A program made the translations under genes and the position numbers. Shown here piece by piece: positions 1-64,000 of a DNA stretch of 64,000 nt. Source of the DNA: Candidatus Bathyarchaeota archaeon (lineage in GTDB: Archaea; Thermoproteota; Bathyarchaeia; Bathyarchaeales; Bathycorpusculaceae); contig CAWABA010000006.1 in assembly GCA_963780185.1 (NCBI GenBank), forward strand, positions 288,001 to 352,000, written 5' to 3'. Under the pieces are notes generated by a model, which was not told the origin of the DNA, did not search any database, and was given only the letters and a program-made list of their open reading frames with translations. Numbering within the stretch: the first letter of the stretch is position 1; every line of letters starts with the position of its first letter.

Positions 1-1579
1 CCTTCACTTCTCAGGCGAAGCAAGCCCTCCGCGATTTTGCCGCGGCTCAAATAGCTGTTTAGAAGGTTGTTTTTTTCTCCTAAACTTCGGATTTGCCTGT
101 CTAAAAACGGGTCCTGCTTCGCAAGAACCTGCACGTTTTCGATTAGCTCTGACATGGCTTTGAAACGGGGAATCAGAAGCTGCTTAATCTTTGACCTGCC
201 AAAGGCGCCTTTGAGTTTGGAGGCGAAATCGTCGGCGCTTGTCATGGACGGCGGAAGAAAAATGAAGCGACTGCTTGACCCTGACTGATAAAACGCAGCG
301 TAAAAGGGAACATAGAACAGAGCTGGGCTCTTCAACTGCTGGTCCACACTGCCAAGCAACGCGAACTTGGCGTTAACTGCCTCCCCCAGCTTGATGGCGT
401 CGTTAAGCCCATTCACCACAGGTTTTTCAAGCTTGAGCAGCTTCTCCGTTTCCCGCTTGAAAACAAGCATTTTGGCGTCGCGGGTGGCTTCAAGATCCAA
501 CAGGGGCTGGCGGGCACGCTTAATTTCTGCTTCCAACTCAAGCTGCAACTTGGCTGTCTGCGATTTTTTTTGTTTAGAAAGGTTTTTGATGTTTTTTTCT
601 GCGCGTTTTAGCTCTTTCTTTAGTGCGTTGAGTTCTTTTTTGGTTTGGGCGCTTTTTTCTTTCCATCGTTTCTCGTAGATTAAATGGTTTTTTGAAGCTT
701 GCGCTTGGGCTTCCTTCTGGTAAAGCCTGATTTTGCCTTCGCTGCTCTCGATGCCTTTTTCACTTTTTGCCTTTGATTTTTTCAGATTTTCAAGTTCATG
801 ATCGAAGCTTCTGGTGATTTCGGCTATTCGTCGTTTGTACTGGCTGTTCAGGGCGGCGACTTTGGGGTTGACGAATTCTTGCTGAGCCTTAATCTTGGCG
901 TTGTCCTCGTCCCTGACGGCTTCCGCCGCGTAATCGAGCTCGGTGATGAATTGGCTTGTTGTTCTGTTTACTAGTCGTAGGCAATCGGCAAGCCTCTGTG
1001 TGTCTGTCTTTGGCGTCTGTTTGCAGGTTGACGATTTCCGTTAAAACAGAGGAAACTGCTGATTCTTCCAAGATCGGCGAAAGCAAAGCGTAATTTGCCG
1101 TCTGACCCGTGACTTCAACGGCTTCTCGGCGATAAGCATTAAATTCCTTTCTAAAATCCGCGTCAACAACCAAGTTTCCAACCGAAACTTCCTTCTCCTT
1201 CTTCGGCTGCGAAAAATAGTTGTCGTGGTCAGATGAGGAAAGCCAAGAAATCCTCCCTCGTTTTAGAGTTGGCTTCTAAGCTTTCCATGAACGCTTTGGC
1301 TGAAGGCAATTCATTGTAGGACATGGCGAACTGGGCGTTTTTTAGGTCGTCGAAAAGGTACGAGGTTTCGTTTCTGGGGAACAGCCACAGGGGATAGCCG
1401 ATTTTGGTTAAGAAAACGAGTTTTTCCTCAGGCTGCTTCACGATTAATCCGCCGCCTTTCATTCTTTCAAGCTCAGCCAGCGCGTAAACGGCGGCTTCTT
1501 CAACTTCGACGTTGAATGGTTCCCTGCTTTTTTGCGGCGCGAAAGGCAACATGAAACGTTTCAACGCGGAGTTTAACAT
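1..1579 (-). CDS. Hypothetical protein with coiled-coil central region; frameshifted, runs off the window edge
   Basis: Fragments 1229..1579 and 889..1173 plus an open minus frame to position 1 (...SRGKIAEGLLRLRSEG). Confidence 0.6.
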
Positions 1580-1670
1580 GGATTTCAGTTCAGAGTATAA
1601 GAGGATGCTTTTTTAAAATTTGTTGTCTCCCAACCACGAAAAACCGTCGATTTGCCCAGAAACGTTGGCG

Positions 1671-3006
1671 CTAAGCTTTGAAGAAGTCAGATATTTTCTT
1701 TTGGAACAGCGCCTGCTTCAACAGTTCGCTTTGCAGTATCCAGCGTTGCATCGGGATTTCAAATCTGCCGCCTATGAACTGCAGCGACTCCGCTAAGCTC
1801 TTGAAAAGGTAAGGTTTTTGCTTCATTGCGTTTCTGACGTTTTCGCGGACTTGCCATACGCCGATGGGCATGATGTATCCTGGTCGGGCTTCTCGAAGAA
1901 CAATCACTGTGGCTTGCCGCCGTTCCTTCTCCAGTTGCTCGCAGGTTGCCAAGCGGGCAGAGTAGTAGCAGCCGCCTATTGCCGCGTATGTGGTTCGTCC
2001 GCTGTTGCCTTCCCAATCCGAAAAAATCGCGATGCTTTGTCCCGTCGGGTTCCAAACGGTTCCCGGGTACCACGCTTCCATGGATTCGTAGCTCCACTTC
2101 TGCGGAATCATCAAAATCTCAAAAACGTTATCCATGTAGATTGATTCGTAAACTCTGAACTCGTTGATTTCAGGGTAGGTTTTGACTTTCGCCATCAGAT
2201 TCTTGGAGATTATGTCGTCGACGGCTGTTATGCTCCACCGTGTCGGAACCAGCCGCCGTTTTTTTCCACTCCGAAGGCGCCGACGCTGAAAGCCTTCTGA
2301 ATCTTGCTGACCATGACGCCTCTGCTGTAGAGGTCAAGCACTGCGGGTCCAGCACGCAAATCCGTGTCGTAATACGCCTTCTCGATTTTGTCATCGTAAC
2401 GTGCGTTGCCAACATGCAGGTCGCGAATCGGCGCGGAGGGACCAAACGGCTGAACATTATCATCTAGAAAGAGCGAGCTGTGGGGTTTTTTGGTAAGGTT
2501 TAAGTTCGATGTCTACGCAGCTGTCTGCAAGGGCTAACTCGCGGGTTTGATCCAAGATTTTTCCTGCAGTCCATAAAGTTTCGCACGTTAACCCTGTGTT
2601 TGCCCCGAACAAGCATGCTGCGGAAACCCAACGATTTCATCCATGGATTTCCCGAACCAGCGTTCAGGCAAATCATAAACAGCCGTGTCTTCATGCAGGG
2701 CGGCACAAGTGGACCCGCGTAGACGTTTGGGTAGCCGATTCGTCCGATGAAAACGCTGGGCGGCGACATGCCCGCGATGTCTTCGCCCATCAAGGGGACG
2801 CTTTTGAGGAAATAGTTTACTTTAAGCATGATTGGGCAACGGGTTTTGCCGCAGAGCAACCGTGAGCCTTTGCATAGGACGCAGAGGCTGTCCTGTGATG
2901 TTCGGGTGGTTATTTGGTCGGTGCTTGACAGTTTCGCCGCAGCCAAAATGTCTTTTAGCCAGTTGTCTGAACCGTGAACGTTTTGAATCGCCGATGCCGC
3001 TGACAT
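1671..3006 (-). CDS. nreA: Nre family DNA repair protein (frameshifted)
   Basis: N-terminal CVLCKGSRLLCGKTRCP zinc motif, SPPSVFIGRIGYP, GGCYYSARL, C-terminal PIP box QKKISDFF. Confidence 0.9.
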
Positions 3007-3678
3007 GGTACACTTGCATGATGATTTGCATCGGCTTGATATGTTTTTCCAGAAAAAAACAAGACAGAAAACCAACGTGCTTTACCCATTAAGCCTTTGT
3101 GTAAACCGTTCAATGAATCCTTGCTTTTGGACAGCTAGATTTGAATTCATCCACATTCTAAATCAATAGGCTTGGAATGCTGGCGACGATTGCATCAATA
3201 ATTTTATGACTGCCAATCATCAATTCAAATTTTCCTCCTGTAAATCGAAAATTCCGTACTGTCTCCAGGAGTGCCAATTCTTCAGGCGTAACATCCGTTT
3301 AGATCCACAAACCTGGAACAGGCAGTATTTGGTATGCCAAAAAATCCTTGCAAAAATTGATGACGCAAGTTCTCGGGAACTGCGTTTGTAGGCACGATGG
3401 TCGTGGTCGATGCCCTTTTCTCGAAGCCACTGCTAGCACAATTTTGGGCGCTTCTGAGCGGATGCAATGAGAACTTGTGCCGATGTAACTTTGAAAGCGT
3501 AAATCTGGAAATTTTGCTAGAATTGGGATTTTTAATCCTTCTGTGGAAACATTGAGAGCTTAATGCATATGCGATCTGTGAAATAGTGGTTTGTTTGAGC
3601 GTTTGGATTTATCACTTATGTAACACGCAAAATCTTGACTTAGCCTGTAGTATTGAGAATCCTGAAAATGAAGTGAAT

Positions 3679-3756
3679 TGGCGCCCAGGCCGGGATTTGG
3701 ACCCGGGTCCTGCGGGCGACAGCCGCATATACTGGACCGAACTATACTACCTGGGC
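3679..3756 (-). tRNA. tRNA-Asp(GTC), intronless, CCA encoded
   Basis: Reverse complement GCCCAGG...TGCGG-CTGTCGC-CCGCA...CCGGG-TCCAAAT-CCCGG-CCTGGGC-G-CCA folds as a cloverleaf. Confidence 0.95.
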
Positions 3757-3957
3757 TATCACGTGGCCTAAGCGCCGCAACAATACTAATAACTTAAGCT
3801 AATTAACTTTTCTCGCAGTTGACGCTGAAGAGTTGCTAGGAATTCGATTTCTTGTTGCTTGCCTCTTTGACTGAATGTTTTATGCGTAATTTTAATACAT
3901 TTCTGGTTGCTTGATTGTTTGTGATGGGTGGGTGAGGAGAGGTATTAAGTAACACTG

Positions 3958-5999
3958 ATGCTTCATCGGTTCTGCAGAGGTACTGGCTCTGCATCCTCCT
4001 GCTGATCCTCGCCGCGGCCTCGTTTCCCTTCAGTCTACATCGCCCTCTTCGCCGCCTTCGTCTTCACTTTTTTGGTTCCAGGCTTGATTGCCTACCGATT
4101 CTTCAAACTAAAATCCCATGAAATCTGGGCTTTCATCCCTCTCTTCAGCGTCTTAGTCTCCGTCGAATTGATTTATTACTTGTCCTTGGCAGTTGGCTAC
4201 TCGCGGCAAACAATCCTCTTCAGCTTTCTGGCTTTGACGGCGATTTACGCGTTGGTGGTTTACTGGAAAGGCGAACCGATTTCAGCCGCCCAAAATTCCT
4301 TCGCGTGCGGCAAATCAAAAAAACCAGCCTGCTCCTGTTCGCAGTAATCTTCGCCATCGCCCTCGTCGTTTTAGCACGAAGCGTTTGGGCAAGCAACCAG
4401 TACGGCATAGTTTTGACGGGTTCAAACTGGCAGGACACGCCTCTGCACTACGAAATAATTGAAAGCCTCAACAACGGGAATTTTCCGCCGCAAATGCCTA
4501 ACTTCGCGGGGGTACCCATGACCTACTATTACTTTGTTGATTTCCACACAGCCATCATCGAAAACGTCTTCGGCTACCTCCCCCAGCTTCTGCCGTTTTT
4601 AAACGCCGTTTTCATAGCCATCTTCGGACTCGCAATCTACGCGCTTGACCCGACCCAACGGCAGACGAGCAGCAATCATCGCAACGGTCATCGCTACTTT
4701 TGGCTGGGGTTTAAGCTACTTTGGGCTCTTCAACGCCCTATTCACAGGACACTTCAATGCCACCCCAAACTACGCCTACCAGTACGGCCAAAACGTTCGG
4801 GTTGCCGCCTATCTTTGACAACTTGCTCCAGCAACGACCGCTTTTGATTGGCTTTGCCCGTGTTCGCTTTCGTTTTGGCGTTGCTGCAGGAACATGGAAA
4901 GCAAAAATCGGCTTCTGCTGGCTGGGGTGATGACGGGTTTGCTTTTTGAGTTCCATAACGTCGGGTTCCTTTGCTGCTACATCGCCTTCGTCGTCGCCGT
5001 AATGTTTAATCTGAAACGGTTCAAACTCACAAATTGCCTCTACTTCTTGTTGCCGACCGTTTTAGCGTTGCCTTTCATTTTCCATAATGGCCCGCCAGCC
5101 ACGATTTCGTTAAGCTTGGCTTTCGTCTAATAGCTTCGCGAAGGACCCGCCGCTCTACTACCTCCTTAACCTCGGCATACCCTTCATTGTCGCAATCATT
5201 TCCTTCGTGAAATCTGGAAACGAAACCTTGAAGGGCACCATGCTTTTTCTGCTGATGATTCCCCTTGTTCTTTTGATTACGCCTAACCCGTGGGACATGT
5301 ACAAATTCTTCATTTTCGCATGGATCCCCATATCCGTTTTAGCCGCCGTGATGTTGTCTAAAACACCGAAAATCGTGATTGTGACGTTGGTTTTGCTTTC
5401 GATTTTGGCTTCCGCAAGCGTAGTCATCTACAATTTCGGAACAAATTATCCCGGCGGCAAGTTGGCCTGAGTATCAGCTTGGGCTTTGGGTGCGCAGCAA
5501 CACGCCGCAGGAATCCGTGTTTTTAACTTACTACTCTATTCAGTGTCCTCCAGCCATGATAGGCGGCAGACTCACGGTTTCATCATACGTCAACTGGCCC
5601 TACGGATGGGGCATCCCTTTAAGCCAGATTGATCAACGGCAAACCGACATCGACAACGCATATCAGGGCACCCCAGCCCAGCTGGAAGCCGTCGTCAAAG
5701 AATACAAGGTCTCATACATCTACGTCGGCAACGACGAGTTGTACCATTACCCAGGCTGCACGGCAAGGTTCAACGCGATTAGCTGGCTAAAACCCGTCTA
5801 CACGAACCAAAACCTCGAAATCTACCAGGTTGAACTTGCCCAGACGGCACTTGAATGTCTCGAGCATCATTTTCTTCGGAAAACTGAATTTTTCAACTCC
5901 TGTAGTCTTTCTTTGTTCGGGGAGCCTTTCTTGCCTGTCATGTACTCGATGTCGATTCTGCCGATTGTGGTTTTCTCCAGTTTTTCAGGTTTGACTTGA
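3958..5999 (+). CDS. Multi-pass membrane protein, DUF2298/GT-C glycosyltransferase-like (several frameshifts; 3' end uncertain)
   Basis: Hydrophobic fragments 4072..4347, 4305..4847, 4894..5130, 5207..5470, 5490..5999; WQDTPLH...FPPQMPNFAGVPMTYYYF motif; C-terminal YKVSYIYVG. Confidence 0.6.
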
Positions 6000-6388
6000 G
6001 CCATTTTCTTTTCGGGGTCAAGTGAAAGCTGCCGGACAAGCACTTCGAGCGCATGCTGCTTCTCCGCCAGGTCGTTGACAAGGCTCATTTTGCCGCTGAA
6101 ATGGACGGAACTGTAAACGTAGTCGCATTCGTCGGTTACGCCGAAATCCAGCACCGCCTGACCCCAAACCCGATTGTTCGCTTTCTGGTAGACGAGTTTT
6201 TTGCCTTCGGGTGCGCAGTGGAAGTAGATGCAGTTTTTGGCTTGGTCGTAGCCGTGGCTCAGCGAGACAAGGTAGGGTTCGTTGTCCATGCAGAGGGCGA
6301 CGGTGACAAACTTTGGTGGTTTTTAGATTTGCCGCATTTCTTCTGGGTCAGTTATTTCTCGGTCTTTGCGTCTAACATGAAACGACAT
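5867..6388 (-). CDS. Pyridoxamine 5'-phosphate oxidase-like (NimA-type) flavin-binding protein; one frameshift near the 5' end
   Basis: MSFHVRRKDREIT start; PYLVSLSHGY, IYFHCAPEGKK, YSSVHFSG, MTGKK. Confidence 0.85.
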
Positions 6389-6608
6389 ACATTCACCTTA
6401 ACAGCGTGGTAATATTAATTTTTTGGAGTGAGGCAATTAATGTGACCACTCGGTAGCATAATTCAAACTAACCCCGGTATTGCGATTGCTGAAACGCGAA
6501 AGAAGGTGGATAGACTCCTAAGTAAAGCAATCTCAAAGGTGGAGGAGGCAGATTTACCGTTCAAGGACAGAATCATTATTTGCTATCAAGTTCTGTTTCT
6601 TTTGTCCC

Positions 6609-7211
6609 TTATCCAGTCAACTGTTGGCAGACCATATCTGTTATTAAATCTTCGATCTCGTCGAATCCACCTTTACCTATATCTTCTCGATATATTACAG
6701 AGAGCCAGATTAAGTGGAAAAGTCCATTAATTACTTCAGGCGAACGCTGAGGATTAAATCCCTTCTGGCGTAAGATGCGAACTAAATTTTGAATGAAGCA
6801 TTCGTCATCCTTAGTGTGCTCGTCTAATTTCTTATGGGAAATAATATGAACTATATACTCTTCGTCGCCGCTTTTGTAAAGCATGGGTAACAAAGGATTT
6901 TCCGCTAATTTTTTAATCATTGCCTTGAAGGCAGCCTTAAAATCTTTTTTGTTTATTTTATCTGCATCTTCCAGTTTTTGGAGAAATTCGTATCGGGGGC
7001 TGTATCCCTTCTTGATAAGTTCAAAAAGCAGATCTTCCTTTGATGGGTAGAATAGATAAAAAGTGCCTTTTCCTATGCCTGCTACCTTGACAATGTCATC
7101 TACTGCTGTTTTCTTTATACCGTATCTTGAAAAGAGATTTATGCTCGCCTTCTGAATGTTTTCCCGAACTTCTTCTCGCTTATTCTTTGAGAATCTGCCC
7201 AAAGTTTTCAC
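6609..7211 (-). CDS. TetR/AcrR family transcriptional regulator
   Basis: LFSRYGIKKTAVDDIVKVAGIGKGTFYLFYPSKEDL helix-turn-helix. Confidence 0.92.
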   Translation of the reverse strand: MKTLGRFSKNKREEVRENIQKASINLFSRYGIKKTAVDDIVKVAGIGKGTFYLFYPSKEDLLFELIKKGYSPRYEFLQKLEDADKINKKDFKAAFKAMIKKLAENPLLPMLYKSGDEEYIVHIISHKKLDEHTKDDECFIQNLVRILRQKGFNPQRSPEVINGLFHLIWLSVIYREDIGKGGFDEIEDLITDMVCQQLTG

Positions 7212-7226
7212 TGATCCTTGTTTTTA

Positions 7227-7772
7227 TCATGTTTTTTGACACAGGTAACTTTGTAAATAGGATAGCATTATAGGTCTTTTTTGTAGTACAGAAAGACCCG
7301 TATCTTTCAGAGCCCTTTCAAACATGCTCCATGAAAAACCGCGGGCTTCTGGTTCCTCGACAAGCAGCACCCCTTGCTTTTTCAATGTTCGGACTACCTC
7401 TTCCAACGCATTTTTCCAGTCGGGTATGTGATGAAGCACTCCGAAAATGAAGACCGCGTCGACACTGCCTTCTGGTAGGTCAATTTTTCTCATATCGCCG
7501 ACGAAGAAATCAACTGGAAGCTTTTTCTTTGTAGCTAATGCGATTTGGTCTGGCATATAATCAAAGGCTATGATTTTCGACGGCTTAAATGTCTCTAGAA
7601 TTAATTTTGTGCTGTAACCTGAACCGCATCCTGCATCCATAATTTTTGAGTTTTGAAGGTCAATGCCTTCGTGCTTGAGCATGCTTTTGAATGCACGCAT
7701 TTCGCTTTGTTTCTGGATTACGCGTCTAAGGAAATTATTCATTGCAAAGAATTCGAACTTTCCGAGGCTCAT
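7227..7772 (-). CDS. Class I SAM-dependent methyltransferase
   Basis: IMDAGCGSG motif I, VDAVFIFGVLHHIPDW. Confidence 0.9.
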   Translation of the reverse strand: MSLGKFEFFAMNNFLRRVIQKQSEMRAFKSMLKHEGIDLQNSKIMDAGCGSGYSTKLILETFKPSKIIAFDYMPDQIALATKKKLPVDFFVGDMRKIDLPEGSVDAVFIFGVLHHIPDWKNALEEVVRTLKKQGVLLVEEPEARGFSWSMFERALKDTGLSVLQKRPIMLSYLQSYLCQKT

Positions 7773-7801
7773 TTGTGATTTTCCCCTTCATTTATGACTA
7801 T

Positions 7802-7827
7802 GTGACTAAAATGGTTAGATTAGTCAC
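7802..7827. promoter_or_regulatory. Inverted repeat, likely TetR operator next to BRE/TATA
   Basis: GTGACTAA-N10-TTAGTCAC directly downstream of GAAAAAG-TTATAA on the minus strand. Confidence 0.6.
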
Positions 7828-7846
7828 TTATAACTTTTTCCACCCG

Positions 7847-7921
7847 CTACACTTGCCGAAGCTTTTCGGGGTTGATTATTTCTCGGTCTGTGGGTCTAAC
7901 ATGAAAAGACTGGAAAGACAT
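7847..7921 (-). pseudogene. 5' remnant of a second copy of the NimA-like gene
   Basis: Encodes MSFQSFHVRPTDREIINPEKLRQV* versus MSFHVRRKDREITDPEEMRQI at 6388; upstream leader also conserved. Confidence 0.75.
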
Positions 7922-8104
7922 TTGGACACCTTAATCAAGCAAAGCACTGCGGAAATTAAAATGTTAGCGTCGCGTCTGTCTCCCATCGCTTAGAGCCTGC
8001 AGCGGGTTAGCGCTCAGCAAGGCTTAATACTAAAATAAGAGAAATATGGCACATAAGTTAGGCATCGATTTGAGGATGTGAGATTATCAAAACCGAACCG
8101 TTTG

Positions 8105-9360
8105 ATGTTGAAGAAAACAGTAACAGAAATAATTTTGGAAGATGACCTCATCAAAAAAGAAACAGCTATCCCAGAAAATCTTCGCCGCCGCCAACGCAAA
8201 GGGAATTTATCCCGCAAGCATCCAAGAATTCTACATGGCTCGCGGCAGAGGAGAATTCTCTGGTTTCACGGTTCCCGCAATAAATCTGCGCAGCATGACC
8301 TATGATTTGGCTCGCGCAATATTCCGAGTCGCCGAAAAAAATGATTCTGGCGCCTTCGTCTTTGAGATTGCCCGCTCCGAAATCGGCTACACTAATCAGC
8401 CGCCGATCGAGTTCGCAAGCATGGTTATGGCAGCCGCAATAAAAGAAGGCTATTCTGGTCCAGTCTTCATCCAAGGAGACCATTACCAAGCCAACGCCGC
8501 CAAATACAAAGAAAACCCCCAGAAAGAAATTGAAAGCTTACAAACCCTAATTGCCGATTCAATAAACTCAGGTTTCTACAACATCGACATAGACTCCTCA
8601 ACCCTTGTCGACTTATCGAAACCGACTTACAAAGAGCAGCAGCTCCTAAATTATGATGTCTGCGCAAAACTTGCCCAGTTTGTCCGCCAACATGAACCGA
8701 AAGGAACCACGATTTCGGTGGGCGGAGAAATCGGCGAGATTGGGCATCAGAATTCGACGCCTGAAGACCTGCATGTTTTCATGGATGGACTCAAAGAAAG
8801 GCTTCCCAAAGGTTTAGTCGGCATCAGCAAGATTTCAGTTCAAACAGGAACCACACACGGCGGCATCGTCTTGCCCGACGGATCCATAAAGCAAATCAGC
8901 CTCGACTTCAACACTCTAAAGACCCTCTCAGAAACAGCCCGCAAACGATACGGACTCGCAGGAGCGGTCCAACATGGGGCATCAACTCTGCCTCCTGAAG
9001 CATTCCACAAGTTCGTCGAATGCGAAACCGCCGAAGTACACTTAGCCACCGAGTTCCAAAACATGATTTACGAATCAAAACATTTCCCAGCTGACCTGAA
9101 AAAACAAATTTATGCATGGCTAAAAGTCAACGCTGCAAACGAGGCAAAGGCGGGCGAAACCGAGGACCAATTCATCTACAAAACCCGCAAAGAAAGGGTT
9201 AGGGCCATTCAAGAAAGAAATCATAAAACTTCCAAGCGAGACACGGGATGCAATTGCCGCTGAAATCGAGGTAAAGTTTGATTTCCTCTTCAAACAACTC
9301 AACGTCGTAAACAAGAGAAAGCTGCTGGACAAATACGTACAAGCGCCTTCAAGCAAATAA
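8105..9360 (+). CDS. Class II fructose-bisphosphate aldolase family protein (frameshifts at both ends)
   Basis: FIQGDHYQ, SVGGEIGEIG, VQTGTTHGG, AVQHGASTLP, EVHLATEFQN. Confidence 0.88.
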
Positions 9361-9566
9361 AAACAAATCACGAGTTTCCAAAAGACCGATAGAGAAGGAT
9401 AAACTCCTCCTCTTTCGTTTTTCCTTGCACTAATTCTTTATGTAGAAACCCTTTCGGTTCAGGGTTAACTTGTTCGGGAAGACATAGACTTGCATGAAGG
9501 TTTTGACATTTTCGTTGCGTAACAGGATTTATAGAAGGGTTGTTTAGCATTCCTAAGGCGTCTTAG

Positions 9567-10175
9567 ATGGTAAATTTAGGGAGTCAATACCGATGCCCAA
9601 CGGGTCCTCAGGGCAGGCTGGTTGCTGCAAGCATGAATCAGCATCATACGAAGCTCACATTGTGGGGGCTATCAAAGGTAACCGTTGGCGCCGAGTTTGT
9701 GGTTTTGGATGTGGGTTGTGGCGGCGGCAAAACAGTCGGTAAATTAGCCAAACTGGCGCCGAAAGGAAAAGTGTTCGGTATCGATTATTCGCCGGAAATG
9801 GTGAGATTTTCAAAAGGAATTAACAAAAAACTGATTTCTCAGGATCGCGTTGAAATAATCGAGGAGTCCGTTGAAAAAATGAGTTTTAAGGATGACCTCT
9901 TTGATTTGGTAACGGCTTGTGAAACCTACTATTTCTGGAACAAATTTTCCGATGCCTTAGCGGAAATACGACGCGTGTTGAAGCCAGGCGGGAAGCTCCT
10001 TTTGGTGAATGAGCTAAGGTATGGTGCTACTCCTGCAAAAGTGATTAAGGAAACGCACGTAAAACTCGTCCCGCTGGAGAAAATCCGCCGTTCTTTGCAG
10101 TCAGTGGGTTTTGTGGATGTAAAGGTATTCACTGAGGCTGATTCGGATTGGAACGCGATTGTCGCCCAAAAATAG
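9567..10175 (+). CDS. Class I SAM-dependent methyltransferase
   Basis: VLDVGCGGG, FDLVTACETYYFW, RVLKPGG. Confidence 0.9.
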   Translation: MVNLGSQYRCPTGPQGRLVAASMNQHHTKLTLWGLSKVTVGAEFVVLDVGCGGGKTVGKLAKLAPKGKVFGIDYSPEMVRFSKGINKKLISQDRVEIIEESVEKMSFKDDLFDLVTACETYYFWNKFSDALAEIRRVLKPGGKLLLVNELRYGATPAKVIKETHVKLVPLEKIRRSLQSVGFVDVKVFTEADSDWNAIVAQK

Positions 10176-10201
10176 CTCTTAGGCACAAGAGAATTGGTGC
10201 T

Positions 10202-10789
10202 TTAGGGTTTCAGGGTTTTTAGCCAATCCAAAAGAGCAATTTTCATTTTTTGGGGGCTTTCGAACACGTGCATACCGTCCATCGCTTCCAGCTTCCGCAC
10301 CTGGTCGGCTTCTTCTTTGCGTACCCGCAGCTTCAGTTCTTTGCCGTTAGGCAGCTTCGTGGAAACCACGCCTTCCCTGAAATCTGTAGGCAGCAGGTAG
10401 ATTTGCTGGAAGGCTTTAAGTCCCATGAGGGCGGCGTTGGTGAGCATGGTGTCGCTTATGCTGTTGACGATTTTAGCCACCGAGTTGGATGAGCAGGGTG
10501 CGATTAGGAGGAATTCGTATTTGCCGCTTTGAAGCCACGCGGCTAAGAAGGGTGAGTTAGCGTTGACTTCGACCATGACTTTGGGGAAGTTCGCTTTGAT
10601 TTCTTCTTCGAGCCTGTAGAATTTGAGCATAGTGTCGGCGGCTTTAGAAATGTACACGTCGACCTCCACTTTGCCCTCAGACTGCTTCTTGAATTCCTTC
10701 ATGACTTCGACTATCTCGGCGATTTTGTCGCCTGCACCCGTTATTCCCCAAGCAATCTTAGGCTTCTTGGTTTTGACGTTTTCAGCCAT
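10202..10789 (-). CDS. afpA: Archaeoflavoprotein AfpA family
   Basis: IAWGITGAGD, NANSPFLA, LIAPCSSNSVAKI. Confidence 0.8.
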   Translation of the reverse strand: MAENVKTKKPKIAWGITGAGDKIAEIVEVMKEFKKQSEGKVEVDVYISKAADTMLKFYRLEEEIKANFPKVMVEVNANSPFLAAWLQSGKYEFLLIAPCSSNSVAKIVNSISDTMLTNAALMGLKAFQQIYLLPTDFREGVVSTKLPNGKELKLRVRKEEADQVRKLEAMDGMHVFESPQKMKIALLDWLKTLKP

Positions 10790-10801
10790 ATGTTTAACCA
10801 G

Positions 10802-11398
10802 CTACTTTTTTTCTGTCCCTTCCATGAGAGCTGCGAACTTTTTAACCGTCTTCTTTAGGCTCCTGAAACCTTCCTCATCCGCCTTGACGCCTTCGAGCGT
10901 GTCTTTGCTCCAGAACGTTGCTCCCAAATTGGCGCCGAAGAAGCCGCCGCCTACAGGTATCATTCCGTTGATGATGTAGAATGTGTGCAGCTGCATAAGC
11001 GCGAATTCTTGACCGCCGTTTCGGTCGCCGCCGACTACGATGCCCATGCCGATTTTGCCTTTGAAAACGTTTTTGTCCGCTGCAACCAACGCGCGTGTCC
11101 TATCCATCAGGGCTTTGGTTTGGGCGCTTACGCCGCCGTTGTAGACGGGCGACGCAAAGATGATTCCTTTCGCTTCAGTGAGCAAGGTGTAGAGTTCTTG
11201 CACGTCGTCTTGGACTACGCATTCTTTGTTTTGGAGGCAGTAGTCGCAGTGTGCGCAGAAATCAACCCATTTTCCACGCACCGTCCAAAACTGTGTTTCG
11301 AAACCTTTCTCGCCCAGCATCCGAAGGGCTTCATTTAGAACGTACTCGGTTGCTTGATCCCGCGGGCTCCCACAAACTCCAAGTATCATAAAGCTCAC
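10802..11398 (-). CDS. Iron-sulfur flavoprotein (Isf)/NADPH-dependent FMN reductase family
   Basis: GSPR, CAHCDYC-x5-C, FASPVY, GGDRNGGQE. Confidence 0.88.
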   Translation of the reverse strand: MSFMILGVCGSPRDQATEYVLNEALRMLGEKGFETQFWTVRGKWVDFCAHCDYCLQNKECVVQDDVQELYTLLTEAKGIIFASPVYNGGVSAQTKALMDRTRALVAADKNVFKGKIGMGIVVGGDRNGGQEFALMQLHTFYIINGMIPVGGGFFGANLGATFWSKDTLEGVKADEEGFRSLKKTVKKFAALMEGTEKK

Positions 11399-11462
11399 AA
11401 AAAGTTAAGCATGTTTTTGAATTAAAGCCTTGCCCCGCTGCATGTTACCGTTTTGTCGTGAA

Positions 11463-11969
11463 TTAAGGTTCAACATCGCTTTTTTTCGATATTCTTCTTA
11501 ATTGCGGATATTCTTTGCTTTTGGCTGACAACCAAATCCCAAATCCTAAGGCTAAAAAGCCGTCCCGATAGAAGTTTTGATACGCATATTGCATTGTGGT
11601 TTGCGTTGAATGGTTGGTTTTAAAGGAGAAATACCATAATGCATTTACGCAATTTAGCAACAAAAATAGGCTGAATACGATAACTAATAATCCGCCTAAA
11701 CTTATCAAGGCATTTCGTAGGCGGTTGGGGTTTTTGGGTCGTCTAAATTCGTTTATCAGCCATAAACCTACGACTAAGAGAAACGAGCCTGATGCAAAGT
11801 AAAGATTCCTTGTGGCATCGCTGAGACCGATGTTAAATACGGTTATTTCGCTTAATGGAATGTAGATAAGTTCTGCTCCTGCAGAGAAAACGATAACGCC
11901 TAATAATCCCAAAAAAAGCAGGACTCTAGGGTTTTTATTAACCGTAACTCTATCAATCAGTTTAGGCAT
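11463..11969 (-). CDS. Hypothetical 4-TM membrane protein
   Basis: 168-aa ORF with four hydrophobic segments. Confidence 0.65.
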   Translation of the reverse strand: MPKLIDRVTVNKNPRVLLFLGLLGVIVFSAGAELIYIPLSEITVFNIGLSDATRNLYFASGSFLLVVGLWLINEFRRPKNPNRLRNALISLGGLLVIVFSLFLLLNCVNALWYFSFKTNHSTQTTMQYAYQNFYRDGFLALGFGIWLSAKSKEYPQLRRISKKSDVEP

Positions 11970-12257
11970 AATGGGATTTATTGATTGAGTTAGTTTATAG
12001 TTTTTGTCATCTCTTGTTTTGGTTTAAAATCGCTTAGTCTGGCACTTCATGATTTCCTATGGAGACACGAGGAGCAGTGTTGGTTCCAGTCGTTTGTTTT
12101 CGAGTGCGGGGAATGCGTCGAGACTTTTTGACAAAAAAGTTATCCATTCTGTTTTCATGCCTTTAAATACCTAAAATCCTCCAAGAAAAAGTATATTGAG
12201 GAAGATTTGAGCTCTAAATCACAAAAGCAATTCGAACTAAACCCTACATTACTTTGG

Positions 12258-12350
12258 GGGTACCCCATATTTACATCAAAAAACCAAGGTAAAAATGGGT
12301 TGGCACAAACCGAGGGAGGGGGTCTACTATTTGTGACCAAAACCCAACAC
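12258..12350 (-). repeat. Dispersed intergenic repeat, copy 1 (downstream of glnA)
   Basis: Reverse complement AGTAGACCCCCTCCCTCGG...CCCATTTTTACCTTGGTTTTTTGATGTAAATATGGGGTACCC closely matches 23560..23722. Confidence 0.85.
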
Positions 12351-12389
12351 AAAAAGCAAACAAAAAAAAGAAAAGAAAGAAACGTCTGG

Positions 12390-13757
12390 TTAGAGCCGTT
12401 TTATGTAGCGGTTGACTTCCCAGTCGGTTACTTGGGTGCGGTACAGGTCCCATTCTCGGCGTTTTTCCCGTAGGAAGTTCTCAAACGCGGTTTCACCCAA
12501 CGTCTCCTTCATCAAATCGCTGGTTTCAAACTCGTCTAGAGCTTCCTGCAGCGACTCGGGCAGCGAAACGATGTTTCGTTCTTTGCGTTCCTCGTAAGTC
12601 ATCTGGTAAACGTTGAGCTCCACTGGGTCGCCTGGGTCAATGCGGTTTCGGATGCCGTCCAACCCTGTTGCCAAAAGCACAGCGAACTGCAGATACGGGT
12701 TGCCTGCGCCGTCTGGGCAGCGGATTTCGCATCGGGCAGCGTTCTTTCTGCCGCCGAAGTTTGGTACTCGGATGAGTGGCGAACGGTTTTTGTGTGCCCA
12801 TGCAAGGTAGACGGGGGCTTCGTAGCCTGGAACAAGCCGTTTGAAGCTGTTTGGCCAAGAATCGAGGACGGCGCACATTTTGCGTCCATGAGCCAGTTGT
12901 CCGCCGATGAAGTTGCGTGCGAGGTCAGAGAGGAAACCGTTTTTCTCATCGTTTGCGAAGAAGAGGTTTTGGGTTCCGTCTTTGCTCCAGAGGCTTTGGT
13001 GAGTGTGCATTCCTGACCCGTTTATGCCGCTGAAGGGTTTAGGCATGTAGGTTGTGATGTAGCCGTTTCTTGCGCCCACAACTTTGCCGCACATTTTCAT
13101 CGTGACTGTTCGGTCGGCGGTTTTGACGGCTTCGTCGTATTTGAAGTCGATTTCGTTTTGTCCCAACGCGACTTCGTGATGGGAAATTTCAATTTCGATG
13201 CCGAAGGCTTCGGCGGTGTCGGCGATTTCTCGACGTAAATCGTCTGTTAAGTCGCCTGGGTGAAAGTCAAAGTACCCAGCCATGTCGATTGGTTTAGGCA
13301 AGACGCCTGCTTCCTCGCTTTCTTTAACAATGAAGAACTCCAGTTCTGGGGCACAGAAAAAGATGTAGCCTGCTTTTGTGGCTTTGTCAACTGCCCGCTC
13401 GAGGACGAAGCGTGGGTCGCCTTCAAACCGCTTGTTTTGGGGGGTGTAGATGTCGCAGATGAGTCTGGCGCTGGATTTTTCTTTGGGACGCCATGGCACC
13501 ACAGCGAAAGTTGTTGGGTCAGGGTACAGCACCATGTCGGATTCTTCGATTGGGCGGTAACCAGTTATGCTGGAGCCGTCGAATGATTGGCCGTTTTCAA
13601 AAATCGTTTCAAGGTTTTTTGAGCTTACGGCTAAGTTTTTGAGCATGCCGTTTATGTCTGTGAATTGAAGCCTGACATATTTGATGTCTTGTTCTTGGAT
13701 TTGCGCAATGACTTTGGTTACGCTTTCTTTCCATGATGCGTCTTTAAAATTTCTCAT
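12390..13757 (-). CDS. glnA: Type I glutamine synthetase (455 aa)
   Basis: FDGSSI, PELEFF, HHEVALGQNEIDF, NGSGMHTHQS, KRLVPGYEAP, NPYL. Confidence 0.93.
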   Translation of the reverse strand: MRNFKDASWKESVTKVIAQIQEQDIKYVRLQFTDINGMLKNLAVSSKNLETIFENGQSFDGSSITGYRPIEESDMVLYPDPTTFAVVPWRPKEKSSARLICDIYTPQNKRFEGDPRFVLERAVDKATKAGYIFFCAPELEFFIVKESEEAGVLPKPIDMAGYFDFHPGDLTDDLRREIADTAEAFGIEIEISHHEVALGQNEIDFKYDEAVKTADRTVTMKMCGKVVGARNGYITTYMPKPFSGINGSGMHTHQSLWSKDGTQNLFFANDEKNGFLSDLARNFIGGQLAHGRKMCAVLDSWPNSFKRLVPGYEAPVYLAWAHKNRSPLIRVPNFGGRKNAARCEIRCPDGAGNPYLQFAVLLATGLDGIRNRIDPGDPVELNVYQMTYEERKERNIVSLPESLQEALDEFETSDLMKETLGETAFENFLREKRREWDLYRTQVTDWEVNRYIKRL

Positions 13758-14028
13758 TTTCCCATTTCACCTTAGCGTTAAGTGCTATTTGCCTGCTGAA
13801 TTAATAAGCGTTTAAGCATAAATATCTTTAACGTCCCAGCTCAGCTTATAAGGGAAATGAACAGTCGTCTATAAATCAACGGTTTTTTTGACAGGTAAAC
13901 AAAGGGCAATGGCGTCTGAGAGTGAACTTTAAAGGAAAAAACGCTAAAATTAAAGATTAAAAAGAAAAAAATTAAGGCAAGATTGAGGTTGACTCAAAGC
14001 TTGCTTGTTTTGCGATTGCGTTGTTTGC

Positions 14029-15498
14029 TTAGTAGTCGAGGTACTTCATTATTTCCCATGGGGAAACGTACAGGCAATACTGGTTCCAATCGTTTGTTTT
14101 GAGTTCGATGAATGCTTCGAACACGTGGTCGCCCATAGCTTCTTTGATGACTGTGTCGCTTTCCATCTCATCTAATGCGCCTTTGAGTGTGGTTGGCAGC
14201 TCTTTTATGCCGAGTTCCTTGCGTTTCATCTTGGTCAGTTTGTAAACGTCTTCGTCCACTGGGTCGCCTGGCTCAATCTTCTTCTTGACGCCGTCTAAGC
14301 CCGCCATCATTATGCATGCGAATGCCAAGTACGGGTTGCATGATGGGTCAACGCCTCGGTATTCAACGCGTTTCTGGGCTGCATGCGAGGGTCCTTTGTA
14401 GTACATGGGTATGCGTGCGAGTGCTGAGCGGTTGGCTTTTGACCACATGACGTAGATTGGGGCTTCGAAGCCTGGAACAAGCCGTTTGTAGCTGCTAACA
14501 GTTGGGCAACACACTGCAGTTAGGGCTTTGGCGTGGGCAAGTATGCCTCCTACGTAGTATCTGCCTGTCTGGCTGAGTTCGCAGTACTCGTCTTTTGCGT
14601 CGTACATGGCGTTTTTGCCGTCTTTCCAAAGGCTTGAGTGAACGTGCATGCCGCTGGCGTTGTCAAGGTAGATTGGTTTTGGCATGAAGGTGGCGATTAA
14701 GCCGCGTTTTTTGGCGATGTTTTTGGCGACGAATTTGAAGAAGAGTGCGCGGTCAGCTGTTTCGAGAAGTTCGCCGTATTTGTAGTCGATTTCTACTTGG
14801 CCCACTGTTGCTACTTCATGGTGATGTTTCTCGATTGTTAAGCCAAAGTTGTCTTCCAGTACCTGTGAAACTTCGTTTCGGTACTCAACGGTTGTGTCTT
14901 CTGGCGGGGTTCGGTAGTAGGCTTCTTTAGGCCGCAGGATGAAGCCGCCGGGCGTTACTTCTGGAGAGTTCGGCACCACACGTGGCGCACCCCATGCGTC
15001 TCCTTCGCCGCTTTTCGGAGCAGCCCAAAGGTCCCATGTCAGCTTGGTTGGGTCGATTGAGGTGAATACGAAGTGTTCAAGTTCAGGCGCGAAAATCCCA
15101 GTGTACCCCATATCCTTAGCGGCTTTAATTGCTCTTTTCGCAACGTAGCCTCTTGGGCAGGTAACGGAGGGTTCTTTTGCTCCTGAAGCTTCCAATGCGT
15201 CGCCCAGAACGATTGCGCTTTTTTGCGTTTCATCGGTTACCCATGGCATTATCGATAAGGTTTTGGCGTCTGGCATGAAGATCATGTCGGATTCTTCGAT
15301 TGATTTGAAGCCGCGAACAGAAGATCCGTCGAAGCCGATGCCGTCGGTGAATGCTGAGCCGCTTATGTATTCTCTGGCTGGTAGAACCATGTCTTGGAGT
15401 ATTCCTCTTACATCGACGAATGCGCTGTGCACCCATCGGATGTTGTTTGATTTGAGAGTTTCAATAGCTTTCTTAACTTCACTCATGATTTTCACCAT
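14029..15498 (-). CDS. glnA: Type I glutamine synthetase, second paralog (489 aa)
   Basis: FDGSSV, HHEVATVGQVEIDY, NASGMHVHSS, YKRLVPGFEAP, RVEYR, NPYL. Confidence 0.93.
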   Translation of the reverse strand: MVKIMSEVKKAIETLKSNNIRWVHSAFVDVRGILQDMVLPAREYISGSAFTDGIGFDGSSVRGFKSIEESDMIFMPDAKTLSIMPWVTDETQKSAIVLGDALEASGAKEPSVTCPRGYVAKRAIKAAKDMGYTGIFAPELEHFVFTSIDPTKLTWDLWAAPKSGEGDAWGAPRVVPNSPEVTPGGFILRPKEAYYRTPPEDTTVEYRNEVSQVLEDNFGLTIEKHHHEVATVGQVEIDYKYGELLETADRALFFKFVAKNIAKKRGLIATFMPKPIYLDNASGMHVHSSLWKDGKNAMYDAKDEYCELSQTGRYYVGGILAHAKALTAVCCPTVSSYKRLVPGFEAPIYVMWSKANRSALARIPMYYKGPSHAAQKRVEYRGVDPSCNPYLAFACIMMAGLDGVKKKIEPGDPVDEDVYKLTKMKRKELGIKELPTTLKGALDEMESDTVIKEAMGDHVFEAFIELKTNDWNQYCLYVSPWEIMKYLDY

Positions 15499-15507
15499 AC
15501 TAAATCA

Positions 15508-15534
15508 TATGTTTTAGATTCCATCTGAAACATA
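15508..15534. promoter_or_regulatory. Inverted repeat between TATA box and start of the second glnA
   Basis: TATGTTTTAGAT-TCC-ATCTGAAACATA (11/12 match); TATA-like CTTATATA at about 15539..15546 on the minus strand. Confidence 0.55.
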
Positions 15535-15677
15535 AACATATATAAGCTTATCTCTTAAAACATTGAATAAACGTTCACCATGGGAAAATAAACGCGGCGC
15601 CTATGGGAGTTCATAACTCTTATGAAGGGGTCATAACACCTCATAACGAAAAAAGCCTAATCTTCACCTTGCGAAGC

Positions 15678-16133
15678 TTATGTTTCTCTGCGCAGGAAAT
15701 CTCCAACATCCAACACGTTTTTAACCGCTACCTTCTCGGTGGCCGCTAAGTCGCCCGCAATCCACCCAAACCCGAGGCACTCGCCAAACTCGTTAAGCAC
15801 CAAAGTAGAATCGCCCCTACGCTTGGAACCCATCACCTTCACCACACCTGACCCGAAGATGTCTCTGCCGCAGATGAAAAGCCAAGCAGCCTTACGATCA
15901 ACAACAACCTTGTTCGCCGCTACAGGCAAAAGCATGTTGAGCAGGTTAAAGCTGGGGAAGAAAACCCCGTTTTTGACTTTGCCAAGGTACAAGCCAGCAT
16001 AGTAGAAGGTGTCTTGCATCTTTTTGAGGCGGGGATTCAGCAGGTAGAACCGTTGGTTTTTCTCAACCGTGAACTCTGGGTTAAAGACGATTTTGGCGCC
16101 CAAACGCACTGCAAAAACCTCAAGCGGCTTCAT
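15678..16133 (-). CDS. NIP7-like ribosome biogenesis protein (PUA domain)
   Basis: YAGLYLGK, AAWLFICGRDIF, VLNEFGECLGFG, DVGDFLRRE. Confidence 0.8.
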   Translation of the reverse strand: MKPLEVFAVRLGAKIVFNPEFTVEKNQRFYLLNPRLKKMQDTFYYAGLYLGKVKNGVFFPSFNLLNMLLPVAANKVVVDRKAAWLFICGRDIFGSGVVKVMGSKRRGDSTLVLNEFGECLGFGWIAGDLAATEKVAVKNVLDVGDFLRRET

Positions 16134-17017
16134 CGCTTAGCCTCCCGTTTGAGTTTGCAGACAAAGAAACCCTGCGTTTCCCCGGGCCAAAGTCTCTTGC
16201 AAAGAGCCATGGTAGCATCGAGTTTTTTGCCGAAAACCTCAGTCAACCCGTTTGATCCTATGCAGTCAACCTTTTGGATTTGAAGTCCCAGGTTTTTGAT
16301 TGCCCAATCCATGTTTAACTCGTCTTCTTCAGGTTCCAGCGAACAGGTGGAGTAGACGATTTCGCCGCCGTCGGCTAAGCATGTTGCTGTTTCCTTCAAA
16401 ATTGCCTTCTGCACTTCAGCGTTGCGTTCAACGTCTTCAAAGGTTCTGCGGTAAAACCACTTGTTGTCGCCTGCAAAGTTGCCCGAGCAGGGAACATCCA
16501 GCAAAATGCGGTCATACTTCCGATTCAACATGCCAGCTTGACGCGCATCAACATTGAAAACGATTGTGTTGCTCACGTGACAACGCTCCAGATGATTAGC
16601 CAACGCGTTCAGCCGCATCTTATTTATGTCCAACGCAGTTATGACGCCGCTGTTTCCCATTATGTCCGAAAGCTGAAGCGTTTTTCCTCCTGGCGCCGCA
16701 CAGGCATCCAGCACCATTTTTCCACCTAAAGCCGTGAAGAGTGAGGCGGGAATTTGGGCGGCTGCCTCCTGAATCGAGTACAACCCGAGCAGGTATTCCG
16801 CTGTGGCGCCGGGGGAAACTTTTGATTTGTTGACCCAGTACCCCGCAGTCAAAAAAGGTATTTTTTCAAGTTCAACTCCTAAGCCGCGGAGCCGCTCGGG
16901 AAGTTTCTTGGCTTTTGCGTTTTGCTGGTTAATGCGTATCGATTGCCGCAGCTGAGTTTCCCTGTAGGTCCAGCCGAGCCGTGCGTAGCGGTCTAGGAAA
17001 AACTGTTTTTGTGACAT
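16130..17017 (-). CDS. RsmB/NOL1/NOP2 family RNA m5C methyltransferase
   Basis: VLDACAAPGGKT, DRILLDVPCSG, IVYSTCSLEPEEDE, QGFFVC. Confidence 0.93.
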   Translation of the reverse strand: MSQKQFFLDRYARLGWTYRETQLRQSIRINQQNAKAKKLPERLRGLGVELEKIPFLTAGYWVNKSKVSPGATAEYLLGLYSIQEAAAQIPASLFTALGGKMVLDACAAPGGKTLQLSDIMGNSGVITALDINKMRLNALANHLERCHVSNTIVFNVDARQAGMLNRKYDRILLDVPCSGNFAGDNKWFYRRTFEDVERNAEVQKAILKETATCLADGGEIVYSTCSLEPEEDELNMDWAIKNLGLQIQKVDCIGSNGLTEVFGKKLDATMALCKRLWPGETQGFFVCKLKREAKR

Positions 17018-17172
17018 TCACTCTACATTGCGGCAAAGGGAATAAAAACTTTGCAGCGGCGCCTGACCCTGCATAATTGCTGGAAGAGTTCCTAAGTCTG
17101 TTTTTACTAGGCATTACTTAGGACATGATATGAAAAAGCATTTGGAGTATAGTATTAGGGGTTGAAGAGTGT

Positions 17173-17373
17173 TTAGAGAGCAGTTTGCTTTCTTAGCGTC
17201 TTTAGTTTTAGTTCCCTTCTTTGGGCTATCTTGGTTCCATATCTTTTCCTAACGTAACTTGTCCTACACTTGTTTGAGTGGTACACTTTTTTTGGATCAT
17301 ACGTTTCAAATACGATGCCACAGTGGCAGGTTCTAATGAGAACTACACTACTTAATCTCTCAAAGTTTTCCAT
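17173..17373 (-). CDS. Small putative zinc-finger protein
   Basis: CHCG...YHSNKC, basic tail, AT-rich context. Confidence 0.6.
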   Translation of the reverse strand: MENFERLSSVVLIRTCHCGIVFETYDPKKVYHSNKCRTSYVRKRYGTKIAQRRELKLKTLRKQTAL

Positions 17374-17662
17374 ATTACGCTACCCAACAATTTTTACATT
17401 CAAGAAACTTGTGAAGAGTCTTATCCACATCGGTATACTCAACGATTAAGATAATAAGTCCTTCTTTTCCATTTACTCGCTATTTTTTTTAGACTCGTTG
17501 TTCATATCTCCATCCCATTAGGATCTAACAAGGCTCTTGCTGCTAAGGCTATTTCTACGCTGTGCAGATCTAACTTATCAAAATTAGAAGAAGAAACCAA
17601 ATATCTTTTGTGCCATGCCAATTAATAACAACCTCAAAGAAAATAATGCCATTTTCTTGTAA

Positions 17663-17821
17663 TTATCTAGAACCTACCTTATGCTTACCTGCCTTATACT
17701 TCCCCATGCCACAATCAAGACACTTAACGACATCTTCATCTTCTTCAAGGCGAGTGCTACCACAATAAGGACACTTTGGATATAAAACGTTATTCAGGTT
17801 TTTCACAGCTTGTTTACTCAC
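17663..17821 (-). CDS. Small zinc-ribbon protein (52 aa, below the ORF-track cutoff)
   Basis: Read manually from GTG: MSKQAVKNLNNVLYPKCPYCGSTRLEEDEDVVKCLDCGMGKYKAGKHKVGSR. Confidence 0.7.
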   Translation of the reverse strand: MSKQAVKNLNNVLYPKCPYCGSTRLEEDEDVVKCLDCGMGKYKAGKHKVGSR

Positions 17822-17870
17822 CTTGTTTGTATCTTAACTACCTTATTTTAGTGTTGGCTATTTCTCCCTC

Positions 17871-18053
17871 CTATTTTTTGGCAGGTGCAATGCGATAGTT
17901 CGCGTATATTTCTGCTTGAGTTAGTCCATAAAACTCTGCATATCCCTGTGTGAGTGTTTTCTTGTTTTCAAGACATTCAGGATTAATGCAGACATACTCG
18001 CCACATACACCCTCTATTCGTTTAAGCATTTGACCACAAGCAGGACATTTCAT
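17871..18053 (-). CDS. Small zinc-ribbon protein
   Basis: MKCPACG...YVCINPEC. Confidence 0.7.
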   Translation of the reverse strand: MKCPACGQMLKRIEGVCGEYVCINPECLENKKTLTQGYAEFYGLTQAEIYANYRIAPAKK

Positions 18054-18332
18054 AATCAGTCAATTCACTTTCTATGCTATGCAGATTTAAGACTTATCAT
18101 CAGTGAAAACTTGCACGCATTGACAACAGAAGATTCAACTTCTCAGCGTCATAAACAGACATTGAGACTTGAAAACCGTATTCTGTTCCATTATGATACT
18201 TGAAAAAAGCTTTAGTGTAGAACTTTGGTATTACAGTCAGAGGAATACACTTGGAGCGGATAAGTGGTTACTGTGCGAATTTGAAGAAAGCTCATTGGGA
18301 CTTTTTTGAGGCGATTGAGGCTTCAAACTCAT

Positions 18333-18545
18333 TTAGGCGTGAACTTCGACGAATTGAACGCCGACAAGTTCGGTGTGTCCTTGGCTTTTTAGTCCTTCAA
18401 CCGCTAAACATGCCTGGATTGCTTCTTTGATTCTTTTCATAACTTCATCAAGGGTTTTAGCTTGGGTATGGCAGCCTGGCAATTCTGGAACTGAAGCGAC
18501 GTAGTATCCGTCTTCATCTTTCTCAACAACAACACCGAATTTCAT
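18333..18545 (-). CDS. hicB: HicB family antitoxin (short form)
   Basis: VVEKDEDGYYVASVPELPGCHTQAKTLDE...IKEAI. Confidence 0.92.
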   Translation of the reverse strand: MKFGVVVEKDEDGYYVASVPELPGCHTQAKTLDEVMKRIKEAIQACLAVEGLKSQGHTELVGVQFVEVHA

Positions 18546-18617
18546 GAGACTACCCGATGTTACGTCAATGGGTAAACTATTACTAAAGGCTTATTGCCCA
18601 ACATCAAACAGAGCGTT

Positions 18618-18645
18618 TGGCCTGCGGGGCGGGATTTGAACCCTC
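18618..18645 (-). mobile_element. tRNA 3'-end fragment (T-arm, acceptor strand, CCA), att-like scar
   Basis: Reverse complement GAGGGTTCAAATCCCGCCCCGCAGGCCA; no matching tRNA 5' half upstream. Confidence 0.65.
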
Positions 18646-18751
18646 AGGGTACAAGTACAAACTTTTTCTAACTTTTAGAAAATTGCCATTTTCAGTAGCG
18701 AGGGGATACATTTTTTAGGTAAGAAAGTAAGATTGTGTTGGGTAAAAATAA

Positions 18752-19042
18752 ATGGCTCAGAATGAAAAGGCTGACCTTACGATTCTCAGCGAAAAAGGCC
18801 AAGTTGTTATACCTGCAAAAATAAGGTCACGAATGGGCTTGAAACCTAAAACAAAATTCCTCGTCTATGAGTGCAATGACTCAGTGATACTGAAGAAGTT
18901 TGAAGAGCCCGACTTATCAAAAGAGCTTGAAGCCATGTACAAAAGAGTCGATGAAAGAATCGCAAAATACGGCGAACTTTCAAACGACGAGATAAACCAA
19001 ATAATCCATGAGCACAGACAAAAGAAAAAGACGCCAAAGTGA
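18752..19042 (+). CDS. AbrB/MazE/SpoVT family antitoxin
   Basis: LSEKGQVVIPAKIRSRMGLKP. Confidence 0.9.
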   Translation: MAQNEKADLTILSEKGQVVIPAKIRSRMGLKPKTKFLVYECNDSVILKKFEEPDLSKELEAMYKRVDERIAKYGELSNDEINQIIHEHRQKKKTPK

Positions 19043-19052
19043 CAAATTAAGA

Positions 19053-19460
19053 ATGAAAGTGCTCCTTGACACAAACGTCTTAGTTTCAGCTTTAATAAAG
19101 CCAGGGAACCCACGTGACCTATTTAACAAATTATCAAAAAATAAACAGATAATTTTGTCCAGAGCCATTCTCGAAGAGTTTCTCGACGTAATCGAGGACT
19201 TTAAGGTAGCAAAATACACAAACGAACAGGACACAACTGTGTTTCTTAAAGCATTAGGAAACGCCGCGACAATAGTGCAGGTGAAATCTAAGTTCAAGGC
19301 TGTGGTGGAGGATCCTGATGATGACATTATTGTGCGAGCAGCTTATGACGGTAAAGCTGACTATATTGTTTCAGGCGACAAGCATCTGCTCGCATTGAAA
19401 GAATCCAAAGGAATCAGAATCCTAACTATTAATGAAATGCTGAATATCCTGAATAGATAG
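19053..19460 (+). CDS. PIN-domain (VapC-like) toxin
   Basis: MKVLLDTNVLVSA, EDPDDD, ADYIVSGDKHLL. Confidence 0.92.
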   Translation: MKVLLDTNVLVSALIKPGNPRDLFNKLSKNKQIILSRAILEEFLDVIEDFKVAKYTNEQDTTVFLKALGNAATIVQVKSKFKAVVEDPDDDIIVRAAYDGKADYIVSGDKHLLALKESKGIRILTINEMLNILNR

Positions 19461-19548
19461 CATTATTTTATACCCTGATGGAAAGGGTGAAACTTCGGGT
19501 TTTTCCGCCTCTCCGTATCGGTGCAATGGGTCGCAAGCTTGGACCTAT

Positions 19549-19591
19549 TGGTGGCTGGCGGGGACAGGTTTGAGCCCTCGTTTGAACCCTC
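19549..19591 (-). mobile_element. Second, more degenerate tRNA 3'-like scar with a duplicated T-arm segment
   Basis: Reverse complement GAGGGTTCAAAC-GAGGGCTCAAACCTGTCCCCGCCAGCCACCA aligns with 18618..18645. Confidence 0.5.
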
Positions 19592-19751
19592 TGGTGGTTA
19601 GTGGCAGGCGCATCGAAGAAAAGCAGAACAACCCGTACTATCCCAAATAATGGAAGCGTCATAGTTTAGTTATTACTTGTGGACACTTTGCATGTGCACT
19701 GTGCTGCTTCAATTTTTATAGTTGAAAACTTACTCGTTATTGGGGAAGCTG

Positions 19752-20847
19752 TTGAAGAATCCTGCCACTTACGTATCCGAAACAGTTTTGGAGAGGGAGG
19801 AGACGAGCTCGGGGGGTTATAGAGGCGTGTAGAACGGAGAACGGGTTCAACGCCAGCACGCAACTGTATCATCAGCTGTGGTTAAGAGATTTAGTTTACT
19901 CGGAAGATGTCCTGCTAGGACTCGGGTACCATAGGGATGTTGAAAATCACTTATCGGAATTCATAAAATTGCAGCGCAGCAACGGGCAAATGCCAACCGT
20001 CATTGATTTCAGCGTCAGCAAATTGATTCGTCAAAGGTTTCAGCGCTGCTCATCCGATGCAGAAATCTTGTTTGTCATAGGGATGCGTAAGTTTGCTGCC
20101 GCTGGAGGCGACAAGTTTTTTGAAGAAAATGGCGCGGCTGTGAAGTCATGCGTTGCGTTCCTTGAGGGCAAGCTGGATGCGCATCGGTTTATCCCTGGCA
20201 TGGATTGGAGGGATGCGATGCCTGTCTACATTGGGAAGTGTCTACTTGCGAACCAGATGCTTCTAGCCGACATGTACGAGTTGCAGGGAAACTTTGCGGC
20301 GGCGAACTTGGTTAAGGAAAATGTGAACAGGCTCTTTTATTTGGGGGAGCTGGGTTGGTATGCCGACGCTGTTTCTTGGGTTGGCGGTGAACTTGTGCAG
20401 GATCGTCATTTTGATTGCTTCGGAAACGCCTTAGCCATCCTCAACGGAACAGCCCCGGAAAAATCTTTCCAAGGTTTCCTTCGGGGTTTTGAAGTTGCAA
20501 AAACAGCTTTCGGCTACAGAAACATCACGCCATACTACGAGTTCGACCGAGAAAAGGCGCTGGCAACATGGTACAGAAAGTGCCGCGTGCCGTTCGGCGT
20601 GTTTCTCAGAAACAGACCGGGCAAATACCAGAACTCCGCGATATGGCCTTTTGTCGAGGTGCGGGTGATTGAGGCGCTACGGAAACTGCATGCCGCTGGC
20701 GAGGCGGAGGCAGCAGCCAGCCTGCTCCTTGGGCGCGAGGGCTTTAGCGAGTATTATGATCCAGCAACGGGGGCGCCTGAGGGCAGCGGGGGGCAGCTTT
20801 GGACAGCAGCGGCGGCGCTTACGGCAATTAACCATGGCAGGTCATGA
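19752..20847 (+). CDS. (alpha/alpha)6 glycoside hydrolase, amylo-alpha-1,6-glucosidase/invertase-like; 5' frameshift, start approximate
   Basis: Upstream in-frame YHQLWLRD; FDCFGNALAIL, YQNSAIWPFV, FSEYYDP...GQLWTAA. Confidence 0.75.
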
Positions 20848-20883
20848 AAACCAAAACCCACGCAAAATCGAACCCGCCGCCGA

Positions 20884-21064
20884 GAAAGTCGCAATGCCCA
20901 TACGCGACAATGCCGTCTATGTTGAGTCAACATGGAAAGTCGCAATCCGCCCATACCAAAGTCGCAACACTCAAGCAGAAACCAAGCCTAAACCAAAAAA
21001 GCAACCCAAAACACAAAGCCCAAAAGCGGAAAGTCGCAACTTTCACCAAAACAAAAGTCGCAAC
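20884..21064 (+). repeat. Five direct copies of AAAGTCGCAA in an A/C-skewed intergenic tract
   Basis: Copies start near 20885, 20936, 20958, 21030 and 21054. Confidence 0.8.
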
Positions 21065-21297
21065 AAAAAAATATCTGCAAAACCCTAAAAAACCGCAAAC
21101 CCAAAAACAGCCAACCCAATTGAAAACCAAACCCGCAGAACCCAACTTTTTCAGCAAAGCTTGCCATAAAGTTAATAGGCTACAAATTCACTTTCCATGT
21201 CAGTTCATCAATTTCGAGTGTTTATAAAAATGCTGCAAATATCCAAAAAAAGATGCTTCAAAGTATTAAATTCATTCAAAATGGAGTTTGAATAATT

Positions 21298-23514
21298 ATG
21301 GCGCGTTATAGGCAAACAGACGAAATAGTTAAACTGATGGAGACCCCAACTTTCATACGCAACACAAGCATCATCGCTCATGTTGACCATGGAAAAACCA
21401 CGCTTTCCGACAGCTTACTAGCTGCCGCAGGCATCATCAGCACGCAGACTGCGGGTCAAAAACTGTTCCTTGACTCATGGGATCTTGAGCAGAAACGTCA
21501 AATGACCGTTTTCGCCTCAAACGTCAGCCTAATCCACACCTACAACAGCCAGGACTACCTCATCAACCTCATCGATACACCCGGACACATCGACTTTTCA
21601 GGCGCCGTAACAAGAAGCCTTCGAGCAGTCGACGGCGCACTTGTCGTTGTAGACGCAGTAGAGGGACCCATGACCCAGACAGAAACCGTCCTCATGCAAG
21701 CCCTACGAGAACGCGTCAAACCCATCCTGTTCATCAACAAAGTTGACCGCCTAATCAAAGAAATCAAGCTTACTCCGCAGGAGATTCAGAAAAGATTCGC
21801 AAAGATTCTCATGAGAGTAAACAACCTGATCGAGAAGTATGCTCCTGCCGAACACAAGAAAGATTGGCAAGTAACCGTCGAAGACGGACGTGTAGCATTC
21901 GGCTCAGCCCTTCACAAATGGGGCTTAAACATTGACCACATGAAACTGAAGAAAGTCAGCTTCCAAGACATCATCGACGCATACACAGGCGACCCCATAG
22001 ATGTCGGACGCAAAGTAGACGAACTCAGCAAAAAAGCACCCCTACCTGACCCAATCTTAGACATGTTCTGCAAACACCTACCAAACCCATACGAGGCGCA
22101 GCCATACAGGCAGCCGCAGATTTGGCCAGGCGACGTTGCAAGCCCAACAGGCCAAGGCATGGCGAAAGTTGACCCTAACGCTCCATTACTCATGTGCATA
22201 TCCACCATCGAGGTTGACCCGCACAGCGGCACCGTTGCAATCGGCAGAATATTCAGCGGCTCAGTTACCCGAGGAAAAGTAGTTCAACTTGTCAGCAGCA
22301 ACCAGAAAGGCACCATACAACAGGTTTTCATGAGTATGGCAACAGACCGAGTTATCATTGATCGCGTTCCAGCAGGCAACATCGGCGCCATTTCAGGTTT
22401 ACCATCAATCCACGTCGGCGAAACCATCGCTGAAGACGGCGCAGAGGTTCACTCGTTTGAAGGCTTAAGATACGTTTCCGACCCAGTTGTAACCGTAGCC
22501 GTCGAGCCCGAAGACGTCAAAGACCTGCCGCTATTCGACAAAGTCATGCATAAACTAACAACAGAAGACCCTAACCTGCACTTCATCATGAACAAGGAAA
22601 GCGGCGAATTTCTCCTCTCAGGCATGGGTGAGCTTCACCTTGAAATCACAGCTTACCGCATGCAGGAAGCAGGCTTAAAAGTGAAGCTAAGCAAACCCAT
22701 CGTTATCTACCGAGAAACCATAAGCCACGACTACCGCGGCCCAGCAATTATGGGTAAAAGCCCCAACAAACACAACAAACTCTGGATAACCATCGAGAAG
22801 CTTTCCGACGAAGTTATTGAAGCAATCAAAGAAGACAAAATTAATGACATGATGAATAGAGACGAGCGAACGAAAGTTTTGCGTTCACTGGGTTGGTCAA
22901 CTGACGAAGCGAAGGGTGCAGTGGCAGTTGAAGAAAACAACATTCTCTGCAACCGTATCCGAGGCAGACAGTACGTGGAGGAAGTTCTTGACCACATTAA
23001 AACTGGGTTCCGCGAAGCAGTCCACACATCACCCCTCGCCAAGGAACCAGCGTATGGCCTCAAAATAAACTTGGAAGACATTGTCCTCCATGAAGACCCA
23101 GTGCACCGCGGTCCAGCACAGGCAATCCCGATGACTTGGAGACCAATATACTGCGCAATCCTCCTTAGTGATCCGAAACTGCTTGAGCCGTTGATGAGTT
23201 TCGAATGTAAAGTTCCAAGCGAATTCGTAAGCGCCGTAATCACGATGCTCAACAAAAGACGCGGAAAAATCCTTGACATGCCCTCCGAAGAAGACATGAT
23301 AACCGTCAAAGCAGAAATGCCAGTCTCCGAAAGCTTCGGCATCGCCGACGAACTCCGAGGTTCAACCTCAGGCAGAGCTTTTTGGGCAACACAATTCAGC
23401 CGCTGGGCACCCGTACCAGAACAAATGCAGGCAGAAACCATCAAAAAAATCCGCGAACGCAGAGGACTACCACTGATCCCGCCAAAACCAGAAGAATACT
23501 TCGAGAAAGAATAA
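21298..23514 (+). CDS. fusA: Archaeal elongation factor 2, divergent copy, probably the aEF-2 paralog
   Basis: AHVDHGKTT, DTPGHIDF, INKVD, GMGELHLEI, HEDPVHRGPAQ diphthamide loop. Confidence 0.93.
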   Translation: MARYRQTDEIVKLMETPTFIRNTSIIAHVDHGKTTLSDSLLAAAGIISTQTAGQKLFLDSWDLEQKRQMTVFASNVSLIHTYNSQDYLINLIDTPGHIDFSGAVTRSLRAVDGALVVVDAVEGPMTQTETVLMQALRERVKPILFINKVDRLIKEIKLTPQEIQKRFAKILMRVNNLIEKYAPAEHKKDWQVTVEDGRVAFGSALHKWGLNIDHMKLKKVSFQDIIDAYTGDPIDVGRKVDELSKKAPLPDPILDMFCKHLPNPYEAQPYRQPQIWPGDVASPTGQGMAKVDPNAPLLMCISTIEVDPHSGTVAIGRIFSGSVTRGKVVQLVSSNQKGTIQQVFMSMATDRVIIDRVPAGNIGAISGLPSIHVGETIAEDGAEVHSFEGLRYVSDPVVTVAVEPEDVKDLPLFDKVMHKLTTEDPNLHFIMNKESGEFLLSGMGELHLEITAYRMQEAGLKVKLSKPIVIYRETISHDYRGPAIMGKSPNKHNKLWITIEKLSDEVIEAIKEDKINDMMNRDERTKVLRSLGWSTDEAKGAVAVEENNILCNRIRGRQYVEEVLDHIKTGFREAVHTSPLAKEPAYGLKINLEDIVLHEDPVHRGPAQAIPMTWRPIYCAILLSDPKLLEPLMSFECKVPSEFVSAVITMLNKRRGKILDMPSEEDMITVKAEMPVSESFGIADELRGSTSGRAFWATQFSRWAPVPEQMQAETIKKIRERRGLPLIPPKPEEYFEKE

Positions 23515-23559
23515 ACCGTTCCCCCATTTCCTTTTTTCAGTTTTGTTTTTTGCGGTTAT

Positions 23560-23722
23560 TTTTTGTCGCAAAAAGTAGACCCCCCGCTGGGTAGGTTCAA
23601 TAAGCAACGAGTTTTGTAAAACCCATATTTACATTGGAATTTTGATGTAAATACTAGACCCCCTCCCCCCGGTCTTTGAACCCATCTTTACCTTGATTTT
23701 TTGATGTAAAAATGGGGTACCC
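23560..23722 (+). repeat. Dispersed intergenic repeat, copy 2 (downstream of EF-2), with internal partial duplication
   Basis: AGTAGACCCCCCGC...CCCATATTTAC...TGATGTAAATA then TAGACCCCTCCCCCCGG...CCCATCTTTACCTTGATTTTTTGATGTAAAAATGGGGTACCC. Confidence 0.85.
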
Positions 23723-23854
23723 TTCTTGGATAAGCATATTTCAAGGAGCATGTTTTGAGTTGCTTTCTTGTTTTGGGGCTTGAGGCGTTTGAATTTGAGT
23801 AAGTGACCTTTCTGAAAAAGTGCAATTTCAGCCGAAAGAGCATATTTGGGACAT

Positions 23855-24673
23855 CTATAGGAGCCTAATAGGCAGGAATGCGTGGGGATGGCGTTTTCTT
23901 AAGTAAACCAACAAGCCAGTAACCGCCACAACAATGACTCCTATTGCCGCTGAGCCAACGACTATTGCCGTTGTTGGAAAGGGCTTAGGTGAAGGCGTCG
24001 GCAACGTCTCTGGTTGGGATATGGTGAAATTTATTGTTTTTGAGGCTCCGACGTTTCCAGCAAGGTCTCGAGCGTAGACCGTAACATTATGCTCTTGGTA
24101 AGACAAGCCAGTCAGCGTGGTGTTTCCCGCAACAGTCACATTGCCCTGTCCATCTAAACAATAACCTATCCATGAAGTAAGTTCATCTACTGTGAAGTTT
24201 AACGAAAAGCTGTTTTGGCTGCAGGTTTGGTTTTCGGCGGACAGAAATGTTGTGACAGGAGCCTTTCCATCATCCACAGTAAAGTAGACTGTGGCATTGT
24301 CCGAGAAAGTCCATGGCGGGGTAATGTCCCAAAAAGTTTCTTCGTAAACCGTCACGTTATGCGGTCCCTCAGGCAAAACAGGCAGAAACACAGACCCATT
24401 AACCATTACTTGAAACGAATTATCAAAGTATTGAATCGCAGAAGGAATCGAAACATTGCCTTTCCCATCTAAGGTGTAAGTCATCGAATAATGGATATTG
24501 CTCCCGCCGCCTAAACCGCCTTCGCTGACACTTAACTCAAGCACGCCAGGACTGTAAGTTCTATTCGTAGGCGATATGATGGTAACTGCCTCAGCAACCT
24601 TGCCAGTCTGAAACCCAAAAACAACCAAGAAAACCATCAACAAAAGAATCAACGCCAACGCAGCTTTCCGCAA
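23855..24673 (-). CDS. Secreted Ig-like repeat protein with C-terminal membrane anchor
   Basis: Signal peptide, two YxLDG...HNVTVY repeats, PT linker, TM helix and RKRH tail. Confidence 0.8.
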   Translation of the reverse strand: MRKAALALILLLMVFLVVFGFQTGKVAEAVTIISPTNRTYSPGVLELSVSEGGLGGGSNIHYSMTYTLDGKGNVSIPSAIQYFDNSFQVMVNGSVFLPVLPEGPHNVTVYEETFWDITPPWTFSDNATVYFTVDDGKAPVTTFLSAENQTCSQNSFSLNFTVDELTSWIGYCLDGQGNVTVAGNTTLTGLSYQEHNVTVYARDLAGNVGASKTINFTISQPETLPTPSPKPFPTTAIVVGSAAIGVIVVAVTGLLVYLRKRHPHAFLPIRLL

Positions 24674-24907
24674 ACACTCTCACACCAGAACACTTGCCTC
24701 AAGCGCCATTTAGCTCTCCCCAAAGAACAGATTGTTCCGCCAAAAGAACAGCAAGATCCTTAAGGTTAATCGGTTCGCACTTCCGCTAACTTTGACCACG
24801 CTGCCAATATTCAGTTTTAAGTTTTGCCCTCGCTTGCTTGAGGAAAGGTCAGTTGAACACAATGATTTAAGGACTGTTTGCTATGTTTTGACCCTGCTTA
24901 AAAGAAT

Positions 24908-26091
24908 TTATTCGTTAAGAGAGCCATTTTCAGTGGTGCCTGACGGGTTTGGGAGTATCACCAAATAAGCAAAGAGTACTCCAAAAAGAGGCAGAGAAAC
25001 GCTGAGAACGGCATCTGCCATGTAAATTGTTCCTGTCCCAGTTGCAATCTTAACGGTTGAAGGCGAATAAGGGATAAGCGTTGACGAGAAATTAAACCGA
25101 TTCGTAGGATCCATGATGTAGTGAGGAACACCATAAGTCTGATACGTCGAGATAATTACATTGGGATGCTCTGGATTTTTCATGTTAAACGTGTAAATTC
25201 GAGCAGTTGCCGCGCCCCGTCCCTTATCTAGGTCTTGTCTGTTAAAGAAAATCTGTTCTCTGTTTCCAACTCTTACGTTGGCAGCTGGGCCATAATCGCA
25301 GTCATGCCCGTTTAGCGTCATAAACACGTTCGGATAATTGTTCAGTATTTTTTCGAAGTGTGTAGCCCACGCGACATCGATAAGATTCCTATGCCGTAAG
25401 TTCCGTTTCCATTAAGAAAATTATGCGTTGCCACAATCACGTTTACACTCGAATTACTTTTGATAAGCGTCTGCATCCAATCTAAGACTGTTTGGTTAGC
25501 GTTATACTCAATGTTAATGATCATAAAGCGATAATTGCCATAATGAAACTGAACAGCTGTACTTTTGCCGTCGAAAATATCTCCAACCCAGTAACGCTCT
25601 TGCCTCATAATTGTGACATTAAAGGCAGGGTAGTTTCCTCCCAGCCAGGAAGTGTCAGGATCACCGTCACCTATTCTGGTTCCGTTGCGGGGAAGAAGGT
25701 CGTCATGGTTTCCGCAGTTCCAACAATATGGAATACCATGTTTGTAAAAAATCATCATGGCATTGTTTGCGTTTGCCCATTGTGCTGGTACGTTAGCAAT
25801 GTTTACGATGTCACCTGTGTGGACAACCATCATAATCTTCATGGCTTGGCTGTTGTTCACGATCCAGTTGTCTAAATTGTTATATAATGCTGGGTAAGTT
25901 TGAGGCAAAAATTGAGTATCTGTAATCTGAACTATACTAAAACTGTTAGACATCAAATTCTTGTTTAACTTAGAAACATCGTTTTCTAAGCTTGTTACTG
26001 ATAGTACCACCGTAGCAGCCAGTAACATGCTAAGGATAATGACTTTTGTTTTTTTGTTGAATCTCAGTAGTCTTTTTGCGGGGTTAAACAT
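24908..26091 (-). CDS. Secreted calcineurin-like metallophosphoesterase (split by frameshift)
   Basis: ITDTQ, HTGDIV, GNHD, VATH, TLNGH motifs across 25342..26091 and 24908..25327. Confidence 0.85.
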
Positions 26092-26518
26092 AACCCGAAC
26101 AGCTTGCTTTCCAATCTCTTAACACTATTCAATAGAACACATGTTCTGAAAAGTAGACTCTACGAAAATCGGTTCGCATTAAGCTGTTTAAACCAATCTT
26201 GACCTTCAAACCCTACTTAAGCAACTTGCTTCGAACTACAAGCATAAGGGCTAACAATGATGTTTCTACGTTTTCGATGTAAACGGTCAGCAACCTGTTA
26301 TCCGTTGAGTTAGAGCCAAGGTTGCTGGGCACGTTATTTCAAGAATCTTTTTGGTTAAATTTAAAAGGAGCCTTTTCTTGAGCGGTAACCAAGTGACCTG
26401 TGGCTTGAATGCCTCGGCAAATTGATGTTATCTGCCATGTTACAGGTGGGTTTTTCGCTTTTATTTTGCTTAATTTTAAATATGACTCTATAAACTCCTA
26501 TTGGGTAGGTCTTAGACC

Positions 26519-26920
26519 ATGGTAGAGCAAAAGCTGCATGCTATTCTAATTACAGGTAGAACAATCGATCAGGGCGTAGGGAAAGAGATGGGGAAAGGCT
26601 CCAAAGAATATTTTGACAGCTCCGCCATCTGCGTAATCGATGAGGCTGACATGAAGAAATTCGGCATAAGAAGCCGCTCAAACGTGAAAGTCACTTCAAA
26701 ATACGGTTCAGTCATCGTGAAAGCATCCAAAAACCCCTATGGCTCCAACCCCGGCTTGGTTTTCATTCCATGCGGTCTATGGGCAAACGCCATCTGCGGA
26801 GACGAAACCTTCGGCATGGGCATGCCCCTGTTTAAAGGGTTCAGGTTGACGTGGAACCCGCACCAAACGAAGTTGTTTTGACCTTAGATGAGCTTTTGAT
26901 AAGAGGAGTATGGACGGTAA
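26519..26920 (+). CDS. fwdD: Formylmethanofuran dehydrogenase subunit D
   Basis: LITGRTIDQG, VKVTSKYGSV, VFIPCGLWAN, GMPLFKG; 3' frameshift. Confidence 0.88.
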
Positions 26921-26926
26921 TCATTA

Positions 26927-28484
26927 ATGACTACAGAAACTAAATCAGTTGTTTGTCCGATATGCGGCTGCTTATGCGACGACCTTGAAGTTACAGTTGA
27001 AAACAACGAGATTGTCAAGATGAAGAATGGCTGCTCCGTCTGCGAAGCCAAAGATGGTTCACGGCTACAAAAGCGAAGAACGCATTCTAAAGCCCATGAT
27101 ACGCAAAGAAGGCAAACTTAGCCCGTCTCGATGGATGAAGCAGTCCACACAGCAGCCAAAATCCTAACAGACGCAAAATACCCCTTGCTTTTCGGCTGGA
27201 GCAGCTCAACAAGCGAAGCACAACGCATCGGCGTGCAGTTAGCTGAAGAATTAGGCTCAGCCTCGATAACTGTTGCAGCGTTTGCCACGGTCCCTCAGTT
27301 ATGGCTACGCAGGAAATCGGTATCCCCGCAGCCACTCTTGGGCAAATCAGGCACCGCGCAGACCTAATAGTTTACTGGGCATGCAACCCATGGACTTCGC
27401 ATCCGAGGCACCTTGAAAGATACACCAGCTTCACGGAAGGACGCTTTGAAGGCAGCGAATGGAAAAGCTACCTTGAAAAGCTGAAGGGTACCGCAGAGCA
27501 CGCAAAAAAGTCGAGGCGGCTTCACGGCGAATAGTTGATGATTATACATCCTCCAGTTGCTCCTCGAGGCATGCACTGTCGGTGCGCCTCCGCAGACGAT
27601 GCAGAAAGCGGGGCGTAAGCTGATTGTTGTTGACGTCAGAAAAACGATGACTGCTGAGGCAGCTGACTACTTCATTCAGGTGGAGCCGAACAAGGACTAC
27701 GAGATTCTTGATGCCATGCGGTGTTTAGTTAACTGACCAAGAACTCGACGTTGACAAAGTCGGCGGTGTCCCAGTTGAGTACCTCAAAGATGTTACTGAT
27801 GCGATGGTGAACTGCGACTTCGGCGTCATCTTCTTCGGCCTTGGCTTAACCCAGAGCATTGGCAGATTCAGAAACATCGAAATAGCAATCGCATTGACAC
27901 GGGACCTTAACAGAAAAACCAAATTCGTAATCTCACCCATGCGAGGACACTTCAACGTCACAGGCGCAAACGTGGTTTTCGCTTGGACAACAGGCTACCC
28001 ATACGCAATTGACTTCTCACAAGGGTACCCGCAGTATAACCCGGGAGAATTCACAACCATCGACCTGCTCAGACGCGGCGACAACGACGCAACATTAGTT
28101 ATTTCCGCAGACCCAGGCGCGCACTTCCCCAAAGTAGCTGTCCAAAACATGATGAAGCACCCCCTAATCACCATTAACCCAGACATGAACGCTATTTCAA
28201 GGCTTGGCGACGTAGTGTTTCCAACGCAGTGGTGCGGCATAGAATACGAAGGTACAGCTTACCGCATGGACCATGTGCCGATAATGCTGCGCAAAGTTGT
28301 TGAGCCGCCGCCGGGAATCCTAAACGACGAGGAGCTTCTGAAGAAAATTCTTGATGAAGTTCGAGCAATCAAAGCCAAAAATCCAGAAACCGAAACTAAC
28401 GCCGAACTTAAAGCACGCAACAAACTGGCGCCTAGGATCGAAATTAAGCAAAGAAAGAAAACAAAAAAAGCGGAGGTTGCTTAA
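26927..28484 (+). CDS. fwdB: Formylmethanofuran dehydrogenase subunit B (Cys ligand form; several frameshifts)
   Basis: CPICGCLCDD, DNCCSVCHGP, HPRH, PMRGHFNVTG, GTAYRMDHVP. Confidence 0.9.
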
Positions 28485-30184
28485 ATGACTGAGTTACTCA
28501 TAAAAAACGGCTTCGTCTTTGACCCCATAAATGGGATTAACGGGGAAAAAATGGATATAGCAATCAAAGAACGGCAAAATCGTCCAAAAAGTCAGCGCCA
28601 AAGCCCAAGTGATTGACGCTTCAGGTTTAACTGTTATGCCGGGCGGGGTTGACATCCATACCCACATTGCGGGTGGAGAAGTTAACACTGGCAGAATAAT
28701 TCGTCCAGACGACCACGTTAAGGATGTGGAACGCAAAACCGCAATGACCCGATCGCGGCACTGGCTACTCTATTCCATCCACTTTCACTACTGGTTACCG
28801 TTATTCCCGTATGGGTTACACAACCGTTATGAATCCGTCAATGGCGCCTCTGGAAGCTAAACATACCCATGAAGAATTAAACGACATACCCTTGCTTGAC
28901 AAAGCCACTTACCCGCTTATTGGCGACTGGTGGTTTGTTCTGGAGAACTTGGCAAAAGGCAACATCGAAGAATGCGCCAAACACGTCGCTTGGATGCTTG
29001 ACATAACCAAAGGTTACGCCATAAAAATCGTTAATCCAGGCGGCTTAGAATCTTGGGGTTTCGGGCATAACGTCCATAGTATTGATGACCAAGTGCCGAA
29101 CTTCTGCATTACCCCGCGGGAAATCATGTGCGGCTTAGCAAAAGTTAACGCGATGCTGAATTTGCCTCACTCTATTCATCTTCACACAAATAATCTGGGA
29201 ATACCCGGCAACTACACAACCACACTGGACACTATGAGAGCGCTTGAAAGCGTGCCATACAATGGCAGACCAGTTTGCCACATTACCCACTTGCAATTCT
29301 CAAGCTTTGCAGGTGACAGCTGGGTACACTTCCAATCAGCATCAGAGGAAATCTCAAACTACATCAACGCACACAACCACATGACCTTTGACATGGGACA
29401 AATCATATTCTCAGAAACCACAACCATGACCGCTGATGGACCCTTCGAATTTTCACTCTACGAGCTTGGCGGACACAACAAATGGGTCAACAGCGACATC
29501 GAAACTGAAACCAGCGGCGGAATCATACCTATACACTACAAGAAAAACAGCCCGGTAAACGCGCTTCAATGGTCCATTGGGTTGGAGTTAGCTCTGCTAA
29601 TTAAAGATCCCTGGAAAATGATGATGACAACCGATCACCCCAATGCCGGGCCATTCTTTGCTTACCCACGTGTACTGGCTTGGTTATACAGCAAGAAAGC
29701 ACGTGAAGCCACGTTGAATCATTGCAATAAGAAAGCCCAGAAAAAGAGTTTGCTGCCGACAATCGACCGTGAAATGACCCTGTACGAGCTTGCGATTATG
29801 ACTCGTGCAGCCCAAGCTAAAGCGCTGGGGCTCAAAGACAAAGGGCACCTTGGTGTTGGCGCAGACGCAGACGTCGCAATCTTTAACATTAACCCTGAAA
29901 CACTCGACATAGCCCAAAAATTCAAGGTCGCACGCAAAGCCTTCAAACACGCAGCATATACCATCAAAGACGGCAAAATCGTCGTAAAAGATGGCGAAGT
30001 AGTAAATAACACAACGCCCGGCAAAACCATGTGGCTTGATGTCCAAACCAAAGAACCCTGCGTAATTGATGAAGAAATGAAACGCAAATTCAGACAATAC
30101 TGGACCATCGAATACGACAATTACCCAGTGTTCGAACATTACCTGAGAGTTCCAGAAAAATTAACCGTAAAGGCAAGTGTCTAA
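28485..30184 (+). CDS. fwdA: Formylmethanofuran dehydrogenase subunit A (frameshifted)
   Basis: MPGGVDIHTHIAG, IKIVNPGG, IHLHTNNLG, TTDHPNAGPF, GADADVAI. Confidence 0.93.
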
Positions 30185-30998
30185 AATGATCACTCTAACT
30201 CCGAAAAGAAAATTCGAAGTGCCTGTCCAAGCGGCATGCATCAGCCCCGACGTCTTCAAAGGCAAAACCGTCGCTGAAATAGCTAACATGCCCGTAACCG
30301 AAGGAAACCGCAACCTAAAACTCGGCGACCTCTTCGAAATCCAAGAAGACAACCTTGAAACACCCTACATAACCATCAACGGAGACGCAGGCAAAGTCAA
30401 ACGAATCGGACAAGCCATGAAAACAGGCGAAATAGTTGTCAACGGCGACTGCGGCATGCACACAGGCGAAAAAATGGTTGGCGGCAAAATCACAGTGAAC
30501 GGCAACTTAGGCGGATGGTCAGGTAACGACATGAAAGGCGGCTTAATTGAGGTGCATGGAGACGCAGGTGACTATTTAGCTTCTCCCTACCGCGGTACAG
30601 CCACAGGCATGAAAGGCGGCTTAATAGTTGTTGACGGCAAAGTCGGCAGCGACGTCGGATGCTATCTGCATGGCGGCGTTCTGAAAATCAAGGGCGGCGC
30701 AGGCAGATACCTGGGTTACCACATGAGTGACGGCGCAATCCTTGTTGACAAGGAATGTGACAACCGCGCGGGCGCATTGATGACAGGCGGCAAAATCGTC
30801 ATAACAGGCAAAGTCGAAGAGGTAATGCCTGGATTCACCATAGACAGCGTTAAACCTAAAGTCAAAGTCGACGACACAACAAACGTTGCAGGACCATTCT
30901 ACGTGTTTCTAGGCGATTTGGCAGAGCACGGCACAGGCAAAATCTTCGTGAACAAAGCCAACAACCCGCAAATGAAATTCTACGAAAAATACCTCTAA
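30177..30998 (+). CDS. fwdC: Formylmethanofuran dehydrogenase subunit C
   Basis: GXGXXG beta-helix repeats (MKGGLIEVHGDAGD), FLGDLAE. Confidence 0.93.
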   Translation: MSKMITLTPKRKFEVPVQAACISPDVFKGKTVAEIANMPVTEGNRNLKLGDLFEIQEDNLETPYITINGDAGKVKRIGQAMKTGEIVVNGDCGMHTGEKMVGGKITVNGNLGGWSGNDMKGGLIEVHGDAGDYLASPYRGTATGMKGGLIVVDGKVGSDVGCYLHGGVLKIKGGAGRYLGYHMSDGAILVDKECDNRAGALMTGGKIVITGKVEEVMPGFTIDSVKPKVKVDDTTNVAGPFYVFLGDLAEHGTGKIFVNKANNPQMKFYEKYL

Positions 30999-31123
30999 CC
31001 TTCTCTTTTTGCTTTTTTATTTTCTGACGAGTTAAGCCAAAAACGTTATTTCTTCGACTAATGATTTGTTAGTTTGAAGTCGCAAGGATTTCCATTACTT
31101 CATTAAAACAATCTGTGTGTGAT

Positions 31124-31357
31124 ATGAAATTGGGCGAACGAATTGACGTGAATCCTAAAATTCTTGGCGGGAAACCCGTGATTAAGGGCACAAGAATTCC
31201 AGTGTACCTAATTCTCGAATTATTGTCAGCTGGATATGATTTCAAGCGCATAATTACAGCGTACCCTGCCTTGACAGAAGAGGACATTAAAGCGGCGGTC
31301 AATTATGCTGCCAAAATTGTTAAGAACGAAGAATCTTTCGAGTATGCGGTGTCCTAA
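31124..31357 (+). CDS. DUF433 antitoxin
   Basis: NPKILGGKPVIKGTRIPV...YPALTEEDIKAA. Confidence 0.9.
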   Translation: MKLGERIDVNPKILGGKPVIKGTRIPVYLILELLSAGYDFKRIITAYPALTEEDIKAAVNYAAKIVKNEESFEYAVS

Positions 31358-31720
31358 ATACTCAAGTTTTTAGCCGACGAAAATATTTCACCTCAAACCA
31401 TAACTCTTCTTAGAAAATTAGGGTTCGACGTTAAGGCAGTTGCCGAGACGACTTTGAAGGGTCACGAAGACGAAGAAATTGTGGACTTAGCGCAGGCTGA
31501 AAACCGAGTTATAATAACTCTGGACGTAGGTTTTGGCTCAATATATTACTTTTCAAAAAGAGGACAAGTCGGCATAATCTTGATACGAATACACCCCCCA
31601 ACAATCGAAGACGTAAATTTTATTCTTGGTGGCTTCCTAAGTAAAGTGGATTTAGAAAAGAAAGAACTTAATGCAAATCTAATAATTCTCAACCGAAAAA
31701 AATATCGTGTATTAAAATAG
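31358..31720 (+). CDS. DUF5615/VapC45-like PIN toxin (start codon unclear)
   Basis: In-frame LKFLADENI upstream of ORF 31454; DEEI...AENRVIITLDVGFG. Confidence 0.82.
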   Translation: MLKFLADENISPQTITLLRKLGFDVKAVAETTLKGHEDEEIVDLAQAENRVIITLDVGFGSIYYFSKRGQVGIILIRIHPPTIEDVNFILGGFLSKVDLEKKELNANLIILNRKKYRVLK

Positions 31721-31832
31721 AATTTGAAAGTTTCTTCGATATTGCTGAGCTTGTTGATTAGGCTTTGTTTTTAGCCGAATAGCTTATCAATTGGGTTGAG
31801 TTCAAAACACAACAATAGACGAGGACAGGGTT

Positions 31833-32618
31833 ATGCGTCAGGTTGACATGGTAAGGCTTGACTTATCTGCGGGAAAAGCGGAGAAGACAAAGGATTTCGT
31901 TGCAGAAGAGGTTCCCCTGCAGATAACGCTAAACGGCGCCTACACGTTTGTGATTTGGTGCAGCCCCAGCCAATTCAAGGAGCTCGCCGTCGGCTACCTG
32001 CTTGCTGAAGACATTTTGCGGGGCGTCGACGAAATCGAGTCCCTAAGCAGCAGCGAAAAAGAAAACCGTTGCCAAATTACTCTAAAGACGACCGTGGATT
32101 TAGATGAGCGCATGAAGCATTCGCGCCGCAGCACCCGCATTATCCCGCTGATTAAAGCCAGCACATCGCCCTACCAGCATGACGAACGAATTCCCGTCGT
32201 GAAGTCGCCGCTGAAAGTGAAGGCACAGGTCATCCTTGACTGCATAGCCCAAATGAACCTCAAAGCCAAGGGCTTCAAAGAAACCGGCGGGCTCCATGAC
32301 TCGGGCATTTTCAAGACAGACGGCACAATGGTGGCTTTCTCCGAGGATGTCGGCAGGCACAACACGGTTGACAAAGTCATCGGCGAAGCGTCCCTGAAAA
32401 AAGAGGATTTCAGTCAGTGCTTCATGATTATTACGGGGCGGGTTCCTGGCGACATGATTTACAAGGCGGCGAAAGTCGGCTTGCCCATCGTGGCGTCGGT
32501 TGCGGCTGTTCTTAACTCGGGAATTTCCTCAGCTGAGAAAGCCAACATCGCGCTGGTGGGCTTTGTTCGCGGAACACGCATGAACGTTTACACGGGTGCA
32601 GAAAGGATAGTTCTGTAG
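31833..32618 (+). CDS. fdhD: FdhD family molybdenum cofactor carrier/sulfurtransferase
   Basis: VAEEVPL, TGGLH, EDVGRHNTVDKVIG, TGRVP, GFVRG. Confidence 0.92.
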   Translation: MRQVDMVRLDLSAGKAEKTKDFVAEEVPLQITLNGAYTFVIWCSPSQFKELAVGYLLAEDILRGVDEIESLSSSEKENRCQITLKTTVDLDERMKHSRRSTRIIPLIKASTSPYQHDERIPVVKSPLKVKAQVILDCIAQMNLKAKGFKETGGLHDSGIFKTDGTMVAFSEDVGRHNTVDKVIGEASLKKEDFSQCFMIITGRVPGDMIYKAAKVGLPIVASVAAVLNSGISSAEKANIALVGFVRGTRMNVYTGAERIVL

Positions 32619-32626
32619 GTGCCCAA

Positions 32627-33898
32627 ATGATTAGACCCGACATTAAGAGACTGCCTAAACGCGGAGACCCGCTGGACGCGCAAAAACAGCTCCTAAAAGC
32701 CGCCTGCAAAGCCAAACTGCATACGGAAGCTGTCCCACTGATGGAAGCCTTAGGCAGAGTCTTGTCGAAAGACGCATTCTCAGACATTAACATTCCAGCT
32801 TACGACAAAACCTTCATAGACGGCTACGCAATCAACCCGCAAAAAACCACAGAAGCCTCCGTTGGCGCACCGGCGGCTTTCAAAGTTGTCGGTAAACTGT
32901 TCCCAGCTGACTACCCGACCGCCGTGAAGGTGGGGCGTGGAGAAGCCGTTTACGTTGCCTGTGGAGCCCCAATCCCAAAAGGTGCGGCTGCAACGGTCAA
33001 AGTGGAGGAAACAAGGCTAAACGGCGACCAAATCCAAGTTCTTCGCCCAATCAAGTCTGGCGAAGGCATCATACCTCTAGGCGACGACCTCAAGAAAGGC
33101 ACTTTAATTCTGCGAAAAGGGCAGGTTCTGAGACCGCAAGACATAGGCTTGCTTGCCTCGGTCGGCATGGCTAAGGTTGAAGTTTTCAAGAAGCCAACAG
33201 TAGCCATTCTCTCTGGAGGAGACGAATTAATCAGGCAAACCCAGAAAAACCCCGAAAAAATCGCCAACAACTACGCGCTCGTAGTCTCGGGTTTGGCTTC
33301 TGAACTTGGCGCGTCAGCTTCCATGCTGGGAATTATGCCTGACTCCATGGATAAGGTGCAAGCCAAAATCGGTGAAGCCTTGACGCAGGCGGACATCGTC
33401 GTCACCATCGGCGGCTCTTCGGTCGGGGTGAAGGATTTTGTTCCAGACGCGGTAAATGCGCTTGGAAAACCCGGCGTTGTTGTGCAGGGCGTCTTGCTGC
33501 GTCCTGGCGCGGTTTCAGGCTTCGGCATCGTAGACGGCAAACCCGTCGTCATGTTGCCTGGGCACATCGGCTCATGCATCGCAGGCTTCTACCTCTTCGC
33601 AGCACCCCTAATCAGCATGTACGCGGGCGCAGAGTCAGCTGGGATGCAGCCGCACGTAACTGCCGAGTTAACTGAAGCGTTGGATTCGGGTCCGCAGTTC
33701 AGGTTCCTGCTTCTTCATCTGACACGCGGCGAAGGCAAGTTCTTGGCGGCGCCAGTTGAAGGCGGTTCAAGCGCGCTGTCAACCATCGTAAAATCAAACG
33801 GCTACACAATCGTTCCGCCGCACACGACGTTGCCGAAAGGCAGCAAAGTTGAAGTGCACTTGTTTGGGAAGCTGGAGTTTTCTGCGCTCGGCTTTTAG
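32627..33898 (+). CDS. moeA: Molybdopterin molybdotransferase
   Basis: DGYA, SGGDEL, TIGGSSVGVKDF, RPG, MLPG. Confidence 0.92.
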   Translation: MIRPDIKRLPKRGDPLDAQKQLLKAACKAKLHTEAVPLMEALGRVLSKDAFSDINIPAYDKTFIDGYAINPQKTTEASVGAPAAFKVVGKLFPADYPTAVKVGRGEAVYVACGAPIPKGAAATVKVEETRLNGDQIQVLRPIKSGEGIIPLGDDLKKGTLILRKGQVLRPQDIGLLASVGMAKVEVFKKPTVAILSGGDELIRQTQKNPEKIANNYALVVSGLASELGASASMLGIMPDSMDKVQAKIGEALTQADIVVTIGGSSVGVKDFVPDAVNALGKPGVVVQGVLLRPGAVSGFGIVDGKPVVMLPGHIGSCIAGFYLFAAPLISMYAGAESAGMQPHVTAELTEALDSGPQFRFLLLHLTRGEGKFLAAPVEGGSSALSTIVKSNGYTIVPPHTTLPKGSKVEVHLFGKLEFSALGF

Positions 33899-34982
33899 GC
33901 TACTTTTGACGGGTAACGGTGGACATGGCTGTGCTTTCCCATAGCCCACGACTCGCACCACGCCTTGTCAGCTAACGCACGCTGAGCCAGCAGCATGCAA
34001 CGGTTCTCCTCAAACAATTCAGCCTCTAACCGATAATCGTCTGCAGCTTTGACAAAAGCGTCTTTGCCGTCAAAATCCACCTCAGCAGCCGCTTGGGGTC
34101 AGATTTTTGTTTGGAAAGTTTCAGCAAAGCTTCTCCTTGGCTTTCCCAACTCACAGCCGCCCAAAAACATGAGCGCGAGGCTTCAAAACTGCTGGCGCAC
34201 GAGGCAAAGGTGCCTGCTGCTTGGGAAAGTTTGTCTTCCTGAGCCATTCTGGCGCCGTCTCGCAAATGCTGCAAATCAGACATTGGAAAACTGCCTAGGT
34301 TCAGTTGCACGTTTTCTTTGACTGGGCCGTGGGCGCGGCGGGTTTGTAGTTGTTTGAGGTCTTCTTTGGAGTTGATGTTGATGAAGCTTCTGAGTTCGGG
34401 GTCAAGCGCCTTGATTTCGTTCACGGTGGAGACGAGCAGGGTTTTGCTGGCGCCTCTTTGGATGTCGTCTGAGCGTGGACGCTTAAGCATGCACAGCGTC
34501 TCGGTGATTTCTAACCCGGCTTTGCGCTCCAGCACTGTGAGCAGGGTTTCAAGGCGTCCGTTGGGCCACATTGGAGTAGCCACCTCAAAACCCTCGGCTT
34601 GCCTAAACAGGTAATCTGCGACTTTAGGCTGCAGAAAAGGCATGTCACAGGGCAAAGTGAGACAATAATCTGCCCCAACCTGCTTGAGCCCCGACATAAT
34701 TGCCACAGTGGGACCGCTGATATCGGCTTTTTCGTCAACCACAACCCGCACGGCTTCAAACCCATGCGCCTTGAGGACTCCAACGTAATTTGCCCCGCGT
34801 TGCCCATCACAAACACTTACCGCAACCTCGTCAACAACCCCCTGCACGTTTTCAACAGCATGAACCAGCAGAGGCTTACCAGAAAGGTTAGCGAGCGCCT
34901 TGTCTTCCCACACGTCTCCGCCTTTAACTTGGAAACGCCGGGCTTTTCCACCCGCCAATATGAGCGCAGCCCGTTTAGTCAA
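33895..34982 (-). CDS. mobA: Molybdenum cofactor guanylyltransferase with C-terminal helical extension (3' frameshift)
   Basis: LILAGGKARRF, DKAL, LPCDMPF, FININS. Confidence 0.88.
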
Positions 34983-34994
34983 GCAGTTTTCTCC

Positions 34995-35570
34995 TTAGTC
35001 CGCGGCTTTTGCGGTGGGTTTTGTTTTGGCGAGGTGGTTTTTGATTAGGTCAACGAGTTTTTGTCCGTCTTCCGGAATTTTGATTATGGGTATGCTGCGG
35101 AACGTTGTGCTGGTTGAGTTTTTGGCTGCGACGCCTGCAATCGCGATGATTGGCTCCACGGTGCCTTCTAGCGTCTGCATGAGTCCTTCTTCGTCTTTGG
35201 CAGTGACGATTTTGGGGACGTCTGCTCTTTTGGCGATTAAGCTGTGGAAGCCTTCGATGAAAACCACATCCAGCTTCTCATGTTCAAGCAACGCGATTAT
35301 TTTGTCGAGGTCGTTGAGCGCCATCTGGGTTTTTTTTATGATGTCTATTTCTTCAGGCGAAATGGCGACGATGACTTTGGCTCCTGCCTTGGCGTAGCGC
35401 CACGTGTTCGTGCCCTCCTTATCCATAGTGAAGCCCATGTGATGAACATGCTTAATCGACCCAACCTGATAGCCCTCCGCTGACAGACGAGAAATCAGGT
35501 ACTCTAACGTAACTGTCTTTCCTGAACCGCTTACCCCAACCGCGGCAACAACTAAAACCGTACAACATCA
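34995..35570 (-). CDS. mobB: Molybdopterin-guanine dinucleotide biosynthesis protein B (start approximate)
   Basis: Upstream frame VGVSGSGKT...IKH; DKEGTNTWRYAKAGA, VFIEGF. Confidence 0.88.
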
Positions 35571-35662
35571 CGCTCCATTTGAAAAAGCTGCCTGCTTGGT
35601 TTTATAAATTGTGCTTGACTTCGCAGTTTTAGGCGCAAACGAAAAAGTACTTCCTCTGAAGT

Positions 35663-36606
35663 TTAGCATACGTATATCTCTGCTACAAACTTAACCCAGT
35701 ATTGCCCCCACTTGTATTCAGGTGTCGGCGCAAAGATTCTGAAAGGTCCGCCTTGACTTGTCGGTAGGTGTTGTCCGTTTTCTTGGTAGCCAAGTAGCAT
35801 TGCTCCGTCTCTAACTTGGGCTAACGTGAAGTTTTGTTCGTAGCCGTCGATGCCGATGAAGCAGACTTTGCTGGCTTGGCTGGAAGCTTTTGCTGCTTGA
35901 AGAATATTTAAGATCGGTATACCCGTCCAGTCTGCGGTCACGTTGGGTGCATCTCCAGGTCTGAATTCTCCGTTCAGCGTTTGTGATTGAAAAGCAGTGA
36001 TGTTTTTCCCAGTAATTACAAGCGGATTCGCTACGTCGCCCGTGACTCGAGACAGTCCACTGGTTACTTTGGATTTTTGCGACTTGCTCAACTTGGAAAT
36101 TGCCTGCAAAGTGTGGCGCGATAAGTTTTACTGGGCCCCCATTTTGACTGGTTATCCATTGACCGTTTTTTATGAATGCAAGCACAATCACATTATAACT
36201 GTAGCTGTAAGGGAAGTAGGTGCTGTTCCATGCTTGAAAAGTGCTTAGGGTTGCCGATTGCCCTTTTGCGCCGATTATGTTTAAGGGTCCAGCATCCCAC
36301 GAAATTCCTGTCTGGTTACAGAACTCGGAGAGCGAAACTCCGCAGTAAGTGGCGTTTTCGCTTTTCACGATTACGTCTGTTAGCGGCATTTTTGATATTT
36401 GGTTTAGCGTCAAAGTTTTTTCTTGGCTGACGTCGCCTGTGACTTCAATTTGCCATTGGGGAATGGCACCCACTGGCAGCGTCAACTCGTTTTTGTTTGA
36501 CTGCGAATTGTTTCCTATTATTTTGCCGTAGTAGAGTGAGGTGAAGGCTGCCTAGGACAATTATTGTGGCTATGGTTATGGTGAGAATTTTTGTTGTTTT
36601 CTTCAT
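35663..36606 (-). CDS. Membrane-anchored protein with two sulfite-oxidase-type molybdopterin-binding domains (frameshifted)
   Basis: MKKTTK plus TM helix; WQIEVTGDV...GGPVKL and WTGIPI...DGY...GYQENG...GGPFRI...WVK. Confidence 0.8.
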
Positions 36607-36650
36607 TTTTTCGCTTCTTGTTTGTTGCTTAGTTCTTTTTTCTTGGCTAA

Positions 36651-36674
36651 CGATATGATTTAATAGTAACATCG
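36651..36674. promoter_or_regulatory. ModE-like operator palindrome 1
   Basis: CGATATGA-TTTAATAG-TAACATCG between divergent genes. Confidence 0.8.
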
Positions 36675-36731
36675 GATTGTTAGTTAATTTCAAACTAAAA
36701 AGCCTACCGCTCCAGCTTGGAAGAAGACAAT

Positions 36732-37777
36732 ATGAAAAATCATGCATTAACCTGTATTTCAGTCTTAGTATTAACCACTTTTTTAGCCGCTTCATTCGCC
36801 GCACCATCAGCCCAACCTGCTTTGCCAACGCAGACGCAAATTCAAGTTTTTCAATAGTCTGGATAACCGACACCCAGTACCTTTCAGAAAGCTACCCCGC
36901 ATACTTTGACAATTTATGCCAATGGATCGTTAACAACAAAGAAACCTACAACGTGCAAATGGTGATTCACACAGGCGACATCGTCAACGACGAAGCAAAC
37001 CAAACAGAATGGGCAAACGCGAACGAGTCAATGAGCATACTCCTAAACAACAATGTTCCCTACTGCTGGGACGCTGGAAACCACGATTACGACGTAACAT
37101 GCTGGATAGGCAACCAGTTTACAGCTTTTAACCCACAAGTAATGCAGTCGAAAACGTACTGGGTCGGCGACGACTTCGACGGCATGAACACAGCAGTTCA
37201 CTTTAACGTTAACGGTTGGGATTGCTTAGTAGTAAACATCGCATACCACGCTAACGATTCAGTGCTGGCTTGGGCGAACAACCTCTTGGACGCCTACCCG
37301 CAATCTCATGTCATCGTGGCAACTCATGCATTCATTAATCAACAGTGCAGTTACGATTCTTGGGCGCTAAACTTCAAAAAAACGGTTCTCGATACCCACC
37401 CCAACGTCTTCTTGACCCTAAACGGCCATTATCATCCTGCCGCGGGAAACCGGACAGAAGTCAACGGTCGCTACGAGTTGCTTTTTAACCAGCAGGATGC
37501 CGACGTCGAAAGGGGTGCTGACACCGCGAGAATTCTAACTTTTAACATCGGAACAGGCACAATAAATGTACAAACTTACAACCAACTCACAAACCAGTTT
37601 CTACAAGACCCAACCAACAACTTCACGTTAACGACCAGCTTTCGCGGCAACTCTGAAGGCGGAGGTGTCCCAGAATTTCCAGCTAATACTTTTCTGGTAA
37701 TTCTTTTGTCAGCTTCTGCCCTTTGCCTGGTTGCTGTAGGTGGGAAGCCGAAATTGAAAATCTTGTCAGAGTCATAG
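36732..37777 (+). CDS. Secreted metallophosphoesterase with PEF-CTERM-like sorting signal
   Basis: ITDTQ, HTGDIV, GNHD, VATH, TLNGHYH; C-terminal VPEFP, TM helix, basic residues; frameshift in signal peptide. Confidence 0.88.
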
Positions 37778-37860
37778 GCTAGACACCGTTAAAGTTTTTG
37801 GCGATTTGTTTGGCTTTCTTGTTTTTTGGTTTTTGAAATGGATGACTGTCAAACTAACCC

Positions 37861-37884
37861 CGATATGATTATATAGTCATATCG
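37861..37884. promoter_or_regulatory. ModE-like operator palindrome 2
   Basis: CGATATGA-TTATATAG-TCATATCG with perfect arms, 29 bp before ATG 37913. Confidence 0.85.
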
Positions 37885-37912
37885 ATAAAATTCGTGCCTG
37901 AAGGAAAATTAA

Positions 37913-39487
37913 ATGACATCTCAACTCAAAAATAGCAAATTTAACAAAAATATCTTAGCAGCCATAATAATTATAATAATCGTCGTCGCATCGGCATCAG
38001 CAGCGGCAGTATACGTTATATCACAAAAGTCGCCAGCCTCTAAAATTACGCTTCCGTCTATGTCTCTTACAGTTAAAGGCGCTGACGATCAACAAAAAGT
38101 CTTAACCCAAACAGACATTGCAGCCATGCAGCCTTATACAGGTAAAGGCGGATTCGAAACCAGCGGCGGATTGATCTCCGAAACAGGCACCTACACTGGC
38201 GTGCAAATAACAGCCTTTTTGAACCTCGTCGGTGGAATGACAAGTTCTCAAACGTTGAACGTGACGGCTTCAGACGGCTACTCAATTCTTTTCACATACA
38301 ATCAAGTCAACGGACAAGACCTCACCACATTCAGCCCAGTAACAGGAAACGCAGCAAATCCAACGCAATCCTTGGCAATGGTCTTAGCCTATTCGGTAAA
38401 CGGAACACTATTCCCCTCGGATCAAGGGCCACTGCGACTTGTTGTCTTGGGTTCCGAAGGTCTTCTAATTCCAGGCCATTACTCAGTAAAAATGGTAACT
38501 GGATTGCAAGTCAAGGGAACCGCTTCACCGACACCCACCCCCACAAGTTCCCCAACAGCTTCTCCTACACCAACAGCATCGCCTACCCCAACAGCCACCC
38601 CCACAGCTACTCCAACCCCAGCTCCATGGAGCATCGTATTTAACGGCACGGCAGCAGTAGCAATGTCTGAAGCAACATTTGCAACTCAAGTTACCCAGAA
38701 CACCACAACTTACAATGACGGCGTAACCAACTGGAGTGGAACGCCTCTGCAGCAGCTTGTAGTGTGGGCTGAAAACAACGGAGTCATAAGCAGCAGCGCC
38801 TTGGCTCAAGGTTACGTTGTTGAAGTTATAGGTTCAGACGGATACACTAAAGCCTTCAATGAAAGCCGCATAGGCGCAAACAACCTCCTAATCGCAAACA
38901 CCGCCAATGGCTCAGCACTCACAGGCAGCAACGCTCCGTTGACGCTCGCAGGCGCAAGCTTAGCCAATAACGAGAAAGTCGGGAAAATTGCCCAAATCCT
39001 AATCCTGCCTATTCAAGATTGCAGTGTAACTGTTGTTGGCGCCAACGGCAATCAGGTGACGTTGTTCTCAAATGACATTGCGTTGATGCCTTCGGTTACT
39101 TACACGGGCGGCTCTTACAAGAGCAGCTCAGGAGTATTCAACAACGGCAGCTATACAGGCGTGACGCTTCAGTCACTTTGCAACTTGGTCGGCGGAGTCA
39201 CGAGCAGTAACAGCATTAAAATCACGGGTTCTGACGGCTACAATGTTACATACACTTATGCTGAAGTTGCAAGCGGAACTGGCTTCTCTACGTTTGATGG
39301 CTCAGGAAACTCGGCGACTCCAACACAGCCACTATACCTCATATTAGCTTACTGGCTCAACGGCGCAAACTTGCCCGATGGAGTAAACGGCAGCGGACCA
39401 TTGAAGACCATGGTAGTCGGCGCAAACGCATTAAACACACCAGGCAACATCGCAGCAAAATACGTTGTCCTACTAACCATAAGCTAA
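37913..39487 (+). CDS. Membrane-anchored surface protein with three molybdopterin-binding-like domains and a Pro/Thr linker
   Basis: N-terminal TM; three repeats of (Y/W)(T/S)G...SDGY...NG...(G/A)PL. Confidence 0.82.
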   Translation: MTSQLKNSKFNKNILAAIIIIIIVVASASAAAVYVISQKSPASKITLPSMSLTVKGADDQQKVLTQTDIAAMQPYTGKGGFETSGGLISETGTYTGVQITAFLNLVGGMTSSQTLNVTASDGYSILFTYNQVNGQDLTTFSPVTGNAANPTQSLAMVLAYSVNGTLFPSDQGPLRLVVLGSEGLLIPGHYSVKMVTGLQVKGTASPTPTPTSSPTASPTPTASPTPTATPTATPTPAPWSIVFNGTAAVAMSEATFATQVTQNTTTYNDGVTNWSGTPLQQLVVWAENNGVISSSALAQGYVVEVIGSDGYTKAFNESRIGANNLLIANTANGSALTGSNAPLTLAGASLANNEKVGKIAQILILPIQDCSVTVVGANGNQVTLFSNDIALMPSVTYTGGSYKSSSGVFNNGSYTGVTLQSLCNLVGGVTSSNSIKITGSDGYNVTYTYAEVASGTGFSTFDGSGNSATPTQPLYLILAYWLNGANLPDGVNGSGPLKTMVVGANALNTPGNIAAKYVVLLTIS

Positions 39488-39626
39488 GACAAAACCGTTA
39501 ATTCAGCTTTTAATCGCTGAAACCACCTTTTTTCTTTATTAAAAAACGACTTAAGCAATTCTACAATTGAGTTTGGCAGAAATCGGGTTCAATGGGTTAA
39601 GTTAAGAAAACGGGGATTAACACTTT

Positions 39627-40130
39627 CTAGCTGACTTTTATTACGGCGACGCCTTTGACCCATCTCTGCGCGTACTGGTCGGTGCCTAAGATGAGTCTGA
39701 GTGGTCCTTCTCCGCCGTTTTTGAGCGGCGTCAAAGGTGAGCCGTTTCTGGCGTAGGCGATAAGGGTGGTTTGGTTCATTGCGTCCTGCATTGAGAGGGT
39801 TTCTCCGTAGCCATCTGACGCTTGAATGAAGACTGAAGTGGCGTTAGACGATGCTTTGGCTTGTTTTAGTAGCGTTGAAAGCAGGACTCCTGTGTAGTTG
39901 TAGGCGCCGTTTTGCGAGGGGTCGCCGCTTGAGATGAGCGTGGCTCGAATAGTTAGTGCCGTTTCTGATTTTATTTGGCTCAGGGTAACGTTCATGGGTT
40001 TTTTTACGTTTCCCGTGATTTCTATCGTTCCGAACTGGGTCGCAGGCGGACGCGTGTAGTAGTACAGCGGTATGGATGCGGCGACTAAGATAATCATGGC
40101 TGCAATGGCAATTTTCGTTGCTTTTTTCAT
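39627..40130 (-). CDS. Membrane-anchored single molybdopterin-binding domain protein
   Basis: IEITGNV, YTGVLLSTLL, ASDGY, AYARNG, GPLRL, WVKGV; no Cys. Confidence 0.85.
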   Translation of the reverse strand: MKKATKIAIAAMIILVAASIPLYYYTRPPATQFGTIEITGNVKKPMNVTLSQIKSETALTIRATLISSGDPSQNGAYNYTGVLLSTLLKQAKASSNATSVFIQASDGYGETLSMQDAMNQTTLIAYARNGSPLTPLKNGGEGPLRLILGTDQYAQRWVKGVAVIKVS

Positions 40131-40738
40131 GTTTTCACCCTGTTAAGATGGTTGTTGCTTTGGTTCAAAGTTGAATTTCCTCCAAAACCGATTTTTCTGA
40201 CTCTGACAAGAAGCATGTTTGCGATGAACCCGCCTACTCCGCCGCTTATCCCTGCAACCACTGCTAAAAACGAAAGTAAAATTAACGGTGAGACAAGGAT
40301 CAACGAGGCAACTAAGACGGTTCCAACGGCGTTGGCAATTGCTGAGGCGCCGATGCAGCAACCCGCGCAGCATGCTTTGTGTCTTGAGAGCAGAAAAAAC
40401 GCGTCTATGGCTAAGCCTGGTCCAAGGTAAATGACGAAAGACAGAAGCCCGAAGTTGCCGAAAGGCATCACTAAACTGATGAAGGCCTGTATAAGCGAAG
40501 TCATCGTTGCAGCCCCAGGTTTGCGCACCAAACCAAACGCCATCACTGGCCACATCATATAGAGTCCGCCTGCAACTGCGCCTGCTGGAATGAAGAATGG
40601 CTCGGTTATGGTGGCGGCGAGGGGGTGAATGATGTTTTTTGTTGCGATTCCTAAGCTTGCAAAAAGCGACATTAGAACAAGGTCAACGGTGGCGATTTTT
40701 AGGTTGGCTCCGTACATGGTTTGGTTTGTTCGTTTCAT
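40127..40738 (-). CDS. ECF transporter S-component (YkoE-like)
   Basis: About six TM helices, GGLYMMW...LVRKPGAA signature; overlaps the next gene by 4 bp. Confidence 0.8.
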   Translation of the reverse strand: MKRTNQTMYGANLKIATVDLVLMSLFASLGIATKNIIHPLAATITEPFFIPAGAVAGGLYMMWPVMAFGLVRKPGAATMTSLIQAFISLVMPFGNFGLLSFVIYLGPGLAIDAFFLLSRHKACCAGCCIGASAIANAVGTVLVASLILVSPLILLSFLAVVAGISGGVGGFIANMLLVRVRKIGFGGNSTLNQSNNHLNRVKT

Positions 40739-40748
40739 TCCCTCGCCC

Positions 40749-40772
40749 CGATGTTACCGTATTGTAACATCG
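40749..40772. promoter_or_regulatory. ModE-like operator palindrome 3
   Basis: CGATGTTA-CCGTATTG-TAACATCG with perfect arms, just upstream of the ECF gene. Confidence 0.85.
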
Positions 40773-40935
40773 ACTGAATTAACGCCTTTCCCTAAAAAAC
40801 TTAGCCGCCGAAACTCCTCAAAATACTTGACGAACCATGAAAAGCCGAGCACAGCTTAAACTTTTATCCCTTAACTCAAATTCGCCTGAAGAACTATGAT
40901 TTTGCCATAGTTTTAAATTAAACCCCACCTTAACC

Positions 40936-42354
40936 ATGTTCCAACCCAAACAAACCCAGCTGAATTTAATGACCCACAACCTGCTCAACAAAAGAATTGC
41001 TGCGCCCAAACGTGTCAAGATTGCTAGTCTGAGCGCTATCCCTGAGGTTAATGGGAAAAGTGATTCTTCAAAGCAGAGTCATCTGCATTTTGGCAGAAAA
41101 GCCAAGTTTGCGGTGGCAATCGCTATCGCAGCTATCCTGCTTGTTTCATTTTTTGTTGGGATTTCCAGTTCAAACTCTCAGCTAGGGCGGTGGATGGGAA
41201 TTGACTATGTTCCCGCAGGCTTTCACGAGGGCAATTTAGGTTTCGTTGTTTCGGGTCAACCCGTCAATGAATCCGTTTGGCTCGGGGTAGCGGCAAACGC
41301 GTGGGCGTATTTTCAACCCGGCGTAGGCGTTGACGCAAACACTGGGCTTCCGTATGCTTCAGGCACAAATTTTAAGCCTTTTACCTCTTGGGATTTAGGG
41401 GTTTACATCCAGGCGGTGCTTGACGCTCAGAAACTTGGGCTTATAAAAGCGGGCGGCGCGTGGGGTTCAACTGCGCGGATTGCGAAGGTCATGAGTTTTC
41501 TTGAGAATCGACCCTTGAACCCGAAAACGGGTTACCCCTACTGGTATTACGATGCGACAAACGGGCAAGATTACCCTGCGATGTCGGATAAGGCAACAGG
41601 CATCGTTGACGGGGCTGACACGGGGAGGCTGTTTTTGGCTCTTAGCCATCTCAGAGACTACGACAGCAGTTTAGCGCCAAGGATAGACTACATTGTTTAT
41701 AACCAGAGTGACTACGCGGCGTTGCTGCCAAGCGTCGAGAGAGACACCGCATCAAACAACGTCTACTCCTACTACATAGACAGCGGCTACGCATGCTTTT
41801 GGCCCCAAGTCAGCTACGTTCCAGACCAAACCATGGAAAACCTTGCCCAAATGAACAAAGTCACCACATGCGGCGTCTTATTGCCAAACGCCACAATAAC
41901 CACCGAGCCATTGCTGTGCGCAATCTTCGAAATCAACAACACCAACACCGAACTAAACGCCCTGACGAAGCAAGTTTACCTTGCCCACCAAGCCTACTAC
42001 AACTCAACAGGCAAGTACGTTGCCTTCAGCGAAGGAAACTCCTTTACAAGCCAATACCTCTACGAATGGGTAGTCGCCCCCAACGGCCAGACATGGAAAA
42101 TAACCAGCACCACCCCCAACATATACCTAAACATAAACCCCATAATCTACACCAAAGTAGCCTTCAGCTTCCTCGCACTCTACAACACCACCTTCGCCCA
42201 AAACATAGTTGTCTACCTCCAAAACATGATTCCTAACCCCTCCTCAAACGGGTACAGCGACGGCGCAAACAGCAGCGGACAGTGCATTCCAGGCACAGGC
42301 TGCAACACCAACGGCTTAATTTTAGACGCCGCCCTCTACGCCATTCAGAACTAA
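40936..42354 (+). CDS. DUF3131-type secreted glycoside hydrolase-like protein (start uncertain)
   Basis: AWAYFQ...VDANTGL, TSWDLGVY, DTGRL, YVAFSEG, IYTKVAF, NTNGLIL. Confidence 0.7.
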   Translation: MFQPKQTQLNLMTHNLLNKRIAAPKRVKIASLSAIPEVNGKSDSSKQSHLHFGRKAKFAVAIAIAAILLVSFFVGISSSNSQLGRWMGIDYVPAGFHEGNLGFVVSGQPVNESVWLGVAANAWAYFQPGVGVDANTGLPYASGTNFKPFTSWDLGVYIQAVLDAQKLGLIKAGGAWGSTARIAKVMSFLENRPLNPKTGYPYWYYDATNGQDYPAMSDKATGIVDGADTGRLFLALSHLRDYDSSLAPRIDYIVYNQSDYAALLPSVERDTASNNVYSYYIDSGYACFWPQVSYVPDQTMENLAQMNKVTTCGVLLPNATITTEPLLCAIFEINNTNTELNALTKQVYLAHQAYYNSTGKYVAFSEGNSFTSQYLYEWVVAPNGQTWKITSTTPNIYLNINPIIYTKVAFSFLALYNTTFAQNIVVYLQNMIPNPSSNGYSDGANSSGQCIPGTGCNTNGLILDAALYAIQN

Positions 42355-42382
42355 TATATGGCTCGTCCCTGTATGAGGCAGG

Positions 42383-42916
42383 ATGGTGCAGGTTTTGCCA
42401 AAAATGGTTGCGGTCGTCGGCGGGAAACACTCGGGGAAAACCACCGTTATCGAACACTTAATTGCAGAACTGAAAAGCCGTGGATACCGTGTTGGTGCCG
42501 TTAAGGAGATGGTTCGCATCCCAACGTTGGATACGCCTGCCACTGAAACTGACAGGTACACCACTGCGGGGGCAGAAGTCATAGTTGCTGTTCCCAGAGA
42601 CGAAACCGTCGTATTCATCAAAAAACGGCTCAGCATAAAAGAGATTTTGCCCTACCTCAATGGGCTCGACTATGCTCTTTTAGAAGGCTTCGAGCGTGAA
42701 CAAACGCTTCCCAAGATTATTGCTGCAAAAACCGCTGACGAAGTAAAAAGCTACTTGGGCGGGTTGGTCATTGCCGTTTCAGGTCTGATAATGGAGTCCG
42801 CGCCAGAAACAAAGAAAGCCGCCATGTTCAATATTCCAATGTTCAAGATTTCGATGCAGACTGGAGAACTTGCCGATTTAGTCGCCGAAAAAGCGGTAAC
42901 CTGCAGCGGCATCTGA
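42383..42916 (+). CDS. mobB: Second MobB family protein
   Basis: VVGGKHSGKTT, LDTPATETDRY...AGA, LLEGF. Confidence 0.85.
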   Translation: MVQVLPKMVAVVGGKHSGKTTVIEHLIAELKSRGYRVGAVKEMVRIPTLDTPATETDRYTTAGAEVIVAVPRDETVVFIKKRLSIKEILPYLNGLDYALLEGFEREQTLPKIIAAKTADEVKSYLGGLVIAVSGLIMESAPETKKAAMFNIPMFKISMQTGELADLVAEKAVTCSGI

Positions 42917-43168
42917 AGTCTCGTTTACGTAGAAATTAAAACTATGTTTATATCGTTAGTTGCGCTAGGGTTTATCAGGGATTAGCAATTGCCTCGAAAG
43001 AAAAATAAGTTTAAGCTTTTCAGTCTATTCGGTTTACTTGCTGAATTTGAAGATCCAGAAGAGCACAACCATTGCCACTGCGAAGGCAACATTTGAGTGC
43101 CGCTCTTCCCTTTTTGTAAGTGTGAAAAAATGCTATGAACTGCCGGGGATTTCTGCTTCTTGAAATTG

Positions 43169-44275
43169 TTATTCGATGTTGTTGTCTTCAAAGATGTTTA
43201 ATGCGTCAGTGCTGAAACACACGTATACTTTGTCTCCTATGCTGACCCCCAAACTCTTGATTGTGCTTAAAGAAACTCTTGTTTTTACCAAGAAGCCTGC
43301 GTCTATCGTGACTTGGGCGTTTGATCTCATTTGAACCATCTCAGTTATGACTCCTTGAACAGAGTTGCTTGGAGCCCCACCGAAATTGGATTCGGCTGAT
43401 TTGGAAAGTACGATGTCTTCAGGTTTAATTGTGGCGATAACGCTTTTTCCGACGATGTTAGGAGTTTTTGGCGCCAAAATTATCTCGCCATTCACATCGA
43501 TTTCTAAGAGCCCCTCACGGGTTCCCACAGCGCTGCCTTTGAACGTGTTAATTCCCAGAAACTTTGCAACGTACGATGAACTGGGCTTATCAAAAATCTC
43601 GGTTCTGCCGCCGATTTGCTCGATGCGTCCATTGCCCATCACAGCTATCCTGTCTGACATCACAAAAGCTTCAGACAAGTTATGAGTAACATAAACCACA
43701 TCGATTTTTAGTGCCTGAAGGTAGTTTTTGAGTTCCAACCTGAAAGATTCTCTTAGTTGAGGATCAACTGCGGAGACAGGTTCATCTAAAAGCAGCACTT
43801 GCGGTTCAGTTGCCAGAGATCTTGCCAACGCAATCCTTTGTTTCTGCCCGCCGCTAAGTTGACTCGGATAAAACTTTGCATATTCGTGGAGCCCAACGAA
43901 ATCAAGTAGGCTTTCCGTTCTTTTTTTCACTTCCTGTCTGGGTAAGTGCATCGCCTTTAACCCGTATGCTACATTGTCTTGAACGCGCATATGAGGAAAA
44001 AGAGATACCGTTTGGAAGACATAGCCAACTTTACGCTCTGACGGCTTAAGCTGAACCTTTTTTGTGCCCTCTTTTCCGCTCACTAACACATCGTCAATGT
44101 AAATATTGCCTTCATCTTGCCTGGTTAAGCCTGAAAGTATGTTTAACAGCGTTGTTTTTCCACAGCCGTTCGGCCCAAGAAGTGACAAGATTTCCTCGTC
44201 TCTAACTTCGAGACTGAGGTTTTCCAAAACCTTCTTTTCTTTAAAAGATTTTGAAATTGAAGTAATCTTTATCAT
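43169..44275 (-). CDS. modC: Molybdate/tungstate ABC transporter ATPase with C-terminal TOBE domain
   Basis: [26 protein letters not shown]. Confidence 0.88.
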
Positions 44276-45094
44276 TTTTTGGCGCCCCACCTTTTTTGCT
44301 CAAGAAGCTTAACGGCTATAAGAATTGAGAATGAAATGATGATTAAAATAATGGATAACATGATTCCTGCTAAGGGCTCGTAATACAGAAACATGTAGAT
44401 TGCCAGAGGCATCGTCTGCGTTATACCTGCAATGTTTCCCGCGAACATGAGGGTTGCGCCAAACTCGCCCATGGCTCTTGCCCACGTCATCATGGTTCCT
44501 GAAATTATAGCCCGTATTGAAAGCGGGAAAGTGATGGTGAAAAATACCCTGAAGGCGAGAACCCGATAACATCTTGGCACTGTTAATTATGTCTTTATCC
44601 ATGTTTTCAAACCCAACTTTGGCAGATCTAAAAAGAAATGGAGATGCTACAAAAGTTTCTGCAATAACGACGGCTATTGTGCTTCCAGGTATAATGAATC
44701 CCGGTTTGTTGAATAGGGGACCCAGTAGTCCTTTCGGCGCGAAAGTGTATAGCAACGCCACACCCGCTACAGCAGGCGGCAAAACTATAGGTAAATCCAT
44801 TATAGTGTCAAGGAATGTTTTTCCAGGAAAATTTCTCGTTACCATGAAATAAGCTGATGGTACCGCTAAAATAAAGGCAATTACAGTCGCTGCGGCTGAT
44901 GTCATTAAGCTGAGTTTAATGGCTTCTATGATTCCAGCGTTACGTATCTGCGCGCTGACTTGGCTAGGCTCGATTTTTAAAAAAACTGCTAAAATTGGTA
45001 TGGTTATGAAAAGAAAGTATGTTACTACGATTAGGGCAACGATTAAAATGATAATTTTGTCTGGATATCGGAGTTGAGCGAACCTATGCTTCAA
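44272..45094 (-). CDS. modB: Molybdate/tungstate ABC transporter permease (frameshifted)
   Basis: [38 protein letters not shown]. Confidence 0.9.
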
Positions 45095-45151
45095 TATGTT
45101 GCACCGTTCGATAACTTAAAAAAAAGATGTGGAAGTGCTTAATATGCACTT

Positions 45152-46178
45152 TTATGACCCGAACCCGAATTCTGTCAGCAGCGCTTGTCCTTGTGCTTGA
45201 AAGCCAGTAATTGTAGAAGTCTTGTGCTACAGCTGATTGAGTTGTTTCGCTAGGTATGCAAATGCCGTAGGTGCCAACAGTGTTTACTGCGGTTAGGTAT
45301 TGGAAGGAATTGTACTGTTTCTCCTATCAGGTTGGCGTAAGCTTCGTCAGAGTAGTACACGATGCCAGCGTCAGCGACTCCTACGTTGAGGTTAACGGCG
45401 CCAACGACTTGTTCATCAGTTGATAACGTGTTAATGACGTTGTTTTGGAAATTCGTGTAGTAGTTAGCGTAAGCTGGGTTGTAGCTTGGAGAGCTTGGGT
45501 TGCCCCATGTGTTAGTTAATTTTTGTCAGGGTTTGGTTTGTGTATGAGCCTACAGGCACTGATGTCTGCGCTATTACGATATGTATCTTGTTAGCGCCTG
45601 TAGCGGTAGAAGCTAAGTCTGCCAGTGATGTAATGTTTTTCGGGTTGCCTTGCGCTATAATGACGCAGAGACTGTTTGTTGTGAAATTGGTGTTGAAGTT
45701 GCTGTATGACGAGGTTTGAGCTGTTTAACGCGTTGGTCCATTTGGTGTCGGCGGACATGAAGACGTCGCATGGTGAGCCTGCAGCGATTTGCGCTTCAAG
45801 TGTACTTGATGAGCCAGAGTTGACTACTATGTTGCAGTTATATTGCTTGTCGAATGCTGCGGTCATGTTTGCGACGACGTTGACTAAGCTTGAAGCAACG
45901 AACACTGTTAGAGTTACAGGTGTTGGGGTTGCTGTCGGAGCAGGTGTTGGAGATCGGTTGAAGGTGATGCTGTTGGGGTAGCGGTGGGTTTTGCGGTGTG
46001 GGTGAGGGCGTTGCGCGTTGCTGTTGGGGTGAGCGTGGGTGATGCGGTCGGTGCGGGTGACGGTGTGGGGGAAATTTTGGAGTTGGGTGAGAGTGTTCCG
46101 TTGTAGGCTAAATAGCCCAGTGCGGAAGCAACTATTATTATGACGTACCATTATTATTGCAAGGTATTTTGTGTTCAT
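45152..46178 (-). CDS. modA: Molybdate/tungstate ABC substrate-binding protein (heavily frameshifted)
   Basis: LTVFVASSL, SGSSSTL, CDVFMSAD, ADAGIVY; N-terminal PT linker. Confidence 0.85.
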
Positions 46179-46189
46179 GGAGATTATCT

Positions 46190-46213
46190 CGATGTTATCA
46201 TTTAGTCATATCG
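46190..46213. promoter_or_regulatory. ModE-like operator palindrome 4
   Basis: CGATGTTA-TCATTTAG-TCATATCG just upstream of the modA ATG. Confidence 0.85.
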
Positions 46214-46449
46214 AACAATTGTCAAAATATAAACCTTTCCAGACAAAACTTCGCGTTAAGCCGCTTATCATAGACTTGTAGATATCAAAACCCGTAAACT
46301 TTGACGCAAATTGAAAGGACCCAAAACTTTAGTCAGAAACTACCTTCCCTGTACCGTCAAAGCGTATCGTCTTTTCGTAGATACTTTACCCTCCTACCGG
46401 GCACCCTTGCACAAAACCGAAACATCTACCCAAACAAACCGCTCAATCA

Positions 46450-46779
46450 TTACGGCATCTTTTCTAAAAGATTGTTGAGCTCAGCCTGGGTATAACGGTA
46501 CCGCTTAACTAAATCTCTGCCAAAATCCGTAACTTCCGATGAGCCGCCGCCTTTCGATCCGCCACGCACACGTTTCACAAGTGACTGCCCAAGCCGCTCC
46601 TCTGCCAAAGTGATGCGGTGCAGGGCATAGCGGTAGGACATGCCTAGGTTTTTGGTGGTTTCAAGCATCGAGTGGCATTTGTCGATTTCTTCCAAGAGTT
46701 CCGCTAAGCCGTCGCCGAAAACCGCTTCGTCATTCTCGTTAACCATCCAAAGCTTAACTGCGTATTTGAGGGCGCACAT
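46450..46779 (-). CDS. modE: ModE N-terminal winged-helix regulator (no TOBE domains)
   Basis: FGDGLAELLEEI...LGMSYR...RGGSKGGGS.VT. Confidence 0.85.
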   Translation of the reverse strand: MCALKYAVKLWMVNENDEAVFGDGLAELLEEIDKCHSMLETTKNLGMSYRYALHRITLAEERLGQSLVKRVRGGSKGGGSSEVTDFGRDLVKRYRYTQAELNNLLEKMP

Positions 46780-46954
46780 GACGTTCTCCCGCTTCTATTT
46801 AGATCGTTGAATCCAATTAAGGTTTGGTGTTTCATTTTGTCCGTTTTTGTTGGTTGCGACGTGTTTGTGCATGCATAACGCTTAATTACTTGTACTTATC
46901 GTACTTACGTAGTACAGTAGAGTAATACTTATAATTTAAGAAGGGGAACAAATA

Positions 46955-47818
46955 ATGCAAAAAACCACAACAACCAGCAATACAAAATAACCCAAAAACA
47001 ACAATTAAACCCACAAGTAAAACTACTCAAAATACATGCACCCGACATCGCCCAAAAAGCCAAAGCAGGGCAATTCGTAATATCTCAAAACACATGTGAA
47101 CAGCGAAAGAATACCCCTAACCATAGCTACTTGGGACAAAACGCGTGGCACAATCACCCTCATATTCCAAGAAGTAGGGTTCTCAACAATCGAGCTCGGC
47201 AAGCTCCAAGCAGGCGACAGAAATAGAGAATTTGGCAGGGCCCTTGGGGAACCCAAGTGACATAAAAAACTATGGTAAAGTGGCTGTTGTATGCGGCGGG
47301 GTTGGAACAGCAGCTGCTTACCCGATCGCCCAGGCGTTGAAGGAAGCAGGAAACAACGTAACAACCATCATGGGCGCAAGAAACAAAGACCTGCTAATCT
47401 TGGAAGACGAAATGAAGGAAGTTTCTGACGAGTTTTACGTAGCAACTGACGACGGTTCAAAAGGGCAGAAAGGCTTCGTCACAGACGTACTCAAGATGCA
47501 GATGGCGCAAGGTGCATCAAGTTTCAACGTTGTTTATGCCGTAGGACCTCCCATGATGATGAATGCGGTATCCGAAGCCACACGACCTCACAAAATAAAA
47601 ACGATCGTCAGCCTGAACCCGATCATGGTCGATGGCATGGGTATGTGCGGTGCCTGCCGAGTTTCAGTCGCCGACAAAGTTCGGTTTGCATGCGTTGAAG
47701 GACCCGAATTTGACGCTCACCAAGTCAACTTCAAAGAATTAATGATGCGGCTTAGAAGCTACTCAAACGAGGAAAAACTGAACACGCAAGTCAGCGAGAA
47801 TTTTGGGAGAGCATGCAC

Positions 47819-47834
<16 letters not shown>
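46955..47834 (+). CDS. nfnA: NfnA/SudB FAD and [2Fe-2S] subunit (frameshifted)
   Basis: GPLG, CGGVGTA, VGPPMMM, NPIMVDGMGMCGACRV...CVEGPEF. Confidence 0.88.
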
Positions 47835-49288
<1,454 letters not shown>

Positions 49289-49340
49289 AGTCGTCGACTT
49301 AACCCGAGGCTTGCCTGAGCCGTTAGTTTCTGCGCTGTTC

Positions 49341-50380
49341 CTAAGGTTCAGGATTAACCATTTTGAAGGCGCGGTTCACTGCTATCTCGGCGATGCTAAA
49401 GGCGCAGTGCGAGATTCTTTTTATGTTGTCGCGTATGGAGCATATGGCGCAAACTAACTCGGCGCTTTTTGGTGGACCCGGTAAATGATTTGGATGCTAT
49501 TTCCACTTCGAGTTTATCCATTCTCTGCTCTATGCTTCATTATTTCAACTGCGGCAGACACATCTTTCGCGAAGAACGCTGTCAACTGCCTTCACATAAA
49601 GGTCTAGCTGCTTCTGTTCCGCCGTTTATCATAAGCGCCAAGACTTCTTCCGGGATCTTTTGTTCGTGTGCCACTGAGCATTACGATGTGCCTTGCGATG
49701 TCGGCTGCGTAATCTGAGGCGTATTCCATTCGGTAAACAAGCGTTTCGTGATCCATGCAGTCGATGGGTCAACATGTATTTCCTTTGCCAAAATGTGGGT
49801 CTTGTGCGGCGTTGCGTAGGATTCTGAGTATGAAGAAAGCGAAGTGGTCAACATCGTCGTCAAGCGAAAAAATCGATTTCGCCAATGCCACGTCATCATT
49901 TTTTAACGCATTCATAGCTCCTTCGCACATTGAACGTGAAATCATGTGCATTCGTTGTATCGCCTGCTCCAAGCGATGCTATCGATTCATCCATTAAGTT
50001 TTGAATGTACACGCATTTTGAATCTGCTTCCATAACTCTCATGTAGAGCTTTCCAGCCATGTTACGGATAGCTTTGGTTTGAGGTACAGTGAAGATGTTT
50101 CCTGAGGTCAGCATAATTCCAGTGTACCCGTTTAAGAAGGCGCCTAAGGATTTTTTGAGTATATCAAGATTTCTTCGTCGTTTTGGTTTATGCTTAGAGT
50201 TATTTCTTTGGGCGTGGCTTTTTTGATGTTGCTTGGATAAATAACTAAGGCGCGGTCTCGTTGAACGCTGAAGGAAACGGTGTCGCCTTTTTTCAGTTCG
50301 TTTAGCTGCAGCCATTCTTTTGGAAGAGAGACTACGAGTGATGATTTGCCTGCAGACATGATTTTTCTTTCCGATTCCAA
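49341..50380 (-). CDS. phoU: Archaeal phosphate uptake regulator (AbrB plus PhoU domains; frameshifted)
   Basis: RKIMSAGKSSLVVSLPKEW; DDDVDHF PhoU repeat. Confidence 0.82.
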
Positions 50381-50507
50381 CTTTTTCCCTCAGTAACAAG
50401 TAGAAGTAATAATCAGTTAGTACGTCGCTTAGCCAATATATATTATACTGAATCAAACAGGGTCCGTTGCCGCTGACCAAGAAAATACGCCCCGTAAGTA
50501 TATGCCT

Positions 50508-51584
50508 CTAAGATTCAAATAGGGGCATACTTTCTGAAAGATGTTTGCTGAATCCCTCTATTATGCCTCGATCACTTTCGCGTCTCTTCGAAACGTTAAC
50601 GTTGCCATTGCCTTCTGTCACATATCCGACTTCGAAATGCCTGACTCTTCGCTTATCCAACTCGCTCAAGCAAGTCGTCTGCGTCTTCTTTGGCCACTGC
50701 AATCAGCATCCCGCCAGCCGTTTCCTTCGCTTCGCCAGTCAACAAGGGGTACCCGAAAAGCTCCGCCAAAACAGGAGTCCCACGAATCACCGCCAACTGT
50801 GTCAATGACGATGTCGACTTTTCCAAGAACCGCCATGTTTGCGGCGTGGCCTTTAAGCCCGAAGCCTGTCACGTCGGTTGCCGCATGAACTGGAACCCTC
50901 TGCATGGCTTCCGCCACGGACTTGTTTGAGGAGTCATTCCATCAACGGCTTCATTAACTGCCGCTTCAACCAGATCTTCTGGGATGTCTTTAAGCAGATC
51001 TTTTCCTTCCTCTTCTTTTCTAAGCCTGTAAGCCGCCATCGCAGGAGCAATCCCCAAGCGGCTTTGGTCAAAAAAAGTCGGTCGCCGACCTTCGCGCCTC
51101 TGGTGTAAACGATTTTTTCGGGTCGCCTACGCCTGTTGCGGCGCCGCCGATGATTGGCCAAGGGTTCCTGAATGGTGTGACCGCCAACTACTGGTGCGCC
51201 CATTTCGCGGCAGAAATCGCCAAACCCTTTGAGCATTCCCACGGCTAACTCGTCAGGCATGTTTTCGGGAAACGCCAAAATCGACAGGACACTTACGATG
51301 TTGGTTACGGCTAAGGCGTAAATGTCGCTTGTTACGTTGCTTCCTGCGATTCTGCCTTGAATTTCGGGTTCATCAACCATCGGCGTAAAAAAATCCAAAG
51401 TGTTCAAAACCGCAATGCCTTCGGCGATTTTTACGACGCTGGAGTTTTCCCATGGACCAGCCAGCACTTCTTCGCCGAAATCGCCTGACAAACCCGCGTT
51501 ATCGAGCAGCCTGCCAAGTTGGTACTGGGGAAGCTTGCAGCTGCATCCGTGAACTGGAACAGCCTTAGTTAATCTGTAAGTCAA
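50508..51584 (-). CDS. selD: Selenide, water dikinase (Cys form; frameshifted)
   Basis: [40 protein letters not shown]. Confidence 0.88.
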
Positions 51585-51695
51585 CTCGTTTTCCTCCTAA
51601 ACCTCGACCCTGCATGCCATTTCATGAACACAAATGTTCTAGTTTCAATAACTTAAAAATGTTTAAAGGTTAAAAAAATTGGGAAAAGGCTGTGT

Positions 51696-52983
51696 TTACC
51701 TTTTCGCTTGGATGATTTCCATGAATGCTTGGATTCTGGTTTTAATTTGCTCTGAATCGCCCATGGTGTAGTCTGTTTCGATTTTCAGCATCGGTATTCC
51801 TTGTGCTTTGAGTTCTCGCTCCACTTTGACTCCTTCAACGTTGTAGTCATGGCAGTTTTGCAGTGTATAGTATATGACGCCTTCTACGTTGAATTGTTTG
51901 GCAAGTTCTGTAATGCTTTCTATGCGTCTGGTGTTTGGTGTGAAGCATGCGCAGGGTATCTTTGAGTATTTTTCGTCTATTGCCCAAAGCAAATCATACA
52001 GGCTTTCACCTTTCGGTTCTACTAAGTCAGTGAAGTATCTTGTTCCAACGCAGCTTTCTTCAGCGACGACCGTTGCGCCAAGCGACTCAGCGATGCTATG
52101 TACCTTCCAGTTAGGAACAGCCATCGGAGAACCTGAAATCATAATTCTCGGCGCATCCTTGCTCGCGACGCCTTCGCCGTCTTTTACGCGTTGGTCCAGT
52201 TCGTCACAAAGCTCGTTCACTTTTGCGGTGAACCGTTTGACGTCATCCATGAAGCCTATTTGGTCGATAAGCAAGCCGTCTAAGCCGCTGATTGGCGAAG
52301 GCGAATTTGCACGTAAATCAGATAGACGCTTGAGTGCCCTGCGTTTGCCGTTTATTAGTTCTATGGCTTGCTTTCAGTTTTTCAGCGGTTATCTCGTTGC
52401 CTGTAAGCTTCTCCATCTCGCTTTTGAATGCCTCTAACTCGTTAAACCAAAACTCTTTGCCTTGCCGGGTGTCGGGTTTGTGGGGGACTTCAATCACGTA
52501 GGTTGGGACAAGTTCGTTTAGGAGTTCGTAGACTTTCTTTTTGCCGTCGCATGTTGTTTCTCCGACGACGAGATCGCTGGATTGGAAGTAGGGGCAGGTT
52601 CGGTTCAGCTTGAATCCGTAAAATGACTTGATTAGGGGACACAGGTTTCGGGGTAGGACGGTTTCTGCGTCGGGAACTGAGAAGTCTGCGCCTGCGCATA
52701 AGCCAACCATCGTGGCATCTGCCGCGTAGGCTAATTCTTCGGGCGCGTAAATGCAGAATGCGCCGACTACTTTTTTGCCTGCTGCTCTGAGGTCGTTGAG
52801 TTCTTTGATTCTTAAGCCGTGGACTTCAGAGACGACAAAATCGAAGTAATCCATTTTTTTGGGGCGGTTCTTTTGGGACATGACTGCGCTGCCGTAGTAT
52901 TGTCCTAAGCCGTTTAGAAGTTGGTCGTGTTTCTCGATGTCCATGCCGAGTTTTTTCCACATTTCTACGTATTTTTCCGCCAT
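51696..52983 (-). CDS. Double-cubane cluster-containing reductase (2-hydroxyacyl-CoA dehydratase family); one frameshift
   Basis: GAFC, PRNLCPLIK, GETTCDGKKK, EESC, PCAC, NCHDY, KIETDY. Confidence 0.85.
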
Positions 52984-53065
52984 TAATGGTCACGTGCGGG
53001 AATATGTGAAAAGAGCGACATCTATTAAGATTTTTTGATAAACAATATTAGAAAAATTGATGCAG

Positions 53066-53290
53066 CTAGCGTTTCCTAATCAAAACCCTAAACTCAACAC
53101 CCGACTTAGCCGCCTCAACAACCTCATGCCCATTATTCTTAACCCAACGCTGAACATTATCAAACTCCAACTCGCCCTCCCCGACAACCTCAAGCAACTG
53201 CCCAGAAACCATGCTCTCCAGCTTCCGCTTCGTGAACGCCACTGGCATAGGGCACATTTTTCCTTTAACATCTAATTTTTCGGTTGCCAA
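53066..53290 (-). CDS. tusA: TusA/SirA/YedF sulfur carrier
   Basis: LDVKGKMCPMP. Confidence 0.88.
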   Translation of the reverse strand: MATEKLDVKGKMCPMPVAFTKRKLESMVSGQLLEVVGEGELEFDNVQRWVKNNGHEVVEAAKSGVEFRVLIRKR

Positions 53291-53299
53291 TTGGTGCGC

Positions 53300-53665
53300 C
53301 TAGAACGTGATCACTTTGTCACTGTTAGCTGTCCATTCGACAAGCTCATGTACGGTGGCGATTTTGACTCCGTCAAGCAGGTCAGTTTGGGTTAAGCCGC
53401 GGGCTTCGCAGCAGACGATGCAGGCTTTGACTTCTGCCCCGCCTTTGATGAGGTCTTCAAGCATTTGCCCATAGTTGGTTAAGCCTTGAGCAGGTTTTTG
53501 CCCTTTCTTAGCCAAGTAAACGCCGTTTTCGAACAGCCAGATTCTTACTTTGTGCCCTTCTATATCGCAGGTCCATGCAAACCTAAGCGCGGAGAGTGCG
53601 CGTTCTTTTGCGTAAGGCGCCTCATAAATTATTACGGTGAATGTCGCCAAGTTGTTCAACCTCAA
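53300..53665 (-). CDS. DsrE family sulfur relay protein
   Basis: APYAKE...ALRFA, LFENGV, ACIVCCEARG. Confidence 0.88.
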   Translation of the reverse strand: MRLNNLATFTVIIYEAPYAKERALSALRFAWTCDIEGHKVRIWLFENGVYLAKKGQKPAQGLTNYGQMLEDLIKGGAEVKACIVCCEARGLTQTDLLDGVKIATVHELVEWTANSDKVITF

Positions 53666-54175
53666 ATAACTTAATAATGGATATTAAAAAAAGCTGATAT
53701 AAGGCTTCTTCTAGAAAAACAGTTCCGTCAAGGCTAAAGAAGATATTTGGCTTGAGGCGTTGGTGGAAGAAGAAATGCAACGACACGTTCAGAGTGGTGA
53801 GTAAGCCGAAAAGGTGGTTTCCCACTGCCATTCTTTTTTTAGCTGACCCGACTGCCGCACATGGGGCAGAAAAGTTCATGACGGCACATCAGCTCAAACC
53901 AACAAATGTAGCAAAAGTAAATTTGGCATTTTGGGCAGTGCACAAAGAAACCGCCTATGAATTTTCCGCAAGCATCGCAAGGTCGGGTTAGGTCAACGTC
54001 GCTCATATTCTGTTTTGAGGTTTGATCCTTTTATAAGTAAACTGTCGAAGCGACTGTTTTAACTAGTAGAGGATTAACCGAAAGAGAACAATGGCAAAAC
54101 AGCTAGGGCACTGTATAAAGAAAGGCTTAAGGGATAGCTGATACCAAAAGGCTAATTTCAGGAGATGATAACAAG

Positions 54176-54403
54176 ATGGATAATAAAAAATATCTAGATA
54201 AACTTCGAAAAACAATAAATCGGTATTATAAACGTTTTAGACCTGATAAACAACTCGCTGGACGATTGTATGAAGCAAAAGAGCATGTGCATACAATGCC
54301 GGAAGAAGGTTATACGGTACCTGACAGAGTTGACATTTTTTTGAGGCAATTGCACTTGGATAAAGGAACTGCGCCAGAAAAAACAAGTGATGCAAAAGCT
54401 TAA
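54176..54403 (+). CDS. Hypothetical protein
   Basis: 75-aa ORF preceded by AGGAG, AT-rich context. Confidence 0.5.
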   Translation: MDNKKYLDKLRKTINRYYKRFRPDKQLAGRLYEAKEHVHTMPEEGYTVPDRVDIFLRQLHLDKGTAPEKTSDAKA

Positions 54404-54430
54404 AACTTCATAGCGTAGAATAGCGGTAAC

Positions 54431-54958
54431 ATGGCAAAGAAAAAATGGCTGTATATTGGCTGTGCTGCTGCAATAGTTTTCCTTGTAGTTTTTCTTTCAT
54501 TAATCATTTTTTTTGGTGTTCCATTGTGGTGGATAACGCCTAAACAATTATCCGTCATTAACACCGCTGGCGTGAATATTCAAATTTCCCCAGACACGCC
54601 TAAAACCTTTGGTCAGATAGTGACTATCACGGTAACTAATTCAACAGACCAAACCCCTGTTGCAGATATTCAAGTTCTGGTTATGCCTCAAGGAATGGGA
54701 ACCGTTACACTTTACACAAATTCAACAGGTCAAGCATCCTTTCAATATACCTAACAAATTACGGTAGTTCAAGTTAGCGAACCTCAAATAACTGGAGCCA
54801 CTCTTTCAGCCATGTTTGCCGTTCCCTCAAGACCAACAGCGTGGGTTAATGCCGATGGTGAAGCTTTGGGATTGGCAGCGTTTAGTTGTGGTCTAACTGC
54901 TTTTCTCGGATGGTTAATTCCACCACGCAAAGGAAAAATCAAGAGAAGAAAGAAATAA
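54431..54958 (+). pseudogene. Membrane protein with N- and C-terminal TM helices, interrupted by an in-frame TAA at 54752
   Basis: Frame stays open after the stop (QITVVQVSEP...LAAFSCGLTAFLGWLIPPRKGKIKRRKK*). Confidence 0.6.
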
Positions 54959-55291
54959 TCTCAATTTGGGCTTATTTTTACGTATATGCGGTTGCAACCC
55001 TAACGGATATACCTCAAGTTGGGGATTTTGGGGATTCATCTTCAAACTTTTCCACGTTGGCTCGCAAGAAAAAGGCTTGAACTCCGACTAATTCGCAGTA
55101 AATGAAGTTTAATTCGTTTCGAAAAGTTAAAATGACGTTTAGTTTAAGGTATTTAGGGAGATAATTCTTTTTAGTTATTTTATTTTGTGTGGTGAGAATT
55201 GTTTCAGCACTACTAATGTTGGGTTATTTTCCACTTTGTTCTAAAAAGATTTATCTCTTTACAAAGAGTATGATGTCTGTCTGTGAATTAG

Positions 55292-55600
55292 ATGGCGAAA
55301 GCCAAACTTGATGAAAATGGCAGAGTGCAGATTCCCATAGAAGAAATTAAGAGACTTGGGTGGAAAAGTGGCACTGAGTTTGAACTTAAACATACAAACG
55401 ATGTTTTAGTTTTAAAGCCCATTCTTCCAAAGAAACCCGCGGTAAAGAGCCCGCCTCTATCCGCATCAGAAAAAATGGAAATAGAAGAAAGCGAAAAAGA
55501 ATTCGCCTCAAACGAAACCAAGGTTTATGACAATTCGTCTGACCTTCTCAATGCTTTGCATGCAGAAAGGCAAGAGCATAAGTTGAAAGGCGCTAAGTAG
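55292..55600 (+). CDS. AbrB/MazE family antitoxin
   Basis: KLDENGRVQIPIEEIKRLGWKSG. Confidence 0.85.
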   Translation: MAKAKLDENGRVQIPIEEIKRLGWKSGTEFELKHTNDVLVLKPILPKKPAVKSPPLSASEKMEIEESEKEFASNETKVYDNSSDLLNALHAERQEHKLKGAK

Positions 55601-55609
55601 GCTACCGAT

Positions 55610-55876
55610 TTGTGGAAGGCTAAGCCGTCAAACCGTTTTAAGTCGAGTTATCGGAACTTGAGCGATGATATTGCTCAAAGAGTTGATTTGGCCCTCAAAA
55701 GCTTGTTAGAGTCGGAAAAACCTGAACGATTGGGAATCGCCAAAACTGCGAGCCGAAAAGGTTACTTTGCCTATGAGTTGGGAAGAAGCTGCAGGATTAT
55801 TTATTGTCCCGTTTATGAACAAAAAACGATTGAGCTTTTACGGGTGTGCTCGCATAAACAAGCATACAATCCATGA
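55610..55876 (+). CDS. RelE/ParE family toxin
   Basis: SNRFKSSYRNL...ELGRSCRIIY...LLRVCSHKQAY. Confidence 0.8.
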   Translation: MWKAKPSNRFKSSYRNLSDDIAQRVDLALKSLLESEKPERLGIAKTASRKGYFAYELGRSCRIIYCPVYEQKTIELLRVCSHKQAYNP

Positions 55877-55930
55877 TTAATCGCTATGTTTTATATTCAA
55901 ACGGGGGGGGGCGGGAGACTGTTTTTGCGT

Positions 55931-55971
55931 CTATTTGGTTCATCTAGATGTCCCTATTTGGATCATCTAGA
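55931..55971 (+). repeat. 18-bp tandem direct repeat flanked by G-runs
   Basis: CTATTTGGTTCATCTAGA and CTATTTGGATCATCTAGA, 23-bp period. Confidence 0.75.
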
Positions 55972-56161
55972 AAACCGTCGGGGGGCTGGGTACGAAAATT
56001 AAAAACCGACGGGGCGGCAAAGCCACGGGTCAACCTACTTGTTGTTGATGATGATGAACGAGTATTTTCCTTTTCCTAAAATTAACGGTCAGACATAACT
56101 TGACTTTATCAAATTTCTGAGCTGCAATCCAAACCTTAAACGCTCTCAAACAAAAAAGACA

Positions 56162-57163
56162 ATGCGTCAAGCGAACAAAACCCAAATATCCAGCATCAGT
56201 CTTCAAACCTCAACAGAGGCACAAAAACGCGTGGAAACCATCAGGTTTGATTACCTCAAAACATTCCTAACCGTCGCAAGAACCCACAACTTCTCAGCTG
56301 CCGCCAAGGAGCTTGGAACAAGCCAAGGCACCGTAAGCCACCACGTAGCCGCGTTAGAGGAGTACTTTGACGCTGAACTATTCAAACGAACAGCAAACGG
56401 CGTAGAAGTCACCGCCGCAGGGTTGACGTTGAAGGAAACTGCGGAAAAAATGCTTCAAGCAGCCCAAGAAGCAAAAGCCAAAATTTCGTCAGCTAAGCAA
56501 AACCTTTCGGGCACAATTAGAATTGCCGCAAGCACGGTGCCAGAGCAGCATCTGATTCCCAGCTTAATCGCTGGGTTTCAGAAGCGGCATCCTGAAGTGA
56601 AGTTCAAAATAAAAGCTCAAGACAGCCTCACCAGCTTGGGCAGCCTTGAAGCCGACGATGTTGATTTTGCCGCTGTTGGAACAATGCAGGGTTATTCTGA
56701 AAAGTTCGATTTCGTTCAAGTAGGCGAAGAAGAATTGGTCCTTATCGTGCCATGCAACCACGAATTAGCCGACAAAAAAACTGTTAAGCTTTCTGAATTG
56801 GCGAAGTACCCTTTCATGAGCCGTGAAGAGACGTCTGGGACCAGAAAAGAGGTTGAGCGCCTGCTTGAAGAAAGCGGGTTCCCAGTTGAACGGTTGAAGA
56901 TGGGGCTAGAGCTCGGCAGCACGGAATCAATAATAACTGCTGTTTCAGAAGGGCGAGGCATAAGCGTTGTCGGCTCTATCGCGGCGATTAAGGCTCAGTC
57001 TGCGGGTTTGGTGAAAATTGTTAAGATTAAGGAAGCGAAAAACCCAAGAAAGCTCTACATTGTGAGGCCGAAAAGGCCGCTTGTGAAAATCGCTGAAGCC
57101 TTCTGGGATTTTTGCAAAGGCTACACATTCAAAAATGAAGCCGTATCATGCGCCACAAACTAA
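56162..57163 (+). CDS. LysR family regulator, CysL/selenium-metabolism-associated type
   Basis: NFSAAAKELGTSQGTVS...LEE HTH; IAASTVP, REETSGTR, LGSTESI. Confidence 0.88.
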   Translation: MRQANKTQISSISLQTSTEAQKRVETIRFDYLKTFLTVARTHNFSAAAKELGTSQGTVSHHVAALEEYFDAELFKRTANGVEVTAAGLTLKETAEKMLQAAQEAKAKISSAKQNLSGTIRIAASTVPEQHLIPSLIAGFQKRHPEVKFKIKAQDSLTSLGSLEADDVDFAAVGTMQGYSEKFDFVQVGEEELVLIVPCNHELADKKTVKLSELAKYPFMSREETSGTRKEVERLLEESGFPVERLKMGLELGSTESIITAVSEGRGISVVGSIAAIKAQSAGLVKIVKIKEAKNPRKLYIVRPKRPLVKIAEAFWDFCKGYTFKNEAVSCATN

Positions 57164-57184
57164 AAAGGCGTAACTGGGCTCTTT

Positions 57185-57505
57185 TTAGTAGTCTAGCTTT
57201 ACCCAGATTTTTCCTTCTTTAATTATCCACTCGTACTTCGTCAGCTTCATCAACGGCTCCTCGTCATATTCGCCTGTTATAAGGTCAAAATGCCAATCGT
57301 GGCAAGGACAAACAATTACCCCGCGCTCCAAGGTTCCTCCGGAGAAGCCGCAGCCTTGATGCGGGCATCGATTATCAATCGCGAAAATTTGACCAGACTG
57401 CTTAATGAGTAGGATTGGTGTGCCTTCAACTGAAACAAGCTTCATCGTGCCCTCTTTGAGTTCTCTTTCATCTAATGCGGGAAAGAAATCCTCCATCTTT
57501 CTCAA
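57185..57505 (-). CDS. Rieske [2Fe-2S] ferredoxin
   Basis: RCPH...VCPCHDWHFDL. Confidence 0.92.
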   Translation of the reverse strand: MRKMEDFFPALDERELKEGTMKLVSVEGTPILLIKQSGQIFAIDNRCPHQGCGFSGGTLERGVIVCPCHDWHFDLITGEYDEEPLMKLTKYEWIIKEGKIWVKLDY

Positions 57506-57590
57506 CTTCTGCCTTTGTTGAAATGTTACTTGTTAATTATGAGATAAGTTTTGTGGTTTCAGCTTGTACCGCTAAATACTTGTTAAATTC

Positions 57591-58772
57591 TTAAAAGGAC
57601 ATTAGATTCTTGGATACTCCAACAAGCTTAGTAAAGTTACATAGAATGTTTGTGTAGTGAGCGTTTGCAAGCGGGCACCCACAGTTCTTACCTCTAATGT
57701 ACTTTCTAATTTCGTTAGCCCTTTTTGAGTGCCAAATTTTCTTGAATTCGTAATCGACTTCACGGAGATTCCCCATAGGCTTGTCGTATCCAAGGATACA
57801 GCATGGCCATACATCTCCAAACGGAGTAATCTGGCATGACGCATACCCGGCATAACAAGGTATAACTTGCCTGCTTTCCCGAAGTACTTGAGTAGCAACC
57901 TGGTAATATTCAAGACGGAAGCACTGTGTCAACTTTGAAACGTTCTTTTTAGAATGTAGGTAGTCATTCCGAATATGCTTAGACAATTCGTCGGCAAACT
58001 TTGTGTAGGCGTCCGCATCTGGGGTAATGTCATCCTCCAAATTAAAAAGTTCAGTTCTATGCTCAGCAACCTCTGTAATATACGAGTCAGGCTCAAGCGT
58101 TTTAGCAAACTCGTAGACGTCAACTGCATCGCTGATGTTATATTTTGAAATAACAGTGTGAATTCCAACCTGAAAACGCGGAAACTCCTCTTTTAGTTTT
58201 CTTACTCGTTCGTAAGTGTCTAAAACTTTTTCGAAGTTTCCAGGAACACCTCGAATTTTCTCATGCTTTTCTCCCACTCCATCAAGAGAGAGATTCAAAG
58301 TGAGATTCGTGTCGAAACTCTTTTCAAGCATTTTTCTGACTTGACTTTCAATCGTTGAAGAAAGCAAGCCGTTAGATGGAATGTTCACGACGGCTGGGTG
58401 GCAATGTTCACATAGAGCCTCAAATATTTGAGACAAATCTCGTCTCAAGAAGGGCTCGCCGCCACTGATCGTGACCCATAAGACTTTTCCTCCGAAGTTC
58501 TGAAAGGTTTGCTCGAACTCTTCAGTCTTGAACTCTTGAGCCTTTAATTCTTGATGGTTGCTGTAGCGTCTCCAGATTGAGCATGTTTTGCATCTTGAAT
58601 TGCATTGATTCGTAACGCTTACGGTCAAGCTTAAAGGCAAGGCTGGTTTGAAACCAATAAGTCTAGATGACTTATAGTCTACAATTCTCGGGGCCAACTC
58701 AAGTGCAGTTCCAATCATCGTTATCCTCTTTTGAAAGTTAACTTGGGGTTTCCGCTGCCTGCCTAACTGCAA
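57591..58772 (-). CDS. Radical SAM protein with SPASM/twitch domain (true start probably near 58718)
   Basis: CNSRCKTC, SGGEPF, SLDG, CYAG...GDVWPC...GNL. Confidence 0.9.
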   Translation of the reverse strand: MQLGRQRKPQVNFQKRITMIGTALELAPRIVDYKSSRLIGFKPALPLSLTVSVTNQCNSRCKTCSIWRRYSNHQELKAQEFKTEEFEQTFQNFGGKVLWVTISGGEPFLRRDLSQIFEALCEHCHPAVVNIPSNGLLSSTIESQVRKMLEKSFDTNLTLNLSLDGVGEKHEKIRGVPGNFEKVLDTYERVRKLKEEFPRFQVGIHTVISKYNISDAVDVYEFAKTLEPDSYITEVAEHRTELFNLEDDITPDADAYTKFADELSKHIRNDYLHSKKNVSKLTQCFRLEYYQVATQVLRESRQVIPCYAGYASCQITPFGDVWPCCILGYDKPMGNLREVDYEFKKIWHSKRANEIRKYIRGKNCGCPLANAHYTNILCNFTKLVGVSKNLMSF

Positions 58773-59847
58773 AGGGTTCTATTTTAGAAAGTAACATACT
58801 TTCAGAAGCGATCTGAAGACTCTTCGTTGTCTTAACCATCTTCCACTTTATAGGCAAATGATGCCTGGCGAAGTCCCATTTGGCTAGTAGAAACGCTATC
58901 CCTTGCAGAAAAATGAAACCCACGGCGTAGGCTCTTCCTTTGACGCCTCTGAAGGGACATGCATTTAATATGTCCTTCCACATAGGCACCTTCATCGTTG
59001 AAATCTTCCTGCCAACTAACAACTCAAGTTGTTTGTACCCGACGAATACCCTTCTTCGTTGAGTGATAAAATCTCGTGCAGTTGAAGGACCCTTCAAAAG
59101 GACCTCTGCTTCGGGGCAATACGCTATTCCACGTTTTTTCATCTCGGCAAGAGTCTGAATGTAAGCATCATCGTTAATAATTGCGGGCGGCAATTCACGT
59201 ATAATTCTTGTTTTGAACGCCATTAATTCTCCGCTTATTTTTGGGACTTCAAGTGAGCTTTGATGATGAAGATTCCAAAGTAGATGCGAGCAGAAACCCA
59301 TGAAATTGTTGGGATCATCAACTGGAATCGGACGTGCTCCCACTATGTCCACGTCTTCTGTCTTTAGCATATTTATGAGACGAACTAACGCCTTTTGACA
59401 TGGAATGTTATCGCCGCCGGTGTAGACTACGCAATCATAGTTTTCCGATTCCGCAAGAAGTATATTCAGCGCCGAAGCTTTTCCGTTTCTTTCCGGTTCA
59501 ATAATAAGTTTGATTCTTGCATCGATCTGAGAATAAGACCTGACAATGTCGTTAGTTCTATCGGTGGAACCCGAAGAAACTATGCATATGGTTTCAATTT
59601 CTTTGGGAGAAGACTTGATCAAGTTTTCTATCAAGTTGCCTATATTCTGCTCTTCGTTGGAGACAGCGATTCCAACCATCATGCTCAAAGTCGGTAAGGC
59701 ATGAATGATTGCCTTCGTTTGCAAACAGGAACCGTTTTCGTCAAAATCCGAAAGTACAGGAATAGCGGTCATTAGGTCACCATCTCGAAATATTTTTAAT
59801 ACTTGAACAGTCGTAATTCTGCTCCGCAAACCTTGATGACTCGCCAA
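58738..59847 (-). CDS. GT2 glycosyltransferase (true start probably downstream, near 59680..59770)
   Basis: NEEQNI, SGSTD, GKASALN, INDD, QRRR. Confidence 0.85.
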   Translation of the reverse strand: MASHQGLRSRITTVQVLKIFRDGDLMTAIPVLSDFDENGSCLQTKAIIHALPTLSMMVGIAVSNEEQNIGNLIENLIKSSPKEIETICIVSSGSTDRTNDIVRSYSQIDARIKLIIEPERNGKASALNILLAESENYDCVVYTGGDNIPCQKALVRLINMLKTEDVDIVGARPIPVDDPNNFMGFCSHLLWNLHHQSSLEVPKISGELMAFKTRIIRELPPAIINDDAYIQTLAEMKKRGIAYCPEAEVLLKGPSTARDFITQRRRVFVGYKQLELLVGRKISTMKVPMWKDILNACPFRGVKGRAYAVGFIFLQGIAFLLAKWDFARHHLPIKWKMVKTTKSLQIASESMLLSKIEPFAVRQAAETPS

Positions 59848-60736
59848 TATGCCTTGAATTTGCTTCTCTAATTGCTGTGCGAAGAGGTTTTATTCCTATC
59901 CAAAGAGAATTCGTCACCCTAATCGTTGAGGCTTGGCCAACTGACAGAATGGTTAGCCAAATTCTTGCGATGAAGGAGTTTTCCAAAGTTTTGACGAATT
60001 CCAAAATTGCGCAGGAGCCAAGTTTTGATTTTCCATGTTTTCTTTCTTGAAAGATTATTGGGGTTTCAGCTATTTGGCAGCCAGCGTTTCGGCAGTGGTG
60101 AAGCATGTCTATTTGGAATGCATAGTCGTTTGTTCTTATTTTTGAAAGATCAATTGTTCTCAAAGCATATGATTCATAAGCGCGAAACCCACTTGTGGCA
60201 TCTTTGACATTTAGTCCTGCGAAAAGAATTGCCATTGCATTAGCTGATTTGCTAATGAGACGCCTCATTGGAGCCCACTCTTTTCCTACTGCGCCTCCTT
60301 TGATGTAACGTGATCCTATGGCTACGTCAAACCCTTCCTCTATCTTTCTAAGTAGCCTCGGGACATACTCAGGTTCATGCGAAAGGTCTCCGTCCATCTC
60401 CATTACTACGGTGATTTCGGGGTCCTTCAGCAGAAATTGAAAAGCGTCTTTGTAGGCGCTTCCTAACCCAAGTTTTCCTGGTCTGTGAATTACAGAAATG
60501 TTGCTGTTTGATTGTGCGAGGCTATCTGCAAGCTCTCCTGTTCCATCGGTGCTTTTATCGTCAACTATTACTATGCGACCGCAGATTTTGTTGCTGTCGA
60601 AAACTTTAAGCAGACGCTCAATAAGAGGTTGAAGATTTGCTTTTTCATTGTAAGTTGGTATGGCAATGCCAACCTTCATGTGTGGAAACGCTAAATTAAC
60701 TGTAGGTTCTAATTTCATGCCTGAGCTTGTTTGCAT
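59777..60736 (-). CDS. Polyprenol monophosphomannose synthase (DPM1-like GT2)
   Basis: IPTYNE, VDDKSTDGT, MDGDLSH, GSRY, DATSGFR. Confidence 0.9.
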   Translation of the reverse strand: MQTSSGMKLEPTVNLAFPHMKVGIAIPTYNEKANLQPLIERLLKVFDSNKICGRIVIVDDKSTDGTGELADSLAQSNSNISVIHRPGKLGLGSAYKDAFQFLLKDPEITVVMEMDGDLSHEPEYVPRLLRKIEEGFDVAIGSRYIKGGAVGKEWAPMRRLISKSANAMAILFAGLNVKDATSGFRAYESYALRTIDLSKIRTNDYAFQIDMLHHCRNAGCQIAETPIIFQERKHGKSKLGSCAILEFVKTLENSFIARIWLTILSVGQASTIRVTNSLWIGIKPLRTAIREANSRHIGESSRFAEQNYDCSSIKNISRW

Positions 60737-60954
60737 TCGTTAGCCTTCTTGCGTGAAGGTCTCTTGTCAAAATTGTTATTAGTGGACTTGTGTGTTATCG
60801 TCTGCGACAGACAAAAGAAAAGACTGGTTAACTCAAACAAGTTATTTACCCGTTTCTTTCAAACACATCATTTTTTGTGAGGCATACACTTACACTCGCG
60901 TTTTTTATGCTTTGAGTTATCTTGTTTCCAAATCAATTGGTTGGCGCATTTTCA

Positions 60955-63742
60955 TCACTTGGTAAATATCGCTGTGTAGCTGAGTGTGTTTCCTTCGGCA
61001 GTGATCAATTCTACTGTGTACTGCGTACCATCAGTGAAATTACCCGAAATGGGCGTAATATCAACGGATAAAGAAGTGCCATGAGCAATGTCAAAACTAC
61101 CGTTTGATACTAAGTTAGCATTGTTTCCATCTATCTTTGCACTTTGTATTGTTAAATTATTTGTTCCGGTATTTTGGACAGTAGCGATAACCCTGTGATT
61201 ATTTGCAAAATTCAGGTTTGTTATTGATGCTTGTTCTGTGGAAATAACGGCGGTGGGTAAACAAGTAACTGCTGTATTATTGTTTGTCATTAGGTAGAAT
61301 GTGTTTTCGCATCTTATGACGGCAAAGCTGCATGAGGTTTCGTAATAGCTTTGGCTTACAATATTGCTAACATCATCTAAAAATGACTTTTCTGAAATAT
61401 TCGTTGTAGATACTTTGCCGTCTGCTAAGACTTGTTTAAACAATGTTTGGTTATTCATGCGTTGGAAATTTAAAGCGATGGACGAATCAGTTGGTACCAT
61501 ATCCCTTATCTGTAACTCGAATGAGTCAGCTGTGGCAGTAGAATTTTGACTACATACGTTGGGGTTTTCGTATATACCATAGTTCCCGTAGGTAGCCACA
61601 AGAATCCAGTTCTGAGTGATCCAGTTTCTTGGAGCGCCAATATCGATATCATAAAATGGATTCAAGTCATATTTTTCCCAAAATGGGTCCGCTACTGCAT
61701 ACTTGGCTTCCTGTACGGTTGCATTGGTAACAAATTGGTCGTCTCTAGGATCGCATTTTAATTGAAATACGAAGATAGATTCGCAATACACAATATCGTT
61801 TTTCTCCACGTGTGCGTTAAGAAAGTTGATAACGCTTCGCTGATTTTGGCTAATGTCTGAAGTTAGCGGTGAATACGCTGTGCCATTTGTTGAGATCATT
61901 TGATAATCCTGATACGCCACCACGCCAGAAACTGCTACTACAAAAATCAAAGCTAAAACTAAAAGTAATGATTTTAAATCCGTGTGAATTTCGAATTTTT
62001 TATTTAGACGCTCCGCGACTAGGGCTAACGATGCGAATAGAACAAGAAGCAACAGAAATGCCTCAAGATCTGTTGTTGGCAATGCGTAGGCGGGATATGC
62101 TTGGTCGTAAAAGAGAATAAAAAACGCAAATAGAAATATCCCGAGTAATCGAGTTCTATTACCTTGAAAAGTTTTGGCCATGAAAAGCCCGGATGCTATT
62201 GCGAGGAAGCCGCATACTGGCAAGAATAAATAACTGCCCGTGTAACCTGAAACATATTGAAGAGATAACATTATTAGAAAAGGCACTAAAATGAAAACGT
62301 ACTTCTTTTCGCGCGAACTAGCGAGGTAAATTAGAGAAATAACCCCTAAAAATGCGAAACTGGCACTCATTTGCCATTGTTGAAGAAATGCCCACGTTAC
62401 ATCTATAAGGGTGCTTAGTGGCGTACTTGTTATTCCAGTGCTTGCAAACGCACGCAGGTTATACTCTTGAACTAAATCTGCTGGATTTAGGTATAAAACA
62501 ATTCCGTACCATCCGAGAGGAAGAAGCATTGAAAAAAACGCAAAACCTAAGATTTTCTTTTTACTTCCCCATTGGTTATAAACAAGTAGAATAATCACTG
62601 CCGCAAACACTATCATGACCGAGGTAATTTTGCACAAAACGCCAAGTCCAAGACTGAGCGCTAAAGCGCCCAGCATTATCTTTGAGGTTTTTTTCTCAAT
62701 AATGACAGTATACAGTAGGAGCATGGATAAAAGGGAAAAAAATTCCACGCCTACGTCAAGAAAAACGCTTCTTTCATAGTAAACGGCGAAGAAAAAGATC
62801 GCATAAAATAGTGAAGACAACGTTCCGGCTGAGTCTGCCAGACATTTTTCTGCCCAGCACATAGACTATTATTGTGCTTCCAACCCCAAATATTGCAGGT
62901 ACAATTCTTGCATTAACTATGTTGTTACCAAAAGTTAGCGATAATCCCACTAAAAATGAGAAAAAGGGGTATAGAGATACGGTTGCCTGTGGGTTTTCTC
63001 TAAAGTTGTCCATTAGAATGTTTTTGCCGAGGGTAGACCAAGTTCCTTCATCGATGTACCATGCGGGAAAACTTCCCAAGTTATACAGCCTGAGAAAAGC
63101 GGCTAAAAATACTATGAAAATGAAAACTAACAGATCCAGTTTTTTATTTTCCTTTAGAAACCTCAAAATAGCATTCGCTTTGTCGTCAAGTGACTTCAAA
63201 AAATCTGCAATTTTCGAAGGCGCGGAACTCAAGGTATTTTTCATGTGTGTTGTGTCACTAAATGTCAGGCGCGGCCCAACCAAATATGCTGCCAAAAGCC
63301 CAACGAAAGCATAAGACAAGCCGCTTATACTGATCAGTTGAATCCCAACAAACTGGGCGCAAGAGTATTCATGCCACTTGTAAATTGGCGACATCACGTC
63401 AGAAGTGTAGGTCCGCATGTAGCCAATTACTATTGGAGTAGAATAAGTCATAATAATGCCAAACAACATGGCGATAAACCCGAAAACGCACCCGATTAAG
63501 CCTCGCAGTTTGCTGTTACCATTGGTTAGGGCGCCGAATCCTAATCCTCCAAGTACCCCGCAAAGGACAAGGGCTGAAAAATAGACGTCGTGTGAAAACG
63601 AAGTAATTGCGCGCATCAGCAAACCCGAAAGAAGCACGCCCAGGGCTCCGCCGAATATGCCCAAATGCAAATATCTGATGTCTTTTTCCTTTTCGGGTGA
63701 ACTTGCGTTCGAAGTTTCAATGTTCGGCATATCATCATGCAA
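60955..63742 (-). CDS. GT-C (PMT/ArnT-like) glycosyltransferase with extra N-terminal TM module and C-terminal pilin/Ig-like domain; one frameshift
   Basis: LRLYNLG...IDEG...YPFF...ARIVPAIFG, GVLCK; fragments 62774..63742 and 60955..62862. Confidence 0.8.
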
Positions 63743-64000
63743 ATCGTCGTTTTTCGCGTTCGCTGAAAAATCAGCATCTTTTGCTCTACGATTCTTAACT
63801 AAATCGGATTTTTCCGTTTTTATTACTTCCGAACGAAGTCTTCTTGAGTTCCCCTATTCGCATCTGACTTCTATAACAATTAGTGTGTTGGGTAGGATGC
63901 ACACAATTTATTGCTTGTATTTTCCCTGACGAATGAGCCGGTAAACCACGTGGAAACTTGATTCAAGAGCCCAAAAAGTCTCTTAATCACCGCAGTCTTC

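Follow-up and report, generated by a model that had tools for sequence, protein, structure and literature searches.

We analyzed a 64,000-nt window from Candidatus Bathyarchaeota archaeon (CAWABA010000006.1, positions 288,001 to 352,000), in which the stretch from 35,663 to 40,772 carries three sulfite oxidase (SUOX)-like surface protein genes, a metallophosphoesterase gene, and the gene for an ECF transporter S-component. The first SUOX-like gene (35663..36605, (−) strand) encodes an N-terminal transmembrane anchor and two PF00174-like domains, the second (37913..39487, (+) strand) a 524-aa protein with an N-terminal transmembrane anchor, a Pro/Thr-rich linker, and three domains, and the third (39627..40130, (−) strand) an anchored, single-domain protein of 167 aa that is the partner of the S-component and has 153 homologs. 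Pfam matches to PF00174 were found at 35663-36109(−) (E = 7.9e-17) and 35811-36485(−) (E = 1.2e-13), in the 167-aa protein (E = 6e-19), and in the first domain of the 524-aa protein (E = 1.6e-12). A profile of the 167-aa family (alignment A1, 48 sequences) recovered all six domains (3 + 2 + 1 across the three proteins) and placed those of the 524-aa protein at residues 17-196, 250-~340, and 369-522. Orthologs of the three-domain protein occur at loci L031, L035, L041, L068, and L071. N-terminal hydrophobic anchors are present in the SUOX-like proteins, and no RR (Tat) motif occurs in the N-termini MKKATKIAIAAM..., MTSQLKNSKFNKNILAAIIII..., and MKKTTKILTITIA..., both read directly from the sequences. 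The preliminary description of the locus, which had reported six sulfite-oxidase-type domains (2 + 3 + 1) in three anchored proteins without a twin-arginine motif, was thus correct on these points, but the two-domain gene that it counted is not a single ORF in this assembly.

Specifically, the anchor, domain 1, and domain 2 of the two-domain protein lie in three different frames, with single-nucleotide shifts between them near 36552 and ~36040. The ortholog in genome G187 is a single intact ORF, and a relative's contig lacks one base at 36553. These frameshifts are probably assembly errors, and indels of this kind are likely since a neighboring mobB and the phosphoesterase gene are also frame-broken. 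The latter (36677..37777, (+) strand; PF00149, E = 8.6e-9) encodes a calcineurin-like metallophosphoesterase anchored by a hydrophobic C-terminal segment and lies between SUOX-like genes, where the preliminary description had put it; its signal peptide begins at an ATG at 36732 in another frame, and the gene is therefore frameshifted, while the G187 ortholog is intact.

An adjacent cofactor-maturation block (31833..35438) comprises FdhD (31833-32618, +), MoeA (32627-33898, +), a MobA-like protein (34026-34982, −), and a frame-broken second MobB (34995-35438, −; P-loop in 35439-35662). On the other side lie a P-loop MobB of molybdopterin-guanine-dinucleotide synthesis (42383..42916, (+) strand; PF03205 and TIGR00176) and, on the (−) strand at 43169..46178, modC/wtpC (43169-44290), modB/wtpB (44309-45094), and a frame-broken N-terminal piece of modA (45591-46178). 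FwdA-like and GXGXG genes are also among the window neighbors by family profile matches, so that the adjacency of moeA, mobA, mobB, fdhD, and fwd claimed at the outset was confirmed, with two copies of mobB and with modCBA.

All six domains had been said to lack Cys where the Mo ligand should be, and the preliminary description had proposed aligning them to PF00174 and modelling them. We found that the six carry S, T, Q, S, P, or a deletion at this position. SorA Cys104 (NQCSG) aligned to Ser67 of the 167-aa protein, which, as first noted by eye, contains no Cys at all, and in A1 the corresponding column was Ser in 41/48 sequences and never Cys. An AF2 model of the 167-aa protein (pLDDT 92.9) has the SUOX fold: Foldseek matched it to SorA (2e-9), YedY (7.6e-9), and PruR 7KOM (2.6e-8), with SorA, YedY, and chicken sulfite oxidase at a probability of 1.00, a query TM of about 0.7 to SUOX enzymes, and a target TM of 0.73–0.77 to PruR 7KOS and 7KOM (0.77 for 7KOM). 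The family profile matched SorA (5e-11), PruR 7KOM (1.6e-10), and PruR 7KOS (5e-8). The SUOX-like proteins score below the cut-offs for the SorA, SoxC, and MsrP families. In comparison with SUOX molybdoenzymes (sulfite oxidase, SorA, YedY/MsrP), these proteins share the Moco-binding-domain fold and aligned GxPxRL and W-x-K motifs, but they have no Cys ligand, dimerization or heme domain, Tat signal, or partner such as MsrQ, and the Cys-bearing hairpin is shortened: by alignment only, without superposition, about 10 residues separate Ser and YTGV, against about 20 in SorA (106 to 128).

Ser ligands occur in the DMSO-reductase family, and the domains could accordingly be read as extracellular Mo/W enzymes whose metal has a Ser ligand or none from the protein; the ECF transporter would then export cofactor to load Sec-exported apo-domains. 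The prevalence of Ser in A1 and the absence of a Tat signal, which would make loading outside the cell necessary, fit such a scheme. We nevertheless regard it as very improbable: other domains of the system carry T, Q, P, or a deletion at the Cys position, no heme or Fe-S redox partner is encoded in the conserved core of the loci, export would be pointless in genomes unable to make the cofactor, and ECF transporters are not known to export.

PruR-type periplasmic pterin-binding proteins (PDB 7KOS, 7KOU, 7KOM, 7KP2, and 7RKB; PMC11194511) offer a closer parallel, although sequence similarity to PruR is remote (phmmer E = 0.011–0.94). Both are small secreted single SUOX-fold domains with no Mo-ligand Cys and a shortened Cys hairpin; counterparts of the pterin-stacking Tyr and Trp of PruR, and a polar side chain in place of its Asn, are suggested by the alignment. 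The pterin contacts of PruR are N102, Y104, and W160, together with a PW motif at the Cys position (PMC11194511). In A1, D106 is kept in 47/48 sequences and aligns to N102, Y108 is kept in 38/48 (with Phe in 5 more) and aligns to Y104, and W157 is kept in 40/48 and is likely the equivalent of W160, although that region lies outside the alignment shown; the PW motif position is Ser-Ser in the A1 family. Asn102 and the PW-motif Trp of PruR thus correspond to Asp and Ser here, and the present proteins also differ in their membrane anchor and in having some multi-domain paralogs. The earlier idea of a Cys-less SUOX-fold receptor was supported as a reading, but it is not without precedent, since PruR (PDB 7KOS) is already known. 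The short hairpin of PruR has been interpreted as leaving a pocket that is too short to accommodate complete Moco (PMC11194511); the hairpin here is PruR-like in its shortness, which counts against binding of whole Moco.

Among solved small SUOX-fold proteins, PruR is the closest, and the pterins held in its truncated pocket are not Moco. With a similarly short hairpin, the system here might instead take up a precursor of methanopterin or folate (6-hydroxymethylpterin, for example) or sense a pterin signal. Relatives of the S-component, named as HMP carriers, transport a pyrimidine, which would also be in keeping with this reading. However, Ser replaces the PW-motif Trp of PruR, and the partner here is a transporter (S-component and EcfAA'T, with MobB neighbors) rather than a DcpA-type c-di-GMP enzyme; among the neighbors in the loci, we detected neither a cyclase or phosphodiesterase of the DcpA type nor a partner kinase. 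Regulation and neighbors (see below) point to Moco/Tuco, not monapterin: the operator is of the ModE type, the riboswitch is Moco/Tuco rather than THF or TPP, the conserved neighbors are MobB, MobA, and MoeA, and the phyletic gap lies in moaA, moaC, and moaE. We therefore hold uptake or sensing of a non-Moco pterin to be improbable.

The S-component gene (40127..40738, (−) strand) encodes a protein of the PF09819 family (E = 1.6e-15; score 57.7 bits, cut-off 25.2) that carries the signature SRHKACCAGCC. The gene's stop codon and the start codon of the 167-aa gene share the sequence ATGA, in agreement with the translational coupling inferred earlier. The motif RH[KR]xCCxxCC was present in 120/120 of the S-component homologs listed, but CCxxCC is absent from some bacterial S-components, including that of the apparent auxotroph at locus L099. 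A SUOX-like ORF lay no more than 6 kb from the S-component in 78/80 loci (Bathyarchaeia, Clostridia, Thermoleophilia, and others), and in five of the 80 (L079, L085, L087, L089, and L094) the two form a fusion ORF; P0123 and P0148 are likewise fusion proteins. In the class sample of 201 genomes, the same 8 genomes encode the S-component and close orthologs of the 167-aa protein. The S-component gene is adjacent in 7/8 ortholog loci. Co-occurrence of this ECF subfamily with Cys-less domains, proposed as a check in the preliminary description, thus holds in archaea as well as in bacteria, with natural fusions among the cases. An EcfA-EcfA'-EcfT module was found in 35/80 loci, with complete operons (S, SUOX, EcfA, EcfA', and EcfT) at L036, L038, and L099, while in the source genome the module is encoded in trans (C1:146504-148833).

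ECF vitamin importers, of which the YkoE/PF09819 S-component family is the nearest, have in common with this system an S-component of ~200 aa, an EcfA-EcfA'-EcfT module (dedicated in relatives, in trans here), and, in bacteria, cofactor-riboswitch control following the logic of ThiT, RibU, and FolT. By definition, they need no extracytoplasmic binding protein, whereas the present S-component subfamily is almost always encoded with or fused to such proteins; the signature RH(K/R)xCCxxC(C) is new, there is no TPP riboswitch, and the predicted substrate is different. The nearest Pfam family is of the YkoE thiamine/HMP type, which counts against salvage of a pyranopterin cofactor. Relatives are named "ECF transporter S component" by NCBI and "thiamin/hydroxymethylpyrimidine transport system permease" by JGI, and the latter name, together with the PF09819 match, would make this a thiamine/HMP transporter whose position next to the surface proteins, unrelated to it, is incidental. 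We find this hardly credible. The S-component matched no NCBIfam equivalog, TPP riboswitches (RF00059) were not detected at the gathering score in 43 loci or the window, no thiamine genes are among the conserved neighbors in the 80 loci, the regulators are of the Mo type, and linkage in 78/80 loci and SUOX-like fusions speak against chance adjacency. A known vitamin such as thiamine as the substrate, which had been named as a possible refutation, therefore received no support from the riboswitch search.

The operator, a 24-bp palindrome with the pattern CGATRTKW-N8-WMAYATCG, occurs between the divergent two-domain and phosphoesterase genes (36651..36674), 29 nt upstream of the 524-aa gene (37861..37884), 10 nt upstream of the S-component start (40749..40772), and 12 nt upstream of modA (46190..46213), so that the SUOX-like genes and modABC have an operator in common, as first described. 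The pattern was derived from these same four sites; the 2,752,879-base genome contains four perfect copies, all in the locus, preceding the SUOX-like/S-component genes and modA, and 0/100 shuffles of the window contained any copy. The suggested search for ModE-type sites across genomes showed that the operator is kept upstream of the S-component in seven orthologous loci encoding it (L031-L034 and L036-L038), and copy 1 is at the same place in L031. A small protein resembling the ModE N-terminus (46450..46779, (−) strand; TIGR00637, E = 1e-15, below cut-off; HTH_1, 1.6e-4) is a candidate repressor for this operator. It has an HTH only, and an HTH + TOBE protein at C3:74522-75004 is likewise below the TIGR00637 cut-off. 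In 31 Bathyarchaeia loci, the gene immediately preceding the S-component encodes a comparable small HTH protein. Outside the Bathyarchaeia, 5/40 loci (Clostridia) have a Moco/Tuco riboswitch (RF01055) directly upstream of the operon on the same strand, scoring 54.5–78.6 bits (gathering score, 36). MobB is the most conserved neighbor (44/80 loci); MoeA is present in 14, MobA in 14, and FdhD in 11.

ModABC/WtpABC under ModE share the operator and the ModE-like HTH regulator with the present system, but they are type I ABC importers that use a substrate-binding protein and carry an oxyanion, as opposed to an ECF transporter for a predicted organic cofactor. Additional extracytoplasmic components are known from Ni/Co ECF systems. 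With this precedent, the transporter might import the metal itself (molybdate, tungstate, or thio-forms), with the SUOX-like proteins as extracytoplasmic accessory or capture proteins, the Cys-rich motif of the S-component as a metal site, and, by inference, the P-loop MobB as a metal chaperone. Moco riboswitches precede molybdate transporters as well as genes of Moco-using enzymes (PMC2408646), so that the RF01055 elements, like the co-regulation with modABC, are compatible with metal import; they would also suit the extracellular enzymes considered above. Metal import is unlikely, though it deserves to be kept in mind: the S-component falls in PF09819, a family with organic substrates, and not with CbiM/NikM, the receptors have a fold that binds pterins, with the pterin-contact residues apparently retained, phosphodiesterase genes in the operons would make no sense for an oxyanion, and the Cys motif is missing in some S-components. 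The distribution of cofactor biosynthesis genes bears on it from both sides.

We examined this distribution in the class sample of 201 Bathyarchaeia genomes, in 39 other carriers of the system, and in 40 further carriers; for genomes reached via loci, completeness was not established, and some may duplicate class-sample genomes. MoaC was detected in 161/201 Bathyarchaeia. In genera g1 and g20, it was not found in 5/7 carriers versus 0/10 non-carriers (Fisher about 0.003, hand-computed; kin are not independent). These five carriers are 90–99% complete, one of them a single contig, and all five encode full-length tungsten-type AOR (frames of ~633 aa, E about 1e-70), yet none had a match to MoaA-C, MoaE, ModA, or WtpA (TupA-type proteins were not covered), and only two had MoeA. 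Given the missing ModA/WtpA, the system could be their only Mo/W route, as metal import would have it; however, without MoaA, MoaC, and MoaE, and in three of them without MoeA, metal alone could not activate AOR. MoaC was also absent from 8/39 other carriers (bacterial or archaeal), among them all five with fused genes. These eight had no MoaE, one had MoeA, six had XDH-type enzymes, and seven had PF00384; seven of the eight have Moco enzymes. Among the 40 further carriers, 15 lacked MoaC, 12 of which also lacked MoaE. The preliminary description had pointed to genomes lacking moa genes, and such genomes (without moaA, moaC, and moaE) are indeed over-represented among carriers, yet possess Mo/W-pterin enzymes. 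The system is not confined to auxotrophs, since most carriers keep MoaC (25/40 and 31/39). In the class sample, 23/28 AOR-bearing genomes without MoaC do not have the system (11 of the 23 are at least 90% complete), and MoaC can also be lacking for different reasons, for example through assembly gaps or because an alternative route exists.

Taken with the observed genes, folds, missing Cys, operon and fusion linkage, shared operator, bacterial riboswitch control, and phyletic pattern, the system is probably a Mo/W-cofactor-regulated ECF-type ABC importer that salvages a pyranopterin cofactor (Moco/Tuco or metal-loaded molybdopterin) with PruR-like surface receptors; binding and transport are inferred. 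The preliminary description had proposed non-catalytic receptors handing cofactor to the ECF carrier for salvage into Fwd. This reading is supported by each of the proposed checks that the analysis covered, except that AOR-type tungstoenzymes are likely clients as much as Fwd and that salvage here is facultative, since the source genome keeps MoaA, MoaC, and MoaE. In relatives without these three proteins, the system would be the sole source of cofactor if the reading is true. Moco is labile outside proteins (PMC9026282). This counts against salvage, as do the carriers that keep MoaC, the AOR-bearing genomes with neither MoaC nor the system, and the bacterial S-components without CCxxCC.

Under cofactor salvage, scarcity of cofactor or metal would take the ModE-like repressor off the four operators, and modABC and the three SUOX-like transcription units would be induced together. 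The membrane-anchored, non-catalytic SUOX-fold domains may bind the pterin part of free cofactor in a PruR-like pocket (D106, Y108, and W157), with the multi-domain proteins serving as a putative capture net. A surface phosphoesterase could trim cofactor present as a phosphodiester or dinucleotide (MGD or MCD, for instance), presumably the calcineurin-like enzyme in the source archaeon and a nucleotide pyrophosphatase/phosphodiesterase in many Clostridia. Homologs of the former were found in only 3/80 loci plus L031 and L035, a scarcity that counts against the proposal, and homologs of the latter in 14/40 non-Bathyarchaeia loci (Clostridia); an NPP-domain (PF01663) protein is encoded inside the L099 operon. 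The single-domain protein, co-translated with or fused to the S-component, is predicted to pass the ligand to it, and import would be driven by EcfA-EcfA'-EcfT, encoded elsewhere in the source genome and within the operon in relatives. In the cell, MobB, MobA, MoeA, and FdhD might then complete the cofactor and load it into enzymes of the AOR, Fwd, Fdh, or XDH type.

The preliminary description knew of no prokaryotic Moco uptake system, and our literature search likewise found none described. C. elegans takes up dietary Moco by an unknown mechanism and transporter, with protein-bound Moco as the proposed source (PMC9026282; see also PMC7849362, PMC9793310). In both cases, finished Moco would be obtained from outside instead of being made, but the nematode is an animal with an unknown transporter, whereas here a prokaryotic transporter candidate is defined.

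The window lies within a 945-kb contig of a 2.75-Mb genome held in 13 contigs, and the best protein matches carry the names Candidatus Bathyarchaeota/Bathyarchaeia. At the center of the system, an ECF S-component (PF09819; 40127–40738, − strand) shares an ATGA stop/start overlap with the gene for a 167-aa protein consisting of a TM anchor and one PF00174 domain (39627–40130, −). Two further SUOX-like genes lie nearby: the product of one (524 aa; 37913–39487, +) has a TM anchor followed by a Pro/Thr linker and three PF00174-like domains, and that of the other (35663–36605, −) has a TM anchor and two such domains. A calcineurin-like metallophosphoesterase gene (36677–37777, +) completes the set, all of it between 35.6 and 40.8 kb. 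Upstream neighbors encode FwdA-like, GXGXG, FdhD, MoeA, MobA-like and MobB proteins, and downstream neighbors encode a DUF3131 protein, a second MobB, ModC, ModB, ModA (in broken form) and a small HTH protein resembling the N-terminal part of ModE; all genes of the Mo-cofactor neighborhood listed in the preliminary description (moeA, mobA, mobB, fdhD, fwd and modABC) were identified around the system, albeit with modA broken. We consider it probable that the system is an ECF importer for a Mo/W pyranopterin cofactor, equipped with surface receptors resembling PruR, a periplasmic Cys-less SUOX-fold pterin-binding protein; both binding and transport are inferred. In an NCBIfam scan, neither the S-component nor the SUOX-like and DUF3131 proteins matched an equivalog.

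Many genes of the locus are interrupted by single-base frame breaks, located within 34995–37000, 45095–46178 and 28609–30184. The two-domain gene is spread over three frames, and mobB (P-loop in 35439–35662) and the phosphoesterase gene (signal peptide from 36732, in another frame) are also broken, as are modA and probably fwdA. Because the ortholog of the two-domain gene in another genome (G187) is a single ORF, and a relative's contig lacks one base exactly at the first shift of this gene, the breaks are probably indels of an indel-prone assembly rather than signs of gene decay; the G187 orthologs of the other broken genes are likewise intact. The relatives' contigs are short, derive from sequencing reads matched at 85% likeness and leave the second frameshift site uncovered, and the reads come from only two DNA runs of one study, containing 4–6% of the words.

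An AlphaFold model of the 167-aa family, based on a 48-sequence alignment (A1), reached a pLDDT of 92.9, with SorA, YedY, nitrate reductase, chicken sulfite oxidase and PruR pterin-binding proteins as its best PDB matches (target-normalized TM score against PruR, 0.73–0.77), which confirms the SUOX fold by the modeling that had been suggested. The A1 profile also matched SorA (5e-11), the PruR-type protein 7KOM (1.6e-10) and PruR itself (7KOS; 5e-8). The Mo-ligand Cys of SorA aligned to Ser67, a column with Ser in 41 and Cys in none of the 48 sequences, and the hairpin that follows is ~10 residues shorter than in SorA. The preliminary description, made by eye, held that no domain has the Mo-ligand Cys and that the proteins are TM anchored without a twin-arginine motif; both statements stand, the former also for the other five domains (T, Q, S, P or a deletion at the Cys position) and the latter by direct inspection of the N-terminal anchors. 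The nearly invariant Asp106 and Tyr108 match the Asn and Tyr with which PruR holds its pterin (alignment to 7KOM; PruR contacts taken from PMC11194511), and Trp157, Arg156 and Lys159 are also conserved in A1. From the fold matches, the missing Cys and the retained pocket residues, we predict that the domains lie outside the cytoplasm, have no catalytic role and, like PruR, combine the SUOX fold with a conserved pocket, ligand binding being inferred. The prevalence of Ser at the ligand position also brings to mind extracellular Ser-ligated enzymes loaded by export, an explanation that fits less of the evidence, given the residues found in the other five domains.

SUOX-like domains also occur in other settings. 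Giant proteins that repeat the small domain many times (P0136, P0156 and P0262) have lengths of 1556, 2347 and 3077 aa and show 10, 9 and 16 matched stretches, respectively, and bacteria encode fn3- and Big-domain surface proteins with two to three SUOX-like domains, several per locus; some bacterial SUOX-like proteins start with lipoprotein-like signal sequences. The genome under study has additional paralogous domains outside the operator-controlled locus (C9:80831–81208 and C6:112055–112435), and some SUOX-like match at E ≤ 1e-5 was present in 56 of 201 genomes of the class, far more than have the S-component.

Conserved linkage in other genomes had been named as a check, and the S-component proved tightly linked to SUOX-like genes. 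Next to close orthologs of the 167-aa protein, which were found in eight loci, lie the S-component in seven and MobB in six; the most common order was S-component, two-domain protein, one-domain protein, and EcfA, EcfA′ and EcfT followed in two (in the genome under study, an EcfA-EcfA′-EcfT-type module is on another contig). In the sample of 201 class genomes, the S-component occurred in exactly the eight genomes with these orthologs. Scanning species-representative genomes with the S-component alignment detected 166 relatives, and 80 loci were retained, roughly half of them from Bathyarchaeia and the others from Clostridia (Peptococcaceae, Desulfosporosinus, Pelotomaculum, Eubacteriaceae, Anaerovoracaceae, Oscillospiraceae, Zhenpiania and Anaerosalibacter), Thermoleophilia and one Helarchaeota genome. 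A SUOX-like ORF was found within 6 kb of the S-component in 78 of the 80 loci, usually adjoining on the same strand, and was fused to it in five; in two proteins from a search of representatives (P0123 and P0148), an S-component, a TM helix and a SUOX-like domain are likewise naturally joined in one chain. The S-SUOX linkage is thus old and tight. Clustering of neighbors in the same 80 loci placed MobB in 44 (30 Bathyarchaeia-like, 14 others), EcfA/T in 35, MoeA in 14, MobA in 14 and FdhD in 11; in 31, the gene immediately before the S-component is a small HTH_1 gene. A predicted complex of the S-component and the 167-aa protein scored 0.44 (best control, 0.24), with runs agreeing in at least 81% of contacts and a partner pLDDT of at least 77. 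In calibration, 58 of 80 solved complexes passed the mark, as did 2 of 110 mismatched pairs, but only 7 of the 80 solved complexes passed at ≤0.60, a range that also includes both of these mismatched pairs; this weak support was set aside as evidence in either direction.

Other genes seen near the system include DUF364/DUF4213 genes ("putative heavy-metal chelation") in six bacterial loci (L081, L086, L088, L090, L104 and L109), in Ca. Copromorpha (L085, 4776–5927), a MobB that carries a fused SAM-methyltransferase domain and immediately precedes the fused S-SUOX gene, and, in locus L036, a MobB joined to an Fe-S domain.

The operator that the preliminary description assigned jointly to the SUOX-like genes, the S-component and modABC was also found. 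Genome-wide, four sites match the palindrome CGATRTKW-N8-WMAYATCG perfectly. One precedes modA and one the S-component operon; the other two precede the three-domain gene and the two-domain gene, the last being shared with the divergently transcribed phosphoesterase gene, all at distances of 10–46 nt. Since the four sites themselves supplied the pattern, the shuffling control is post hoc; nevertheless, all seven orthologous loci have a copy with at most two mismatches just upstream of the S-component, and such copies also precede the phosphoesterase and multi-domain genes in loci that have them. Two ModE-like proteins are encoded in the genome, one with HTH and TOBE domains and one, beside modA, with the HTH alone. 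The DUF3131 protein (40936–42354; N-terminal TM anchor) is divergent from the operator-bearing S-component promoter and was considered as a member; it shares the operator region, yet is not a conserved neighbor elsewhere and was left out.

In bacteria, the Moco/Tuco riboswitch RF01055 precedes the operon on the same strand in 5 of 40 loci (54.5–78.6 bits; gathering score, 36). Four of these five riboswitches lack the small third hairpin, which we infer to be P3 from its order in the structure; Regulski et al. (PMC2408646) link P3-less forms to the tungsten cofactor. Regulation thus points to the cofactor in both domains of life, and sensing or uptake of a non-Moco pterin, conceivable for domains that resemble a pterin binder, fits less of the evidence. 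The same is true of a thiamine/HMP transporter, the function implied by one of the automatic names: a thiamine substrate had been listed as grounds for refutation, and Rfam detected no TPP riboswitch in 43 loci or in the window, where only a tRNA was found. In three related loci, an FMN riboswitch lies ~3.5 kb downstream of the fused S-SUOX gene (L085, 10643–10771; L089, 10669–10796; L094, 10634–10762) and precedes a separate ~200-aa gene, probably an unrelated riboflavin transporter.

The main rival, import of the metal itself, would explain the regulation, and also a Cys-rich motif of the S-component, [SL]RH[KR][AG]CCxxCC, which was invariant in 120 of 120 close homologs (P0271–P0390) among the matches listed. 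It leaves unexplained the carriers unable to make molybdopterin, and the motif is absent from some bacterial members; we regard metal import as unlikely. CCxxCC is present in 36 of 41 Bathyarchaeia-like ORFs versus 15 of 41 others, with CCxxC in ~14 more of the latter and no Cys there in a subgroup that includes locus L099; it was therefore rejected as a universal metal site or defining feature. Bacterial members mostly have HRxCCxxC, and a contact to metal or dithiolene is a possible role of the motif.

Next to the importer, two unrelated surface phosphoesterases were found. In Anaerosalibacter sp. ND1 (L099), the order is riboswitch, two-domain and one-domain SUOX-like genes, S-component, PF01663 gene (495-aa TM protein; type I phosphodiesterase/nucleotide pyrophosphatase domain), another SUOX-like gene, EcfA, EcfA′, EcfT and a molybdopterin oxidoreductase. 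Of 40 non-Bathyarchaeia loci, 14 have a homolog of this phosphodiesterase; its place is taken in the window and a few relatives by the unrelated calcineurin-like enzyme, which is under the same operator. We infer that the two fit a phosphodiester-bearing organic substrate, such as dinucleotide cofactor forms, and not an oxyanion. BLASTP linked the PF01663 protein to A1-positive ORFs at 2e-18, and its N-terminal part, a possible SUOX-like domain, gave an hhalign probability of 44.6% (E, 2.3e-4). A neighbor cluster with weak "purple acid phosphatase N" matches was discarded as a conserved bacterial phosphatase, its members being fn3 surface proteins. The C-terminus of the phosphoesterase in the window (37700–37777) ends in GGGVPEFPANTFLVILLSASALCLVAVGGKPKLK, which we take to resemble an archaeosortase-type PEF-CTERM sorting signal.

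In the proposed mechanism, surface-anchored Cys-less SUOX-fold receptors would catch cofactor freed by other cells, the surface phosphodiesterase would strip the nucleotide from MGD or MCD forms, and the metal-loaded pterin would be imported via the specialized ECF S-component. We lean, with some reserve, towards regarding these receptors, phosphodiesterase and S-component as the first dedicated prokaryotic uptake pathway for the intact cofactor. ECF importers and PruR-like pterin binders are both known; the literature searched, as far as it was accessible, describes neither their obligate pairing nor the substrate predicted here or the cofactor auxotrophy that follows from it. According to a 2021 review (PMC9026282), Moco, unlike most cofactors, cannot be taken up and must be synthesized de novo, with C. 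elegans the sole organism known to acquire it. In line with the preliminary description, which knew of none, no prokaryotic uptake system for Moco, Tuco or MPT is described in the portions of the literature available to our search (including PMC3766115 and PMC11477304); supplementary gene tables of riboswitch papers could list such operons, and a T11SS preprint, available in part, merely speculates on molybdopterin uptake. A defined transporter would overturn the no-uptake view for microbes, render the old question of how a labile cofactor moves between cells and across membranes testable with few genes, and exemplify an ECF importer that uses extracytoplasmic receptor domains. The result also corrects the widespread automatic names "YedYZ catalytic subunit" and "thiamin/HMP permease", and stable Moco-binding or -carrying proteins are relevant to Moco delivery in human Moco deficiency.

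The phyletic pattern is that of a salvage transporter, as an enrichment only. Across 201 Bathyarchaeia genomes, MoaC was found in 161 and AOR in 186. Among eight sampled carriers of the S-component subfamily, MoaC is present in two (one being the genome under study, where MoaA-C and MoaE were found too), matched only in part, at the end of a contig, in one and not found in five. Within the two genera concerned, MoaC was not found in five of seven carriers and was found in 10 of 10 non-carriers (Fisher value ~0.003, computed by hand; kin are not independent, although the losses lie in two genera); the co-occurrence with a missing pathway proposed as a check does appear. These five carriers are 90–99% complete, one being a single contig, and show no match to MoaA-C, MoaE, ModA or WtpA; MoeA is present in only two, and full-length AOR frames in all five. 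MoaC is also missing in 8 of 39 carriers outside Bathyarchaeia, including all five with the fused gene; these eight have MoaE in none, MoeA in one, XDH-type enzymes in six, PF00384 proteins in seven (some of the weaker matches may be cofactor-less NuoG-like proteins) and AOR in two. Among 40 further, mostly Bathyarchaeia, carriers, MoaC is missing in 15, and MoaE too in 12 of those. Counting against salvage, the majority of carriers keep the de novo pathway, and of 28 sampled genomes with AOR and without MoaC, 23 are without the system; the association thus amounts to an enrichment and has exceptions, and genome incompleteness contributes to it.

If cofactor import is correct, Moco/Tuco auxotrophs would be anaerobes with AOR, XDH or FDH that lack moaA, moaC, moaE and often moeA, as well as ModA-/WtpA-type molybdate/tungstate binding proteins in the five Bathyarchaeia tested. 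This would account for genomes with Mo/W enzymes and no cofactor pathway, usually dismissed as incomplete, and the cofactor would join the cross-fed vitamins of anaerobic communities as a public good of anoxic sediments, digesters and guts. Two carriers without a MoaC or MoaE match have FDH-like PF00384 frames with one in-frame TGA, likely selenocysteine (G221:C8:8558–9829 and G206:C1:439258–440529). Anaerosalibacter sp. ND1, a carrier in which neither MoaC, MoaE nor MoeA was matched and which encodes XDH and Sec-FDH, appears under a strain name with no MAG tag and could be a cultured isolate.
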